DNA of 64,000 nt from Kaistiaceae bacterium (GTDB lineage Bacteria > Pseudomonadota > Alphaproteobacteria > Rhizobiales > Kaistiaceae). Every line of letters starts with the position of its first letter. The first letter of the stretch is position 1. The notes below the pieces were generated by a model. The model was not told where the DNA came from and ran no database searches. It saw only the letters and a program-made list of their open reading frames with translations. Made by a program: the position numbers and the translations under genes. Positions 1 to 64,000 of the stretch are shown here, piece after piece. The stretch is from contig CAXXUZ010000003.1 in NCBI GenBank assembly GCA_963667605.2, forward strand, positions 1,558,992 through 1,622,991. The letters run 5' to 3'.

Positions 1-397
1 TGAACTTATCAACGTCCGGTTCGGCCATCATGCCGCGGTTGAGTGTAAAACCTTCGCATTCCTTGGCTAGTTCCTCACATTCTTGATCATCACAGAAATC
101 CCTGAACGCGGACAGGAATATCTGTAGCGTTATCAGCCGCTGTTGTCCGTCGATAACCTGCCGCTTTTCGACATGGGTCGTTGGCGTGTACTTTTGATCC
201 AGCACGATCGCTCCAAGAAAATGCACCGGCGTATCTTTCCGTCCCTCGAGGTAGTCGGTGAATTTACGCTCGATATCTTCCCAGAGCGGCTCCCATTGTT
301 GCACTTTCGTCCAGACATACTGCCGCTGAAACAGAGGCACTTCCAGCCGCATCTTTTTCTCAAAAATCGCAAGCAACGGAACGGCATCGGCTTTCAT
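1..397 (-). CDS. DUF262 (GmrSD-type, ParB/Srx-like nuclease N-domain) protein; N-terminal 132 aa only, gene runs off the left edge
   Basis: Own translation of the minus strand from the ATG at 397: MKADAVPLLAIFEKKMRLEVPLFQRQYVWTKVQQWEPLWEDIERKF...VHFLGAIVLDQK...RQVIDGQQRLITLQIFLSAF. The QRxYxW and DGQQR motifs are DUF262 hallmarks. It is absent from the supplied ORF track because there is no stop inside the window. Confidence 0.8.
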   Translation of the reverse strand, partial: MKADAVPLLAIFEKKMRLEVPLFQRQYVWTKVQQWEPLWEDIERKFTDYLEGRKDTPVHFLGAIVLDQKYTPTTHVEKRQVIDGQQRLITLQIFLSAFRDFCDDQECEELAKECEGFTLNRGMMAEPDVDKF

Positions 398-693
398 TTG
401 GTCGCCCTCGTGTTCTCGAAGTTGAATGTGTCGAGATAGCGGACTTTCCTGCTCGCTATTTGAACCGACATTCCCCAGATGACATCCAAATTCGCGGAAA
501 TCGTACCACGGCCCCATCTCCAAGGGTACTCTGTTCCCATTGCAGCCATCCGATGATATGATTTTGGTAATCGGCCAGCGCGTGGAAGGCCATTTGGTCG
601 TTTCTCTTGCCATCCAGACACACCTCCCGTGTCGCAATCTCCTTGCCGTCGATTCCCTCGGCCTACGCCGGAGCGGGTCTTCGTCGTAGATCA

Positions 694-960
694 TCAATCA
701 GGCTCAAGATTTTCTGGAACATTCCGGTATGTGATCCGGTGTTGGAAGGCGCGGGACGCGAACGATTCAAGCCGGTCGAGAGTATGGTTCTCGACGTTGC
801 CTTCATTAAGCCGGAACGTGCATTCGTTCGCGTAGCGGGCCAGATGTTTGACGGAGACGTGATGCCAAGTACTGTGAATGCCGCGCTTTAGCAACGTCCA
901 CATCGACTCAGTGCCGTTGATGTGAATCTCGCCGTCCCGGACTTGCGGCGGCATTTCAAA
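694..960 (-). pseudogene. IS1595-family (ISXO2-like DDE) transposase, C-terminal fragment only
   Basis: The tail of ORF 694..1086 reads ...VRDGEIHINGTESMWTLLKRGIHSTWHHVSVKHLARYANECTFRLNEG.... This parallels the C-terminus of the intact IS1595 transposase at 30636..31505 (HTNTIEGFWSLLKRAWYGTHHHYTDEH...). The zinc ribbon and the N-terminal DDE part are missing. The residues upstream are Arg/Pro-rich junk overlapping the endolysin gene. Confidence 0.7.
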
Positions 961-1004
961 GCACGCTCTGACTGTGCGTTGCGGCGCGTCGACGCTCGGC
1001 CATT

Positions 1005-1919
1005 GTGCCCCGCATGGTTGCCGAGAATCTTCCTGCTGCGCTGGACGAAACCTGGGGCCACGAGGGCGGTCTGTCGCTCGACCCAAACGATCGCGGCAAT
1101 TGGACCGGCGGCAAGAAAGGTGTCGGTGAACTCAAGGGCACGAAATACGGCATCGCCGCCCACGCCTATCCATATCTCGACATCCGAAATCTGACCCGGG
1201 CCGCCGCCGCCCAGTTCTACCGCCAAGATTATTGGAACAGGGTGTGGGGCGACGACCTTCCGAGCGGGCCCGACGTCGTCACCTTCGATGGCGCAATCAA
1301 TAGCGGGCCTGGCCGATCGATCAAATGGCTGCAGGGCGCGATCGGCACCAAGGCCGATGGTGGCTTCGGGCCAAAGACCATGGCGGCGGTTGAGGCCGTC
1401 ACCGACTGGCCGGCCGCGATCAAGCGGATGACGGCCAAAAGGCTGTCGTTCCTGCAGGGGCTGACTTCGCTGTTCAAGCGCTATGGCCGCGGCTGGACCG
1501 CCCGGGTGGCGCGGGTCGAAGCGTTCGGGCTGGGATTGGCTTTGCTGGCGCTCGGGCGCTCTCCAGCGTCGATCTCGACGGTGGCAGAGATTGAGGCGGA
1601 GACCGCAGATCAATCGCGACGCCGCGATAATCAGAAGGCCAGCGGTGCCGGCGGTGTTGCTGCGGTCGATGGCACTGTCGCCGCGACCGGAGGCGAAGCG
1701 GCGGATGCGCCAGTGCCCCAGACCGACTGCACGCCGACCGATTGGCCAGACCTGGCCGCAATCCCCGCCGACGGCTTCCCCTGGCTGGAGCTGCTGTTGT
1801 GGGGTGTGCTGGCGGCCGCGTTGGTGGCGGCCGCCTATTTCCTGTGGCGCGCCCACGGTCAGAAAATGCGGGTGACCGCGCTCCGCTCGCTCGCCAATTC
1901 GCAAAAAGGACAGACCTGA
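1005..1919 (+). CDS. Phage-type muramidase: GH108 lysozyme domain plus PG_binding_3 domain, with a C-terminal transmembrane helix
   Basis: ETWGHEGGLSLDPNDRGNWTGGKKGVGELKGTKYGI (GH108 EGG...D.GG motif). FYRQDYWNRVWGDDLPSGPDVVTFDGAINSGPGRSIKWLQ...DGGFGPKTMAAV (PG_binding_3-like). C-terminal helix WLELLLWGVLAAALVAAAYFLW. The start could be the GTG at 1005 or the ATG at 1014. Confidence 0.8.
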   Translation: MPRMVAENLPAALDETWGHEGGLSLDPNDRGNWTGGKKGVGELKGTKYGIAAHAYPYLDIRNLTRAAAAQFYRQDYWNRVWGDDLPSGPDVVTFDGAINSGPGRSIKWLQGAIGTKADGGFGPKTMAAVEAVTDWPAAIKRMTAKRLSFLQGLTSLFKRYGRGWTARVARVEAFGLGLALLALGRSPASISTVAEIEAETADQSRRRDNQKASGAGGVAAVDGTVAATGGEAADAPVPQTDCTPTDWPDLAAIPADGFPWLELLLWGVLAAALVAAAYFLWRAHGQKMRVTALRSLANSQKGQT

Positions 1920-2446
1920 TGCCAGCGCTACTCGCCGCCGCCGCCCGTCGCCTGTTCCCGATCTTGGTCCAGTCCGGTAGCGGCCTCCTTGCCAATATCG
2001 TGCGCCGGCGGGCGCCGGGTGTCGCCACAGTGATCGAGAAGATTTCGGGCGCCTTCGGGACCGCCGCGACGGCCGACGCGATCGCCGACCGCTTTGAGAG
2101 CGCTGACGTTCCGGGGCGCGCACAACTCCTGCGGATGGTTCGAGAGGTTGAGGATGACGGGCTCGAATATTGGCAGGGGATGGTCCAGGACATCAATCTG
2201 TCGATGCGAGCCGAGATGAAGGCGAAGGACTGGCTGCAGCGCAATTGGCGGCCGATCTTCGCGCTGTCCTCGATCGTTCTGATCCCGGTCTATGTGGTGC
2301 TTCTGTTCTGGCTGCTGCTCACCGGCCGGGTTGAGGAAGGTGGCGTTTTCTCCGGCGTGTTGATGCTGCTCCTGCCGCTGCAGCTCGGCGTCCTCGGCGT
2401 CTATGCCGGGGGAAGATCCTATGAAAAGGCTCGGGGCGCCGACTGA
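1919..2446 (+). CDS. Putative holin (resembles the GTA/phage 3-TM holin family)
   Basis: ATGA overlap with the endolysin stop at 1917-1921. Soluble N-terminal half followed by C-terminal hydrophobic helices (WRPIFALSSIVLIPVYVVLLFWLLLTG, VFSGVLMLLLPLQLGVLGVYAGG). Sits directly after a muramidase gene. Confidence 0.5.
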   Translation: MPALLAAAARRLFPILVQSGSGLLANIVRRRAPGVATVIEKISGAFGTAATADAIADRFESADVPGRAQLLRMVREVEDDGLEYWQGMVQDINLSMRAEMKAKDWLQRNWRPIFALSSIVLIPVYVVLLFWLLLTGRVEEGGVFSGVLMLLLPLQLGVLGVYAGGRSYEKARGAD

Positions 2447-2757
2447 TGGACGGCGACCTGATGGCGTCCATTGGGCTGTTGCTGGCGATCGCCGGCGGCA
2501 TGGTCGTCCGCGACCGTTTCGTCACCAAGTCGATTCGCGATGGCGACGACCAGCTCCACAAGCGGATCAACGAGGTCAAGGATGTCTATGTTCGGCGCGA
2601 CGATCTCAACCAACACATCACCCGGCTTGAGCGAGCGGTCGAGGATGTGAAGGGCGAGCTTCGCGAAATGCGGCGCCACCACGAGCTCGTCATCACGACG
2701 ATGCAGGCCAACACCGAGCTCTTGAAAACGATCGCGAAGCATCAGGCGCCGAGTTAG
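2446..2757 (+). CDS. Small N-terminally membrane-anchored coiled-coil protein of the lysis cluster (DUF2730/Mu gp25-like or i-spanin-like)
   Basis: Start overlaps the previous stop. TM helix ASIGLLLAIAGGMVV is followed by a heptad-like charged segment (LNQHITRLERAVEDVKGELREMRRHHE). Confidence 0.45.
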   Translation: MDGDLMASIGLLLAIAGGMVVRDRFVTKSIRDGDDQLHKRINEVKDVYVRRDDLNQHITRLERAVEDVKGELREMRRHHELVITTMQANTELLKTIAKHQAPS

Positions 2758-2842
2758 AGGCCAGTGCGTTGCGAGTGAGCGCTGGGCGGGTAAATCTCTC
2801 GCTCAAGTTCTGAACCGAAGCCGCCGCCAGGGGTAGTAGGCC

Positions 2843-3553
2843 GTGGTCAAGAAAATCGGCGAAATGCTGCCGGTCCGCACGGACTGGAACGACAACTACA
2901 AGTTCCCGATGTTCGATTCTGGGGATCCGGCCAATCCCGATCCGCAGGGTAGCTTTTTGCAGCTCCGAACGGGCGCGGCGACCCTCACCAACAAGACGCT
3001 CGGCGCTGGCACAATCTTTTCGGTCGTGCCAACTGCATCGATCAACGCTGGCACCGTCCCCGGAGGTACGGTCGTTGCCACCGAATATGGCGATGGAACC
3101 CGCTTCCGAACCAGCCTGGCGCTGACGGCGTTTGATGCCGGGGACAGCGGCGGCAATGCAGCCAAAGCGATCGGCGCGCTGCTTTACACCCTGCCAGCCG
3201 GCGTCATCATGATCGAAGCTGCGCATATCGCCGTGGCTACGACCATTGCTGATGCGGTACAGACCGACACCCCGGAGATCGGCATTGGCAATGTCGTCGC
3301 CTCGGGCGTTGTCTCGGTGCTCGGCGGCACTCCTGGGTTTGAAAACGTCTACATCGGCACCGCGATCGCCGACGTGGCAGGGACGACCTACACCGGCACG
3401 AAACTACCGACGGCTGCGGTGCCTCTGATCCTCGCGGCCGGGGATCCGCACACGCTGTATCTGAACTATGCCGACACCTGGGCCAATCTCACCGCGGAAT
3501 CAGAGCTCGCCGTCACCGGAACGATCGTGCTGCTCTGGCGGTTCCTGATCTGA
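2843..3553 (+). CDS. Hypothetical protein, Gly/Ala/Thr-rich and probably beta-rich; possible phage structural remnant
   Basis: 236-aa ORF with backbone-like codon composition and no family motif I recognise. The start is uncertain (GTG at 2843 or ATG at 2864). Confidence 0.45.
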   Translation: MVKKIGEMLPVRTDWNDNYKFPMFDSGDPANPDPQGSFLQLRTGAATLTNKTLGAGTIFSVVPTASINAGTVPGGTVVATEYGDGTRFRTSLALTAFDAGDSGGNAAKAIGALLYTLPAGVIMIEAAHIAVATTIADAVQTDTPEIGIGNVVASGVVSVLGGTPGFENVYIGTAIADVAGTTYTGTKLPTAAVPLILAAGDPHTLYLNYADTWANLTAESELAVTGTIVLLWRFLI

Positions 3554-3654
3554 TTTCGCCTCCGGTGTGTCGGGGAGCGCCCTCACATTTGCCCGGGCGC
3601 CAAGCGACCCCAACATCATCAAAATCCACGCGGCCGTCGCCTACTGGCAGAGCG

Positions 3655-3867
3655 TCAAACGCTCTGCAAGCCACTCATACTCTTCAAGTTTCTGAATAGC
3701 GTGCAATACTGACCTTTGCCTCTCTTTTCAGTTTGGGGATAAGCACGCCTATGATTGCGGCCGTCGCGAACAAGCTCGTCGAACAGCATCACGCCGACGC
3801 CGATATATCCTGCCGCGTCAACGCGAGACAGGCCACGGCGAGGTTGGTGGTCGTTAGCTGTGGTCAT
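3655..3867 (-). CDS. Excisionase/AlpA-like helix-turn-helix protein (putative)
   Basis: MTTANDHQPRRGLSRVDAAGYIGVGVMLFDELVRDGR... resembles the L(S/T)xxEAAxYxGVSxxxFxxxVxxGR HTH found in small island/prophage excisionase-like proteins. The C-terminal part is atypical and possibly decayed. Confidence 0.4.
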   Translation of the reverse strand: MTTANDHQPRRGLSRVDAAGYIGVGVMLFDELVRDGRNHRRAYPQTEKRGKGQYCTLFRNLKSMSGLQSV

Positions 3868-3872
3868 GGCGG

Positions 3873-4540
3873 CTAAGACCACCGACAGGCAGACTTAAGG
3901 GGAACCAACAATTCGGACAGCCCAGACAGGGTAAAGGTTGCGTATTGTACGGCACCAAGTTCATCTGTTACCCGCACATAGAAGTCTGTCGCTTCCTCTA
4001 GCTGGCGAATTATGTTAATGCTTGGTGCTCCGCCAGGCGCGAGAAACGGTCTGGTAATCCGCGCTGATTGTCCAAGCCCGTGTATCAACTGGAGCGTTGT
4101 CGCCTATACGATATTGTATTCTCGGATTCTCACTAACGTTGATAATCATGCTGGGGAAAAGTATAAAAACGTTTGTTCTGCTCTCATAACACCGCAGACC
4201 AAGCCCCGCGATTTCGCAGTCAAACTGGCCGCAATTTGCTTCATCATTCACGCGTGACAAAAGCACGCGCGTCGATCGATCGAGGGGTGAAACATCGATT
4301 AATGAGGTCCACACACGAAGCTCTGCCATAAGGTCGGCTTCATTTGGGGCTGGATCAACAATCAATGCTAATTGGTCGAAGCAGGTAGCCGCTCTGTATC
4401 GTCAGCAATTGCCGCCACACGACAATCGCGTCTATCGCGGCCCCTTCCTGAGCGACGGTAGGTTGGGCGATTAGCGACAGCCCAGCTAACAAGATTGAAC
4501 CTCGGAGTATGTTAGCGACCGGGGTCGTGATTTGAGACAT
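3873..4540 (-). pseudogene. Secreted protein gene apparently split over three overlapping frames (ORFs 4355..4540, 4015..4365, 3873..4088)
   Basis: GGAGGGAG Shine-Dalgarno about 10 nt upstream of the ATG at 4540. Signal-peptide-like MSQITTPVANILRGSILLAGLSLIAQPTVAQ. The three ORFs overlap by 11 and 74 nt and read as one continuous Cys-containing protein (...ANCGQFDCEIAGLGLRCYE...FTLSGLSELLVPLKSAC). The region is visibly AT-rich. Confidence 0.35.
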
Positions 4541-4815
4541 TTGACTAGACTCCCTCCCTAGATCAACTGAACCATGACTACCGAGTGTATGCTGATCAGC
4601 TTGTTGCCGGCAATTGGAACGGCCTTCGCCGGGTTGTGCTGCCAGAGTTGCAGCACATTGTTCTTCCAACCATCGAAGCGCTTCACCAGCCCTGACGGAG
4701 GGTCCCTATGATTTTATGTCAAAAGTCCGACGGCGCTCTCTATGAAAATTTCACGACAGGGCATTTATCAGGCTCTTGAAGCCCGGCGACGCGCCTGCAA
4801 AAAGCGATTTCCTAT

Positions 4816-5271
4816 GTGCTCCTTATAGTCATTCTACTGTCGATCCTCGCACTGGTGGTCGAGGAGCGCCTCCCGAATGTCTCGGAAGAATTTGCGGGTC
4901 TGCTCATTGCGCTCGACGTGATCCTCGTCGTCTTCGGTGTCGAGTACATCACCCGCCTTGCCGTTACACCAAAGCCGTGGAGATGTACGCCGTCAGTAAG
5001 GAAGGGGTCATCGACGTACTCGCCTTTGCCGTCGGCGGTCAGCCTGGTCGTACCGGCGCTTTGGAATATCTCGTGGCTACGTGCGCTACGTCTGTTCCGT
5101 TTCCTCCGCGTGCTGAAACTCGCCGAGCAGGGTGTGCGCTCGAGAGCCCTCTGGTCCGGCATCCTCGCACGCATCGGGCCATATATTGGCGTCGCCCTCG
5201 CCTTCAAAGCGGTGGCGCTCGCTTTCGAAAAGCATGGTGGCCGGCGATCGGCGATCTCAAGACCATGCTGA
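4816..5271 (+). pseudogene. Voltage-sensor-type (S1-S4) ion-transport-family protein without a pore domain; the S3-like segment is readable only in another frame
   Basis: S4-like RALRLFRFLRVLKL and S2-like VFGVEYITRLAV are in the listed frame. Between about 4978 and 5035 the alternate frame gives YAVSKEGVIDVLAFAV (S3-like), while the listed frame gives non-helical RCTPSVRKGSSTYSPLPS. Confidence 0.45.
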
Positions 5272-5866
5272 CAGTCGTCGGCTTTGCTATCGGCGTATTG
5301 CTGGCTACCAAGCTCGCCTCCGCACAGCGGCGGATGAACGAGGTTGAGATCGCCGTCTGCAATATCGTCGGCGCACTGAACGCACTGCGCGACAGCGTGC
5401 CAAGTGCTCTCGGCCTGAGGGAGTGGGCACTGAATCTAGAGCGGGTTCTCACCACTGGGGAGGGCACCGCGTCACTCGAGACGGCGACAAGAACGCTCGG
5501 CAGCGAGATTGCCCGTCGGGATGCGCCGGCACCCTATGTCTTGAGCCTGCAGCAGGCCACGACCCTCGTGTTACACCGGGCCATGGCGGAGACTCCAGAC
5601 GCATACGACCGCTTCCTGCGATCTACGTCACGATTGTCTACACGATTGCCGTCATCATCGTCATGCCGGGCTTGGTTGGCTTCGTCTCGGTGGCGCTGGT
5701 AGTCTATGTCTTGGGCGGTATGTACTTCCTGATCGAGGACATGGATCGGCCCATCGATCATCAGCGTGACGCACTGATTGACGCAGATATCTCGCCGCTC
5801 TTGACCTTAAACAAGACGTGGGTTGAGCCCGTGGTCCCCGCGGAAGAAAAGTTGGCTGGTCAATGA
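5265..5866 (+). pseudogene. DUF4239 / bestrophin-like membrane protein with a frameshift near 5610-5625
   Basis: One frame gives MLTVVGFAIGVLLATKLASAQRRMNEVEIAVCNIVGAL...LHRAMAETPDAYDRFLR. The continuation IYVTIVYTIAVIIVMPGLVGFVSVALVVYVLGGMYFLIEDMDRPIDHQRDALIDADISPL is in another frame (ORF 5423..5866). Confidence 0.45.
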
Positions 5867-6234
5867 TGGCGATCGGGATTCCCCGGATTGCTTCTCCCAG
5901 CCGCCGACAATGATAGCAGAATGGGCATCCGACCGGGAATCCGGCCCTGAGCCGTCATGATAGGCTGTAGTCCGCACTTGATCGGGCTGATTTGGTGATG
6001 AGAAGCCCGACCCGGTGACCACTCCGCATTGTGAGGGCGCACTTCGACCAGCAATAACGTCACCGGCCAGCGTGGTCAGGCCGATTCGATCCGTTGGCGC
6101 ACCTGTGAACTCGCCGCCAGCCTGAATCCGTTAGGCGTATAATTCCCCGTTTTTCCTAACGTCACCCAATGAAAACAATGACTTGTCTCAGCCTTCCAAG
6201 CTGATGACGGGGCGCTCACCCTTGGTCATCGTGC

Positions 6235-7446
6235 TCATTCGCTCTTAGCCCTCCTGGCGGCTCTAAGGCTCGCTACACGGCGGGTCGAATCGAGCGCCGA
6301 CCGGACATAGCGCGTGGTGATCTTCGGGTCCGAATGTGTCGCGTGCAGCCGCAGATCCTCGACCGTCGCGCCAGCGTCCGCGCCCTCGGTAATCCCGCCG
6401 GCCCGCGAATCCATGTTCCAGACGCCGGGAGGAACCTCGGCGGCGGCGGCGATGTCTCGCCAATGGGACCAGAAATTGCGCTGCGAATAGGGGAGGCCGG
6501 TCGATTCCGACACGATCAACGGCCCCACACGCCCTGCCAGGGGCTCGAACGCCTGGAGGGCGCACGACACCAACGGATAACGGGACAGGTCCCACTGGCC
6601 CAGCGTGCCGGTCTTGGATGTGGTTTTCGACAGGACGAGGTCGGGACCGATGTCGGACCAAGCGGTGCCGCCGGTCCAGCGCATCCCCCTGGCGACGATG
6701 CCCTGCACCCTGGGCGTCTCGTCGTCGATCCATTCGCCGATGACGTCGCGTTGCCGTAGGCTGAGTTCGAATTGGAGCGCCTGGGCGAGCGCGATCGAGG
6801 GGCGGCCCTGCGCGATCGCGGTCTCGATGATCGCTTTGGCCTGATCATAAGCCATCGCCACCTTGCGTGGCGCCGGCGGCGAGAAGCGCATCTTCGACAG
6901 CATCAAGGCTACCTCGGCGCACCTATGATAGCCGCTGGCGGCGCCGTAATTGCAGACGATCCGCAGGAGTTTCATGCAGTTGTAAGCGCGGCGGAGGCGT
7001 TCACTTCCGTCCGGTGTCGCCGGTTCTTTGAACACCCGATACCAGCGGGCGAAGTCCTTGCCGGTGAGGGCATCGACGCGGCGAGCTCCGTAGGCGGCGG
7101 CGATCAAAGCCAGGATCTCGTCATAGTGCCGGCTGGTGTTCCACTTCACCGCGCGGTAGGGCGAATCCTCGTCGCGCTGGTAGCAGTCGATCAGGCTTGT
7201 CAGGGTGCCGTTGAATGCCTGCTTGCCGACGCCGCGGCTGGTGAGCCATTCCTTGAGCTCGGCCGTCAGCCGCCAACAGCGAGCGCTCCGCTCCTCGTCG
7301 GTGTCGAAGTGCAGCCGAACGGTTCTGACCGGGTACTCCTTGACCAGCGGCGATTTGCTGGCATCGGAAGCGATCCAGTAAAAGGCAACGCTGCCGCCGC
7401 GCCGACGGCGGGCTCTAATTCCGGGCGCGTCTTTGTGAGCGGGCAT
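6235..7446 (-). CDS. int: Tyrosine recombinase / phage integrase
   Basis: The C-terminal catalytic region contains ...ALQFELSLRQRDV... and ...DLRLHATHSDPKITTRYVRS (R..H-x-x-R..Y pattern). The likely start is MPAHKDAPG at 7446. The 121-aa N-terminal extension of ORF 6235..7809 is Ser/Pro/Arg junk. Confidence 0.85.
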   Translation of the reverse strand: MPAHKDAPGIRARRRRGGSVAFYWIASDASKSPLVKEYPVRTVRLHFDTDEERSARCWRLTAELKEWLTSRGVGKQAFNGTLTSLIDCYQRDEDSPYRAVKWNTSRHYDEILALIAAAYGARRVDALTGKDFARWYRVFKEPATPDGSERLRRAYNCMKLLRIVCNYGAASGYHRCAEVALMLSKMRFSPPAPRKVAMAYDQAKAIIETAIAQGRPSIALAQALQFELSLRQRDVIGEWIDDETPRVQGIVARGMRWTGGTAWSDIGPDLVLSKTTSKTGTLGQWDLSRYPLVSCALQAFEPLAGRVGPLIVSESTGLPYSQRNFWSHWRDIAAAAEVPPGVWNMDSRAGGITEGADAGATVEDLRLHATHSDPKITTRYVRSALDSTRRVASLRAARRAKSE

Positions 7447-7534
7447 GTTCGGGGTGTTTCTCACTCCGCCCCCCTGCAATAACAAGGGCCGGCAAGTACG
7501 GACCGGGAACGGCTTTGTGCTCCTGGTGTGTCTC

Positions 7535-7825
7535 CTAGCCCGCAGGTTCTCGCCTCGTTCTGCACGAACTCGCATCAACCGGCACGATAGATGGCCAGAA
7601 TGCTTGGGTTTTGGCGGCGTTGATAGGGCGAGTATGGTCCCTGGTGGTGACACGGTGGCTGGTCGAAATGCTGACGACGGCGTCGAGCAGTTCCTCGGCG
7701 AGATGCGCGACCGATGGCTGGAGCTGCGCGGTTGCCGGAGCAACGGCAAAAACGACCCAGAAACCGATCGCGAGAGCTCGGACCAGACCGAGCCTGCCCA
7801 TGCCACCAATTGCAGCTCTTCCCAT
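7535..7825 (-). pseudogene. Do/DegP/HtrA-family serine protease, N-terminal about 95 aa only (signal peptide plus the first conserved strand)
   Basis: MGRLGLVRALAIGFWVVFAVAPATAQ (signal) followed by PSVAHLAEELLDAVVSISTS, which resembles the conserved start of DegP-like proteases. The position after hflK-hflC-DUF2065 is where I recall a degP-like gene in many alphaproteobacteria. There are no catalytic or PDZ domains, and the ORF ends 90 nt from the integrase start. Confidence 0.55.
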
Positions 7826-7868
7826 CACCGCATTCCTCTCGATAGGCCGGCGCCGGTGGCCATCGATC

Positions 7869-8054
7869 TCAGCCGCGCAGAAGCCACACAAGCACCACTC
7901 CCAGCGACAGCGCCGCGAGTCCGAACGATCTCAGCGTCGTCTCGGGCAATTCGAGCGCAAGGCGCATCATTGCCTGCATCGACCTTGGGAAGGCGGCGTA
8001 GAGTAAGCCCTCGATCGCCAGCGCAACGCCGAGGCCGAGTAGGAGTGTGCTCAC
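7869..8054 (-). CDS. DUF2065-family small membrane protein
   Basis: 61 aa with two hydrophobic helices (MSTLLLGLGVALAIEGLLYAAFP...FGLAALSLGVVLVWLL). Sits in the typical position immediately downstream of hflC. Confidence 0.7.
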   Translation of the reverse strand: MSTLLLGLGVALAIEGLLYAAFPRSMQAMMRLALELPETTLRSFGLAALSLGVVLVWLLRG

Positions 8055-8069
8055 CCGGCCTTGCTCGCC

Positions 8070-9149
8070 TTAGGGCGCCGCTGGGGCAGGCTCCTCGGCT
8101 GGCGCTGCTTCCTCTGCCGGGGCAGGTTCGGCGGCCGGTTCGTCAACCGGCACAGGGTCCGCCGCCGGTATTTCTGCGTCCGGGACGACGACCGGATCGG
8201 GCGGCACCGGCAGCTCCGGCGGCAATTCCGGGGCAAGCAGTTCGGGCAGTACCTCGATCGCTCTGATCTCGTCGAAGAAACGGAAGAAATCGCCGTTGGG
8301 CGATAGCAGCAACGTCGTGGTATCGGGGGTTAGCGCCTGCAAATAGGCCTGCATTGATATGTAGAACTGGAAGAAGTCTGGGTCCACGCTATAAGCTGCA
8401 GCGTAGATTCGGTTGGCTTCGCCGTCACCGGCGCCGCGCAGGGTCTGGGCATCGCGATTTGCATTGGCGATGGTGATCGTCACGTCACGGTCGGCCGCGG
8501 CGCGAAGCCGGCGAGCTGCTTCGTCGCCCTCGGCCCGGATCAACGCCGCTTCCTGTTGACGCTCTGTCTGCATCCGCGCGTAGATCCGGTTGGCATTCTC
8601 CTCCGGCAGGTCGATGCGCTGAATCCGGACGTCGACAATTTCGACGCCAAGATTGGTTGCTGCCTCTGCCACCCGCAGTGTGATTTGATTCATCAGCGGT
8701 GTCCGATTGTCGCGGATGATATCCTCAAAGTCGGCGTCGCCAAGGATACTGCGGACCGAGGCGTCGAGAATGGCGAGGAGCCGCGAATTCGCCACGGCAA
8801 TTGTTCCCACAGCTTCAAAGAACCTCAGCGGATCGACTATCCGGTATCGACCAAACGCCAGCACATTGATCCGAGTTTGGTCCCCGGCGACAATTTCGTT
8901 TTCCTCCTGAAGCGTCGCCTGCGGCGGCGGCGAGAACCCAATGATCCGTTTATCGATATAAACGACGTTGTCGATGAAAGGCACCTTCAGATTAAGGCCG
9001 GGCTCCAACGTGGTAGCCACCGGGTCACCGAACCGGAGTACCAACGCGAACTGCGTTGGATTGACGATGTAGATACTCTGTAGGCCGAGAATTGCGAGGA
9101 CGACGACAAGGATCGCGCCGCCGATTGCGAGGAAGCGACGACGGGTCAT
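8070..9149 (-). CDS. hflC: Protease modulator HflC (SPFH/band-7), with an unusual Pro/Ala/Glu-rich C-terminal tail
   Basis: N-terminal TM helix and SPFH core (YIVNPTQFALVLRFGDP..., VEIVDVRIQRIDLPEENANRIYARMQTERQQEA). ATGA-type overlap with hflK. Confidence 0.9.
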   Translation of the reverse strand: MTRRRFLAIGGAILVVVLAILGLQSIYIVNPTQFALVLRFGDPVATTLEPGLNLKVPFIDNVVYIDKRIIGFSPPPQATLQEENEIVAGDQTRINVLAFGRYRIVDPLRFFEAVGTIAVANSRLLAILDASVRSILGDADFEDIIRDNRTPLMNQITLRVAEAATNLGVEIVDVRIQRIDLPEENANRIYARMQTERQQEAALIRAEGDEAARRLRAAADRDVTITIANANRDAQTLRGAGDGEANRIYAAAYSVDPDFFQFYISMQAYLQALTPDTTTLLLSPNGDFFRFFDEIRAIEVLPELLAPELPPELPVPPDPVVVPDAEIPAADPVPVDEPAAEPAPAEEAAPAEEPAPAAP

Positions 9150-10279
9150 TGGCCGCCTCCCGGTGTTAGTTGGTTGAGCGGTAGATACGGAACGATTCCG
9201 GCGCCGACGGCCTCATCAACGATGATTTTGTTCATATCGGCGAGGATGATCGCCATGGTCTCGAGATAGATTCGCTCACGGATGATCGCCGGCGCGGTGG
9301 CATAGGTCTGGTAGATCTGCAGAAACCGGTCGGCATCACCTGTCGCCGCGGCGATCACCTGCTGGCGATAGGCCTCGGCTGCCTCGGTTATTTGAGCCGC
9401 CTGGCCGCGAGCCTCCGGGGTCACCCGGTTGGCATATGCGTTTGCCTCGTTTTGGAACCGCTCATTGTCCGCTTCCGCGGCCTGCACGTCGCGGAACGCA
9501 TCAACCACTTGTGGCGGCGGATCGACGGCTGAGAGGTTGACCCGGACGATCTGAATGCCGGCGCCATAGTCGTTAAGAACCTGTTGGGTCTTCAGCAGAA
9601 CCGCTTCCCTGGTCGCGTCGCGGAGCCTCGTCTGGAGCGGTTCCAAATCTTCTCGTCCAATGGCCTCGCGCATCACGCTCTCGGCGACGTCCCTGATCGT
9701 GCCATCGGGATCGGCAAGATTGAACAAGTAGGCGCGGGCGTCATTAATGATCCAGACGACGGAAAAGTGCACGTCGACGATGTTCTCGTCGCCGGTCAGC
9801 ATCAGGCTTTCGGCGGGGGTTCCGATGCTCGCTGGATTGCGATTGTTTGCTGTGGCATCGGCCTGAGTGAATCCGATCTGGACTTGGGTTTCGCGGGTGA
9901 CCGCCGGTGTGAACACGGTCTCCGCGAAGGGTAGCTTGAAGTTCAGGCCCGGAAGCACGGTGCGGTCATATTGGCCGAAGCGAAGAACCACGCCAACCTC
10001 ATTAGGAGCCACCGTAAAAGTAAATGCCGAATAGGCAATGACGCCCAGCACGAGGATCACGATTGCGACGATCGCCAACGGATTGATGCCGCCGCCGCCG
10101 CCGCGTCGACCCGGAAAGACACGGCGAAGCCTTTCCTGACTGCGGCGAAGAAGCTCCTCAAGATCGGGCGGGGTCGATCTACCGCCACCACCGCCGCTGG
10201 TATTGCGTGGGCCTTGGCCCCAGGGGCCGCCATTGCCGCCGCGCCAACCGCCGCCGCTCATTTCGTGAACCGTCCGCAT
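9146..10279 (-). CDS. hflK: Protease modulator HflK (SPFH/band-7)
   Basis: Gly-rich N-terminus, TM helix and SPFH core (FTVAPNEVGVVLRFGQY..., IQIVRVNLSAVDPPPQVVDAFRDVQAAEADNERFQNEANAYAN). An alternative start at 10261 is possible. Confidence 0.9.
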   Translation of the reverse strand: MRTVHEMSGGGWRGGNGGPWGQGPRNTSGGGGGRSTPPDLEELLRRSQERLRRVFPGRRGGGGGINPLAIVAIVILVLGVIAYSAFTFTVAPNEVGVVLRFGQYDRTVLPGLNFKLPFAETVFTPAVTRETQVQIGFTQADATANNRNPASIGTPAESLMLTGDENIVDVHFSVVWIINDARAYLFNLADPDGTIRDVAESVMREAIGREDLEPLQTRLRDATREAVLLKTQQVLNDYGAGIQIVRVNLSAVDPPPQVVDAFRDVQAAEADNERFQNEANAYANRVTPEARGQAAQITEAAEAYRQQVIAAATGDADRFLQIYQTYATAPAIIRERIYLETMAIILADMNKIIVDEAVGAGIVPYLPLNQLTPGGGQ

Positions 10280-10493
10280 TCTGTGACCTTCTATTGGACG
10301 CTGCCGATTTGATTTCGACTCGTTGCTGAATTCATCAGCTTCTTGAATTTTCTGCCTTATAGGCGAAAGCAGTTACCGCCGCAAACCGAGAAAAAACTCT
10401 CCACATGCGAGTGATCCCGCGCTGTGTGACGGCTTTTTGAGCGACCCGGAAGGGGTTGCCCCCTGCCCAAATTGGGACCGGGCATCCGGTCCG

Positions 10494-11015
10494 TCAAGCT
10501 CTCATGCTCCGATGACGCTCATAGACGGTGAATTGGGTGGCATAGCTGTCACGTTCGCCGGCCGAAATCGTCTCACTGGCGACGACTTGCCATCGGCCGG
10601 GATCGATGGGCGGGAAATGTGTGTCGCCCTCGACAACGGCCTTGATATGGGTGACGTAAAGCCGATCGGCCTGTCCGATCATGGATCGGTATATATCGCC
10701 GCCGCCGATCACCATGATCTCATCGCCGCCGGTTTCATCAAGCGCGGAGACGGCGACTGTGAGCGCCTCCTCAAGCGAGGTAACGCGGAGAAAACCGGGC
10801 GTCGTCAAGACTTGAGAACTGAGGACGATGTTGGTGCGTTCGACCGGGGGTTCAGCCAGGCTTTCCGCAGTCTTCCTGCCCATGATCACTGGCTTTCCGA
10901 TCGTCAGCCGCTTGAACCGCCGCATGTCGGTCGACAGGCGCCAGGGCAATTCGCCGCGGCGACCGATCACGCCGTTTTCCGCTACCGCGGCAATGAGGGA
11001 GAGTGTTGCTTTCAT
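10494..11015 (-). CDS. folA: Dihydrofolate reductase
   Basis: LIAAVAENGVIGRRGELPWRLSTDMRRFKRLTIGKPVIMGRKTAESL...MVIGGGDIY are classic DHFR motifs. Confidence 0.9.
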   Translation of the reverse strand: MKATLSLIAAVAENGVIGRRGELPWRLSTDMRRFKRLTIGKPVIMGRKTAESLAEPPVERTNIVLSSQVLTTPGFLRVTSLEEALTVAVSALDETGGDEIMVIGGGDIYRSMIGQADRLYVTHIKAVVEGDTHFPPIDPGRWQVVASETISAGERDSYATQFTVYERHRSMRA

Positions 11016-11180
11016 GGATCCACGAATGGTGCTCGTGTTTCAGTAAGCCAATGTGGCTGCATGTAAGCTGATCGGTTAATTAGTCCAATGGATTGACGGG
11101 GGTTGCTATCTTATTTGCGGTAGCCGTGCGCGCGCCTCCGGTGCTAGAAGCGGTGGTTCCTATCGCGGCTTTGTAGGGAA

Positions 11181-11621
11181 GTGGACATGCTTTTTTGGCA
11201 CGATATCTTGGTTTTTCTCCATTTGATGGGGCTTGTCGTTGGCCTCGGCCTGGGGGTGGCGAACATGTTTATCGTCCGGCAGGCCAACTCAACCGAGAAA
11301 CCTGAGATCGAGGCGGTGCTCCGCGCGTTGCCGATGACTTTGTCTCGGATATCCACGATGGCACTGGGTGTTCTTGTCGTGACCGGGATCCTGTTGCTGT
11401 TCGACAGCTTGAGTCCGAACCCATTCGGGGACTTTTGGTTCTGGCTGAAGCTCGTCGCCACTGCGGGAATGATTGCTGTTTCCTATCTCGTTTTACAGGC
11501 CCAGGCGCAGATCCGCAGGGCAGAGACCCCGCAATTTGCTGCATGGTTGCCGAGAGCAGGGCCAATCATGGGCGGATTGGCCGTGCTGGCGACTGTGTTC
11601 GCTGTCTTCGTGTTCCACTAG
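11181..11621 (+). CDS. Hypothetical four-helix membrane protein
   Basis: 146-aa ORF with four hydrophobic segments and an ATG start. Family not recognised with certainty. Confidence 0.55.
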   Translation: MDMLFWHDILVFLHLMGLVVGLGLGVANMFIVRQANSTEKPEIEAVLRALPMTLSRISTMALGVLVVTGILLLFDSLSPNPFGDFWFWLKLVATAGMIAVSYLVLQAQAQIRRAETPQFAAWLPRAGPIMGGLAVLATVFAVFVFH

Positions 11622-11659
11622 CGGAACGCCCAGCCGGTTGCCTTGAACGACCGGCCTTG

Positions 11660-11701
11660 GGTAGATACATCCTCGAAGTGGGTAGATACATCCTCGAAGT
11701 G
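11660..11701. repeat. Perfect tandem duplication of a 21-bp unit GGTAGATACATCCTCGAAGTG (about 2.1 copies counting flanking bases)
   Basis: Read directly: 11660-11680 is identical to 11681-11701. It appears as GRYILEVGRYILEVG in spurious ORF 11435..11734. Confidence 0.95.
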
Positions 11702-11771
11702 GGCTTAACCTCGTTTTTATCGGCTGCGGTGTAGCGTAGTCTAGCAGCATTTCGAGCAGGGCGTTGACCGG

Positions 11772-11873
11772 ATGATCGTTGCAGTGACGACAGGGTCTGA
11801 CAGATCGAATGCCGCAAGAGCGGCGGTCGACGCTCGCCCTTTCGGGACACTTCTCCTCCTTAGCTGCCCCTGA
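11772..11873 (+). promoter_or_regulatory. Candidate Leu-codon leader peptide ORF upstream of leuA (33 aa, MIVAVTTGSDRSNAARAAVDARPFGTLLLLSCP)
   Basis: Own translation. Four consecutive Leu codons (CTT CTC CTC CTT, 11850-11861) lie 3 codons before the stop. The stop is 104 nt upstream of the leuA ATG. There is no convincing SD and I could not see a terminator. Confidence 0.25.
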
Positions 11874-11977
11874 GCGCTGCAAGCTCCTCGCGAGCAGGCC
11901 ACTCAGGGGATGGCACGAACCACCTGATGAGGGCTCGCCCAGCGGGGGTTAGGAGCTAAGCGAGAAGGACCAGTTCA

Positions 11978-13576
11978 ATGAGTGGCAAGGACAAATCCGG
12001 CGTAAAGCCAGCTGCCGGAACGAGCCAGGACGACGGCAAGGACCGGGTCGTCATCTTCGATACAACGCTGCGCGACGGCGAGCAATCGCCGGGCGCGTCG
12101 ATGAATCTGGAGGAAAAGCTCCAGATCGCAGATGTGCTCGATGAGATGGGCGTCGATATCATCGAGGCCGGCTTTCCGATTGCCTCACAGGGCGATTTCG
12201 AGTCCGTGATGGAGATCGGCAAACGAGTCAAGAAAGCCGTTGTCTGCGGGCTCGCTCGCGCCGGCTTTCAGGACATCGATCGAGTGGCGGAGGCGCTGAA
12301 AGGTGCTCAGCGCGGTCGGATCCATACCTTCATCGGCACCTCGCCGGTGCATCGGAAATATCAGCTGAAGCTCGACGAGGACGAGGTCTATGAGCGCGTG
12401 ATTGCCTCAGTGACCCGCGCTCGCGGCTACACCGACGATGTCGAATGGTCGCCGATGGACGCGACCCGCACCGAGCATGGTTATCTCTGCCGAGTGGTCG
12501 AAGCGGCGATTACCGCCGGGGCGACGACGATCAACATTCCCGACACGGTCGGCTACACCACGCCGGAAGAATTTCGGGCGCTGATGGAGATGCTGATCGA
12601 GCGGGTGCCAAATTCCGACAAGGCCGTCTTCTCGGTCCATTGTCATGACGATCTCGGTATGGCGGTTGCCAATTCGCTGGCCGGTGTTATCGGCGGCGCG
12701 CGGCAGGTCGAATGCACCATCAACGGCCTCGGCGAGCGTGCCGGCAATGCGGCGCTGGAAGAGATTGTGATGGCGATCCGGACGCGCTCCGATGTCCTGC
12801 CTTTCGTCACCGGTATTGACGCAACGATGCTGATGCGGGCCTCGAAATTGGTGTCGGCAGTGACCGCGTTTCCGGTTCAGTACAACAAGGCGATCGTTGG
12901 CCAGAATGCCTTCGCTCATGAGTCAGGCATCCATCAGGACGGGATGCTGAAAAACGCCCAGACCTTCGAGATCATGAAGCCTGAGGATGTCGGGGTGAAA
13001 ACGACCTCGCTGGTGATGGGCAAACATTCCGGCCGCCATGCCTTTCGTCAGAAGCTAGTCGAGCTCGGCTATGAGCTGGGCGACAACGCTGTCAACGATG
13101 TGTTTGGCCGGTTCAAGGCTTTGGCCGACCGCAAGAAACAAATCTTCGACGATGACATTGTCGCGTTGGTCGAGGACGAAGTCGCGACCGCCAGCGAAGC
13201 CGTGAAGGTGGTGGCGCTCACCGTGATCGCCGGCACCGGCGGGCCGCAAAAGGCGATTGTTACGCTCGACGTCAATGGCCGACACGAGACCCGCGAGGCA
13301 ACCGGCAACGGCCCGGTCGACGCCACTTTCAACGCCATCAAGATGATCATGCCGCACGATGCGCGGCTGTCGCTCTACCAGGTTCATGCCGTCACGGAGG
13401 GCACCGACGCCCAGGCCGAGGTCTCGGTGCGGCTGGAGGAGGATGGGCGGATGGTGATGGCCCGCGCTTCAGATCCGGACACGATGGTGGCTTCAGCCAA
13501 AGCCTATGTCTCGGGGATCAACAAGCTTGCGACTCGGCGTGGCAAGGCCACGGCGGAGACGCTGAAGGCGGTCTGA
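11978..13576 (+). CDS. leuA: 2-isopropylmalate synthase
   Basis: VVIFDTTLRDGEQSPGASM...VHCHDDLGMAVANSLAG...HESGIHQDGMLK, plus the C-terminal LeuA dimerisation/regulatory domain. Confidence 0.95.
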   Translation: MSGKDKSGVKPAAGTSQDDGKDRVVIFDTTLRDGEQSPGASMNLEEKLQIADVLDEMGVDIIEAGFPIASQGDFESVMEIGKRVKKAVVCGLARAGFQDIDRVAEALKGAQRGRIHTFIGTSPVHRKYQLKLDEDEVYERVIASVTRARGYTDDVEWSPMDATRTEHGYLCRVVEAAITAGATTINIPDTVGYTTPEEFRALMEMLIERVPNSDKAVFSVHCHDDLGMAVANSLAGVIGGARQVECTINGLGERAGNAALEEIVMAIRTRSDVLPFVTGIDATMLMRASKLVSAVTAFPVQYNKAIVGQNAFAHESGIHQDGMLKNAQTFEIMKPEDVGVKTTSLVMGKHSGRHAFRQKLVELGYELGDNAVNDVFGRFKALADRKKQIFDDDIVALVEDEVATASEAVKVVALTVIAGTGGPQKAIVTLDVNGRHETREATGNGPVDATFNAIKMIMPHDARLSLYQVHAVTEGTDAQAEVSVRLEEDGRMVMARASDPDTMVASAKAYVSGINKLATRRGKATAETLKAV

Positions 13577-13708
13577 GGCCGGGCGGCGGTCGCGACTGCC
13601 CCGCTTCACGCGTGCGCTGAATCGCGCAATTGACGAATGCGTCTATGGGCAAGATTGGGCGAACGCGGTGCCGTGCCGGCGCCCGCCTTCATCTCCGCAT
13701 CCGCCTGA

Positions 13709-14698
13709 TTACTCGTCGGGGGAATCCTGCTTGCTCGGACCACGAGAGCCGCTGCGACCGCCAACTGGGACCGGGGGCGACGTCGAAATCGGCGGGGCGG
13801 GCGGCACGTCTCCGGGTTCAGCGAAGTGGATCACATGCTGCGGGAATGGAATTGTCAGGCCGGAATCTTCGAGCGCACTCTTGCCGCTCTCGGTCAGGTC
13901 CCATCGCGTCGCCCAAAAGTCGGGCGCTTTCGACCAGGCGCGCATCTGTAGCACCACCGAACTGTCGCCGAGGGTCAGCGGCACCACTTGCGCCGCCGGC
14001 TCGGCGAGGACTTGCGGGTGTTTGGCGGCGACCTCGGCGAGGATCTCACGGCCCTTGCTGATCTCATTCTCATAGGCGAGCCCGAATTCGATCAGGATCA
14101 GCCGGGTCGGGTTGCGGCTGTAATTGGTGATGGTGGTGCTCCAGAGCGTGGAATTGGGCACGAATTTGTTGACGCCGTCCCACGTCCGGATCCTGGTGCT
14201 GAACAACTGCACTTCTTCGACCGTGCCAGCGACGGCGCTGGTGGCGATATATTCGCCGACCTGGAATGGACGCAGCCACAACAGCATTAGCCCCGAGGCG
14301 ATGTTGGAAAGGGTTCCCTGCAGCGCCAAGCCGATTGCAAGTCCGGCTGCCCCCAGCGCGGCGAGGAGCGAGGCGGTTTGCACGCCGAGCTGCCCAAGCG
14401 CGGCGACCAGCGCCATCAGGATGATGGCGTAGCGAATAACGGAGCGAATGACTGGTTTTAGGGTGTCGTCCAGCCGGCCGGTGCGGTCGGTGAACCTGAT
14501 GACGGCCCTGGCGATGATACGGGCAAGGATATAGCCGATGATGAGGATCGCCAACGCGCCAGCGATCCGGGGCAGGAAATCCAGCAGCCAATTCCAGGCA
14601 TCGGTGGCGAAACCGGCGAGATCTTCCGAGATGGCGCTGCCTCCGTGACAGATTCGTCCTGAATGAACGGAGGATGCGCCTAGCGGTTCCGGTCGCAA
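13709..14698 (-). CDS. Small-conductance mechanosensitive channel (MscS family)
   Basis: TM helices followed by LQGTLSNIASGLMLLWLRPFQVGEYI...GTVEEVQLFSTRIRTWDGVNKFVPNSTLW, the MscS beta-domain signature. The start codon is uncertain. Confidence 0.85.
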   Translation of the reverse strand: MRPEPLGASSVHSGRICHGGSAISEDLAGFATDAWNWLLDFLPRIAGALAILIIGYILARIIARAVIRFTDRTGRLDDTLKPVIRSVIRYAIILMALVAALGQLGVQTASLLAALGAAGLAIGLALQGTLSNIASGLMLLWLRPFQVGEYIATSAVAGTVEEVQLFSTRIRTWDGVNKFVPNSTLWSTTITNYSRNPTRLILIEFGLAYENEISKGREILAEVAAKHPQVLAEPAAQVVPLTLGDSSVVLQMRAWSKAPDFWATRWDLTESGKSALEDSGLTIPFPQHVIHFAEPGDVPPAPPISTSPPVPVGGRSGSRGPSKQDSPDE

Positions 14699-14799
14699 GG
14701 GGCGAAACCAGGTTATCCAGCGATTGCTCGCCGCTGGCCGGCGGGACTGCGCCTGGAGCCTTGCGGGGCGGAGATGGCGTTCCTATAAACCTCGGCGGC

Positions 14800-14875
<76 letters not shown>

Positions 14876-15262
14876 ATCAAATCAAAGGATTAGATCGAAT
14901 GTCGAAAGAACGGCTTTTCCTCCAGTAAGCACATAGTAAGCACACCGGAGGAAGCGAGGGGCGCACTAGGTCCGGTGTGCTGGCTCTGTGTTCGTCGCGA
15001 CGACCGCAATTGGCATAGGGGTCATAGGGTCCGTGCGACGACCTACGTCCAGGGGTATCAGCCTCGATGTCCTTCCTGCTTGGCCGATTCGTCCGCTACG
15101 CTGCTCGCCGGATCGCGCATCCGAACGCGAGAGAGGCTGCCGCGAGAGTCGCTCGGCGTGCCGCTGATGAAGGGAAGGCAATCATTGCGGACGACCTGTC
15201 CGAGCCGCTGGTCGGTCTATCCGGCGCTTGGGTAAGAATCTGCCCCCTAACTCCAGTGACGA

Positions 15263-15499
15263 TTAACGAGAACCGTCGGCGACCCAGACGAGAGTTACCC
15301 CACCGTTCGTGCTCCCAATCCGATGCTGCTTGGGGAGTCGGCACCGGGCCTCGGCCAGGAGGTTGCTTATCTCGTCAGCCACCCAGTCGATGCCGAGTTC
15401 AGCCATCTCCATCGCCACCTGCTTCTCATTAGCGAAGCTATGCAGTTGATAGACGCCGACGATGCCGGCCCGCGAGCCGGAGGTATTCTCGCCATTCAA
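15263..15499 (-). pseudogene. Tyrosine integrase, C-terminal remnant
   Basis: ...NTSGSRAGIVGVYQLHSFANEKQVAMEMAELGIDWVADEI resembles the conserved tail of tRNA-associated integrases (...GS..GVAGVYNRH.Y..EKR.AL..W...). No upstream catalytic region is in frame. Confidence 0.5.
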
Positions 15500-15647
15500 G
15501 TCGGCGACGGCGCCTTTAGTCGAGCTTTGGCGGGCTCATCGAATCGCGTGCAGGCAACCGCCCCCGATCCCTAACTTAGACCCACCCCCATAGGGCAGAT
15601 GCTGGAAGCCGCTGCTGGGGCACATGCCCCTCCCCATATTTCGGGCC

Positions 15648-16019
15648 TCACGCGACCGCCGCGATCTCTTCTGGCGTTCCCAATTCCTGAACGGCGCGGG
15701 CTCTAGTTATTGAGTTGGTGCTGACATTGAATAGAGCGGCGGCTTCCGGCATCGTCAGTGTTGTTGCGGCTATCTCTTTTGGAATAGCCGTTGCAACTCT
15801 TTGTTCTCCAACAGCATTCTCCGACATGTATCGAACATTTTGACCTGATTTTAGCTTGGCAAACTCATTAGCAATCATGGCTCGTTGGCCGGTGCTGAGA
15901 TGACGGCGATGAAGGTTCTTATCGACCACGAAACTGATCGGTTCGGCGGATTGTTCTGAGTGCCGCAACAGCTGGTTTTCTGGCTCTGCGGGCCCGAGAG
16001 TCCGCTTTACGTCAGGCAT
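15648..16019 (-). CDS. ParB-like / phage DNA-binding protein fragment (HTH region only)
   Basis: NLHRRHLSTGQRAMIANEFAKLKSG...AAALFNVSTNSITRARAV resembles the post-nuclease HTH part of ParB-like plasmid/phage proteins. There is no ParB N-domain. Confidence 0.4.
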   Translation of the reverse strand: MPDVKRTLGPAEPENQLLRHSEQSAEPISFVVDKNLHRRHLSTGQRAMIANEFAKLKSGQNVRYMSENAVGEQRVATAIPKEIAATTLTMPEAAALFNVSTNSITRARAVQELGTPEEIAAVA

Positions 16020-16480
16020 GGTCGGCGTCGGTTGTTATTCTGCGAACCCCATCGCGCGGAGTGCTTCGGGATTATTCGGCGCCGAACTGCCGACGAGTCG
16101 CCCGCCGGATGTCCTTCACGACCTTCTCGGCCGATGCTTTCTGGTGATTGGTGTTCCGTCTCATCTCCAATCCCTCGTGGGTTAAGATGAGCCAGAAACC
16201 CTCTCTTGTTCAATCCGCCCAATCTGTCCCAGGGGCGCTGACGTCGGACAGAACGTACAAACTGGATAACTCTTGTCGCTGGGCCAGCATCCAATCGTAC
16301 TCATGTCCGAACATGAGGGGCCCCTCGTAGAGAGACAGCGCGTTTCGCAAATCCTGCTGGTCGCGATCGGACAAGACACCTGTCGTGGGAAACAGCCATT
16401 CCGCAATCCTTCCAAACTCAACAACGTCGATGCGCACGCTTGCATCCTCTGCGAGATAGATATCGCCTGCCAAAGTGCTA

Positions 16481-17640
16481 CGCACTAGTGGATGGAATCT
16501 AACGCTTGATGCCCGCGTCTGACAGCGGCGATGATTTTGTCGGGATCCTTTGTCCAGATGAAGGGCTGCGGATCGTTGTTGGTGTGTTCGAGGAAGCGGT
16601 TGATGGTGGCCTGGAGATCGACGATCGAGTGGAAGACGCCGCGCTTGAGACGTTGCTTTGCGAGCTTTGCGAAGAAACCTTCGACGGCGTTGAGCCAGGA
16701 GCAGGATGTTGGGGTGAAGTGGAAGAAAAAGCGCGGATGGCACGTAAGCCACCCGCGGACCTTGGGATGCTTGTGGGCGGCGTAGTTGTCGAGGATCACA
16801 TGGACCAGCTTTCCCGCGGGCACGTCGGCCTCGATGGCGTTGAGGAAGCGAATGAACTCTTGGTGTCGATGGCGCTGCATGCACCGGCCGATGACACGCC
16901 CTTCGAGCACGTTCAGCGCGGCGAACAGCGTGGTCGTGCCGTGCCGCTTGTAGTCATGCGTCATCGTGCCCGCGCGTCCCGTCTTCATCGGCAGCCCGGG
17001 TTGGGTGCGGTCGAGCGCCTGGATCTGGCTCTTCTCGTCAACCGACAGGACAACGGCGTGCGCCGGCGGATCGACATAAAGGCCGACGATGTCCCGCAGC
17101 TTGGGAATGAACTCCGGGTCACGCGACAGCTTGAACTGCCGGACCCGGTGGGGCTGAAGCCCGTGCGCCCGCCAGATGCGCTGTACCGCGCTGACGCTGA
17201 TGCCGACCGTCTTGGCCATCGCCGGCGCCGTCCAATGTGTCGCCTCGTGGCGCGGCGCACTCAGCGTCAGCGCGACGACGCGGTCAGCGATTTCCCGGCC
17301 GAGCGGCGGAACGCGCGAGGGTCGCGTCTTGTCCCGCAGCAACCCCTCGACACCCTCGTGCATGAAGCGCTCCTGCCAACGCCAAACCGCTGTCTTGCTC
17401 TTGCCGGTGCGGCGCATGATCTCGACCGTGCCGAGACCATCCCCGCTCAGAAGGACGATCCGTGCCCGCCACACGTGTTTCTGCCGGCTGTTCCGGTCCG
17501 CAACGACCGCTTCGAGACGAGCACGGTCGGCGGTACTCACATCGACGATGATTCCTGGCCGCATGCGCCAGACTCGCACACGACGTGCCCGGCGAGAATC
17601 CCTCGCGGGATTCAAACGTCAAATTTTATCCACTAGTGCC
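16481..17640 (-). mobile_element. IS630-family insertion sequence
   Basis: Terminal inverted repeat core GCACTAGTGGAT at 16482-16493, and its reverse complement ATCCACTAGTGC at 17628-17639. Encloses a single transposase ORF. Confidence 0.8.
16485..17564 (-). CDS. IS630-family transposase
   Basis: N-terminal HTH (RARIVLLSGDGLGTVEIMRRTGKSKTAVWRWQERFMHEGVEGLLRDKTRPSR) and DDE domain (VLSVDEKSQIQALDR...ILDNYAAHK...FHFTPTSCSWLNAVEGFFAKL). The likely start is MRPGIIVD at 17564. Confidence 0.85.
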   Translation of the reverse strand: MRPGIIVDVSTADRARLEAVVADRNSRQKHVWRARIVLLSGDGLGTVEIMRRTGKSKTAVWRWQERFMHEGVEGLLRDKTRPSRVPPLGREIADRVVALTLSAPRHEATHWTAPAMAKTVGISVSAVQRIWRAHGLQPHRVRQFKLSRDPEFIPKLRDIVGLYVDPPAHAVVLSVDEKSQIQALDRTQPGLPMKTGRAGTMTHDYKRHGTTTLFAALNVLEGRVIGRCMQRHRHQEFIRFLNAIEADVPAGKLVHVILDNYAAHKHPKVRGWLTCHPRFFFHFTPTSCSWLNAVEGFFAKLAKQRLKRGVFHSIVDLQATINRFLEHTNNDPQPFIWTKDPDKIIAAVRRGHQALDSIH

Positions 17641-18048
17641 GATGTTGTGAATATGGAACGTAACTGTTGTGCTGTCACCCGCCGCAAGCGTGGTGTCCGT
17701 CACCTGAGTATTGTCTGCAGTCAGGTCAACAGTCATCGATGTGGTCCAGGCAGCCGTGTATGGTACATATGTTTCGCCGGTCTCGCTCCAATTTCTTTCT
17801 GCTATGGGTTGAGCCCAAAGAAAGCGCCACTTTATGTGGTACTCCGCCGGCTGCTGCGTAAGTGGTCACTTGCGGAAATCCGCACGGATAGGCGCCTCCG
17901 CTACACCCGCATAAGCCGCGCCGTCACGGCCTTCACATCAGCGCCAGTCCCTGGGGCTTAAGGGCGGCGTTGTCGCCGAAGCCATGATCCATTTGATCCC
18001 CGGCATGCGCCGGCCGGACTGAACACCAAACACAATTCGGAGAATGCC

Positions 18049-19272
18049 ATGAACGCGGTCGTCGCCGTGAACGAGGTCGATTATTCGGTCGCCCTCGAGG
18101 TCGCCTCGCATGAGGCCGTGATCCGGCAGGCCTACAAGGACTCGGTCGGCATTTGGACCTGGTCGGTCGGACTGACCGGCGCCACCGGGCACGACGTCGA
18201 GCGCTACATCGACAACCCGGCCTGGCTGCAGCATTGCCTCAACATCTTCGTTTGGGCGCTGCGCAACTACGCCGCTCAGGTCAATGATGCTTTCCAGGGT
18301 CGCGATCTGACCACGGCGCAATTCGCTGCGGCCGTCTCTTTCCATTGGAACACTGGGGCGATCGGCAGGGCTGAATGGGTAAAGCTCTGGAATGCCGGCG
18401 ATCACGACGGCGCTCGGGCGGCGATCATGAATTGGGTTACGCCACCGGAGCTCAAGGGCCGGCGCGAAAAAGAGCGGGATCTATTCTTCGACGGCGTTTG
18501 GTCGAACGATGGAACGATGGCGGAATATACCCGGCTCTCTTCTCGGCACACGCCGGATTGGTCGAGCCGCCGGCGCATCGATGTTGCAGTGGAGCTCCGC
18601 GCCGCCTTCGCTACCGCGCCTGAAACTATCCCGGATCGTGAGCCGGAGCCCTATTCGACTGTCATTGTGCCGACACTTACCGCTGGCGATGAGCCAGCAG
18701 GCTATCCTCCGGGGGAATACTCACCGGAGCTCGAGCAGCTCAAGCGCGTTCTGCAGGATGAGTATCCCGAGGTCGGCCCGGCCGATGGGCTGCCCGGCTC
18801 TCGCACCTTTGGGGCGTTGAGCGCTTTCCGGTTCGACAATGGCCTGCCGCAGACGGATTCGCTCGTGATCACCGACGACGATCGGCTGGCACTGTTTGCT
18901 GATCTGCCGCGCCCGCCGTCGACCGCGCGCGTCACCGTGACGGCGAGGGATCTGGCTAAGGGCGGATCCCGGACGATCAAAACCGCTAACCAGGCGACCG
19001 TGGCGGTCAGTGCAGGCGGCTTGTTCGGGGTCCTCGGTACCATAAGCCAAACGGTGAGCAACGCCGCCCAGCCGGTCACCGAGGCCGTCAACGCCATTCA
19101 GCCGGCCATCGATGCGATCGAGCCGGCCATCAGCGGCTTTCAGCGGATCCTGGGCGCCGTCGGCGACTTTTGGTGGATCCTCGCCATCCCGATCGTCGCC
19201 TTTGCGCTCTGGCAGCTTTGGAAGAACAAGCAGGCCCGCGTCGACGATCAGCGCCGAGGCATTCACGCATGA
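18049..19272 (+). CDS. Phage endolysin: GH24 (T4-type) lysozyme domain plus PG_binding_1 domain, with a C-terminal transmembrane helix
   Basis: LEVASHEAVIRQAYKDSVGIWTWSVGLTGATGH (E..(8)D..(5)T lysozyme-like core). LKRVLQDEYPEVGPADGLPGSRTFGALSAFRFDNGLP (PG_binding_1). C-terminal helix FWWILAIPIVAFALWQLW. Confidence 0.8.
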   Translation: MNAVVAVNEVDYSVALEVASHEAVIRQAYKDSVGIWTWSVGLTGATGHDVERYIDNPAWLQHCLNIFVWALRNYAAQVNDAFQGRDLTTAQFAAAVSFHWNTGAIGRAEWVKLWNAGDHDGARAAIMNWVTPPELKGRREKERDLFFDGVWSNDGTMAEYTRLSSRHTPDWSSRRRIDVAVELRAAFATAPETIPDREPEPYSTVIVPTLTAGDEPAGYPPGEYSPELEQLKRVLQDEYPEVGPADGLPGSRTFGALSAFRFDNGLPQTDSLVITDDDRLALFADLPRPPSTARVTVTARDLAKGGSRTIKTANQATVAVSAGGLFGVLGTISQTVSNAAQPVTEAVNAIQPAIDAIEPAISGFQRILGAVGDFWWILAIPIVAFALWQLWKNKQARVDDQRRGIHA

Positions 19273-19652
19273 GCATCGCGGCGATCGGTGCCGGAGCTCT
19301 CGGCTTCCTCAAGACACCGGCCGGCAAATGGCTTGCGCTGATCGGCGGTGCCCTCTTGGCGCTGTATATCGCGCGCGAGCAAGGTATCGCCACCGGCCAT
19401 GAGGAGTGCCAGCGGGAGGCCTTGGAGGCGGCACTTTCATTTGAGCAGAGCCAGCGGGTGATCGCCGAGGACGCGGCGGTCGCAGGCGCGGAGCGCGCCG
19501 CCGAGCTCGAGGCTCACAACGGGCAATTGGAGACCATCGTCAATGAAACAAGGACCGCGCTGGCGGACGCCGATGCTGCTTGTCTTCGCACTATCGATGG
19601 GTTTGAGCGCTTGTGCCGGGTCAACCCAGACCTTTGCGCCGGCGGCGGTTAG
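19269..19652 (+). CDS. Putative i-spanin (Rz-like)
   Basis: ATGA overlap with the endolysin stop. N-terminal TM helix (WLALIGGALLALYIA) followed by a charged coiled-coil segment. Contains the start of the overlapping lipoprotein ORF. Confidence 0.55.
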   Translation: MSIAAIGAGALGFLKTPAGKWLALIGGALLALYIAREQGIATGHEECQREALEAALSFEQSQRVIAEDAAVAGAERAAELEAHNGQLETIVNETRTALADADAACLRTIDGFERLCRVNPDLCAGGG

Positions 19653-19836
19653 CCTCCCGGCGCCGCCGAGTTGTATGGCGCCGGTGACGGTGCCGCGCGT
19701 CGCTCTCGAGGAAGATCCGCGCCTTACCGAAATCAGACTCGCCCAAGCCCTCACCCTGGCCAATTTGCGGCTCGGCTGCTCGCTCGGTTGGTATCAGGAC
19801 ATTGTCGCGGCCTTCGCCGCCGCCGGCGCTGAATAG
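19543..19836 (+). CDS. Putative o-spanin (Rz1-like outer-membrane lipoprotein), overlapped architecture
   Basis: MKQGPRWRTPMLLVFALSMGLSAC has a lipobox L-S-A-C. The ORF starts inside the i-spanin gene in a different frame and extends beyond it. The mature part is Pro/Ala-rich. Confidence 0.6.
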   Translation: MKQGPRWRTPMLLVFALSMGLSACAGSTQTFAPAAVSLPAPPSCMAPVTVPRVALEEDPRLTEIRLAQALTLANLRLGCSLGWYQDIVAAFAAAGAE

Positions 19837-19848
19837 GGACAGCGCGGG

Positions 19849-20202
19849 ATGGCAAACGGCAACGGCAACGGGCTCGGAAACAAGGTCCAAAGCTGGGCGA
19901 CCAGTCCAGGTGGCGCGGCCGTTGCCCGCCTTTTTGCGATCGGTGGCGGTATCCTGATCGTGGTCCTCGGGTGGTTTGCCAATAATTGGGCCGAGGCCAT
20001 CGACCGCCGAATGATCTCACTCGAGGAGTTGGTGCGGGCGAACGGCTCGGCGATCATCGAATTGCAGGTGCAGGTCACCGAGCGAACCGCTGATCGCTAC
20101 GCCGCCCCCGAGGCATTAGCTCGAAACCAAGACGTCGATCGACGCTTCGAAGGACTCGATGGCCGGATCGATCGGATCGAGGATCGGTTGGCCGCAGACT
20201 AG
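19849..20202 (+). CDS. Small membrane-anchored coiled-coil protein (same architecture as ORF 2446..2757)
   Basis: TM helix LFAIGGGILIVVLGWFA followed by LEELVRANGSAIIELQVQV...RFEGLDGRIDRIEDRLAAD. Confidence 0.45.
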   Translation: MANGNGNGLGNKVQSWATSPGGAAVARLFAIGGGILIVVLGWFANNWAEAIDRRMISLEELVRANGSAIIELQVQVTERTADRYAAPEALARNQDVDRRFEGLDGRIDRIEDRLAAD

Positions 20203-20264
20203 CTCCGAAGCTTTTTAGAACATGGCAAGAACGGATTCCGGATTCCGGGACTATTCCGGGACGC

Positions 20265-20294
20265 CTTTGTCCATCTTTGTCCATTTTTGTCCTG
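20265..20294. repeat. Three tandem 10-bp units CTTTGTCCAT / CTTTGTCCAT / TTTTGTCCTG
   Basis: Read directly from the sequence. Preceded by three ATTCCG(G) copies at 20235, 20242 and 20253. Confidence 0.9.
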
Positions 20295-20372
20295 TTTTAC
20301 CGGTTTGTTCTCTTTTTGCCCGTCTTGACCGGTCACTCTAAAACGGCCAAAAGCCTAAGGAACGTAGCCGAT

Positions 20373-20449
20373 CGGGGCATGGCGCAGCCTGGTAGCGCAC
20401 CTGCTTTGGGAGCAGGGGGTCGCAGGTTCGAATCCTGCTGCCCCGACCA
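20373..20449 (+). tRNA. tRNA-Pro (anticodon TGG)
   Basis: Acceptor CGGGGCA/TGCCCCG, anticodon arm CCTGC-TTTGGGA-GCAGG, T-loop TTCGAAT, encoded CCA. Confidence 0.95.
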
Positions 20450-20480
20450 AAAAATGCCCTGATCAGATGGGGTACCGGTT

Positions 20481-20789
20481 TTGATGGCAGCACGCATATT
20501 TCGACCGTCCAAGACGGCCATGCAGTCCGGTCGAGGCAAGACCGGCCGTTGGGTGCTGGTCTGGGATGCCGAGGAACCGCAGTCGGTCGAGCCGCTGATG
20601 GGCTATACCTCCGCCGCCGACATGAACCAGCAGATCCGTTTGATGTTCGATTCGCTGGATGAGGCAATAGCTTACGCCGAGCGCAAGGGTATCCCCTATG
20701 AGGTCGATAGCGAGCATGAGCGGCAAAGGCGGGGCGCTTCCTACTCCGACAATTTTCGCACCAATCGCCGCTCTCCCTGGACGCATTGA
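20481..20789 (+). CDS. ETC complex I subunit conserved-region protein (NDUFS4-like)
   Basis: ARIFRPSKTAMQSGRGKTGRWVLVWD...PLMGYTSAADMNQQIRLMFDSLDEAIAYAERKGIPYEV, a typical alphaproteobacterial NDUFS4 homologue. Confidence 0.8.
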   Translation: MMAARIFRPSKTAMQSGRGKTGRWVLVWDAEEPQSVEPLMGYTSAADMNQQIRLMFDSLDEAIAYAERKGIPYEVDSEHERQRRGASYSDNFRTNRRSPWTH

Positions 20790-20825
20790 TCGCCGGCTCG
20801 GTTCGTCGGAAACTCAAATCCAAAC

Positions 20826-20902
20826 GGCCCCGTAGCTCAGCTGGATAGAGCAGCAGCCTTCTAAGCTGTTGGTCGCAGGTTCGAGTCCTGCCGGGGTCGC
20901 CA
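20826..20902 (+). tRNA. tRNA-Arg (anticodon TCT)
   Basis: Acceptor GGCCCCG/CGGGGTC (one G-U pair), anticodon arm GCAGC-CTTCTAA-GCTGT, T-arm GCAGG-TTCGAGT-CCTGC, encoded CCA. Confidence 0.95.
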
Positions 20903-21192
20903 TTTTCGGGCTCGGCCCACGAGGTGCAGCCGGCGCCTTCAGTCGATGTCGAGCGCCCCGACTGGCGCCACGACCACGCCGGGCAAGACCATCCAGCCGC
21001 ATCACGATTCACCTCACGAAATTCGGATGCCCCCTGAGGCAAATTCGCGCCATCTCGTCGCGTCGACAGGCAGCTTGATGCCGCCCTCGACCCGGTGCTG
21101 AAGCGCTGACAAAGGAATCATTTCGCGACGGGTCGTCATCCCGTCGCTGGCCTCGGCCTCGACTTCACCGCCGGAAGTGACATGATCGTCGG

Positions 21193-22116
21193 ATGGCCGA
21201 CCGGTTCGACACCGCCCGCGCGACGGACCCCCAGGCAAGCCCGCTTGCAAGGTTCCTAAAGGACGGCCTGTTCGCCAATTCGGCAATGGCATGGGCAAGG
21301 CTCCGCTCGTCGCATCGCGGCCCGGTCCCGCGCGACGAACTGCACGACCTTTCCTGGGCGTTCTGGCTGATCATGGCCGTGATCGCCGTAGTGCAAATCG
21401 GCTTGATCTTCGACGAAAGCTCGGTCGCCTGGGCGGCGGCGCTGCCCGGGTGGGTTCGAGGTCTCTTCGAAGTGATCTCCGACGGCGGGCAATCGCAATG
21501 GATCCTGGCGCCCACCGGAGTTGCGGTTCTCCTTCTTCTACTCGGCAGATGGAACGCGATCCGGCGCGGCCTGCGCGCCGCCTGGTCGGAAGTCGCATCG
21601 CTGCTTGGCTATGTCTTCTTCTCGGTTGGCGGCGCCGGAATGGTCACCAACATCTTAAAGCAAATCATCGGGCGGGGACGGCCGATCGGCTTCGATGACA
21701 ATGGCTGGCTATTCTTCGACGCCTTCAACTTCAACTACGCCCATGGCAGTTTCCCATCCGGCCACGCCACCACGGCGGGCGCCGCCATCGTCGCCGGAAT
21801 TTTGGTCTTTCCAAGATTCCGGATGCCGATCATAGCGGTCGGGATCCTGGTCGGCTTCAGCCGCATCATCGTGAGCGCCCACTATCCTTCGGACGTCATC
21901 GCCGGGCTCGCCGTCGGCGCGGCCTTTGCTTATGTCACCGCTCGTTTCCTCCTCCGCCGGCGGATCGCTTTCGCGGTCGATCGTGAGGGGCATATCCGGC
22001 TTAGGGTCGCAGCCTTGGTTGGCGCCTTTCGTCTGCACGGAACAACGATCATCGCGGCGCCATTCCGCGCGCTAATCGGCGTCACCAGCCGTCCGTCAAC
22101 CATAGCGGCGGGCTAG
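21193..22116 (+). CDS. PAP2-family phosphatase (membrane)
   Basis: The three PAP2 motifs are present: KQIIGRGRP, PSGH and SRIIVSAHYPSD. Confidence 0.8.
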   Translation: MADRFDTARATDPQASPLARFLKDGLFANSAMAWARLRSSHRGPVPRDELHDLSWAFWLIMAVIAVVQIGLIFDESSVAWAAALPGWVRGLFEVISDGGQSQWILAPTGVAVLLLLLGRWNAIRRGLRAAWSEVASLLGYVFFSVGGAGMVTNILKQIIGRGRPIGFDDNGWLFFDAFNFNYAHGSFPSGHATTAGAAIVAGILVFPRFRMPIIAVGILVGFSRIIVSAHYPSDVIAGLAVGAAFAYVTARFLLRRRIAFAVDREGHIRLRVAALVGAFRLHGTTIIAAPFRALIGVTSRPSTIAAG

Positions 22117-23285
22117 CCGCCGAACCGAGCGAGCGCCGCCTCGAGGTCGGCAATCAGATCGTCGGGGTCCTCCAATCCGACGTTGAGTCTAATCAGGGGT
22201 CCTTCGGCATCGAAAGGGCGTACGGACCGCGCAAGGCTGTGGCTGCCGATGGTCGCAAGGCTCTCAAAGCCGCCCCAGGAATAGCCGAGCCCGAACAGCT
22301 CAAATGCGTCGAGCACGGTAGCGGCTTCCTTTTCGGTTCCGCCGTTGAAGATGAACGAAAACAGCCCGCTCGAACCGGTCATGTCTCGCTGCCACAGCGC
22401 ATGCCCAGGATCGGCAGGCAGCCCGGGGTGGAGAACCCGTGCCACCTCAGATCGGCTGGCCAGCCACTCCGCGATCCTTAGTGCCGATCGCCGATGACGC
22501 TCAAGCCGGACCTCCATCGTCCGCAATCCGCGCAACGCCAGATAGGCATCGTCCGGGCCGACGCAGAGGCCGGTCGAGCCGTGAAATTGCTTCAGCCTTG
22601 GCCACATTGCGGTGTTGGCGCCGACCGTGCCCAGCATCAGATCGGCATGACCGCCGACATATTTCGTCGCCGCCAGGACCGTCAGATCGGCTCCGAGCTC
22701 AAGCGGGCGGCAATAGATCGGCGTCGCCCAAGTGTTGTCGGCGATCACGATCGCATCGCGTTGGTGAGCCGCCGCCGCGATCGCCGGAATATCCTGCATT
22801 TCCATCGTGTTCGAACCAGGACTCTCGACATAGACAGCACAGGTCTGCGGTGTAATCAGTTCGCCGATCTCGCTCCCGAGAGTCGGGTCATAGAAGGTTG
22901 TCTCGATTCCCAAGCGATCGAGCACGTCCGTCGCGAAGACACGCGTCGGACCATAGACGTTGTCCGGAATCAGTATGCGATCGCCCGACGAGACCAGCGC
23001 GAGAATCGCGGTCGAAATCGCGCTGAGGCCGGATGGACACAAGACGGTCCCAGCCGCGTCATCGAGTTCGCTGATCGCCGTCTCCAAAGCCGCCGAAGTC
23101 GGCGTGCCACGCCGGGCATAGACATAAGGAGTCTTGCCGGATTGCATCTCCGCCACCGAGTCGAAAAGGACAGTCGAGGCGTGCACCACGGGCGGGTTGA
23201 CGAACGGTGTAGCTAGGTCCCCGCCACGGCCGGCCCAAACCAGTCGCGTGCCGCGACCGACCTTCTTCGATGGTGATTTGCCCAT
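22113..23285 (-). CDS. metC: Cystathionine beta-lyase (Cys/Met-metabolism PLP enzyme)
   Basis: TRLVWAGR...VNPPVVHASTVLFDSVAEM...ATKYVGGHADLMLG (PLP-Lys region). The start is taken at MGKSPSKK (23285); the ORF extends to 23333. Confidence 0.8.
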   Translation of the reverse strand: MGKSPSKKVGRGTRLVWAGRGGDLATPFVNPPVVHASTVLFDSVAEMQSGKTPYVYARRGTPTSAALETAISELDDAAGTVLCPSGLSAISTAILALVSSGDRILIPDNVYGPTRVFATDVLDRLGIETTFYDPTLGSEIGELITPQTCAVYVESPGSNTMEMQDIPAIAAAAHQRDAIVIADNTWATPIYCRPLELGADLTVLAATKYVGGHADLMLGTVGANTAMWPRLKQFHGSTGLCVGPDDAYLALRGLRTMEVRLERHRRSALRIAEWLASRSEVARVLHPGLPADPGHALWQRDMTGSSGLFSFIFNGGTEKEAATVLDAFELFGLGYSWGGFESLATIGSHSLARSVRPFDAEGPLIRLNVGLEDPDDLIADLEAALARFGG

Positions 23286-23363
23286 GCTTGCTCCGATCGC
23301 CGGGGTGCCGGCTTGACCAATGGCGGTCTGCAATTTGCCCCGCCCATTCGCTAGCCGAGTCGC

Positions 23364-24398
23364 TCACGCTTCGACGAAGGGCGGCTCCAAGGCTCCGGCA
23401 GGCTGGTCGAGCCATGCCGGCACCGGCAGTCTCTTGGCGCGTAGAAAGGCTGGGTTGAACAGCTTCGATTGGTAGCGCGTGCCGTAGTCGCACAGCACAG
23501 TCACGATGGCACGGCCGGGCCCGAGCTCCTTTGCCAGCCTGATCGCGCCGGCGACGTTTACACCGGTCGAGGCGCCAACACAGAGCCCCTCGTGGATCAG
23601 AAGGTCGAACGCAATCGGCAATGCCTCTTCATCGGGGATTTGGAAAGCCACGTCGACCGAAGCCCCTTCGAGATTGGCGGTAATCCGGCCTTGACCGATC
23701 CCTTCCGTGATCGAAGAGCCCTCCGACTTCAATTTACCGGTGGTGTAATAGCTGTAGAGCGCTGCGCCCGTTGGGTCGGCGAGCCCGACCACGATATCGG
23801 CATTACGCTCTTTGAGCGCTTGTCCCGTACCGGCGAGCGTGCCGCCGGTTCCGACTGCACAAATGAAGCCGTCGACCCGACCGCCGGTTTGCTCCCAAAT
23901 CTCTGGCCCCGTGGTGTCGGCATGCGCCCGCCGGTTGGCGACATTGTCGAATTGGTTGGCCCAGACCGCCCCGCCTGACTCCGAACTTGCCAGTTGCTCA
24001 GCCAGCCGTCCCGACAACTTCACGTAATTGTTCGGGTTAGAATATGGGACTGCCGGCACCTCTACCAGGTTTGCGCCGAGGATCCGGAGCGCGTCCTTCT
24101 TTTCTTGGCTCTGAGTCTCCGGGATCACGATCACGGAGCGAAGCCCGAGCGCATTGCCGACCACGGCAAGGCCGATGCCGGTGTTGCCGGCGGTTCCTTC
24201 AACGACCACACCGCCGGGCTCGACCAGACCACGATCGAGCGCGTCGCGAATGATAAACAAAGCCGCCCGGTCCTTGACCGACTGGCCCGGATTCATGAAC
24301 TCGGCCTTGCCGTAAATTTCGCAGCCGGTTTCGGCGGACGCCTTGGTCAGTTTGATCAAGGGTGTACCGCCGATGGCGTCGATGACGGAGCCGGACAT
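23364..24398 (-). CDS. Cysteine synthase / cystathionine beta-synthase-like PLP enzyme (CysK family)
   Basis: IGGTPLIKL...EFMNPGQSVKDRAALFII...GTAGNTGIGLA...GTGGTLAG. The start is at MSGSVIDA (24398). Confidence 0.8.
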   Translation of the reverse strand: MSGSVIDAIGGTPLIKLTKASAETGCEIYGKAEFMNPGQSVKDRAALFIIRDALDRGLVEPGGVVVEGTAGNTGIGLAVVGNALGLRSVIVIPETQSQEKKDALRILGANLVEVPAVPYSNPNNYVKLSGRLAEQLASSESGGAVWANQFDNVANRRAHADTTGPEIWEQTGGRVDGFICAVGTGGTLAGTGQALKERNADIVVGLADPTGAALYSYYTTGKLKSEGSSITEGIGQGRITANLEGASVDVAFQIPDEEALPIAFDLLIHEGLCVGASTGVNVAGAIRLAKELGPGRAIVTVLCDYGTRYQSKLFNPAFLRAKRLPVPAWLDQPAGALEPPFVEA

Positions 24399-24538
24399 GG
24401 ATAGCCTTCCCGTCTGCGGGGCCAAGGCACGTACTACCGGCTGAGGCTTAGCGGGTGCCCCGAGAGGCATCAAGCAGCCGCTCGGCAAGCGGAGCCGATG
24501 TACACAGGCTCAGACGCCTCGGAGCTGGCCGGTCTGGC

Positions 24539-25557
24539 CTATTCGGCCGGCGCCAGCCGAGTGGGCCGATCAGGAAAATAGGCCCAGCGTGGTCGCTCGA
24601 ACAAGAACCGAAACCAGGTGTTGCGAACAGTCCAGAACAGGATCAGTGGCACCACCGACGCGACCACCCACACGATCACCGACATCAACCCGATATCGGT
24701 AACGATTCCGAGCGAAATCAGCACCTCGTGGGTTGCCGCCATCGGGATGAAGAAGGCGAGATAGAGAACAATCGAATTGGCACCACAGTAGCGCACCGGC
24801 GCCATCAGATCGCTTGTCGACAACAGCGAGGCCGCGGCAACAACAGCGGCGGCGCCGGCAAGGCCGAGCGCCAGCGAGATGCCGGGAAGCAGTGCGAGGC
24901 CGGTGAAGACGAGGGCGCCATTGCTCAGAGCCCAGCCAACGAGCAGCAGGCCGGCGAGCCAGCGTCGATCGATCGCCTGCTGCGCCAAACGGAATATCTG
25001 CGGTGCGAAGATATAGCCGGTGTAGAAATAGACGAAGCGCGAGGCGAATTCGTCGATCACCATCCAGCCGGTATTGATCGGCGCGATCTGTAGTGCGGCC
25101 GCCACCAACCAGACGCTCCACCATGGGAAGCGCCGGGTCAGCTTGGAGACGACGAAGAAGATCGGCAGCACATAGATGAACCAGAGGACGCCGAAGGGTT
25201 CGATGAAGGAAAGCAAGAACAGCTCACCGACGCCGCCCCAGCCCAACTCCGTGGCCATGCTCGGTGCCTTGAAAGCGAAATTTAGGATCAGCCAAAGAAT
25301 GTAGAAATAGACGTAATGGACGACCTTCTTATCGAGATAATGCCGCCAGTCGCGATCGATCGCGCGGGCTAGGAATAGGCCGGCAATCAGGAAGAAATCG
25401 GGCATCCGAAACGGTTTGGCGAAGGCCACGACCGGATTGAGCCAGCCTTCCTCGCCGATTGCGGCTTCGACGCCCAGCGTCGAAGCCGCATGATGATAAG
25501 AAGGATGCAGATGCCCTTGGCGTAGTCCACCCACTCGACGCGGCTGGTCGTGCTCAT
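24539..25557 (-). pseudogene. Acyltransferase-3-family membrane protein with an apparent frameshift near 25485-25495
   Basis: From the ATG at 25557, one frame gives MSTTSRVEWVDYAKGICILLIIM, then the sense is lost. The listed ORF 24539..25534 resumes in another frame with HHAASTLGVEAAIGEEGWLNPVVAFAKPFRMPDFFLIAGLFLARAIDRDW.... Total length is 1019 nt, which is not a multiple of 3. Confidence 0.65.
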
Positions 25558-25813
25558 GGCCTCATTCCACCGACTAGAATAATCCGCTAACTGAACGCGC
25601 CGGGATGATAGGACCGAACCGCTGTATTTGAGTTGGATTCTTGGCTTTAACCTTAAGGCCCAGCCCGCCTGTTATGAAGCGATCTGGGGATCGTTGCGCG
25701 ATCAATACGATAGGGTCCGGTGGTGGGTGGCTCGCCTATCGTCGCCAAGGTCTTGGGACGGCGCTTCATCGGGGGCGAGCGCGATAGTCCGAGTAATCCC
25801 CCGTTTGGCTGCG

Positions 25814-26350
25814 CTAGTACTCCGGGTGCCAGTTCAGGCCAACATGCACAAGCGTGCCGTCAAAACCGCCGCCGAAACCGCCGAGGGCCAGGGCTTTACC
25901 GAACACCGACAGGGAGCTGTCGATGGCGAACTCAACCCCGCCGCCGGCTACCCAGGCAGGCCCAGGGACGCCGACGCCAACTTCGGCGAAGAGTAGGGCG
26001 CTCCCGCCGAGCAAAACGCCAAACCTTCCAGTCAGAGCGGCGTCAAGGGCAAAAGTGGGTCCGGGATGAATCTGAGCGGCTACCGCGCCTTCGATGCCAA
26101 CCAACATGTTGTTGAAGACAAAATTATAACCGGCCTGCAGCCCCGCACGCCAGTTGCCGAACACAAATGCAGAGTCAAAGAACGCCCCGCCATGGGCTCC
26201 CAAATAGGGCCCGGCCCAACCGAACGAAGGCACGGGAGCTGCAACAACGGCCGACGTTACGACCGGGAGAATTGGATCGGCCGCCTTTGCCCCTTCGGTG
26301 ATCAGTGCCGCACCCGCGACACCGAGCATCAATGCTTTGCCAAGTTTCAT
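25814..26350 (-). CDS. Outer-membrane beta-barrel protein (Omp25/OmpA-like small porin family)
   Basis: Signal peptide MKLGKALMLGVAGAALITEGAKA, alternating Gly/aromatic beta-strand pattern, and a C-terminal aromatic-rich strand ...VGLNWHPEY. Confidence 0.7.
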   Translation of the reverse strand: MKLGKALMLGVAGAALITEGAKAADPILPVVTSAVVAAPVPSFGWAGPYLGAHGGAFFDSAFVFGNWRAGLQAGYNFVFNNMLVGIEGAVAAQIHPGPTFALDAALTGRFGVLLGGSALLFAEVGVGVPGPAWVAGGGVEFAIDSSLSVFGKALALGGFGGGFDGTLVHVGLNWHPEY

Positions 26351-26524
26351 AATCTGGCCCTCCAAAGACCAACGTTTAGCCCGAAGGAGACCTCTCCTTT
26401 AACCCCATTCCAAAGCAACGAAAAGTCCAACCAGATAGCGGGTCAAAACACGTCAGGTAGAGACTGGGACTTCGGCGGGCGCGGATTGTTGGCCCTTTGA
26501 GCTGCCACATCCGCGCGGCACAAA

Positions 26525-27526
26525 TCAATCAACGAAATCGATCATGTTCGAGAGCAGTTGGATCTTTTCCAGTCGGCTGAGATCGCCGGCGAAAGCGACG
26601 GCTGCTTCCGCCGCTGCGAAGGCGGCTGCCTCGTCTCCGCAGCGAGCATAGGCGCGAGCTGCCCGAGCTGTCGTGATCGCGCGTACAACCACTGGCACCG
26701 CGGCAGCAGGTAGCGCGTCCAGGACGGCCAGTCCGGCTTCGATCAGTTCAATTCCGGCTTGCGCGCCGTCAACGGCACATGTGCCGCCGGCAAGGGATAC
26801 CGCATTCGTCGCTTTGATAAAGGACGGCGCGACGAGTGAATCATTGACGGCGATTCCGGCCGCCACAGTGCATGTCGCCCCGTCGAGATCGTCCGCTCTA
26901 TGCTGCGCCCATGCGATTTCCTACGCGATCGGGATTTGAAGTCGGCTTGGCTCGATCGACTGCATCGCGGCAAATGCCTCGTCGAGGGTTGCTATCGCGG
27001 CGTCGAGATCTCCAACCCTTTGCTGCGCCACCGCTATACCAAGCAGAGCCCTGATTTCTGGCTGAAGAACGGCTATCAGCCTTGCTCCCTCAAGTGCCCC
27101 GTCTATATCGCCGGCAAAGGCCGCCCGGGATTGCTCGACCGCCGCGACGAAACCTGGATCCGTCATCTGACGCGTGGCGGAGCTAGGAATTGGCACCAAG
27201 ATGAGTTCATCCCGGCTTAGGAGCAGCGTGTGATACCAAAACGCCCAGAGATGATCGGCCTGTCCCGGCTCTGTGTTTTCGAGGAGCCGCTGCATGTCAT
27301 TGGCAAAACACACATCATCAAACGGTTCGAATGCACACAGAAATGCGTCACCAAAGATCTGCGCGACGCGCACGCCGCCACTGCGGATCTCGCCGTGGCC
27401 AATTTTCCCGGGGAAGATTTCGCTATTAGCTGCATTCGGCGAAAAGGCCAGCCCAGGGGGCAATATCGATCCAGCAGTTGCTCCAGCCAGAAGCAAACCA
27501 AGACAAACAAATTTGTCGGTGTTCAT
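26525..27526 (-). pseudogene. Secreted helical-repeat (TPR-like) protein interrupted by one in-frame TAG at 26921-26923
   Basis: ORFs 26921..27802 and 26525..26866 are in the same frame (26923-26866=57) and are separated only by the TAG. Read-through gives ...SRLQIPIA*EIAWAQHRADDLDGATCTVAAGIAVN.... Signal peptide MNTDKFVCLGLLLAGATAG starts at the ATG at 27526. Repeated GD(L/I)D.A motifs. Confidence 0.5.
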
Positions 27527-27688
27527 CTCGCCATCCCCATCTCGCCACGGCCCTGCGGCACTTTTGTCAACTGTGATTGTATCACTGGCCAGCGAATCTT
27601 CGCCAACCGACACTCGTCGGCGGATTGGCGCATCTTCCTGGCAAGCTCCCATGTTGATTTGAGCGCCGAAACATGATCGGAGGGGGCC

Positions 27689-28219
27689 ATGGAACGACCA
27701 TATTTGTGGATAAAGCGCGGCATCTTGGCCGGTGCTTTTGTCATGGTTTTGACGCTTGACGCGATCCCAAAAAGCGTGGCTCCAGTGGCAGATGAGGTTC
27801 AACTGGATCCGGCAATGGCCGCGTTGATAAAGGCTGCCGATCCGGCGGTTGGGGAGTCCGTTGTCAGAATTTGTTCAGGTTGCCATTCCTTTGGCCGGGG
27901 CGAGGGACCCGTGGTCGGGCCCAACCTATACGGCATCGCTGACGCTCCCATCGGGAGGGCGAAGGGATATGAGTATTCCGCCGGAATGACAGCCCTAAAA
28001 GCCGCCGAGGCGACATGGTCTCTTGCCCGCCTTGATCGGTTCCTGACCTCGCCGGCGGCGTTTGTGCCGGAGACCGGAATGGGCTTCCCGGGAATAGCCG
28101 ACGACAACGACCGAGCCGCTCTCATCGCATATCTAGTGACGCTGTCCGTTGATTTGGTGCCGCTGGGCGACGCTGGTGCCCCGAGCGTTGAGCCACCATT
28201 GGGCGGCAGGAAGCCGTAG
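27689..28219 (+). CDS. Membrane-anchored class I c-type cytochrome
   Basis: N-terminal TM helix, haem-binding CSGCH and a distal Met region (PETGMGFPG). Cytochrome c2/c550-like fold motifs (GPNLYG..., ...LIAYL). Confidence 0.8.
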   Translation: MERPYLWIKRGILAGAFVMVLTLDAIPKSVAPVADEVQLDPAMAALIKAADPAVGESVVRICSGCHSFGRGEGPVVGPNLYGIADAPIGRAKGYEYSAGMTALKAAEATWSLARLDRFLTSPAAFVPETGMGFPGIADDNDRAALIAYLVTLSVDLVPLGDAGAPSVEPPLGGRKP

Positions 28220-28359
28220 AAGAAGCCGTCCAGCAAAACATCCAAATTGTCAGGCCGAGCATAAATTTTCCGAGCGGCTCACCGGCCCCTGATGTTGCCT
28301 GAGCTTGGTTTGAGCACCGATTGGTGCCCCTGCTTGGAGACCTAACCGTCTGTTTTAAT

Positions 28360-28435
28360 TGGCTCCCCGGGCCGGACTCGAACCAGCGACCCAGCGGTTA
28401 ACAGCCGCTTGCTCTACCAACTGAGCTACCGGGGA
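28360..28435 (-). tRNA. tRNA-Asn (anticodon GTT)
   Basis: Reverse complement folds as acceptor TCCCCGG/CCGGGGA, anticodon arm AGCGG-CTGTTAA-CCGCT, T-loop TTCGAGT, encoded CCA. Confidence 0.95.
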
Positions 28436-28620
28436 CCGTGCGCTATGGCGGCGCTGGCTATAGCAAAGCGGTCGATTGTTTGCCAAGCCAAAACGCCCCA
28501 TGTTTGATCCGTTTGAGGTGCAAGACTTGCGTTTGCGACCGTCAGGGCACAGTTTGAAGGGCAAGGGGTGGTCCGAGTTCGGCTCGCGGCAGGCCCGAAA
28601 ATCGGGACCGTTATCCCCAA

Positions 28621-28884
28621 ATGCCTACAATTCGAGTCTTCAAACTCCGCTTCAATGTCCCGGCCAATCGGGCAGCGCGAGCCGCCCTTGGCGGCGGACT
28701 GGTTGCCGGCGGGGTGCTCGGCTTTCTTCCCGTGCTCGGCTTCTGGATGATCCCGGCCGGCGTCCTGGTCCTAGCCATCGACTTTCCGGTCGTCCGTCGC
28801 TGGAACCGCCGCGCCACCATACGCTTTGCGCGCGCTTGGAATGGATTTCGGCGGAAGCAGCGTTCTTCGCCGGGATCGACCTAG
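28621..28884 (+). CDS. Small two-helix membrane protein (PGPGW-family-like)
   Basis: GGGLVAGGVLGFLPVLGFWMIPAGVLVLAIDFPVVRRWNRR resembles the PGPGW small membrane protein family. Confidence 0.5.
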   Translation: MPTIRVFKLRFNVPANRAARAALGGGLVAGGVLGFLPVLGFWMIPAGVLVLAIDFPVVRRWNRRATIRFARAWNGFRRKQRSSPGST

Positions 28885-29187
28885 GGCGAATCCAAGCCCA
28901 TCGTGTCACTCGGTTGAGTTCTCTAGCGAGCCGCCGGAAGGCCTCTCCCTCGATATTAAGGCCGGAATAGGTAGTTAGCCAGGGCTTAACGGGCAGGGTT
29001 GACAACGGGTGGTGATAGACGACGTTGGAGAGCGGCTCCGCCGAGGCGTCTATCTTCGGCGGGTACGGCTGCTTCAGCGGGCCTCTACGTTCCTTCGGTC
29101 ACTCGCATCTGCTTGCGGGACTCATGCTTGTTGTGTTCCTTCCCGCCTATCCAAGTCTCATCGACCTCCATGGGGCCAGCAAAGGTT

Positions 29188-30639
29188 CTATGTTCTCGGT
29201 GCTGGTGTACCAGGAAGTACCGGTTGAGGCTCATGGCGTCCGGCGACCGTAGGCGTCTTGAATCGCTTTCCCTCTAAGATTTCCCCGACCGTCAAGAGTT
29301 GCATCTTCGGGTACTCGATTCCGAGTATTTCCAGCGTTCCAGCGTCGGCCATGAAGCTGCGGGCCTTAGTCGTTCCCAGCGGCTGCATGACGATGAGACC
29401 GGCCATAAGTGCCGTATCGTAGTCAAGGACGCCCTTCAAGGCTCTCAGGTCGCTTATGGATGGGTTGGCCCCGCCCTTCACCTCTACGACCATGCTCTGC
29501 AAGTCCTGGGCGTGTGGTACGGCAAAGTATACCCGCCCGTCGATCCCGCCGTCGGCGGACCGTTTCGTCGTTACAAAGCCGTCCGCCTGCTCGACCGCCC
29601 ACTTCTGGAAATGGTACTTGTCCCGCTCCCATAGGTCCTGTGCGCCCTCAACCGTGCGCGGGACACCCTCAACGGTAAAGTCCTGCCCTTCCACCAGTCC
29701 AAGCCGTTCTGTCAGCCGCACGCGGGCTACGCGCTTCACCGCGTGGATGGCTATGTCTATGCCTATCCACTTCCGTCCTAGATTGTGAGCCGCTTCCATC
29801 GTCGTAGCGCATCCGCAGAAGGGGTCGAGAACGACATCGCCAGGGTTGGAACTGGCCGCGATGATGCGCTCCAACAGGGCCAGGGGCTTCTGGGTTGCGT
29901 AGCCCATGCGCTCCTTGGACTGCGAATTCAAGACGGGGATTTGCCAAACGTCACCAGCCCTTACGCCTTTCTCGTCTATCGACGTGATGTAAACATCGCC
30001 GTCTTTTATCCGCGTGTGATAGTTCTGCTTCCGTTTCAACGACTTTGCGGTGTAAGGATCATATTGGACATTGAAAAGCCGATTGGTATTCGACTTGCCA
30101 TAGAATAGGATGGTGTCATGCAACCGCTGGAATCGCTTAGCCTTACCCGTCCAGCGTCGGTAATGCCAGATGATTTCATTCTGGAAGCTCCCATGCTCAA
30201 ATATAGCATCCAAGAGCGGCTTCACATAGTGACTTGCGGTCGGGTCACAGTGGAAGTAGAGGCTCCCTGTAGGTTTCAGAATCCGGCGCATGATCAACAA
30301 TCGTTGCACCATGTATGACAGATACGCCAGTAGGCGGGGCTGTGTCCCTCGGAGTGCGTTCATCCACAAACGCCAGAACTCGACCATCGCGTCGTCGATG
30401 CCGTTCTCGCGCATCAGGACGGGCATGGTGCGGATGGCCTGCTCCCGTTCGGCGTCCAGCTCCCACATATCGCAGAACGCCTCTATCTGGTCGGGAAGAG
30501 GACGGCCCGTCTCGTCCCTGTAGATCGCGTTGTACTGGCGTTGTGAGTTGAAAGGTGGATCGAGGTAGATTAGGTCCGCGCTGGCAAGCGGGAACTCCTG
30601 CATAATCGTGAAGCAGTCGCCGTAGTAAAGACGATTCAC
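29188..30639 (-). CDS. Beta-class N6A/N4C DNA methyltransferase fused to a C-terminal Mrr/PD-(D/E)xK-like restriction-endonuclease domain
   Basis: VNRLYYGDCFTIMQEFPLASADLIYLDPPF (motif IV DPPF) precedes VLDPFCGCATT (motif I), which indicates beta-class order. The C-terminal region SADGGIDGRVYF...SMVVEVKGG resembles the Mrr_cat core. The GTG start at 30639 overlaps the transposase stop (GTGA). Confidence 0.85.
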   Translation of the reverse strand: MNRLYYGDCFTIMQEFPLASADLIYLDPPFNSQRQYNAIYRDETGRPLPDQIEAFCDMWELDAEREQAIRTMPVLMRENGIDDAMVEFWRLWMNALRGTQPRLLAYLSYMVQRLLIMRRILKPTGSLYFHCDPTASHYVKPLLDAIFEHGSFQNEIIWHYRRWTGKAKRFQRLHDTILFYGKSNTNRLFNVQYDPYTAKSLKRKQNYHTRIKDGDVYITSIDEKGVRAGDVWQIPVLNSQSKERMGYATQKPLALLERIIAASSNPGDVVLDPFCGCATTMEAAHNLGRKWIGIDIAIHAVKRVARVRLTERLGLVEGQDFTVEGVPRTVEGAQDLWERDKYHFQKWAVEQADGFVTTKRSADGGIDGRVYFAVPHAQDLQSMVVEVKGGANPSISDLRALKGVLDYDTALMAGLIVMQPLGTTKARSFMADAGTLEILGIEYPKMQLLTVGEILEGKRFKTPTVAGRHEPQPVLPGTPAPRT

Positions 30640-31505
30640 GCGACTGCCTCCTGGAGAAAGCCCTCGAAGACGTTCTCGGAGTTCCGCGCGTTGTACTTGT
30701 AGCAGGACTCCACAACGTAGGCGATGGAGTGCTCGTCGGTGTAGTGGTGGTGTGTCCCGTACCACGCCCGCTTTAGCAGAGACCAGAAGCCCTCTATCGT
30801 GTTCGTGTGGGCCAGGCCGTCGACGTAGTGGGTCGAGTGGTCGACCGTGATGTGCCGCATATGTCGGCGCATCTGCCGGTATCTGGCCCAGGCATCCGTG
30901 ACCAACAGGGCCGCGCTGTCGACCGTGTCGTTGAGGAATGACGTAAGGGCCGCGACGTCGACCTTCAGAGACGGTTTGGCTACGACCTTCCCGCCGCGCT
31001 CGACCGCGCCGATGACCGGGAGCTTGTCTGTACCACGTCCACGCGTGGAGGGCCTATAGCCGTCGCGCCTGTTGGGCTTACGGGGCTCGCCGCCGACGTA
31101 GGCTTCGTCCGCCTCGACGAAGCCGGATAGCAGCGCGCCCTCGTCCACCATCGCCCGCCGTATCCGCATCGCCATATACCAGGCGGTCTTCTGATTCAGG
31201 TCTAGGTCTCTGGCAAGCTGATGAGACGACAGGCTTTTCTTGGAGTTGAGAACCAGGGAGATCGCCAGGAACCATTTCTGTAGCTCGATCTTGGTCTTCT
31301 GGAAGATGGTTCCCGACAAGACATTGAAACTGGACTTACAGCCGCGGCAATTCCAACGCCCGATCCGGTCGCCGTCGGCTTTGCGCCCTACCGTGACACA
31401 CCCACAAAGCGGGCAGGCTGGTGTATCATGCCAGCGCACGCGCTCTAGGTGCTCTATACAGGACTCGTGATCGGGGAATCGCTGGAAGACTTTGATGAGG
31501 TCCAT
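30636..31505 (-). CDS. IS1595-family transposase (zinc ribbon plus ISXO2-like DDE domain), intact
   Basis: CIEHLERVRWHDTPACPLCG...WNCRGCKSSF (Zn ribbon), VEADEAYVGG, LVTDAWARY and HTNTIEGFWSLLKRAWYGTHHH. Confidence 0.9.
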   Translation of the reverse strand: MDLIKVFQRFPDHESCIEHLERVRWHDTPACPLCGCVTVGRKADGDRIGRWNCRGCKSSFNVLSGTIFQKTKIELQKWFLAISLVLNSKKSLSSHQLARDLDLNQKTAWYMAMRIRRAMVDEGALLSGFVEADEAYVGGEPRKPNRRDGYRPSTRGRGTDKLPVIGAVERGGKVVAKPSLKVDVAALTSFLNDTVDSAALLVTDAWARYRQMRRHMRHITVDHSTHYVDGLAHTNTIEGFWSLLKRAWYGTHHHYTDEHSIAYVVESCYKYNARNSENVFEGFLQEAVA

Positions 31506-31565
31506 ATCGTCAACCCTCTGTGTGATAAGAGGATTGTATCTGAGCCTCCCCCGATTGTCAAGCCC

Positions 31566-31856
31566 CTAACTACTTATTCCGTTGACGAATTGGCTAATCC
31601 TCACGTCATCGTCGTAAATTGGTGCGCTCTCTGGCGGAAGCGATGAGGTTGCGAGTATCAACAGGTCTCGGAGAAACGAGTTGATCGCGGTGTCAAAGAA
31701 GACCTTTTGCTTTCCGCCAACCTTCTTGCCACCCCACATTTGGTCTATTCTGTCAAAAGCTCCGAGCACGTGCGCCATCGTGTTGGCGCGGCCGCGAAGC
31801 TCGTCGGCTTTGGTGACGAGGTTGGCTATGGTGTCATTCGACGCTGTGCGCGGCAT
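31566..31856 (-). CDS. Hypothetical ORF whose last 5 codons lie inside the IS1595 right inverted repeat (probably a truncated gene)
   Basis: 96-aa ORF in lower-GC DNA between the IS end and tRNA-Cys, ending ...RISQFVN|GISS* with the bar at the IS boundary. No family recognised. Confidence 0.3.
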   Translation of the reverse strand: MPRTASNDTIANLVTKADELRGRANTMAHVLGAFDRIDQMWGGKKVGGKQKVFFDTAINSFLRDLLILATSSLPPESAPIYDDDVRISQFVNGISS

Positions 31857-31938
31857 TCGGGGTGAGACGCTCTATTCGGCTGGGCTGGCCGGGGTTGATT
31901 CGCAACAACGCAGATAGACTAGCGATTTCAACAGGAAT

Positions 31939-32012
31939 TGGAGGCCTCGCCCGGAATCGAACCGGGGTGCACGGATTTGCAGTCCGCTGCGTAACCACTC
32001 CGCCACGAGGCC
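31939..32012 (-). tRNA. tRNA-Cys (anticodon GCA)
   Basis: Reverse complement folds as acceptor GGCCTCG/CGAGGCC, anticodon arm GCGGA-CTGCAAA-TCCGT, T-arm CCCGG-TTCGATT-CCGGG, encoded CCA. Confidence 0.95.
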
Positions 32013-32140
32013 GTCCATCGCCGGATGTACAGACCGTTGCGCGACCCGACAAGCCCCGGCATGGACGGCAAATCGACGCCGAACTTGTCAGCGTCGACCG
32101 GCAACGGTAATCCATGCGGGCCGGACGTCGGGGAGAGGCT

Positions 32141-32812
32141 ATGACTGATTTCGCTGAGGCGCGGCGGACGATGGTTGATCGGCAGATCCGCACCGTCGAC
32201 GTCACCGACGCCGATATTCTGGACGCCATCGGCGGGGTTCCCCGTGAATTGTTCGTGCCGCCGGAGTTGCGGTCGCTGGCCTATACCGATGCCGATTTGC
32301 CGATCATCCAGGCCAAGCCGGGGGAGGAGCGGCGGTTCTTGGTTGAGCCGGCGATCCTGGCAAGGCTGATCCAGCTCGCGGAAGTCGGACGAGATGATAT
32401 CGTCCTCGATATCGGATGCGCCACCGGGTATTCCTCCGCGGTGCTATCACTGCTCTCCAATTCTGTCGTCGCGCTCGAGACCGATCCTGACTTGGCCGGG
32501 TCGGCGACCGAAACTCTGCTCGACCTTGATATCGGCAATGTCGCGGTGGTGACTGGAGCACTCCCGGCGGGCTACCCGTCCGAAGGCCCCTATGATGTGA
32601 TCCTGTTGGCAGGGTCCGTGGAAGACTTGCCGGACGCCCTGTTTGACCAACTCAAGGAGGGTGGCCGGCTCGTGACAATTGTCGGGATCGGGCCGGTTGG
32701 AATGGCGAACTTGTTTCAAAAGACCGCCGGCGAGATTTCGCATCGGGAAGCTTTCAACGCGCCCGCGCCGCCTTTGCCCGGTTTTTCCATGGCCAAGTCC
32801 TTTCAATTCTGA
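32141..32812 (+). CDS. pcm: Protein-L-isoaspartate O-methyltransferase
   Basis: MVDRQIRTVDVTDADILDAIGGVPRELFVP...VLDIGCATGYSSAVLS (SAM motif)...GRLV. Confidence 0.85.
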   Translation: MTDFAEARRTMVDRQIRTVDVTDADILDAIGGVPRELFVPPELRSLAYTDADLPIIQAKPGEERRFLVEPAILARLIQLAEVGRDDIVLDIGCATGYSSAVLSLLSNSVVALETDPDLAGSATETLLDLDIGNVAVVTGALPAGYPSEGPYDVILLAGSVEDLPDALFDQLKEGGRLVTIVGIGPVGMANLFQKTAGEISHREAFNAPAPPLPGFSMAKSFQF

Positions 32813-32956
32813 CCTCCTGACCGCCGGATACTCTGTCGAATTTCATGAGAATTCGGTGCTGCCGGGCTTTGACTTGCCGGCGGATCGGGTTCTCCTGTCG
32901 CGCAATTGTCGCAATTGATTCGAAACGGCCCTATTGCGGCGAGCAGGAGAGCACCG

Positions 32957-33817
32957 ATGGCCCAGCCCGACCAAGCCCCGGACACTTCGATGGAGGAGAT
33001 CCTGGCTTCGATACGGAAGATCATCGCCGAAGACGGGGTCGATCCCGACCCGGTGCGGCCTCCGCGTTTGGCTGTGGTGCCCGGCCCGGACGAAGACGAG
33101 CCCGCGGAGCCCGCCGAAACCGCAGTCTTGCAGCAAGAGCGCACCGCGCCGGACCTGGCGGCAGCAGCGGATGCTGATGAGGACCTGGATCGGGCCGACG
33201 AACCAACTGGCTTGGCCGAAACCGCTGCCGACCCCGTTCCGGAGGCCGAAGCGGAACTCGGAGAGAGCGATTCGCTACGCGAGGAGCTCGACTCCGATCC
33301 GATGATCGCGGAGCCGACAGATGAGGCCGCGGCGGATGAGTCAGCCGAACCTGCCGCTAACGTTGTTGCCGAGGATGGATCTCAAGAGGTGGTATCTTCC
33401 GACGGGCCTGCCATCGGCTTGAGCAATCTTGCAGCCGAGGAATCGGAGGGAACGGTCGGCGCGCCGTCGGAGGACGATCGGCCGCCTCGCCCGACGCCGG
33501 CAATAGAGGCCATCGCCGCCGCAATGGCCGCAGGCACTGCTGAGCCAGACGAGAAGACCTCCGAGGATCGGCTCCTGTCGCCACGCACCGATGAGGCGGT
33601 GAAAGCCGCTTTCGACCGGCTGGCCCATACCATCTTCACCGATCAGGTCCAGACTTTGGAGGAAATGGTGAAGGACATGATGCGGCCGATGCTGCGGCAC
33701 TGGCTTGACGACAATCTCCCGGTCCTGGTCGAACGACTCGTCCGCGAGGAGATTGAACGAGTCTCACGCGGCAGCGCTGACCGCCGATTGTTGACGACTG
33801 GTCATTTGTCCGACTAG
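32957..33817 (+). CDS. DUF2497 / PopZ-like acidic protein
   Basis: N-terminal MEEILASIRKIIAEDG, a long acidic Pro/Ala/Glu-rich linker, and a conserved C-terminal LEEMVKDMMRPMLRHWLDDNLPVLVERLVREEIERV. An AGGAGA SD lies upstream of the ATG at 32957. Confidence 0.75.
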   Translation: MAQPDQAPDTSMEEILASIRKIIAEDGVDPDPVRPPRLAVVPGPDEDEPAEPAETAVLQQERTAPDLAAAADADEDLDRADEPTGLAETAADPVPEAEAELGESDSLREELDSDPMIAEPTDEAAADESAEPAANVVAEDGSQEVVSSDGPAIGLSNLAAEESEGTVGAPSEDDRPPRPTPAIEAIAAAMAAGTAEPDEKTSEDRLLSPRTDEAVKAAFDRLAHTIFTDQVQTLEEMVKDMMRPMLRHWLDDNLPVLVERLVREEIERVSRGSADRRLLTTGHLSD

Positions 33818-33856
33818 GACCGACAGTCACGTAGCTAGTGCGGTAACACCCGGAAA

Positions 33857-36616
33857 ATGCTGGACAAGACCTACGATGCGGCAATTATCGAGCCGCGAGT
33901 GAGCGCTCTGTGGGAAACCACTGGGGCGTTTAAGGCCGGCGCCGGTGCCAAGCCCGGCGCTGATGTGTTCTCCATCGCCATCCCGCCGCCCAATGTGACG
34001 GGTTCGCTCCATCTGGGGCACGCTCTTAACAACACGCTACAGGACATCCTCGTTCGCTATCACCGCATGCGCGGCTTCGACGTGTTGTGGCAGCCGGGCA
34101 CCGATCACGCGGGCATTGCCACCCAAATGGTGGTCGAACGCCAGATGATGGAGCGGCAGGAGCCGAGCCGCCGCGATCTAGGGCGTGAGCGATTCATTGA
34201 GAAGGTGTGGCAATGGAAGGCTGAATCTGGCGGTCAGATTATCAACCAGCTCAAGCGCTTGGGTGCTTCTTGCGATTGGTCGCGCGAACGTTTCACCATG
34301 GACGACGGCCTGTCACAAGCGGTGGTCAAAATATTCGTTGACCTCCATCGCCAAGGCCTCATCTATCGTGACAAACGCCTGGTCAATTGGGATCCGAAGC
34401 TACACACGGCCATCTCCGACCTGGAGGTTCAGCAGGTCGAAACGGCCGGCCATCTATGGCATTTCCGCTATCCGATCGAAGGCAGCGAACATACCATTAC
34501 CGTCGCCACCACCCGACCGGAGACAATGCTAGGCGACACCGCAATAGCAGTTCATCCGGATGACGAGCGATATCGGGAATTTGTGGGTCAGCACGTCATC
34601 CTGCCGCTGGTCGGCCGCCGCATTCCCATCGTCGCCGACGACTATGCCGACCCGGAGGCCGGCTCCGGCGCGGTCAAGATCACGCCGGCTCATGACTTCA
34701 ACGATTTCGAAGTCGGCCGCCGTCACGGCCTGTGCCAGATCAATGTCTTTGACATTGGAGCCAATCTCGTCCTTGCCGACAACGAAGCTTTCCTCGCCGA
34801 TATTCCGTCGGGTGGAGAGCTGAGTGCGACGATCGAAATACTGCATGGGCTCGACCGGTTCACAGCTCGCAATCGAATAGTGGCAATGATGGAAGAGCGA
34901 GGCCTCCTCGAACAGATCGAGGATCACGCAAGTGCGATTCCGCATGGCGATCGGTCGGGGGTGCCGATCGAGCCGTTCCTCACCGACCAATGGTATGTCG
35001 ACGCCAAGACCCTGGCTGCTCCGGCGATCGAGGCGGTTCGCTCGGGTGACACCCAGTTTGTGCCAAAGAACTGGGAGAGAACCTATTTCGACTGGATGGA
35101 GAACATCCAGCCCTGGTGCATCTCGCGGCAATTATGGTGGGGACACCAGATTCCGGCATGGTACGGCCAGGACGGCAAGGTCTTCGTCGCCGAGACCGAG
35201 GAAGAGGCGGTGGCCGAGGCGCTGGCACATTATGTGGTCGAAGGCGCCATAACCGATGCCGAGGCTCGCCGTTTCGCTGACGATCCGACGGCCCGGGCCG
35301 ATTTCCTCACTCGTGATCCCGACGTACTCGATACCTGGTTCTCATCGGCGCTCTGGCCGTTTTCGACCCTTGGCTGGCCGGAGCAGACTCCGGAATACAA
35401 ACGCTATTATCCAACCAGCGTCCTCGTCACCGCCTTTGACATCATCTTCTTCTGGATCGCCCGGATGATGATGATGGGCATACATTTCACCAAGGTCGAG
35501 CCGTTTCCGACGGTTTACATTCACGGCATCGTTCGCGACGAGAAGGGCGCGAAGATGTCGAAATCTAAGGGGAACGTCGTCGATCCTTTGGAGCTGATCG
35601 ACGCCTATGGCGCCGACGCCGTTCGCTTCACCATGGCCGCGCTTGCGACCCCCGGCCGCGACGTCAAGCCGGCGCGATCGCGGATTGAGGGCTATCGAAA
35701 TTTTGCGACTAAGCTGTGGAATGCGGCCCGGTTCGCCGAGATGAACGGGTGCGAAACACGCGCCGATTTCGACCCGGCCGCGGTTTTGCAAACGGTCAAT
35801 CGGTGGATCGTCACCGAAGCCGCGCGAGCACAGGCCGCGATCGAGGAGGCGGTAGCCGAATTCCGCTTCTCCGACGGCGCAACGGCGACCTACCGCTTCG
35901 TCTGGAACACCTATTGCGATTGGTATCTGGAGCTGGTGAAGCCGCTGCTCGCCGGCGAGGACGGAGCGGTTAAGGACGAAACCAGGGCTACAGTCGCCTT
36001 CGTTCGCGACCACATTCTGAAACTCCTTCATCCGTTCATGCCTTTTGTCACCGAAGAACTCTGGGAACGGACGGCACCGGAGAGCGTTCCCAGAGACGCG
36101 CTTTTGGCGGTGTCGGATTGGCCCCGGCTTGATTTCGAGGATGAAGCGACCGCCGACGAAATGAATTGGGTGGTCGACCTTGTTGGGCAAATTCGATCGA
36201 CGCGGACCGAAATGAATGTCCCGCCGGGGGTGCAAATGCCTTTGTCGCTAATGAGTTCGGAGCATGTCGCCGATCGCATTGGTCGGCATCGTGCTTCGGT
36301 CGCCCGGCTTGCGCGCGTCAGCGAGATCGAATTGGTCGAGGACCCGGTTCCGGGGTCAGTTCAAATCGTCGCCGGTGATGTGACCGCCTATCTCCACCTC
36401 GGCGATGTCATCGACATCGGCGGTGAGAAGGACCGGCTCGCGCGTGAATTGGAGAAGGCTGCCAAGGAGATAGCCAAGATCGACGCCAAGCTCGAAAACG
36501 AGCAGTTCATTGAAAAGGCGCCGATTGAGATCATTGAGGAGCAACGCGAGCGCCGCCGGGAAGCCGTCGCTCACAGCGACAAGCTCCGGGCCGCGATAGA
36601 GCGGCTCGAAGGCTAG
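33857..36616 (+). CDS. valS: Valine--tRNA ligase
   Basis: PPPNVTGSLHLGHA (HIGH), KMSKSKGN (KMSKS), and a C-terminal coiled coil. Confidence 0.95.
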   Translation: MLDKTYDAAIIEPRVSALWETTGAFKAGAGAKPGADVFSIAIPPPNVTGSLHLGHALNNTLQDILVRYHRMRGFDVLWQPGTDHAGIATQMVVERQMMERQEPSRRDLGRERFIEKVWQWKAESGGQIINQLKRLGASCDWSRERFTMDDGLSQAVVKIFVDLHRQGLIYRDKRLVNWDPKLHTAISDLEVQQVETAGHLWHFRYPIEGSEHTITVATTRPETMLGDTAIAVHPDDERYREFVGQHVILPLVGRRIPIVADDYADPEAGSGAVKITPAHDFNDFEVGRRHGLCQINVFDIGANLVLADNEAFLADIPSGGELSATIEILHGLDRFTARNRIVAMMEERGLLEQIEDHASAIPHGDRSGVPIEPFLTDQWYVDAKTLAAPAIEAVRSGDTQFVPKNWERTYFDWMENIQPWCISRQLWWGHQIPAWYGQDGKVFVAETEEEAVAEALAHYVVEGAITDAEARRFADDPTARADFLTRDPDVLDTWFSSALWPFSTLGWPEQTPEYKRYYPTSVLVTAFDIIFFWIARMMMMGIHFTKVEPFPTVYIHGIVRDEKGAKMSKSKGNVVDPLELIDAYGADAVRFTMAALATPGRDVKPARSRIEGYRNFATKLWNAARFAEMNGCETRADFDPAAVLQTVNRWIVTEAARAQAAIEEAVAEFRFSDGATATYRFVWNTYCDWYLELVKPLLAGEDGAVKDETRATVAFVRDHILKLLHPFMPFVTEELWERTAPESVPRDALLAVSDWPRLDFEDEATADEMNWVVDLVGQIRSTRTEMNVPPGVQMPLSLMSSEHVADRIGRHRASVARLARVSEIELVEDPVPGSVQIVAGDVTAYLHLGDVIDIGGEKDRLARELEKAAKEIAKIDAKLENEQFIEKAPIEIIEEQRERRREAVAHSDKLRAAIERLEG

Positions 36617-36685
36617 CTTCGAATCTGGGGTTCGGTGACGACAATCGCGAGAGTTCGGTCTCTTGTTCCTACCCGACCGCTTGGC

Positions 36686-38092
36686 TCAGACCGAATAGTA
36701 CATGTCGAACTCGACCGGATGCGGCATCTGCTCGAAGCGGACGACCTCCTCTTCCTGCAAAGCTAGATAGCCGTCGATCAGATCGTCGGTGAAAACGCCG
36801 TCAGCCTTGAGGAAACCACGGTCCTTGTCGAGGTTTTGCATCGCCTCGCGCAGCGAGCCTGACACAGTCGGAATCCGCTTCAGCTCGCGCGGTGGCAGAT
36901 CATAGAGATTCTTGTCGATTGGCTGGCCGGGATTGATCTTGTTTTGGATGCCGTCGAGGCCCGCCATCAGCATGGCGGCGAAAGTGAGATAGGGGTTCGC
37001 TGCCGGGTCGGGGAACCGGACCTCAACCCGCTTGCCGGCCGGTGAGGCCGCGAGCGGGATGCGGCAGGCGGCCGATCGGTTGCGGGCCGAATAGGCGAGC
37101 AGAACCGGTGCCTCATAACCGGGAACAAGCCGCTTATAGGAGTTGGTGGTGGGGTTGGCGAAGGCGTTGAGCGCCCTGGCGTGCTTGATGATTCCACCGA
37201 TATAGAACAGGCAGGTCTCGGACAGGTCGGAATATTGATTGCCGGCAAATATCGGCTTCTTGCCTTTCCAGATCGACTGGTGGACGTGCATCCCTGAGCC
37301 ATTGTCACCATAGATCGGCTTCGGCATGAAGGTCGCGGTTTTGCCGTAGGACTGGGCGACGTTGTGGATGCAGTATTTGTAGATCTGCAGATGGTCGGCC
37401 ATCGCCACCAGCGTGGTGAACTTCATGCCGAGTTCGTGCTGCGCCGAGCCAACTTCATGGTGGTGCTTCTCGACCTTGACCCCCATTCCTTCCATCGCCG
37501 CGAGCATGTCGGAGCGCATGTCTTGCGCTGAATCGACCGGCGGCACAGGGAAGTAGCCGCCTTTGGTGCGAACCCGGTGACCAAGATTGCCACCCTCAAG
37601 CGCAGCTCCCGAATTGGTCGGAAACTCGACGTCGTCCAGTTGGAATCCGGTGTTGCAGGGATCGACGCTGAAGCGGACATCGTCGAACACGAAGAACTCG
37701 GCCTCGGGACCGAAATAGGCGGTGTCGCCGATCTTGGTTTTCTTCAGATAGGCCTGCGCCTTCTTGGCCACGGAGCGCGGATCGCGATTGTAGGGTTCGC
37801 CTGTCAATGGCTCGAGCACGTCGCAAACGATCGAAAGCGTCGGATGGGCGAAGAACGGGTCGAGCGTCGCGGTCGAAACGTCGGGAAGTAGGTTCATGTC
37901 CGACTCGTTGATCACCTTCCAGCCGGCGATCGACGACCCATCGAACATCACGCCCTCCGAAAGGGCCTCCTCGTCGACAAGCGAACGGTCAAACGTAACG
38001 TGTTGCCATTTTCCGCGCGGGTCCGTGAAACGGAAATCGACATATTTGATGTCGTCGGATTTGATACGTTGCAGAACTTCCTTGGCTGTCAT
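36686..38092 (-). CDS. glnA: Glutamine synthetase type I
   Basis: [34 protein letters not shown]...GSGMHVHQS...adenylylation-loop region NLYDLPP. The start is at 38092. Confidence 0.95.
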
Positions 38093-38165
38093 GATGCCTC
38101 CCCGTGAGTTTATTGTTGCTAATTTGTCGGCGGCGTTGAGCGGTCGATGGCCTCCGATTTCGATG

Positions 38166-38561
<396 letters not shown>

Positions 38562-38567
38562 TCATTT

Positions 38568-38583
38568 AGCAGAAGGCGTGCCA
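38568..38583 (-). promoter_or_regulatory. Candidate sigma-54 (-24/-12) promoter upstream of glnB
   Basis: The minus strand reads TGGCACGCCTTCTGCT, a GG-N10-GC match to TGGCAC-N5-TTGC(A/T), about 64 nt upstream of the glnB ATG. Confidence 0.4.
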
Positions 38584-38723
38584 TCTCGAACTACCGGCAA
38601 ATCGCAGCGCAATTGCACCGAATCTGGCCATTTGATCGGTCCATTTCACACCTGGCCAGAATCATCGTGCCTGAAATATAGGCAACTGCACAGCAAAGGA
38701 GCCCGAAATACTTGATCAAGCGA

Positions 38724-40214
38724 ATGCGTCCACATGAACTGCTGGGCCCCGCCGAGATGGCTGACGCCGACCGGATTACGACTGCGGGAGGCACCCCTGG
38801 CATCGAGTTGATGGAGCGCGCCGGCGCCGCTGTGGCCGAGGCGGTCCGAGGCTCCTGGTCGGGCGGGCCGATCTTGATCCTGGCCGGCCCGGGCAACAAT
38901 GGCGGCGATGGTTGGGTGGCCGCGCGTATGCTCCGCGATGCCGGTCACCGTGTCACGTTAGCGTTGCATGGCGACGGCGATCGCCTTTCGGGTGATGCCG
39001 CGATAGCGGCGTCGCGTTTTGTTGGTGTCGTCGTCGAGGCGACGCCGGAGTTGTTCCACGGTGCAGAGTTGATCATCGATGCACTGTACGGAGCGGGGAT
39101 TCGCCTGCCGCTCAGCGATGACGCTTTGGCCCTGATCGATTCCGTCAATCGCTCAGGTGCGATCGTCATCGCCGTCGATCTGCCAAGCGGTGTCGAAGGC
39201 GCCGGGGGAGAGATCGGCAGGACTGCCATTCGCGCCCGACAGACTGTCACATTCTTCCGCCTCAAGCCGGGCCATTTGCTGATGCCCGGCCGGGACCATT
39301 GCGGCGCCGTAACCCTCGCCCAGATCGGCATTGAGGACGATACTCTGGCCGAGATCCGCCCCTCGGCGTTCGTGAACGGACCGTCGCTGTGGCTCACGGC
39401 TCTACCGCGTCCGGCCCCGGCTGGCCACAAATATGATCGCGGCCATGCGGTGGTTGTGTCGGGGCCGGCTCACGCGACCGGGGCGGCGCGAATGGCAGCC
39501 ATGGCTGCTTTGCGGGTCGGCGCCGGACTGGTATCGGTGGCTTCGCCGCCAGACGCGATGGCAGTCAACGCCGCGCAGCTTACGGCGATAATGGTGCGGA
39601 AGATGGTCGGTGCCGAAGGCCTTCGCACCATTCTGGAGGATTCGCGCTTCAATGCCATCGCCATCGGTCCCGGCCTCGGCGTTGGAGAGGAGACCGCGAG
39701 GCTCGTCGAGATCGCCTTGCACAGCAAGCGCGCTCTGGTGCTCGATGCCGATGCTCTCACCAGCTTTGCCGATGAGCCTGAACGGCTGTTCGAGGCTGTC
39801 GGGCGCTCCGGCGCAAGCATTGTGATGACGCCTCATGACGGCGAATTTGCCCGCCTGTTTGATGATCTGGGTGGAGGGTCACGGCTTGCCCGCGCCCGCG
39901 CCGCGGCCCGCCGCGCCGGCACCGTGGTGGTGCTCAAAGGACCGGACACGGTCGTCGCGGAGCCAAGCGGGCGGGCGCTGATCACCGACAATGCGCCGCC
40001 AATACTGGCGACCGCCGGCTCGGGTGACGTGCTTGCCGGCCTTGTCGGTGGGTTTCTGGCGCAGGGGATGCCGGCGCTGGATGCAGCCGCAGCCGCCGTC
40101 TGGATTCACGGCGAGGCAGCATTGGCTTTCGGATCCGGCCTGATCGCCGAGGATCTCCCGACAGCCGTGCCGGCGGTACTGCGCGAACTTGCCGAATTAG
40201 CTCCGGGCGATTGA
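38724..40214 (+). CDS. nnr: Bifunctional NAD(P)H-hydrate repair enzyme (epimerase/dehydratase)
   Basis: N-terminal YjeF_N (GPGNNGGDGW) and C-terminal carbohydrate-kinase-like domain (KYDRGH..., GSGDVLAG). Confidence 0.85.
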   Translation: MRPHELLGPAEMADADRITTAGGTPGIELMERAGAAVAEAVRGSWSGGPILILAGPGNNGGDGWVAARMLRDAGHRVTLALHGDGDRLSGDAAIAASRFVGVVVEATPELFHGAELIIDALYGAGIRLPLSDDALALIDSVNRSGAIVIAVDLPSGVEGAGGEIGRTAIRARQTVTFFRLKPGHLLMPGRDHCGAVTLAQIGIEDDTLAEIRPSAFVNGPSLWLTALPRPAPAGHKYDRGHAVVVSGPAHATGAARMAAMAALRVGAGLVSVASPPDAMAVNAAQLTAIMVRKMVGAEGLRTILEDSRFNAIAIGPGLGVGEETARLVEIALHSKRALVLDADALTSFADEPERLFEAVGRSGASIVMTPHDGEFARLFDDLGGGSRLARARAAARRAGTVVVLKGPDTVVAEPSGRALITDNAPPILATAGSGDVLAGLVGGFLAQGMPALDAAAAAVWIHGEAALAFGSGLIAEDLPTAVPAVLRELAELAPGD

Positions 40215-41090
40215 AGCGGCCACTGGCTCCACCGCCACATTGTCGATTAGCCTCTTTCGGCCGAGCCTCACGGCCGCCAGAATTCGGGACGGTTCGCTGC
40301 CTTGTTTGATCACAGGCTCAAGCGTTGCCGCGTCCCGTAATTCGACATAGTCGACGTCGAACCCGGCATCGAGCAGCGATTGCCGGGCGTCCGCAATCAC
40401 CGTCATCGCCGGCACGCCGTCGTTGATCCCGGCCGCCGCTTCCACGAGAATGTGATAAAGCCGCGGTGCCACGCGCCGCTCATCGGCACCGAGATAGGCG
40501 TTGCGTGAGGAGAGGGCGAGGCCGTCGGATTCGCGGACGATCGGATACGATTCGATGGTCACCGGCATGGCGAGATCGGTGACCAGCCGACGGACGACCA
40601 GCAATTGCTGATAATCCTTCTCGCCGAATATCGCGATGTCGGGGCCGATCGCCAGGAGCAGTTTGGTGACGATCGTCGCGACCCCGGCGAAGAAATCCGG
40701 CCTGAAATCGGTCTCTAGTCCCTCTGCTGGGCCGCCAACGCTGACCGAGGTCGCAAAACCTTTCGGATATAACTCCGCTGCGCTTGGCCCAAACACCGCG
40801 TCGGCGGCATGAGCTAACTTAACAAGATCACCGTCCAACTCCCTGGGATAGGTGGGAAAATCCTCGTTAACGCCGAATTGTGTGGGATTGACGAAGATCG
40901 ACACCACGGTCCGGTCGGCCGATCGGCGTGCCCGCTCGACCAGGGCAAGGTGACCGGCATGAAGCGCGCCCATTGTCGGCACCAAGGCAATCTTCTCGCC
41001 ATTGGCGCGCCAGGCGGCGACACGGCGGCGAATTTCCGTCACGGTCTCGTCGAGCGGCGGCACGTCTTTCGTCGTCTCATCTGACATCAT
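40197..41090 (-). CDS. panC: Pantoate--beta-alanine ligase
   Basis: VPTMGALHAGHLALV...SIFVNPTQF...FGEKDYQQL. Confidence 0.9.
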   Translation of the reverse strand: MMSDETTKDVPPLDETVTEIRRRVAAWRANGEKIALVPTMGALHAGHLALVERARRSADRTVVSIFVNPTQFGVNEDFPTYPRELDGDLVKLAHAADAVFGPSAAELYPKGFATSVSVGGPAEGLETDFRPDFFAGVATIVTKLLLAIGPDIAIFGEKDYQQLLVVRRLVTDLAMPVTIESYPIVRESDGLALSSRNAYLGADERRVAPRLYHILVEAAAGINDGVPAMTVIADARQSLLDAGFDVDYVELRDAATLEPVIKQGSEPSRILAAVRLGRKRLIDNVAVEPVAASIARS

Positions 41091-41185
41091 CGCGAAACCG
41101 GATTTTAGCCATTGCGTCAAAACAAGGAGATGCCATCTTACTATTGGCTGCCGCCACCGAAAGCGTGCCGGAGCGTTCTTGTCCA

Positions 41186-41917
41186 ATGAGCAAAGTCCCG
41201 CAATCCTCCCCCGGCAATCGGCCGGCGACCAAGCCCGAAGCCGAGAGTGCGATCCGGTCGACGAGCGGTGAAGTTGAGGCCTTCCTGGCTCAAGCCCGCG
41301 CGGTCACGCCCACACCAGGGCGGAGGGGACGGCTGATCTTCGCCCTCGATGCCAGCATGAGCCGGCAGCCGACTTGGGATTCAGCGGTCCAGATTCAAAG
41401 CGAGATGTTCAAAGAAGCGGGCAAAGTGGGCGGGCTGAACGTTCAGCTTCTCTTTTACCGCGGGCTCAACCAGTGCCGGGCCAGCAAATGGGTGGGCGAC
41501 ACCGGGGTTTTGACCGAACTGATGAGCGCCATTCAAGTGCGCGGCGGCCGTACTCAGATCGGCAAGGTGCTATCGCACGCCCAACGAGAGACCAAGCGCC
41601 AGCGGGTGCAGGCGATGGTGTTTGTCGGTGACGCCCTTGAGGAGGACGTCGACTCTGTTTGCGCCAAGGCCGGCGAACTCGGCGTGCTCGGTGTCCCCGT
41701 CTTCGTGTTTCAGGAAGGTCGCGATCCCAGGGTCGAACTCGCCTATCGCGAAATCGCTCGGCTGACGGGCGGTGCTTATGCCCGCTTCGATCAGACAGCC
41801 GTCGGGGAGCTCGCCGCGTTGTTGCGCGCCGTCGCGATCTATGCCGCAGGCGGCCGAAAGGCCCTCACCGATCAGGGCGGCCACAAATCCAAACTCCTAC
41901 TCGAGCAGCTCCGCTAG
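41186..41917 (+). CDS. VWA-domain protein (MIDAS motif intact)
   Basis: LIFALDASMSRQ (DxSxS), ...GGRTQIG..., ...MVFVGDALEED. Confidence 0.7.
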   Translation: MSKVPQSSPGNRPATKPEAESAIRSTSGEVEAFLAQARAVTPTPGRRGRLIFALDASMSRQPTWDSAVQIQSEMFKEAGKVGGLNVQLLFYRGLNQCRASKWVGDTGVLTELMSAIQVRGGRTQIGKVLSHAQRETKRQRVQAMVFVGDALEEDVDSVCAKAGELGVLGVPVFVFQEGRDPRVELAYREIARLTGGAYARFDQTAVGELAALLRAVAIYAAGGRKALTDQGGHKSKLLLEQLR

Positions 41918-41919
41918 CG

Positions 41920-42627
41920 ATGCAATACGTCATTCTCGGCGGCCTTGCGGTGGCAGTCCTGTTCGGTCTCGTTCAGCTCTATGCCAGGCTGAACGTCAAA
42001 ACGCTGCTGCAATTGACCCGCTATGTCGTTGCCGCGGTCCTGATACTCGGCGGCATCGGCCTGTCGTTCGCGCGGCAGTTCCAATTCGGGTTACCGGCTA
42101 TTGTCTTCGGGCTGGTCGCGCTGTTTCGCGGACGGCTCGGGCCGCTCGACCTTGGAGCGGGGTCTAGAAGTTTGGGGCAGGCCTCGTCAGTCAAGGCACG
42201 ATTCGTGGAGGCGACGCTAGATCACGATAGCGGCGGGTTCGTTGGACGGGTTCGCGAGGGCCGCTATGCCGGCCGCGATTTGGACGATCTCGACGAGGAT
42301 GAAATCAAGGACCTCTACAGCCAGGTCACAAGCGACCCTGATTCAAGGGCCTTGCTCGAAGCTTATATCGACCGCCGTTTCCCCGGTTGGCGACAACACA
42401 GTGAGGAAGACGGTGCAACGGGGCCGGGCGGCGCGTCGGATTCTAGCGCCATGACTGATGAGGAGGCCTATGAGATCCTTGGCCTTTTGCCCGGCGCTGG
42501 CGAGGCGGAAATCCATGCGGCCCACCGCCGGCTGCTGAAAGGTGTTCACCCCGACCAGGGAGGTTCGACCTTCCTTGCCGCGCGTATCAACCAGGCGAAG
42601 GATTGGCTTCTCGGCAAACATCGTTAG
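41920..42627 (+). CDS. Membrane protein with a C-terminal J-domain (DnaJ-like, HPD motif)
   Basis: Three N-terminal TM helices, then EAYEILGLLPGAGEAEIHAAHRRLLKGVHPDQGGS. Starts 2 nt after the VWA gene's stop codon. Confidence 0.75.
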   Translation: MQYVILGGLAVAVLFGLVQLYARLNVKTLLQLTRYVVAAVLILGGIGLSFARQFQFGLPAIVFGLVALFRGRLGPLDLGAGSRSLGQASSVKARFVEATLDHDSGGFVGRVREGRYAGRDLDDLDEDEIKDLYSQVTSDPDSRALLEAYIDRRFPGWRQHSEEDGATGPGGASDSSAMTDEEAYEILGLLPGAGEAEIHAAHRRLLKGVHPDQGGSTFLAARINQAKDWLLGKHR

Positions 42628-42671
42628 ACTCCCGGTACGCCGGATATGTTGAATAAATTCTAAACGCCAGG

Positions 42672-43946
42672 TCATTGCGGCACGTAGCAGGCAATACCGC
42701 GGTGCTCGAAATCGGAGCAGGCGGCCCACGCCTCGTCCCTCGATACGAAGCCGACAAAGCGGGCGCGGTAGTGCACCACGCCATCGACGATTACGGTCTC
42801 GGTGCGTGGTGTGACGCTCGCCAGCAGCGTGCCCTCAAGCAATGTCGCCTCGGTCAGCCGTTCATACGCCGCTGCCTCCGATGGGAAGGCGCCGATCTGA
42901 ATCGCCCAGCCAATTGGCAATGGCGGAGGCGGCTGCATCGGATCGAAATCCCCTTCCGCCGCCGGCAGGATCGGTTCGGGCGGGGTGATTGCGGCTGTGA
43001 CGACCGGGTCCGTCCGCGCTGGATTGGCGCGCGGCAGCGGGACCGGGATAAGATCGAGAGGGCTGGCCACGACCAATGGCGCGGTGCGCAGTCCGGCATA
43101 GGCGCGCGGCAAGTAGGCTGCGATTAGATCGCGCATATGTTGGTCGCGTGAAGCGGAGCTGTTGCCGCCCATTACGACGGCGACCACATGGCGGTTGTCT
43201 CGCTTCAGCGATGTTACGAGATTGTAGCCGGAGGCACGAGTGTAGCCAGTTTTGATGCCGTCGACGCTGGTGACATTGCCGAGCAGATTGTTGTGGTTGC
43301 TGTATGTAACGCCGTTCCATGTGAACGAGCGGGTGGAAAAATAGCCGAAATATTGCGGGAACCGATCCTGCAGGGCCCGGCCGAGCGTCGCCATATCGCG
43401 GGCGGTCGTGATCTGCCCGGAATCCGGAAGGCCATGCGGATTTCTGAAGGTAGTTGAGTTCATCCCAAGCGAACGCGCGGTGGATGTCATCCTTTGGGCG
43501 AAAGCGGCCGCGCTCGCTGAGAGATTTTCCGCAACGGCCATCGCCACGTCATTGGCCGATTTCGTCACCAAAGCGAGGATTGCGTCCTCGACCCGAATGG
43601 TTGATCCCGCCGCTAAGCCCAACTTCGACGGTGCTTGATTGGCGGCATTGGTCGAGACGGAAAGGCGTGAGGAGAGGCTGATCTTGCCGCGCTCCAAATC
43701 CTCGAAGATGAGATAGAGCGTCATCATTTTGGTCAAGGAAGCCGGGTAGCGCCGAAGATCGGCATTGCGGGAGAACAGGACCTCTCCGGTTTTGGCATCG
43801 ACGACGATCGCCGCGTAATTGTTCTCCGCTGCGTTCACCGTACTGGTAGCTGCTATGATTGCCGCGATTGTAATTGCGGCCACCATACCGAGGCCAACGA
43901 GGGCCCTGCGAAACGAAAGCAGCATTCGAAACCGAACTCTCCGCAT
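42672..43946 (-). CDS. D-alanyl-D-alanine carboxypeptidase (S11, PBP5/6-like) with a C-terminal SPOR domain
   Basis: YPASLTKMMT (SxxK), ...SANDVA (SxN), ...KTGYT (KTG). C-terminal GWAIQIGAFPSEAAAYERL...YRARFVGF is SPOR-like. The start is at MRRVRF (43946). Confidence 0.85.
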   Translation of the reverse strand: MRRVRFRMLLSFRRALVGLGMVAAITIAAIIAATSTVNAAENNYAAIVVDAKTGEVLFSRNADLRRYPASLTKMMTLYLIFEDLERGKISLSSRLSVSTNAANQAPSKLGLAAGSTIRVEDAILALVTKSANDVAMAVAENLSASAAAFAQRMTSTARSLGMNSTTFRNPHGLPDSGQITTARDMATLGRALQDRFPQYFGYFSTRSFTWNGVTYSNHNNLLGNVTSVDGIKTGYTRASGYNLVTSLKRDNRHVVAVVMGGNSSASRDQHMRDLIAAYLPRAYAGLRTAPLVVASPLDLIPVPLPRANPARTDPVVTAAITPPEPILPAAEGDFDPMQPPPPLPIGWAIQIGAFPSEAAAYERLTEATLLEGTLLASVTPRTETVIVDGVVHYRARFVGFVSRDEAWAACSDFEHRGIACYVPQ

Positions 43947-44411
43947 CAACACAAAGCAGCCATTTTTGCTGCTGCCCAACGGTCGGCCAATCACTCCGAT
44001 CACACGCGCACTCCAACAGGCTACGGCCAATCGGCCGCAATCGAGCGGCGCGTAGGTCCAAGATTTCCCACGCGACTTTGGTCCAATCGAGGAGATGTGA
44101 GGACCGACAATCGCAGGGCCAAATGCTATGGCGACACCGTTACGAAAGGGTAAACCGCACAACATCCCGGAGCGGCGTTTCGATATGCTAGAAGGGTTTG
44201 CGGGGTCGTCCGGCTCGGCGACGGTACTGCGCGCACGAATTCGCGGCCCGGTCCCCACTGATCGACCGACGGCTTGTGGTGCCCGTCCTCACTGCCAGTG
44301 GCACCGCGGCTAGTTTTGACCGATTCAGATCGGTATTCTAGCGTTCCCGGATTGCGGGGCGCGCCGATTCACGGCAGGGTTCGGGTTGAATGTGTTCGGG
44401 TGAAGGGCTCC

Positions 44412-44729
44412 ATGCGTCGATCCGATGATGACGACCCCAGCGTCGGCGTTGCCACCAAGACCAAGCCGAAGACCAAGCGGCCGAGCCTATACCGCGTCTT
44501 GCTGCTTAATGATGACTACACGCCGATGGAGTTCGTAGTTCATGTGCTGGAGCGGTTTTTTCAAAGGAGCAGTGAGGATGCCACTAGAATCATGCTCCAT
44601 GTGCACCAACATGGAGTGGGTGAGTGCGGCGTCTACACATTCGAAGTGGCCGAGACTAAGGTCACCCAAGTGATGGATTTTGCGCGCAAGAATCAGCATC
44701 CGCTGCAATGCGTGATGGAGAAGAAGTGA
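44412..44729 (+). CDS. clpS: ATP-dependent Clp protease adaptor ClpS
   Basis: [24 protein letters not shown]...[27 protein letters not shown]. Confidence 0.9.
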
Positions 44730-44738
44730 GGATAGTCA

Positions 44739-47168
44739 GTGCCGTCATTCTCTCGAAGCCTTGAAAAGGTCCTGCATCAAGCGCTGGCAATGGCCAATGA
44801 GCGGCATCAGGAATATGCGACCCTGGAGCATTTGTTGCTGGCGCTGACTGAGGACCAGGACGCGGCCGCCGTAATGCGGGCCTGCAATGTCGATATCGAC
44901 GTTTTGCGCCGCAGTCTCACCGACTATATCGATACCGAGCTGGCCAATCTCGCGGCCGATGGCGACGAGGATTCCAAGCCGACGGCTGGCTTTCAGCGGG
45001 TGATCCAGCGCGCCGTCATTCACGTTCAATCATCGGGCCGCGAGGAGGTGACGGGCGCCAATGTGCTAGTGGCGATCTTCGCCGAACGCGAAAGCCATGC
45101 CGCCTATTTCCTGCAAGAGCAGGATATGGCCCGCTATGACGCGGTCAACTATATCAGCCATGGCATCGCCAAGCGGGCAGGGATGTCCGAATCGCGGCCG
45201 GTTCATGGCGTTGACGATGATGCCGCCACGGTCGATGGTCGCGGTGAGTCCAAGAAGAAGGCTGATGCTCTCGACGCTTATTGCGTCAATCTCAACGAAA
45301 AGGCGAAGGCTGGCCGGATCGATCCGCTGATCGGCCGCGACAGCGAGCTGCGGCGCACGATCCAGGTGCTTTGCCGTCGTCAAAAGAACAACCCGCTCTT
45401 CGTCGGTGAGCCCGGCGTTGGCAAGACCGCGATCGCTGAGGGCCTCGCCAAGCGGATCGTCGAAGACGATATTCCCGCCGTCCTCAAGGATTCGACGGTT
45501 TTTGCTCTCGATTTAGGTGCGCTGCTGGCCGGGACGCGCTATCGCGGCGATTTCGAAGAACGGCTGAAGCAGGTAGTGAAGGAGATCGAGGAATATCCTG
45601 GCGGGATCATGTTCATCGACGAGATTCACACGGTGATCGGCGCCGGCGCGACCTCCGGCGGAGCGATGGATGCCTCGAATCTGCTCAAGCCGGCGCTCGC
45701 CAGCGGCACGATCCGCTGCATCGGTTCAACCACCTACAAGGAATATCGACAGTTCTTCGAGAAAGACAGGGCGCTGGTGCGCCGGTTCCAGAAGATCGAC
45801 ATCAATGAGCCTTCAGTTCCCGACACGATCGACATTCTCCGCGGCCTGAAGCCCTATTTCGAGGACTTCCACAAAGTCCGTTTCACCAATGACGCAATCA
45901 AGACGGCGGTCGAACTCTCGGCCCGTTACATCAACGATCGCAAGCTGCCAGACAAGGCCATCGATGTGATCGACGAAAGCGGCGCCTCGCAGATGCTGGT
46001 GCCGGAGTCGCGGCGGCGGAAGACGATCGGCGTAAAGGAGATTGAGGTCACGATCGCGACCATGGCGCGGATTCCGCCGAAGAGCGTCTCCAAAGACGAT
46101 GCCGAAGTGCTGCAGAATCTCGAAGAGACTCTGAAGCGAATGGTCTACGGCCAGGACAAGGCAATCCAGCGCTTGGCCTCGGCGATAAAGCTTGCCCGCG
46201 CCGGATTGCGGGAGCCGGAAAAACCGATCGGGAACTATCTGTTCTCCGGCCCGACCGGCGTTGGCAAGACCGAGGTTGCGCGGCAGCTCGCGGCCTCGCT
46301 TGGCGTCGAGCTGCTCCGCTTTGACATGTCGGAATATATGGAGCGCCACACGGTCTCACGGCTGATCGGCGCTCCGCCCGGTTATGTGGGCTTCGACCAG
46401 GGCGGTCTCCTGACAGATGGTGTCGACCAACATCCATATTGCGTGTTGCTGCTCGACGAAATTGAGAAGGCACATCCCGATCTTTTCAACATCCTGTTGC
46501 AGGTGATGGATCACGGCAAGCTCACCGATCACAACGGCAAGCAAGTCGATTTTCGCAACGTCATTTTGATTATGACTACCAATGCCGGCGCTGCCGATAT
46601 GGCCAAGCCGTCCATGGGCTTCAACCAGAGGAAGCGTGTGGGCGACGATTTGGAGGCGATCGACCGCCTGTTCGCGCCCGAGTTCCGCAATCGCCTCGAT
46701 GCGATCGTTGGGTTCAGCGATCTGCCGCTCGAGGTGGTGCATCAGGTCGTGCGGAAATTCGTTTTGCAGCTCGAAGCGCAGCTTTCCGATCGCGGCGTTC
46801 TGTTCGATCTCTCCGATGAGGCTGTCAACTGGCTAGCCGAGAAAGGCTATGACAACCGCATGGGCGCCAGGCCCCTGGCCCGGGTGATCCAGGATCACAT
46901 CAAGCAGCCATTAGCCGAGGAGGTCCTATTCGGCAAGCTCAAGCTTGGCGGCACCGTCTGCGTTGGCGTCACTGGAACCGGCAAATCCAAGGAACTCAAG
47001 CTCGAAATCGTTGACGACGTACCGGTCCGTCCGAAGCCGGAGTCTGTGCCGCGTAAGAAACGAGCCAGGCCACGCAAGCGCACTGCGCGAAAGCCGGCGG
47101 TGGGCAACAGCAACACTAGCGGCCGTCGCAACGGTCTGGTGCCGAAGGTGCCGCTGAAGACCGAGTAA
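44739..47168 (+). CDS. clpA: ATP-dependent Clp protease ATP-binding subunit ClpA
   Basis: Clp_N repeats and two AAA+ modules ([30 protein letters not shown]), with a basic C-terminal tail. Confidence 0.95.
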
Positions 47169-47249
47169 CGGGCCGCCTGCTGAATCAGATCTCACGGCTG
47201 TAGTCGTAAAGTTGCGACTCCCAGCCAGTACGATTCTTGGGAGCGAAAC

Positions 47250-48023
47250 ATGGACGGTCCTAGCGCTGACCGTTTCGCCGGGGCGCCGCCGCTGGTCCTT
47301 CGCGGACTGACCAAAGCGTTCCACCGACATCCGGTCGTCGATCAACTCGACCTTACCATCCGCCCAGGCGAACTATATGCGCTGCTTGGCCCTAATGGTG
47401 CCGGCAAGACGACAACGATGCGCATGGTGGCCGGCCTACTCGCCCCTTCGGACGGGTCGATCGAGGTTTTCGGAATCGACGTGCTCGCCGAGCCGCAAAG
47501 GGCCAAACAATTGGTCGCCTGGCTGCCGGACGAACCGCTACTCTATGACAAGTTGACCGTACTCGAATATCTCGAATTCGTTGCCGCGCTTTGGTCGGTC
47601 CCGCCGGAGGTCGCCGAGCCACGTGCCGAGAAATTGTTGAAAGGTCTGGAACTCTGGGACCACCGCGGCGACCGCTGCGAGACATACTCGCGCGGGATGA
47701 AGCAGAAGGCCTGCCTCGCCGGGGCGCTAATCCACGACCCCGCGCTCATGCTGCTGGACGAACCGCTGACAGGTCTCGACGCCGGCATCGCCCGACGCGT
47801 GAAAGATATGCTCCAAGAGCGGGCACGGGCCGGCTGTTCGATCATCCTCACAACCCATATTCTCGAGGTCGCTGAACGTCTTGCCGACCGGATTGGCATT
47901 ATCGCCAACGGTAAGCTTTTGGCTGAGGGCACTTTGGCCGAACTCAGAATCTTGTCCGGGGCAGGGCAGGCGAGCCTCGAGGATCTGTTTCTTCAGTTGG
48001 TGTCTGATCCGGCGACGGCCTGA
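47250..48023 (+). CDS. ABC transporter ATP-binding protein
   Basis: Walker A GPNGAGKTT, signature YSRGMKQK and Walker B LMLLDEP. Confidence 0.9.
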   Translation: MDGPSADRFAGAPPLVLRGLTKAFHRHPVVDQLDLTIRPGELYALLGPNGAGKTTTMRMVAGLLAPSDGSIEVFGIDVLAEPQRAKQLVAWLPDEPLLYDKLTVLEYLEFVAALWSVPPEVAEPRAEKLLKGLELWDHRGDRCETYSRGMKQKACLAGALIHDPALMLLDEPLTGLDAGIARRVKDMLQERARAGCSIILTTHILEVAERLADRIGIIANGKLLAEGTLAELRILSGAGQASLEDLFLQLVSDPATA

Positions 48024-49573
48024 TGGTATTCAGGCCGGGCTCGATCCGTTGGTTTCTGGCCCATGATCTCCGGGTCACCTGGCGCACCTGGTTCCAGCGC
48101 AAGCGGCGGAAGAGGCGCATTTCAATCCCCGCGCCGCTCATTGCCATTACCGTGGTTCTGGCGGTCACCTTGGCGCTCGGAGTTCCGCTCGCGATCGCGA
48201 TTGGCGAAACCGCGATCGTCGCCACGCCGATTGTAGCGGTCCTGATCGGCGGCGCCTTCTTCGTGATCTTCACGTTGATGATGTCGCAAACCTTCGTGAC
48301 CGCGGTCGATGTATTTTACGAACGCGGCGACCTCGATTTGCTTCTTTCGTCGCCGATCTCGCCCACGCGAATCCTCGTGGCTCGCGCCGCGGCGATGGCG
48401 GTGAACCCGGCGCTGCTGTTCGGCGGCATGATCACGCCGGTCGTTCTGCCGTTAGCGATTTTGGGGCATCCGCACATTCTGGCTGCCTATGTAGTAATCG
48501 TGGCATTGGCGTTGTCGGCAACAGCGGTTGACCTGGCGATAGCCATCGGCCTGTTCTCGGCGATAGGGCCTCGAGGCACCCGAACCGCCGCGCAAATTCT
48601 GGCGGCGATAGTGGGCGCCGCTCTCGTTATCGTCGCAATATTCCTGAGATCCTTTGAAGGGGCCGAGGACAACGTTTTCAGCGCGGCATGGCTCAATGAT
48701 CTGGCACAAAACGACAATTTGCCAGCTCTGGTGTCGGTGCCGGCGGAGGCTGTCCTCGGATCGCCTGGGCCCTTGGCGATCATCGTGGTTTTCGCGTTGA
48801 GCGCGTTTGCCGCTGTTGGCCTCTGGGTGGGCCGTCGGTTCTCCCGGGATGCTGCTGCGGCGAACCGTGCCGACACTGCGCGCCGTCGGACCGGTCGCGG
48901 TGACGCACGTTTCGGGGCCAGCAGTTTGCGCGCCACGATTTCCAAGGAGCTAAGACTATTGTTGCGTGATCCCGGTCTCATATCCCAGGTCGTTTTGCGA
49001 GTTGTGTATGTGATTCCGGTTGCGGCCGTTGTGTTGATGGATCGTGACGATACGGCAACGATCATGCCCTTCTTGGTCGCCGGCGCGGCTACTTTGCTAG
49101 CCGGTCAATTGGCTGGCAGCATCGCCTGGATCACGCTGTCGGCCGAGGACGCGCCCGAGTTTCTGGCTACTTCTCCGGTGCCGATTCGAGCCTTCTGGCG
49201 TGCCAAGCTGGCCGTTGCGACCGGCGTTCCCGCTCTCCTGATCGCGCCGGTGTTGGTGGTGCTGGCTTTGACCGAACCACGAGCAGCCATGATCGGTCTG
49301 GTTGGTTCTGCGGCGTCGGCCGGATCGGCTGCGTTGATTAATCTTTGGCTGCAGAAGCCGTCGCGGCGGACAGAATACCGACGGGCCATGCAATCAAACT
49401 TCGGCGCCACCGTTCTTGAGCTTGCAACCAGTGTTTCTTTCGCTGCCACGGCCGGGCTCGCGACAGCGGGGCTCGTCCATGCGTGGATTCCACTCGTGGT
49501 GGCGGTCACGGTACCGGCACTGGCATATCGATCGGAGGGGGCGATTCGGGAGCGGATGACAGCCGCCGCCTAG
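48023..49573 (+). CDS. Multi-pass membrane protein, putative permease partner of the ABC ATPase
   Basis: 516 aa with many hydrophobic helices. ATGA overlap with the ATPase stop. Confidence 0.6.
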   Translation: MVFRPGSIRWFLAHDLRVTWRTWFQRKRRKRRISIPAPLIAITVVLAVTLALGVPLAIAIGETAIVATPIVAVLIGGAFFVIFTLMMSQTFVTAVDVFYERGDLDLLLSSPISPTRILVARAAAMAVNPALLFGGMITPVVLPLAILGHPHILAAYVVIVALALSATAVDLAIAIGLFSAIGPRGTRTAAQILAAIVGAALVIVAIFLRSFEGAEDNVFSAAWLNDLAQNDNLPALVSVPAEAVLGSPGPLAIIVVFALSAFAAVGLWVGRRFSRDAAAANRADTARRRTGRGDARFGASSLRATISKELRLLLRDPGLISQVVLRVVYVIPVAAVVLMDRDDTATIMPFLVAGAATLLAGQLAGSIAWITLSAEDAPEFLATSPVPIRAFWRAKLAVATGVPALLIAPVLVVLALTEPRAAMIGLVGSAASAGSAALINLWLQKPSRRTEYRRAMQSNFGATVLELATSVSFAATAGLATAGLVHAWIPLVVAVTVPALAYRSEGAIRERMTAAA

Positions 49574-50781
49574 TCGACGCGCTTGAACGGCGTGTGGCGG
49601 GAGTGCAGTTCGACTGCCATCGCCGCCTGCTTGCGTTCGCTGGTGAGATATTGTTCGACCGCATTACGAAAACCGGGATCGGCAATCCAATGCGCCGAAA
49701 AAGTGGGCGTTGCCGCATAGCCGCGCGCCAGCTTGTGCTCGCCCTGCGCACCGGCCTCGACTCGGTCTAGGCCGTGGTCGATTGCCCAGTCGATCGCCTG
49801 ATAGTAACAGAGCTCGAAATGAAGGAATGGATGGTACTCGTTGGCGCCCCAATATCGGCCATGAAGTGTATCGGAGCCGATGAAATTGAGCGCACCGGCG
49901 ACATAGCGCTCGCCGTTTCGGGCCAGCGCGAGCAATATGCGATCCGGCATCCGCTCGCCGATCATGTCGAAGAAGCGGCGATTGAGATAGGGCCGACCCC
50001 ATTTTCGGCCGCCGGTATCCATGTAGAAGCCAAAGAACGCATCCCACGCCGCTTCGTTGAGATCGGAGCCGGTGAGGAGGTCGATCGACAGGCCGCTCAG
50101 AGCCCCACGACGCTCGCGTCTCAGTGCCTTACGTTTGCGCGACGAAAGGCTATCTAGGAAATCGTCGAAATCTCGATAGCCCGCGTTCTGAAAATGGAAT
50201 TGCAGGTCGGTGCGCTTCAGATAGCCCAGCTGGCTACACAGCTCCCGTTCTTCGGGCAGCATGAATGTCACGTGGACCGAGGATAGCCGTTCTCGGGTCG
50301 CAAGCTCGGTGGCGGCGCCGGCAAGTGCGCGCTGATGCTCAGCGGCTCTGTCACCTCCGACGGTCAGCAGGCGTCGCCCGGTCGCGGGCGTGAATGGCAC
50401 CGAGGCTTGGAGTTTCGGGTAGTAGCGGCCGCCGGCGCGTTGATAGGCGTCAGCCCAGCCATGGTCGAACACATATTCGCCCATAGAATCGCTCTTGAGG
50501 TAGAGCGGCATCGCGGCGACGACGCCGCCGTCTTCCAGCGCGAGGTGCCGCGGCGTCCAGCCGGTCCCGGCTTGAACGCAGCCGGATTGCTCCAAGCAAT
50601 CCAGAAAATCGAAGCTGAGGAACGGATTGTAGGGGAGGCGATCGTGGTCATCCGATGCCGCCAGCGGTCGATCGCTCGTCCAGCCGGGATTGGCGACCCG
50701 ATCCCATGCCGCGCGCCCGATCTCGGCGATCGAAGAGACGACGCGAACAGTCTCCGCCGGTCGCCGACCTGCCTCCGCCAT
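49570..50781 (-). CDS. GNAT/FemAB-like N-acetyltransferase (DUF482-type)
   Basis: NPFLSFDFLDCLEQSGCV...GWTPRHL...YLKSDSMGEYVFDHGWADAY...YYPKLQ...HFELCYYQAIDWAI. The ORF extends to 50811, but the ATG at 50781 avoids overlap with the upstream gene. Confidence 0.75.
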   Translation of the reverse strand: MAEAGRRPAETVRVVSSIAEIGRAAWDRVANPGWTSDRPLAASDDHDRLPYNPFLSFDFLDCLEQSGCVQAGTGWTPRHLALEDGGVVAAMPLYLKSDSMGEYVFDHGWADAYQRAGGRYYPKLQASVPFTPATGRRLLTVGGDRAAEHQRALAGAATELATRERLSSVHVTFMLPEERELCSQLGYLKRTDLQFHFQNAGYRDFDDFLDSLSSRKRKALRRERRGALSGLSIDLLTGSDLNEAAWDAFFGFYMDTGGRKWGRPYLNRRFFDMIGERMPDRILLALARNGERYVAGALNFIGSDTLHGRYWGANEYHPFLHFELCYYQAIDWAIDHGLDRVEAGAQGEHKLARGYAATPTFSAHWIADPGFRNAVEQYLTSERKQAAMAVELHSRHTPFKRVD

Positions 50782-50788
50782 CGCCTGC

Positions 50789-51253
50789 TCAATCGACTTC
50801 GATGATCGCATCGATCAGCGTTGCCGCATTCATCGGCAGGCTGGCGGCGACCAGCACCGTGCGCGAATGGCGACCGCGGTCGCCGAACACCTCGACGAGA
50901 AGATCGGATGCGCCGTCCAGAACCCTGTGCGGCTCGGTGAAATCCACCGTGCCATTGATAAAGCCCGTGAGCCGGGCGATGCGACGGATTCGATCGAGAT
51001 CGCCCAAAGCCGCCTTGGCCTGGGCCAATATGTTGATCGCCGAAAGTCTCGCCGCCTGCTTGCCTGCTTCGATATCGATTTCGCGACCGAGCTTGCCTTC
51101 GAATTCGAGCCCGGACGGCCCGAGGGGCAACTGCCCAGAAACGAACAGAAGCCCGTTGCTCACCACTGCCGATACATAGTTCGCTGCCGGTGCGCTCGGC
51201 TTCGGCAGGTTGATGCCAAGTTTGCTCAGCCGATCTGCGGCGCTGTCGGCCAT
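50789..51253 (-). CDS. RidA/YjgF-family protein
   Basis: ANYVSAVVSNGLLFVSGQLP...INGTVDFTEPHRVLDGASDLLVEVFG...HSRTVLVAASLPMNAATLIDAIIEV. Confidence 0.8.
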   Translation of the reverse strand: MADSAADRLSKLGINLPKPSAPAANYVSAVVSNGLLFVSGQLPLGPSGLEFEGKLGREIDIEAGKQAARLSAINILAQAKAALGDLDRIRRIARLTGFINGTVDFTEPHRVLDGASDLLVEVFGDRGRHSRTVLVAASLPMNAATLIDAIIEVD

Positions 51254-51405
51254 CTCGGATTTTCCTCGGGGCGCGGGGTCTCTGCGTTGGCCAGCCCAGA
51301 CACTACCTCAGCGGTCTCGTGCCGCCAATCAGCTTGGTTGCCGCCCGCTCGGCCCGGGTGTTATAGCGGCTTCCCGTTCCTCGCACGTCTCTCAAGGTTC
51401 GCCCG

Positions 51406-51693
51406 ATGCCCGTTGACACCGCTACCGTCAAGCGCGTCGCGCGCCTCGCCCGGATCGCCGTCTCCGACGAGGAGGCGGAGACCCTGCGAGGCTCGCTGAA
51501 TGAGATTCTTGGATTTGTCGAGCATCTCAATGAAGTGAATGTCGAGGGCATCGAGCCGATGAACTCGGTGCTGCCGATGCCGATGAAGAAGCGGCGCGAC
51601 GAGGTGACGGAAGGTTTCCGCGCCGACGACATTGTCGCCAACGCGCCGGTCCATGATGATGGCTTCTTCGTCGTACCAAAAGTGGTGGAGTGA
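51406..51693 (+). CDS. gatC: Asp/Glu-tRNA amidotransferase subunit C
   Basis: [18 protein letters not shown]...[21 protein letters not shown]. Confidence 0.9.
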
Positions 51694-53177
51694 GCGTGGC
51701 CGATAGCGAGCTGACGGGCCTCACGCTTGCCGAGGCGCAAGCCGGCCTTGGCACGAGAGCGTTCTCCGCCACTGAACTGACAGAGGCTTATCTCGACGCG
51801 ATCGAGGCCGCCAAGACCCTCAACTCCTTTATCGTCGTGACCGCCGGCAGAGCGCGCGCCATGGCCGCGCAGGCCGATCAACGGATTGCTGACGGCAATG
51901 CACGCCCACTCGAAGGCATCCCGATCGGTATCAAGGATTTGTTCTGCACCGAAGGTGTGAACAGCCAGGCGGCGAGTCACATCCTCGACGGCTTCAAACC
52001 GCACTACGAGTCAACAGTGACCGCCAATCTCTGGGCCGCCGGCGCAGTGATGCTCGGCAAGCTCAATATGGACGAGTTCGCCATGGGCTCGTCCACCGAG
52101 ACCTCCTACTACGGTCCGACGATCAACCCCTGGCGTGCTGAAGGGTCTGGCGCCAAGCTCGTTCCAGGAGGATCCTCGGGTGGCTCGGCGACGGCGGTGG
52201 CGGCACGCCTTTGCGCCGGTGCGACCGCGACCGATACCGGCGGCTCGATCCGTCAGCCGGCGGCCTTCACTGGCACGGTCGGTATCAAGCCGACTTATGG
52301 CCGGTGCTCGCGCTGGGGAGTGATCGCCTTTGCCTCCTCGTTGGACCAGGCGGGACCGGTCGCCCGAACCGTCCGCGATGCCGCGATTCTGCTCCGGTCG
52401 ATGGCAGGCCACGATGCCAAGGACACGACCTCGGCCAATCGGTCGGTGCCGGACTATGCAATGTCGGTCGACAAGGGGGTCCAAGGACTGAAAATTGGCA
52501 TCCCGCGTGAATATCGCATCGATGACATGCCGCCCGAGATCGATGCGCTCTGGCGTGATGGCCAAGCCTGGTTGAAAGACGCCGGTGCCGAGTTCGTCGA
52601 TATCTCGCTGCCGCACACCAAATACGCTTTGCCGGCCTATTATATCGTCGCGCCAGCTGAGGCCTCGTCCAATCTGGCGCGTTACGATGGCGTTCGCTAT
52701 GGCCTTCGGGCCGAGGGCAGCGACGTCACTTCGATGTATGAGAACTCCCGCGCCGCCGGCTTCGGCCAGGAGGTGAAGCGTCGGATCCTGATCGGCACCT
52801 ATGTCCTGTCGGCCGGCTACTACGACGCCTACTACCTGCGCGCGCAAAAAGTCCGGACGTTAATCAAACGCGATTTCGAACAGGCGTTCGCGGCCGGGGT
52901 CGATGTCATCTTGACGCCGGTCACACCGAGCGCGGCCTTCGAGATCGGGGCCAAGACTAAGGCCTCGCCGATAGAGATGTATCTCAACGACATTTTCACC
53001 GTTCCCGCCAACATGGCCGGTCTGCCGGGCATCTCTGTCCCCGCTGGGACCGATGGCCGCGGCCTACCTCTTGGCCTGCAACTAATTGGGCCCGCATTTG
53101 ACGAGGAGACCCTGTTCGCCGCTGGCCAGGTGATCGAGAAGGCAGCTGGGACCCTCACACCGCGGCGCTGGTGGTAG
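51690..53177 (+). CDS. gatA: Asp/Glu-tRNA amidotransferase subunit A
   Basis: Amidase signature [13 protein letters not shown]...[10 protein letters not shown]. Confidence 0.95.
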
Positions 53178-53410
53178 CTGGCAACGCTGCCAGAGAATGG
53201 CTCCAGGGTGGCGCCCAACGATTGCAATAGGTGTGTTCAGTCGGCGACCAGCGGTAGAGCATCGGGAAAACCACGAGCTCCCAATCACATTTTTGTTTAC
53301 GGGGCGATAGCCCGATTGCGCCTCAGGGTGACACGGATAAACAGCATCCGGGATGCGGAACCGGTCGATTCTCGCCAGGCACGAGATCACCAAGGGGGCG
53401 GGTTTCCCAA

Positions 53411-53725
53411 ATGATGACAGTTGATGAGTTCATGGCGTCGCTCGAGGGGTTCGAGCCGCCCGACGGATTGAGTTTGCCGCTGCGCGGCCTTTGGCATGGC
53501 GCAAAGGGAGAGTGGGATACGGCCCACAAATTGGTGCAGGACGAAGGCACTGCGGACGCGGCCTGGGTACACGGCCATCTCCACCGCGCGGAAGGCGATC
53601 TCGAAAACGCCCGCTACTGGTACACCAGGGGGCGAAAGCCGATGCCTAACACGCCGTTAGAAATGGAGCGCGCCTCGTTGGCGCTGTTCCTCATTGGCGC
53701 CATGAATCGGGGCGGGGCGCACTAA
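53411..53725 (+). CDS. Hypothetical small protein between gatA and gatB
   Basis: 104-aa ORF with normal composition. No family recognised. Confidence 0.45.
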   Translation: MMTVDEFMASLEGFEPPDGLSLPLRGLWHGAKGEWDTAHKLVQDEGTADAAWVHGHLHRAEGDLENARYWYTRGRKPMPNTPLEMERASLALFLIGAMNRGGAH

Positions 53726-53839
53726 TTAGCTGCCCTGGCCCGAGCCGGCCGGATTGATGATTGCCAATCTGCGCAAAGTCCGCTTTGAAGGCCCCGCTCG
53801 GACGATCAGGCGTTTGCCATGGAAGCAGGACCGGCGACG

Positions 53840-55321
53840 ATGAACCTCACCACCAGGGAAGCCAGCGTCGCCCAGCACCTCAGAGGCGCGACCGGCGCGT
53901 GGGAGGTCATCGTCGGCCTGGAGGTTCATGCCCAGGTCATTTCCAAGGCCAAGTTGTTCTCCGGTGCTTCGGCCGAATATGGCGGCGAACCCAACGCCCA
54001 TGTCAGCTTGGTCGATGCGGCGATGCCTGGGATGCTGCCGGTTATCAACGAGGAATGCGTGGCGCAGGCGGTGCGGACCGGGCTCGGGATCAAAGCCGAG
54101 ATCAACCTTTTCAGCATCTTCGACCGCAAGAACTATTTCTACCCGGATTTGCCGCAGGGCTATCAGATCTCGCAATACAAGCAGCCGATCGTCGGCGAGG
54201 GCGAGGTCACGGTTGATCTGCGCGATGGAACCTCCTTCACAGTCGGTATTGAGCGTTTGCATTTAGAACAGGACGCCGGCAAGTCGCTCCACGATCAACG
54301 TCCTAGCCAGAGCCTTGTCGACCTAAACCGCTGCGGCGTCGCCTTGATGGAGATCGTTTCACGGCCGGACATGCGTTCGGCGGAAGAGGCTCGCGCCTAT
54401 CTGACCAAGCTTCGCATCATCCTCCGCTATCTCGGTACCTGCGACGGCAATATGGAGGAGGGGTCGCTCCGCGCCGATGTCAATGTCTCGGTCCGGCGCC
54501 CGGGCGAGGACCTCGGAGCCCGTTGCGAGATCAAGAACGTCAATTCGATCCGTTTCGTCGGCCAGGCCATTGATCGCGAAGCCCGCCGGCAGATCGCGAT
54601 CCTCGAAGACGGCGGAAAGATCGATCAGGAGACCCGACTGTTCGACCCGGCCAAAGGCGAAACTCGATCGATGCGCTCCAAGGAGGAGGCGCATGACTAT
54701 CGCTATTTCCCCGATCCCGATCTGCTGCCGCTGACACTACAGCAGGCATGGGTCGATGAACTGGCCGCCGGTCTCCCGGAACTTCCCGATCAGAAGAAAG
54801 AACGTTTCATCGCTGACTTTGGCTTGTCGGCCTATGATGCTGGCGTTCTGATCTCCGATCAGGCAGCGGCCGATTTCTTCGAAACTCTTGCCGAAGGACG
54901 TGAGGCTAAACTTGCAGCCAATTGGGTGATCAACGAATTAGCCGGTCGGCTCAACAAGGAAGGCCATTCCCTCGCTGACAGCCCGATCGATCCCGGCCAG
55001 CTGGGTGGCCTTCTCGATCTCCTTGTCGACGGCACCATCTCCGGAAAAATCGCCAAGGAGCTATTCGAGATGCTCTGGATCGAGGGTGGCGATCCGCGTG
55101 AGATAGTCGAGGCGCGGGGGATGAAACAAGTCACCGATCTTTCGGCGATCGAGGCGGTGATCGACGAGGTGATTGCTGCCAATCCGGGCAAGGTCAGTGA
55201 GGTCAAAGCCAAGCCGACCATGCTCGGCTGGTTTGTCGGTCAGGTGATGAAGGCGAGCGGCGGCAAGGCCAATCCGACGGCTGTGAACGAGATTCTAAAG
55301 GACCGGCTTGGGCTCGACTGA
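53840..55321 (+). CDS. gatB: Asp/Glu-tRNA amidotransferase subunit B
   Basis: [13 protein letters not shown]...[18 protein letters not shown]...[11 protein letters not shown]...C-terminal GatB_Yqey domain. Confidence 0.95.
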
Positions 55322-55639
55322 GGTCTCACTCAAGTTCGAAAATGTCTAGAATGGCAACGGGACGTTCGCCCCAACTGCGGGGCTAAGCCAGTCGATGCCC
55401 AGCCTGCCAGCGACTACGTCGGGACGGAAACGAAGGGGCACAACTGTTGCCATCACGCAACAGGCGGCCCGGGAAGTGCGTCCCTTATCCCAATCTAAAC
55501 CGGTGCGCCGCCATTCAGCCATAAACTGGGATGACTTAGGCACCTCCTCGATTGCTCGAGCCATTGATCAAATGCGATGTGACGCTCCCAGCCGGCGGCG
55601 CGCACCGAGCAATTTATTGCATTAGGCCCAAGACCGTTC

Positions 55640-57364
55640 ATGGACGCCAAATCAATCAACAAGAACCGCCTGCCAAGCCGGCATGTGACCGAAGGGCCCG
55701 AGCGGGCACCGCACCGATCCTACTACTACGCGATGGGGTTGAGCGATAAACAGATCCATCAGCCCTTTGTCGGCGTTGCGACCTGCTGGAACGAAGCGGC
55801 TCCTTGCAACATCTCTTTGATGCGGCAGGCGCAGGCTGTGAAGCAGGGCGTGGCGGCGGCCAATGGCACGCCCCGTGAATTCTGCACCATCACCGTCACC
55901 GATGGCATCGCCATGGGCCATCAAGGCATGAAATCGTCCCTGGTGTCGCGTGAGGTCATCGCCGATTCGGTCGAACTCACAATACGCGGCCACGGCTATG
56001 ACGCGCTGGTTGGGTTGGCCGGCTGCGACAAGTCACTGCCCGGAATGATGATGGCGATGTGCCGGCTCAACGTGCCGTCGGTTTTCATCTATGGCGGCTC
56101 GATTCTGCCGGGAACGTTCAAAGGAAGGGATGTCACGGTTGTCGACGTCTTCGAGGCCGTCGGCCTCCATTCGGTCGGCTACATGTCAACCGAGGATCTC
56201 GAGGAGCTCGAACATGTCGCCTGTCCCTCCGCCGGCGCTTGTGGTGGCCAGTTCACCGCCAACACCATGGCTTGTGTCTCCGAGGCGATCGGTCTGGCGC
56301 TGCCCTATTCCTCAGGTGCGCCCGCCCCCTACGAGCTTCGTGATCGCTTCTGCATGGCCGCCGGCGAGAAGGTAATGGAGCTAGTGGCTCGCAATCTCAG
56401 GCCTCGCGACATCGTCACCCGCAAGGCGTTGGAGAACGCTGCCACTATTGTCGCCGCTTCGGGTGGCTCGACCAATGCCGCGCTGCATCTGCCGGCAATC
56501 GCCCATGAGTGTGGCATTGAGTTCGATCTCTTCGAAGTTGCCGAGATCTTCAAGCGCACGCCTTATATCGCCGATCTCAAACCCGGCGGCCGCTATGTCG
56601 CCAAAGATATGTATGAGGCTGGCGGGGTGCCGATGCTGATGAAGACGTTGCTCGACCACGGTTATCTCCATGGCGATTGCATCACGGTCACCGGCCGCAC
56701 AATCGCCGAGAATTTGGCTAAGGTCGCCTGGAACGACGACCAGGACGTGATGCGTCCAGCCAACGATCCGATCACGCCGACCGGAGGTGTTGTCGGGCTT
56801 TCCGGCAATCTCGCCCCCGACGGCGCGATCGTGAAGGTCGCCGGCCTCAAATTGCAGCATTTCTCCGGCCCTGCACGTTGTTTCGATTCCGAGGAGGAAT
56901 GCTTCGCCGCTGTCAGCTCTCGTCAGTACGAGGAAGGGGAGGTCCTGGTCATTCGCTATGAGGGTCCCAAAGGCGGCCCCGGCATGCGCGAAATGCTGTC
57001 GACCACTGCGGCCATTTATGGCCAGGGCGCCAGCGAAAAAGTCGCAATGATAACCGACGGCCGTTTTTCCGGCGGCACCCGAGGCTTCTGTGTCGGCCAT
57101 GTCGGTCCCGAGGCTGCGGTCGGGGGACCGATTGGCCTCATCCGCGACGGCGACATCATCGAGATCGACGCGGTCGCCGGCACGCTTGATGTGCATGTCA
57201 GCGACGAGGAATTGGCGGCTCGTCGCGGTGACTGGCAGCCGCGCGAGACCGGATACAACAGCGGCGCGATCTGGAAGTTCGGAGAGGGCGTGGGCTCGGC
57301 TCGGAAGGGTGCGGTGACGCATCCTGGAGCAAGCGCAGAAAAAGTGAGCTATGCCGATTTGTAA
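55640..57364 (+). CDS. ilvD: Dihydroxy-acid dehydratase
   Basis: [11 protein letters not shown]..., ...[16 protein letters not shown]..., ...[12 protein letters not shown].... Confidence 0.95.
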
Positions 57365-58202
57365 CGCCTTACGCGCATGTCTGGTTGTGGTGGCCTTGAG
57401 TTTTGGCGCCCCGGCTATGGCATTTGACCCGACGCCGGAGATCAGTACCCCGGCGCAAGCGTTTCGCTTCGGCCTTGACGCCTATCGCATTGGTGATCTC
57501 GTCACCGCCATGGATGCTTTCTCTTACGCCGCGGACCGGGGATACATTCGCGCCAAATGGATGCTCGGCCGAATGTACGCCAGAGGCGAAGGCGTGGATC
57601 GCGATGACGACCGCGCCTTCGAGATTTTTGCCGACATCGCCAATGAGCCCGCCGATGATCGCCGGTTCAATCCCGACGCTCCCTTCGTCGCCGACGCTTT
57701 TGTCGCGTTGGGCGATTACTATCGCGCCGGCGACCAAGTGGTCGGCGGCGTCGATCTGGAAGCCGCGCTGCAGATGTACTGGGAGGCGGCGATCTTCTTC
57801 AACGACGCCGAGGCGCAGTACAATTTGGCAGTGATGTTCTACCGCGGTGAGGCCGGCGATCCCGATCCCGGCGAAGCGGCGCGCTGGGCTCTCTTGTCCG
57901 CCCAGGCCGGCAATCCCTCCGCCCAAGCGCTTCTGGGTTACCTCCTGTTCCAGGGTGACGGCCTCACCCGCCAGCCGGTGGTGGGTCTGGCCTATCTTCA
58001 TGTTGCCCGCTTTCGCACCGGCGGGGCTGATCCGGAGATCAGGCGGATGCACGAAGAAGCTTTGGCGCTTGCGACCGAAACCGAACGCCGGACCGCTCTT
58101 GAACTTGCGGACGGCTGGCTGGTCGCCAACACCAACATTGAGGCCGAGGCAGCTGCCGCCCCGGAGCCGCTAGCGCCCCCGGCAGCCGCCGCCGCGCCTT
58201 AG
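57351..58202 (+). CDS. Sel1-repeat (TPR-like) secreted protein
   Basis: Signal peptide followed by repeated A.....A..G...A...LG.MY..G.GV..D motifs. Confidence 0.75.
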
Positions 58203-58223
58203 CTCCAGCTCGTCGACACAAGG

Positions 58224-59006
58224 TTAGACGTCGATCTCGATGATCAGCGGGACATGATCCGACGGCTTATCCCAACCGCGGATTCGCTTGTCGATCGACA
58301 CGCCCTTGAGCCGATCGGCGGCTTGCGGGGACAATAGGAAATGGTCGATCCGAATGCCGTTGTTCTTCTGCCACGCGCCGGCCTGATAGTCCCAGAATGT
58401 GTAATTGCCACCGGCGCCGTTCGTTGCCCGCAGGCCGTCAGTGAGTCCGAGATTGACCAACCGGCGCCAAGCCGCTCGGGATTCGGGCTGGAACAGCGCG
58501 TCACTCGACCAATTGTCGGGAAAGCGAGCATCCTGCGGCTCGGGGATGATGTTGAAGTCGCCGCCGAGGAGGAAGATTTCCTCGGCCGCAAGATGGGTCT
58601 TCGCCCAGGAATGAAGGCGTCGAGCCCAGGCCAGCTTGTGATCGAATTTGCCACTCCCCAGCGGGTTGCCGTTGGGCAAATAGAGCGAGACTATCCTGAC
58701 CGCGCCGGCCGGCACCGAAATCACAGCTTCAATAAACCGCGCCTGACCATCGCTATCGTCGCCGGCAAGGCCACGGCTCACATCTTCGAGCGGTAGTTTC
58801 GACAGCACTGCGACACCATTGAAACCCTTTTGGCCGTGGATCGCCAAATTATAGCCAAGGTCCTCAAAAGCGGCGGTTGGAAAGCCGTCATCGGTGGATT
58901 TTGTCTCCTGGAAGCAAACCACATCGGGCTCAGCGGTAGCGAGCCATTTGGTCGCCGTGTCGAGCCGGGCCTTGACGCCGTTGATGTTCCAGGTGGCTAT
59001 CCGCAT
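58224..59006 (-). CDS. xth: Exodeoxyribonuclease III
   Basis: MRIATWNINGVKARL...CFQETK...GDFNIIP...SDHVPL. Confidence 0.9.
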   Translation of the reverse strand: MRIATWNINGVKARLDTATKWLATAEPDVVCFQETKSTDDGFPTAAFEDLGYNLAIHGQKGFNGVAVLSKLPLEDVSRGLAGDDSDGQARFIEAVISVPAGAVRIVSLYLPNGNPLGSGKFDHKLAWARRLHSWAKTHLAAEEIFLLGGDFNIIPEPQDARFPDNWSSDALFQPESRAAWRRLVNLGLTDGLRATNGAGGNYTFWDYQAGAWQKNNGIRIDHFLLSPQAADRLKGVSIDKRIRGWDKPSDHVPLIIEIDV

Positions 59007-59050
59007 CGAAAGCGCCCTTTTGTCCGACGACAAGAAAAGTTGATCCGAGG

Positions 59051-59380
59051 ATGAGCTATCTCTATCTCGCAGCGGCGATCATCTGTGAAGTCGCCGCCAC
59101 CAGTTCGCTCAAGATTTCCGATGGGATGACCCGGCTTGGGCCCGCTGTGCTCACGGTGATAGGCTACGCGCTCGCCTTCTATTTGTTGTCCTTGACGCTG
59201 CGAACAATCCCGGTTGGCGTTGCCTATGCGATCTGGAGCGGCATAGGCATAGTCCTCATCACGGCTATCGGCATGGTATGGTTCAGGCAAGCGCTCGACC
59301 TCGCCGCAATCGCCGGAATGCTATTGATCATCAGCGGCGTTGCTGTGATCTATCTGTTCTCGAATTCATCCAGTATTTGA
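59051..59380 (+). CDS. SMR-family multidrug efflux protein (EmrE/QacE-like)
   Basis: 109 aa, 4 TM helices, conserved membrane Glu in AAIICEVAATSSLK, and AYAIWSGIG. Confidence 0.85.
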   Translation: MSYLYLAAAIICEVAATSSLKISDGMTRLGPAVLTVIGYALAFYLLSLTLRTIPVGVAYAIWSGIGIVLITAIGMVWFRQALDLAAIAGMLLIISGVAVIYLFSNSSSI

Positions 59381-59398
59381 CCTGAAGGAGAAGCCAAT

Positions 59399-59821
59399 AT
59401 GCCCATCCGCCATGCCACCGCTCGCTGGGACGGAAGCCTGAAAGAGGGAAGCGGCGCGATGCGCTTCGCCAACTATCAGGGGCCGTTCTCTTTCGCCTCG
59501 CGTTTCGAGGAGGGCGAAGGAACCAATCCGGAGGAGTTGATAGGCGCCGCGATCGCCGGGTGTTTCTCGATGGCCTTGTCGGGGGATCTGGGAGGCGCCG
59601 GTCACAATCCGCAGCAAGTCAGCACCAATGCCGAAGTCGAGATTCGCCCCGATCCGGGAGGCGGCTTCTCGATCACTAAGATCCATCTGACAACCACGGC
59701 CACCGTTCCCGGCATCGACAATGATGAGTTCCAAAGGATCGCCGGCGGTACAAAGCAGAATTGTCCGGTATCGAAAGCGCTGAGCGCTGTTCCGATCAGC
59801 CTGGAGGCGACCCTCGCCTAG
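59399..59821 (+). CDS. OsmC-family peroxiredoxin
   Basis: NPEELIGAAIAGCFSMAL and ...GGTKQNCPVSKAL (the two conserved Cys). Confidence 0.85.
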   Translation: MPIRHATARWDGSLKEGSGAMRFANYQGPFSFASRFEEGEGTNPEELIGAAIAGCFSMALSGDLGGAGHNPQQVSTNAEVEIRPDPGGGFSITKIHLTTTATVPGIDNDEFQRIAGGTKQNCPVSKALSAVPISLEATLA

Positions 59822-59866
59822 CCGCTTCGGTCAGCCGCTAGCGGTCTGCGAGAGACAGATTGTCGG

Positions 59867-60232
59867 TCAAATGGCGAAGCTGGTGCCGCAACCGCATGAC
59901 GCCACCGCCAGTGGATTGTTTACCTCCAGCGATTCGCCCATCATATTGTCGGAAAGATCGATCTCGGACCCCACCATGTAAGGGAGCGAGATTGGGTCGA
60001 CGACGACGACGGCACCCGATTTGCGAATCACCAAATCCTCGTCAGCGGCGGCATTCACCAGATCGAAGCGATATTGGAAGCCGGAACAACCACCGCCCTC
60101 CACGGTTACGCGGAAAGCAGTCGAGCCGTCGGCCTCTTCAATGAGCCGCGCAATCTTCTGCGCGGCACGGTCGCTAACCTTGACAGCGGCCTCGTCGGCG
60201 ACCTTGTCATCGACAATGTTGGTCATGGCCAC
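59867..60232 (-). CDS. erpA: Iron-sulfur cluster insertion protein (ErpA/IscA/HesB family)
   Basis: RVTVEGGGCSGFQY...C-terminal SCGCGTSF. Confidence 0.85.
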   Translation of the reverse strand: MAMTNIVDDKVADEAAVKVSDRAAQKIARLIEEADGSTAFRVTVEGGGCSGFQYRFDLVNAAADEDLVIRKSGAVVVVDPISLPYMVGSEIDLSDNMMGESLEVNNPLAVASCGCGTSFAI

Positions 60233-60286
60233 GTCCCTCGCCGGAAAAAGCAGAGCACAATCAAGAGTTAGGTGTGAGCACCGATT

Positions 60287-61501
60287 GTGTCAATGGACTG
60301 CGACAACAGGGCACTGATGGTGTCTCCGGCGCCTTACGCTTCCGATCCAGACCAGAGCCCTGGCCGGGTGTTCGCCGAGCCACCATCGCCCTGGCGGACT
60401 GATTTCCAACGCGATCGCGATCGGATTGTCCACTCCACCACCTTCCGCCGGCTCAAAGGCAAGACCCAGGTCTTTCTCGCCGGCGAAGGTGATCATTACC
60501 GCACCCGGCTGACCCACACGCTGGAAGTGGTGCAGATCGCGCGGTCGTTGGCGCGAGCAGTAAACCTCAACGAGGATCTCACTGAAGCAATTGCACTTGC
60601 CCATGATCTCGGCCACCCGCCCTTCGGCCATTCCGGCGAGCGTGCTCTCGATCACGCGATGGCGGCCTATGGCGGTTTCGACCACAACATCCAGAGCCTC
60701 CGTGTGGTCACGAGGCTGGAGCATCGCTATCCGCGTTTTGATGGCCTCAATCTCACTTGGGAGGTGCTGGAAGGGCTGGCCAAGCACAATGGGCCCGTTA
60801 CCGACCGCTCCGGCGCGCCCCCAACCGGCCGCTCGTTGCCGCCAATCATCGCCGCGATCGATGATTGGCATGATCTCGCTTTGTCGAGCTTTTCGGGAGC
60901 GGAAGCACAATGTGCGGCGATTGCCGACGACATCGCGTATGACGCCCACGACATCGATGATGGGCTTCGCGCCGGGCTCCTCGGCCTCGATCAACTGACC
61001 GAAGTGCCGATCTTGGCCCAGCTCGCTGGTGCAATAGAGCGGGATTATCCGAGACTCGATCGCGGGCGTCTTGTGTCTGAACTAGTGCGCCGATTGATCA
61101 ATTGGCTGATCGTGGACGTCTTGGCGGAAACGCGGCTCCGGCTGCAGCGGTTGTCTCCGCGTTCGGTCGATGACATCCGGCGGGCGGGCGACGCAACGGT
61201 CGCGTTCTCATCGAAGGTCGGCGAAGCGGAGCGAGCGATCAAACGCCTTCTCAGCACCGAACTCTATCGAAGCGCGCTAGTAGTTGAGGTGATGGAGAAG
61301 GCCGAGACGCTGGTGGCGGAGCTTTTCCGGCGCTATTGGTCCGACGAAGCCGCACTGCCGGCGGCCTGGCGCAAGAGCATGGACCAAACCGACGACGAGC
61401 GGCGGGCGAGGCGGATCGCAGATTTTATTGCCGGAATGACCGATCGTTTCGCTCTCGCCGAATATCAGCGTTTGTTTGACCGAGTCCCCGAATTCGGTTA
61501 G
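60287..61501 (+). CDS. dgt: dGTP triphosphohydrolase-like HD-domain protein
   Basis: [24 protein letters not shown]...[12 protein letters not shown]...[12 protein letters not shown]. The start may be at 60317. Confidence 0.85.
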
Positions 61502-61545
61502 GCGCGGCCGCAATTGATGGCCCCTTGTCCGCCCCAAAAATCCTG

Positions 61546-63324
61546 ATGAATGTTTTCGAAGTCTTTACCGAACGGGTCATCGCCGCAGTCGGCCGCGTCG
61601 CGCAAGAAGCATTTGCCGTGGCGGAGCAGGGCACGGAGAAGATTGTCGTCGAGCCACCGCGCGATCCAAGCCATGGTGAGCTCTCGACCAATGCGGCGAT
61701 GGTCTTGGCCAAGCCGCTACAGGTCAAGCCACGCGATCTTGCCGAGAAACTTGCCGAGGCGCTGGGCGCCGATCCCGATATCGAGACGATCGACATCGCC
61801 GGTCCCGGCTTCATCAATATCACTCTAACACGGAATTTCTGGCACAGATTCCTGGCGTCATTGCTCGAAGCCGGTGCCCGTTTTGGGCGTGGCAATCGGG
61901 GGCAGGGCCAGGCCGTCAACGTCGAATATGTCTCGGCCAACCCGACCGGCCCACTTCATATCGGTCATTGCCGCGGTTCGGTGCTCGGCGACGCGATCGC
62001 CAATCTCCTTGAGGCTGCCGGCTACCGGGTCACACGCGAATTCTACATCAATGATGCTGGCGCCCAGGTCGATGCCCTCGGGCGGTCGGCCTATCTTCGC
62101 TATCGGCAGGCGCTTGGCCAGGACATCGCGGCAATCCCGGAAGGACTGTATCCCGGCGACTATTTGATTCCGGTCGGTGTCTCCCTCGCTGAGAAAAACG
62201 GCTCGTCCTTGCTTGCCATGCCAGAAGAGGAATGGCTGCCGATCACGCGGGCCGGTGCGATCGAAGCGATGATGGAGATAATCAAGGATGACCTCGGGGC
62301 GCTGAACATCCGCCATGATGTCTTCTACTCAGAGCGCTCGTTGACCACGGGCCCCACCGATCGGATCGCCGAGGCCGTCCAATCGCTTCGCGACCGCGGC
62401 CTTATCTATGTCGGTCGCCTGCCGCCGCCGAAAGGGCAGACCGCTGAGGATTGGGAAGACCGCGACCAGACGCTGTTCCGTTCAACCCAATTCGGCGACG
62501 ATCGCGACCGGCCGCTAATGAAGTCTGACGGCAGCTACACCTATTTCGCTGGCGATATCGCCTATCATTACGACAAGTTCCTGCGAGGCTTCAGCCATAT
62601 GATCGACGTCCTCGGCGCCGATCACAGCGGCTACGTCAAACGCTTGCGGGCTGCTGTGGCTGGCGTTTCCGGAGGCACGGCCAGCGTCGATGTCCAGATT
62701 TGCCAGCTGGTTAGGCTTTTCCGCGGAGGCGAGCCGGTGAAGATGTCGAAACGCACTGGTGACTTCGTGACCCTTAGGGAGGTCGTCGACGAAGTCGGGG
62801 CGGACCCGATCCGCTTCATGATGATATTTCGCAAGAGTGACGCGCCGCTCGATTTCGACTTCCAGAAAGTGACCGAGCAGTCGAAGGACAATCCTGTCTT
62901 TTACGTTCAATATGCCCATGCTCGAACCTGTTCGGTGTTTCGTCAGGCGGCCGAAGCCGACGTCGATCTGGGCGCCGAATTTCGCTCCGATCTCGCCGCC
63001 GGACGTGTTGACGAGGAATATCTGAAGCCTTTGGCCGATCCGGGCGAGTATGCTTTGCTTCGCCGGTTGGCCGATTATCCTCGGATCGTCGACGCGGCGG
63101 TCGGCGCGCAGGAACCGCATCGGATCGCATTTTATCTCTATGAGTTGGCAGGCGATTTCCACTTCCAGTGGAATCGCGGCAAGGATAGAGGAGAGTTACG
63201 GTTCATTAACCACGAACAAGCAAGCTTGACCCGAGCGAGGCTGGCACTCATTCACGCCATCAATTTGGTGTTGTCTTCGGGACTGGCTATTCTTGGAGTG
63301 CGGGCACCTGAGGAAATGCGGTAG
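61546..63324 (+). CDS. argS: Arginine--tRNA ligase
   Basis: [15 protein letters not shown] (HIGH) and a C-terminal anticodon-binding DALR domain. The start is at MNVFEVF (61546). Confidence 0.95.
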
Positions 63325-63395
63325 GACAAAGCTCGGAACCGCGACGCGTGATCGGCAGGGGTTCCGGGGCGAGGGGCACAGGCTCCAACATCAGA

Positions 63396-64000
63396 ATGGA
63401 TGATCGGAACCCCATGACTACGATGTCTCGTCCCATACCCTACGGCCGTGGGGTCGCAAATGACCCCGTCGAAGATGATCCGCTTGTCGAACTTGCCAGA
63501 ATTGTCTCGGGGCGATCGGTGCTGGACGAGCCCCACCGTCCGAATGCCTTGCAGGAGGATGCGGATCAAGGTCTTTCCGAGTCCGATCTCGCGCGCGATC
63601 TCGAGGCAGAGCTTCTGACCGATCTGCAGGCGACCTTCGCCGCCGCGGCCGAGCCTGACGATGATCAGCCGCCGCTCCACGCCGCCGAAGACCTCAAGCA
63701 AGAGGCCGACCAAGATCCCTTCGAGACATCGGAGGATCCCGTGCCTCTGGACGCCGGCTTTGGCGGATATTTGGGCGGGGGCGAGAAGGGTGACAGCCAA
63801 CCCGAAAGCGATTTGGATCCCGGTTTAGAGAGCTATGAATTGGCCGACGAAACCCGCACCCGGCCAGCGCCCGGAAGCCCAACACAGACCGCACCACCGC
63901 GTGACCAGGCAGCCTTCTCCAACATGGCTCTTCGCGGCAACCGGAGCGGCCCCGCCTATGATCCGAGCGCGCTGTCTCCAGCAGCGCCCGTCCAATCCGC
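63396..64000 (+). CDS. Acidic/Pro-rich protein, N-terminal part only; runs off the right edge. A SPOR-domain protein is often found downstream of argS in alphaproteobacteria, so it may be one.
   Basis: Own translation from the ATG at 63396: MDDRNPMTTMSRPIPYGRGVANDPVEDDPLVELARIVSGRS..., open to the window end. It is absent from the ORF track because there is no stop in the window. The SPOR assignment is positional inference only. Confidence 0.5.
   Translation, partial: MDDRNPMTTMSRPIPYGRGVANDPVEDDPLVELARIVSGRSVLDEPHRPNALQEDADQGLSESDLARDLEAELLTDLQATFAAAAEPDDDQPPLHAAEDLKQEADQDPFETSEDPVPLDAGFGGYLGGGEKGDSQPESDLDPGLESYELADETRTRPAPGSPTQTAPPRDQAAFSNMALRGNRSGPAYDPSALSPAAPVQS

What the first reader, a model, noticed from the sequence alone, without database searches (positions are those of the whole stretch)
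28964..31580. IS1595-family element whose inverted repeats enclose a methyltransferase-nuclease fusion as cargo
Seen in sequence: the 15 nt at 28964 (GGAATAGGTAGTTAG) and the reverse complement of 31566-31580 (GGAATAAGTAGTTAG) match 14/15. Both then continue with GGGCTT(A/G)AC...GGG similarity. Between these ends lie only two genes, both on the minus strand. One is an intact zinc-ribbon/DDE IS1595-type transposase (30636..31505). The other, immediately downstream, is a 484-aa ORF (29188..30639) whose GTG start overlaps the transposase stop as GTGA, which suggests translational coupling. The cargo has methyltransferase motif IV (DPPF) before motif I (FCGCATT), so it is beta-class N6A/N4C. It ends in a domain of about 130 aa with GGIDG...VVEVKGG, resembling the Mrr/PD-(D/E)xK catalytic core. 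There is no separate restriction or specificity gene. Established knowledge: some IS1595-family members carry passenger genes. Inference: this would be a transposable single-polypeptide modification (and possibly restriction) module, a selfish epigenetic/defence cargo that moves by transposition rather than on a phage or plasmid. It sits in a tRNA-Asn/tRNA-Cys hotspot.
Basis: partly seen in the sequence, partly recalled or inferred. Interest (0 to 1): 0.7.

Follow-up and report, generated by a model that had tools for sequence, protein, structure and literature searches.

The report
Insertion sequence carrying a methyltransferase-nuclease gene
This is a real 2.6-kb jumping gene of the IS1595 family that carries a DNA-methylating enzyme fused to a nuclease-like domain, and it belongs to a large, little-described group of such elements that spread between unrelated bacteria (many in sponge-type microbiomes) and may act as self-transposing restriction-modification modules.

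Summary

**Element.** 16-nt terminal inverted repeats (28963-28978 / 31566-31581) enclose an intact IS1595 transposase, an overlapping 483-aa beta-class DNA methyltransferase (MTase) with a C-terminal PD-(D/E)xK (Mrr/MspJI-like) domain, and a 209-bp tail holding a relic of a second transposase.

**Ends verified.** A near-identical strain lacks the element. Its homology to the window stops exactly at both repeat ends, with 3,960 bp of native DNA in between. The window copy therefore sits next to a deletion, which explains the missing target duplication.

**Moves as a unit.** In other genomes the same transposase+MTase unit sits inside the same repeats. 25 of 43 elements have perfect 8-bp duplications. 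One genome holds at least 11 copies that are 99.8-100% identical. All 19 transposase relatives of 60-90% identity carry this MTase.

**Cargo.**
- The MTase recognition region is a swapped cassette (13 types in 43 sequences).
- The nuclease-like domain is under purifying selection, with invariant D/E/K residues.
- Sister elements carry MTase-HNH fusions, or a C5-MTase plus an unknown ORF.

Methylation and cleavage are untested.

**Verdict.** IS1595 elements with passenger genes, and methyltransferase passengers in other IS families, are already known. This is a new variant of a known kind and is moderately interesting.

The parts
31566..31581 (-). Transposase-proximal terminal inverted repeat (CGGAATAAGTAGTTAG); outer element end at 31581
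   Evidence: (I8). The same repeat family ends 43 related elements. Homology with the IS-free allele L091 resumes at 31582.
31533..31561 (-). Promoter-like site TTGACA-17 nt-TACAAT just inside the repeat, pointing into the transposase gene
   Evidence: 11 of 12 consensus positions. GGGCTTGACA follows the repeat in most related elements. Function is inferred.
30636..31505 (-). IS1595-family transposase, 289 aa, zinc ribbon plus DDE domain, apparently intact
   Evidence: It aligns full-length at up to 90% identity with homologues.
30647..30652 (-). Shine-Dalgarno AGGAGG, 7 nt upstream of the MTase GTG, inside the 3' end of the transposase gene; start and stop overlap as GTGA at 30636-30639
   Evidence: Read. 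The same 4-nt overlap is seen in L001-L007. Other relatives have gaps of 0-120 nt.
29188..30639 (-). Cargo gene: 483-aa beta-class N6/N4 DNA methyltransferase fused to a C-terminal PD-(D/E)xK (Mrr-like) domain
   Evidence: Pfam N6_N4_Mtase 6.8e-47. PDB sequence and fold matches to M.BceJIV, CcrM, M.MboIIA and M.RsrI. 48 of 51 IS-borne copies are intact ORFs.
29926..30162 (-). Variable target-recognition region of the MTase (about residues 160-238)
   Evidence: Mean pairwise identity is 29.5% here versus 83-86% in the flanking MTase parts. There are 13 types in 43 sequences. Window vs P0015: N-terminus 95%, this region 12%, C-terminal MTase part 97%.
29245..29667 (-). Nuclease-like C-terminal domain (about residues 325-465), motif GGIDG...VVEVKGG
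   Evidence: Foldseek top hits are AspBHI and MspJI, followed by other PD-(D/E)xK folds. Homologues pass the Mrr_cat threshold. D367/E386/K388 are invariant and median dN/dS is 0.16. Catalysis is not tested.
29088..29177 (-). Relic of a second IS1595-type transposase DDE domain (GPMEVDETWIGGKEHNKHESRKQ...) in the tail between the MTase stop and the distal repeat
   Evidence: Pfam DDE_Tnp_IS1595 E=0.0016 for a 30-aa fragment. The first ~67 nt of the tail are shared with element L008 in a Dehalococcoidia MAG, so the relic is inherited.
28963..28978 (+). MTase-distal terminal inverted repeat (CGGAATAGGTAGTTAG, followed by a 3-nt CCA insertion); outer element end at 28963
   Evidence: Homology with the IS-free allele L091 stops at 28962.
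31566..31856 (-). Flanking 96-aa ORF: a truncated, IS-fused version of a 117-aa gene (context, not part of the element)
   Evidence: In L091 the ORF runs on for 117 aa. In the window it ends with 5 codons plus a stop supplied by the repeat.

Best explanation
The region 28963-31581 is a 2,619-bp transporter insertion sequence (tIS) of the IS1595 family.

Shown:
- Its DDE transposase recognises the 16-nt terminal inverted repeats and moves the whole repeat-to-repeat unit, normally making an 8-bp target duplication.
- The unit includes a second gene, overlapping the transposase stop. It encodes a beta-class (probably N6-adenine) DNA methyltransferase with an exchangeable recognition cassette and a conserved C-terminal PD-(D/E)xK domain.
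- The window copy has replaced 3,960 bp of native DNA and truncated a 117-aa gene, so it has no target duplication. This arose by insertion followed by an adjacent deletion, or by recombination between two copies.

Inferred:
- Both genes are transcribed from the TTGACA/TACAAT promoter inside the transposase-side repeat, and the MTase is translationally coupled to the transposase.
- The cargo is a single-polypeptide modification-plus-restriction enzyme (about 50% likely). The MTase marks a short motif set by the cassette, and the nuclease domain cuts unmarked DNA. This would make the element both a defence module for the host and an addiction module that penalises its own loss.

The structural part of this statement is close to certain. 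The restriction function is the uncertain step.
For: Ends: the IS-free allele L091 has flanks 99.0-99.6% identical to the window, and homology stops exactly at 28962|28963 and 31581|31582.

Unit mobility:
- The transposase+MTase pair lies in three unrelated contexts.
- 25 of 43 elements have perfect 8-bp duplications around repeats that enclose both genes.
- 11 copies at 99.8-100% identity occur in one Poribacteria genome, and sets of 3 copies at 99.96-100% in one Dehalococcoidia MAG.

Linkage: all 19 genome loci with transposase identity of 60-90% carry this MTase, as do 44 of 80 loci overall.

Cargo status: more distant full-length homologues of the fusion are stand-alone genes on plasmids and on a viral contig, with no IS1595 transposase beside them.

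MTase.

Nuclease domain:
- Fold match to AspBHI/MspJI.
- Homologues pass Mrr_cat.
- Invariant E350/D367/E386/K388, and dN/dS of 0.16.

Support for a restriction role:
- Sister elements with the same repeat family carry N6_N4 MTase fused to HNH instead (L031, L038, L041), or a C5-MTase plus an unknown 252-aa ORF in at least 8 copies.
- The recognition region is swapped between otherwise near-identical genes, as in diversifying R-M specificity genes.

Promoter.
Against: - No activity data exist for any family member that I could find.
- The window protein's own Mrr_cat score is below Pfam's threshold (18.8 vs 21).
- Distant relatives of the domain also match PF22722, a family named as an inactive restriction endonuclease domain.
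- The stand-alone plasmid homologues have S-V-K instead of E-V-K, so catalysis is not a given across the family.
- The domain order (beta-class MTase first, nuclease last) differs from characterised single-chain R-M enzymes (my own knowledge).
- The window copy has an imperfect distal repeat (1 mismatch plus a 3-nt insertion) and no target duplication, so it may no longer be mobile.
- Overlap-based coupling is not universal: gaps of up to ~120 nt occur in relatives.
Confidence: 0.8

Rival explanations
1. The element is the same mobile unit, but the cargo is only a modification enzyme (an orphan methyltransferase). The C-terminal PD-(D/E)xK domain serves as a non-cutting DNA-binding or dimerisation module. 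The benefit would be protection of the carrier DNA from other restriction systems, or epigenetic effects, not restriction.
For: The window protein is sub-threshold for Mrr_cat. Distant relatives hit the 'inactive REase' family PF22722 above its cut-off. Plasmid homologues have Ser in place of the second acidic residue. The C-terminal domain has no PDB sequence match. Solitary MTases on mobile elements are common (Furuta 2010, PMC2853133).
Against: D367, E386 and K388 are invariant in all 30 distinct IS-borne genes, and the domain is under purifying selection. Sister elements independently fuse a different nuclease (HNH) to the MTase, which is hard to explain if the nuclease role were irrelevant. 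The recognition cassette diversifies, which is unlike conserved orphan MTases such as Dam or CcrM (my own knowledge).
Confidence: 0.3
2. The MTase-nuclease protein is an accessory transposition factor. It could be a TnsA-like second-strand nuclease, or a methylation-based regulator of the transposase or its ends, rather than a passenger.
For: Its position immediately downstream of the transposase is conserved, often with overlapping stop and start. Linkage is strict in all transposase relatives of 60-90% identity. PD-(D/E)xK nucleases do serve in transposition in Tn7 (TnsA; PMC3424549).
Against: Full-length homologues of the fusion exist alone on plasmids and a viral contig. Transposase relatives of 52-60% identity occur with unrelated cargo (C5-MTase) or with none detected. 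The recognition cassette changes freely while the terminal repeats stay conserved, so the MTase cannot be tuned to the ends. IS1595-family elements normally need one transposase gene only (PMC8101967).
Confidence: 0.06
3. The inverted repeats are a chance match or belong to a transposase-only IS, and the methyltransferase is merely a neighbouring gene.
For: The window copy has no target-site duplication and carries an imperfect distal repeat.
Against: 0 of 100 shuffles reproduce the repeat pair. The IS-free allele breaks exactly at both repeats. 25 related elements have perfect duplications outside both genes.
Confidence: 0.01

Closest known systems
IS1595-family insertion sequences with passenger genes (transporter IS; Siguier, Gagnevin & Chandler 2009, as cited in PMC3129680, PMC11891212 and PMC2853133)
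   Same: Zinc-ribbon plus DDE_Tnp_IS1595 transposase, short terminal inverted repeats, 8-bp target duplications, and extra non-transposition genes inside the repeats. Furuta et al. 2010 cite the 2009 paper for R-M systems or solitary M genes associated with IS elements.
   Different: I could not read the 2009 paper or ISfinder, so I cannot say whether this exact element type is listed. Here the cargo is a constant partner across a whole transposase clade (all 19 loci of 60-90% identity), is often start/stop-overlapped, and is an MTase-nuclease fusion with a swappable recognition cassette. The example quoted for the IS1595 family in the review PMC11891212 (ISNha5) carries transcription regulators.
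IS220 (IS1380 family), quoted as a methyltransferase-carrying transporter IS (PMC11891212)
   Same: A single-transposase IS that carries a methyltransferase as a passenger gene.
   Different: It belongs to a different IS family. No information was available to me on a nuclease fusion, copy number or cassette exchange.
Single-polypeptide R-M enzymes, Type IIG/IIC (e.g. MmeI, BpuSI) (my own knowledge)
   Same: One chain combines methyltransferase, recognition region and PD-(D/E)xK nuclease, with no separate R or S gene.
   Different: Those enzymes have the nuclease at the N-terminus and a gamma-class MTase. Here a beta-class MTase with an internal recognition region comes first and the nuclease-like domain is last. 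Activity here is untested.
Type III Mod methyltransferases (EcoP15I Mod, 4zcf; Mbo45V Mod, 7dsu)
   Same: Beta-class N6_N4 MTase with conserved N- and C-terminal parts and a central variable recognition region. PDB, fold and PADLOC MTase_III matches support this.
   Different: There is no Res helicase-nuclease partner. A small Mrr-like domain is fused instead.
Mrr / MspJI / AspBHI catalytic domains (Pfam Mrr_cat, PF04471)
   Same: PD-(D/E)xK fold with a D...(E/Q)xK motif. These are the best structural matches, and homologues pass the Pfam threshold.
   Different: Those are modification-dependent enzymes with separate sensor domains. Here the domain is attached to an MTase. The window sequence scores below threshold.
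Transposon-like mobile R-M units (Furuta, Abe & Kobayashi 2010, PMC2853133; PluTI element, PMC2875022)
   Same: R-M or solitary M genes bounded by inverted repeats, inserted with short target duplications, and linked to genome rearrangements.
   Different: Most of those units lack their own transposase inside the repeats, or are composite structures. This one is an autonomous single-transposase IS that reaches at least 11 copies per genome.

Membership tests
IS1595 family insertion sequence | Transposase with a DDE_Tnp_IS1595 catalytic domain | tested here: met
   PF12762 1e-32. NCBIfam NF033547 at 179.9 bits vs cut-off 75.
IS1595 family insertion sequence | N-terminal zinc-ribbon domain (absent only in the IS1016 group) | tested here: met
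   PF12760 2.5e-07, 31 bits vs cut-off 25.4.
IS1595 family insertion sequence | Short terminal inverted repeats at the element ends | tested here: met
   16-nt arms, 15/16 matching. The ends coincide with the breakpoints of the IS-free allele.
IS1595 family insertion sequence | 8-bp target-site duplication, in the window copy | tested here: not met
   The flanks are ATTAAGGC vs TTGACGAA. This is explained by the loss of 3,960 bp of native DNA next to the element.
IS1595 family insertion sequence | 8-bp target-site duplication, in sister copies of the same element type | tested here: met
   25 of 43 elements have perfect 8-bp duplications. Several of the rest show swapped halves that indicate IS-IS recombination.
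IS1595 family insertion sequence | Assignment to an ISfinder subgroup (ISNwi1, ISNha5, ISPna2 etc.) by end sequence and catalytic motif | not testable with these tools
   ISfinder is not available. The ends CGGAAT... and the NTIEGFWSLLK motif (E, then K seven residues later) recall the DDEK groups from memory only.
Transporter IS (IS with passenger genes) | A non-transposition gene lies inside the terminal repeats and moves with the transposase | tested here: met
   The IS-free allele lacks both genes.
Beta-class N6/N4 DNA methyltransferase (Pfam N6_N4_Mtase) | Domain match, with motif IV (DPPF) preceding motif I (FCGCATT) | tested here: met
   PF01555 6.8e-47. Motif order is seen in the translation. 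Fold matches to M.BceJIV, CcrM, MboIIA and RsrI.
Beta-class N6/N4 DNA methyltransferase (Pfam N6_N4_Mtase) | DNA methylation activity and recognised motif | not testable with these tools
   This needs expression plus SMRT or Nanopore methylome analysis.
Mrr_cat / PD-(D/E)xK nuclease | Pfam Mrr_cat match above the gathering score | tested here: not met
   The window protein scores 18.8 bits vs 21. Homologues pass: L094 23.5, P0484 32.1, P0503 33.7. P0059 and P0090 carry precomputed PF04471 hits.
Mrr_cat / PD-(D/E)xK nuclease | PD-(D/E)xK core fold | tested here: met
   AlphaFold model of residues 313-483, pLDDT 73.5. Foldseek hits: AspBHI 1.8e-05, MspJI 6.9e-05, then EndoMS, Can2, Cap4 and EcoT38I.
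Mrr_cat / PD-(D/E)xK nuclease | Conserved catalytic D...(D/E)xK residues | tested here: met
   D367, E386 and K388 (and E350) are invariant in 43 database homologues and in 30 distinct IS-borne genes. More distant plasmid homologues have SVK.
Mrr_cat / PD-(D/E)xK nuclease | Nuclease activity | not testable with these tools
   Biochemistry is required.
Single-polypeptide R-M enzyme (Type IIG/IIC) | Both cleavage and methylation by one chain at a defined site | not testable with these tools
   Only the domain content fits. The domain order and MTase class differ from characterised members (my own knowledge).
TnsA-like transposition accessory nuclease | Nuclease partner always linked to, and required by, the transposase | tested here: not met
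   The fusion occurs alone on plasmids and a viral contig. Related transposases occur with other cargo or none. Requirement for transposition was not tested experimentally.

The most novel reading that the evidence does not exclude
This is more than a single capture event. A whole clade of IS1595 elements has made a DNA methyltransferase with an attached or adjacent nuclease its standard second gene, in at least three designs:
- beta-MTase fused to an Mrr-like domain;
- beta-MTase fused to HNH;
- C5-MTase plus an unknown ORF.

These would be the smallest autonomous, self-transposing restriction-modification modules. They amplify to 8-11 or more copies per genome. They cross phylum boundaries: an alphaproteobacterial copy and a Dehalococcoidia copy share 90% transposase identity and a nuclease-domain dS of 0.03. 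They generate new specificities by swapping recognition cassettes. If so, they could be a major vehicle for the known enrichment of R-M genes and transposases in sponge symbionts.
Probability: 0.35. Interest if true: 0.65.

Novelty: new variant of a known kind. Interest (0 to 1): 0.5.

Why it matters
If the cargo is an active methylase-nuclease, these elements join two kinds of selfish DNA in about 2.4 kb. The transposon supplies mobility and copy number. The R-M-like gene supplies defence for the host and a penalty for losing the element.

That would give a concrete mechanism for three things:
- how restriction-modification specificities spread and diversify inside dense symbiont communities;
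- how methylomes of unrelated bacteria in one habitat can become alike;
- how a transposon can stabilise itself.

Practical uses:
- The family offers many natural recognition-cassette swaps on a constant scaffold, which helps in learning how beta-class MTases read DNA.
- Its multi-copy, near-identical insertions mark recent rearrangements (inversions, deletions) in long-read metagenome-assembled genomes.

If the nuclease domain is inactive, the finding reduces to an ordinary passenger-carrying IS with an orphan methylase.

Tried and rejected
**Searches that found nothing**
- PDB sequence search with the C-terminal 171 aa: no hit even at E=10.
- PHROGs with the C-terminal domain, the 96-aa flank ORF and the 252-aa sister-element ORF: nothing.
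- PADLOC: only generic MTase_II/III/orphan models, and nothing for the 252-aa ORF.
- Rfam at E<=0.1 over 28200-32200: only the two tRNAs, so no known RNA partner.
- Exact look-up of the window transposase in the assembly collection: not on record.
- Viral contigs: only distant relatives of either gene, so no phage vector was identified.
- Plasmids: the transposase has no relative above 40% identity there, so no named ISfinder element could be borrowed from annotations.

**Literature**
- Searches for ISNwi1 and ISNha5 gave only passing mentions.
- The FEMS review DOI was not held.
- The 2009 IS1595 paper itself could not be read.

**Method limits**
- The first full-length fold search was dominated by the MTase domain and said nothing about the C-terminus, so a domain-only model was needed.
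- My automatic repeat finder failed on loci with weaker or distant repeats and over-extended into AT-rich duplications. I re-anchored it on the CG start.

**Ideas rejected**
- The distal repeat belongs to a separate, unrelated IS. Rejected because the same tail and repeat are inherited in L008 with a perfect duplication.
- The 80-aa inward ORF at the distal end of L001 is a shared small gene. Rejected because it has no counterpart in the window.

Full report
**1. Observation**

The stated repeats exist. GGAATAGGTAGTTAG (28964-28978) and the reverse complement of 31566-31580 differ at one position. With the preceding C they form 16-nt arms, 28963-28978 / 31566-31581 (pair I8). A degenerate search allowing two mismatches finds only these two sites in the 64-kb window, and none of 100 shuffles gave two. 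Inward of the repeats both ends continue with GGGCTT..., but the MTase-side arm has a 3-nt CCA insertion.

The genes are as described.
- 30636-31505 (-) encodes a 289-aa protein with Zn_ribbon_IS1595 and DDE_Tnp_IS1595, and it matches NCBIfam transpos_IS1595.
- 29188-30639 (-) encodes a 483-aa protein with N6_N4_Mtase at 6.8e-47.
- The GTG start overlaps the transposase TGA, and AGGAGG lies 7 nt upstream (read).
- A near-consensus TTGACA-17-TACAAT site lies just inside the transposase-side repeat.
- The tRNA-Asn and tRNA-Cys genes flank the region.

**2. Are the repeats the true ends, and does the MTase belong inside?**

Two independent lines say yes.

The first line is an IS-free allele. A search with the neighbouring PCMT protein found near-identical strains, whose contigs I retrieved. 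In L091, window 25481-28962 and 31582-40000 align at 99.0% and 99.6%. The breakpoints fall exactly at the outer bases of the two repeats. Between them L091 has 3,960 bp of native DNA, including a Peptidase_S8 gene. The window's 96-aa ORF continues there as a 117-aa gene. So L091 is the IS-free state. The window carries the element plus a deletion of 3.96 kb, which accounts for the missing target duplication. A third allele (L092) keeps only the outer 191 bp of the element (31391-31581), next to a DDE_Tnp_1_4 gene and a phage-type integrase. L093 matches the window. The locus is therefore a real hotspot.

The second line is other copies.
- The three closest MTase homologues (98%, 85% and 83% identity) each sit directly after an IS1595 transposase in three unrelated contexts.
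- Similarity to the window begins exactly at the transposase-side repeat.
- The same repeat recurs in inverse orientation beyond the MTase. In the minimal forms (L005, L007; about 2.42 kb) it starts ~19 nt after the stop codon.
- A scan of 185,579 species-representative genomes with the transposase returned 80 loci.
- All 19 loci with 60-90% transposase identity, and 44 of 80 overall, have this MTase immediately downstream.
- After anchoring the ends on the conserved CG, 25 of 43 elements have perfect 8-bp, AT-rich target duplications outside both genes.
- Copies within a genome are 99.8-100% identical: 11 in Poribacteria OZ241378.1, and two sets of 3 in Dehalococcoidia CBDDQX01. This points to recent transposition.
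- Where duplications are missing in the Poribacteria genome, the halves are exchanged between copies (for example L060 AAAATTAA/ATTCATTT and L065 ATTCATTT/AAAATTAA). That is the signature of inversion by recombination between inverted copies.

**3. The tail**

The 209 bp between the MTase stop and the distal repeat contain a 30-codon relic of another IS1595 DDE domain (GPMEVDETWIGGKEHNKH...; Pfam E=0.0016). Element L008, in a Dehalococcoidia MAG with an intact 8-bp duplication, shares the first ~67 nt of this tail and the distal ~40 nt, but has other DNA between. The region after the MTase is thus a variable slot. The relic is inherited, not a local accident.

**4. The cargo protein**

The MTase part aligns with beta-class N6-adenine enzymes by sequence and by predicted fold: M.BceJIV, CcrM, M.MboIIA and M.RsrI. 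DPPF at motif IV fits adenine methylation (my own knowledge).

In an alignment of 43 homologues, residues 1-155 and 243-312 average 83% and 86% pairwise identity. Residues 160-238 average 29.5%, vary in length (69-151 aa) and fall into 13 types. Some pairs are 95-97% identical in the flanks and 12% identical here. This is recognition-cassette exchange.

The C-terminal domain scores below Pfam's Mrr_cat threshold in the window protein (18.8 vs 21 bits). The other evidence favours a nuclease fold.
- A 49%-identical viral-contig homologue and several more distant relatives pass the threshold.
- A domain-only AlphaFold model (pLDDT 73.5) matches AspBHI and MspJI best (E 1.8e-05 and 6.9e-05). Other PD-(D/E)xK proteins follow.
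- E350, D367, E386 and K388 are invariant in 30 distinct IS-borne genes.
- Median dN/dS is 0.16 for this domain, against 0.08-0.09 for the MTase cores.
- 48 of 51 IS-borne genes are intact.

There are also cautions. Distant relatives match PF22722, which is named as an inactive REase domain. Stand-alone plasmid homologues have SVK in place of EVK.

An exhaustive search found 1,165 representative proteins with this domain. Nine of the ten sampled also carried N6_N4_Mtase. Full-length homologues at 35-49% identity occur as single genes on plasmids (Mesorhizobium pMLa, Microbacterium, Ca. Megaera) and on a viral contig, with no adjacent IS1595 transposase. The fusion therefore pre-exists as a stand-alone gene and was captured by the IS.

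**5. Sister elements**

Transposase relatives at 52-60% identity, with the same repeat family, carry other DNA-modification cargo.
- N6_N4 MTase fused to an HNH nuclease: L031, L038 and L041.
- A C5-cytosine MTase followed by a 252-aa ORF with no family match. This is a 2,786-bp unit present at least 8 times in the same Poribacteria genome at 99.8% identity or more, with 8-bp duplications.
- Some loci have no cargo that I could detect.

Two different nucleases fused independently to MTases in one IS clade is the strongest indirect argument that the nuclease function matters.

**6. Mechanism**

Shown: this is an autonomous IS1595-type element whose repeat-to-repeat unit includes the MTase-nuclease gene. 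It inserts with 8-bp duplications into AT-rich sites and multiplies. It also causes deletions (the window) and inversions (Poribacteria).

Inferred: both genes are transcribed from the promoter in the repeat and are translationally coupled. The MTase methylates a cassette-defined motif, probably at adenine. The nuclease domain cuts unmodified DNA, making a single-chain R-M-like module that defends the host and penalises loss of the element.

I put the structural account at over 0.95 and the restriction function at about 0.5.

Rivals:
- A modification-only passenger with a non-catalytic C-terminal domain (0.3).
- A transposition accessory factor (0.06). This is disfavoured by stand-alone homologues, cargo-free or differently loaded relatives, and cassette turnover against constant ends.
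- A chance or neighbour arrangement (refuted).

**7. Comparison with what is known**

IS1595-family membership is met on the transposase domains, the repeats and (in sister copies) the 8-bp duplications. PMC8101967 summarises these family features. Subgroup assignment needs ISfinder.

Passenger-carrying IS ('transporter IS') were defined on this very family. Reviews list transcription regulators for ISNha5 and methyltransferases for IS220 of the IS1380 family (PMC11891212). Furuta et al. 2010 cite the IS1595 paper among reports of R-M systems and solitary M genes associated with IS elements (PMC2853133). The category is therefore known.

What I could not find described:
- a clade-wide, often start/stop-overlapped MTase-nuclease partner;
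- its alternative nuclease designs;
- the cassette exchange;
- the high copy numbers;
- the cross-phylum spread. The hosts named include Dehalococcoidia, Poribacteria, Rhodospirillales, Rhodobacteraceae, Caldilineaceae, Terriglobia and Nitrosomonadaceae.

The window's host is probably an alphaproteobacterium, because the best named PCMT relatives are Bauldia. Many host names point to sponge microbiomes. R-M systems and transposases are known to be enriched there (PMC11410982, PMC5099237).

Compared with Type IIG/IIC enzymes, the domain order and MTase class differ. Compared with Type III Mod, the scaffold and variable centre are alike, but there is no Res partner.

**8. Verdict**

It is a new variant of a known kind: an IS1595 transporter IS with a methyltransferase-nuclease cargo. 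Interest is moderate (0.5). It would be higher if restriction activity and the habitat-wide role are confirmed, and lower if ISfinder or REBASE already list it or the nuclease is inactive.

Noticed in passing
window 28962/28963 and 31581/31582; L091 3482-7441: A near-identical strain (L091) has 3,960 bp of native DNA (Peptidase_S8 gene and small ORFs) exactly where the window has the IS. The window copy is therefore associated with a 3.96-kb deletion and has truncated a 117-aa gene to 96 aa.
   Followed up: yes
L092 5366-7450 (same locus as window ~31391-31581): A third allele keeps only the outer 191 bp of the IS, abutting a DDE_Tnp_1_4 transposase fragment and a phage-type integrase. The tRNA-Asn/tRNA-Cys interval is thus a multi-allelic insertion hotspot.
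   Followed up: partly
window 29088-29177 (-): A 30-codon relic of a second IS1595-type DDE domain lies in the tail after the MTase. Its first part is shared with element L008 in a Dehalococcoidia MAG. It may be a vestige of how the cargo was captured (two flanking IS copies?).
   Followed up: partly
L048 5764-8547 (also L049, L051, L052, L055-L058), Poribacteria OZ241378.1: A sister IS with related repeats (CGCAATAAGTAGATATGGG) and 8-bp duplications. It carries the transposase, a C5-cytosine DNA methylase and a 252-aa ORF with no Pfam, PADLOC or PHROG match. It is present at least 8 times at 99.8% identity or more. The ORF is a candidate restriction endonuclease.
   Followed up: partly
L031 6882-8414; L038 7393-8811; L041 6804-8273: Related IS1595 transposases are followed by a different N6_N4 methyltransferase fused to a C-terminal HNH nuclease. 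This is a second, independent MTase-nuclease cargo design in the same IS clade.
   Followed up: partly
L059-L071, Poribacteria OZ241378.1: Many of the 11 or more near-identical copies lack matching target duplications, but their 8-bp halves are exchanged between copies (L060/L065, and a chain through L059, L067, L064 and L066). This indicates several large inversions by recombination between IS copies. L059 and L071 have identical flanks near the two ends of the record and may be one locus.
   Followed up: partly
L001 7468-8378 vs L003/L004 7770-8740: In the 3.3-kb variant of the element, the tail (a ClpP-like gene fragment plus ~170-bp repeats also found outside the element) is inverted between otherwise 99.7%-identical contigs, so that the distal repeat points the wrong way in L003 and L004.
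   Followed up: no
L008 8620-9093: The closest intact relative carries extra DNA in the tail that begins with an IR-like CGGAATAAGG and encodes what looks like a small secreted or lipoprotein-type protein. The tail behaves as a variable cargo slot.
   Followed up: no
window 29245-29667 vs L008: The elements are mosaic. The window and the Dehalococcoidia copy L008 are 94.5% identical in nucleotides over the 3' part (nuclease-domain dS 0.03) but about 82% identical over the transposase and 5' MTase part, with an unalignable recognition cassette between. This indicates recombination among elements and very recent transfer between phyla.
   Followed up: partly
P0484, P0503, P0471 (distant homologues of window 29191-29703): Distant relatives of the C-terminal domain match Pfam PF22722 (NACHT-associated inactive restriction endonuclease 1) above its cut-off, as well as Mrr_cat. 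Parts of this domain family may be non-catalytic.
   Followed up: no
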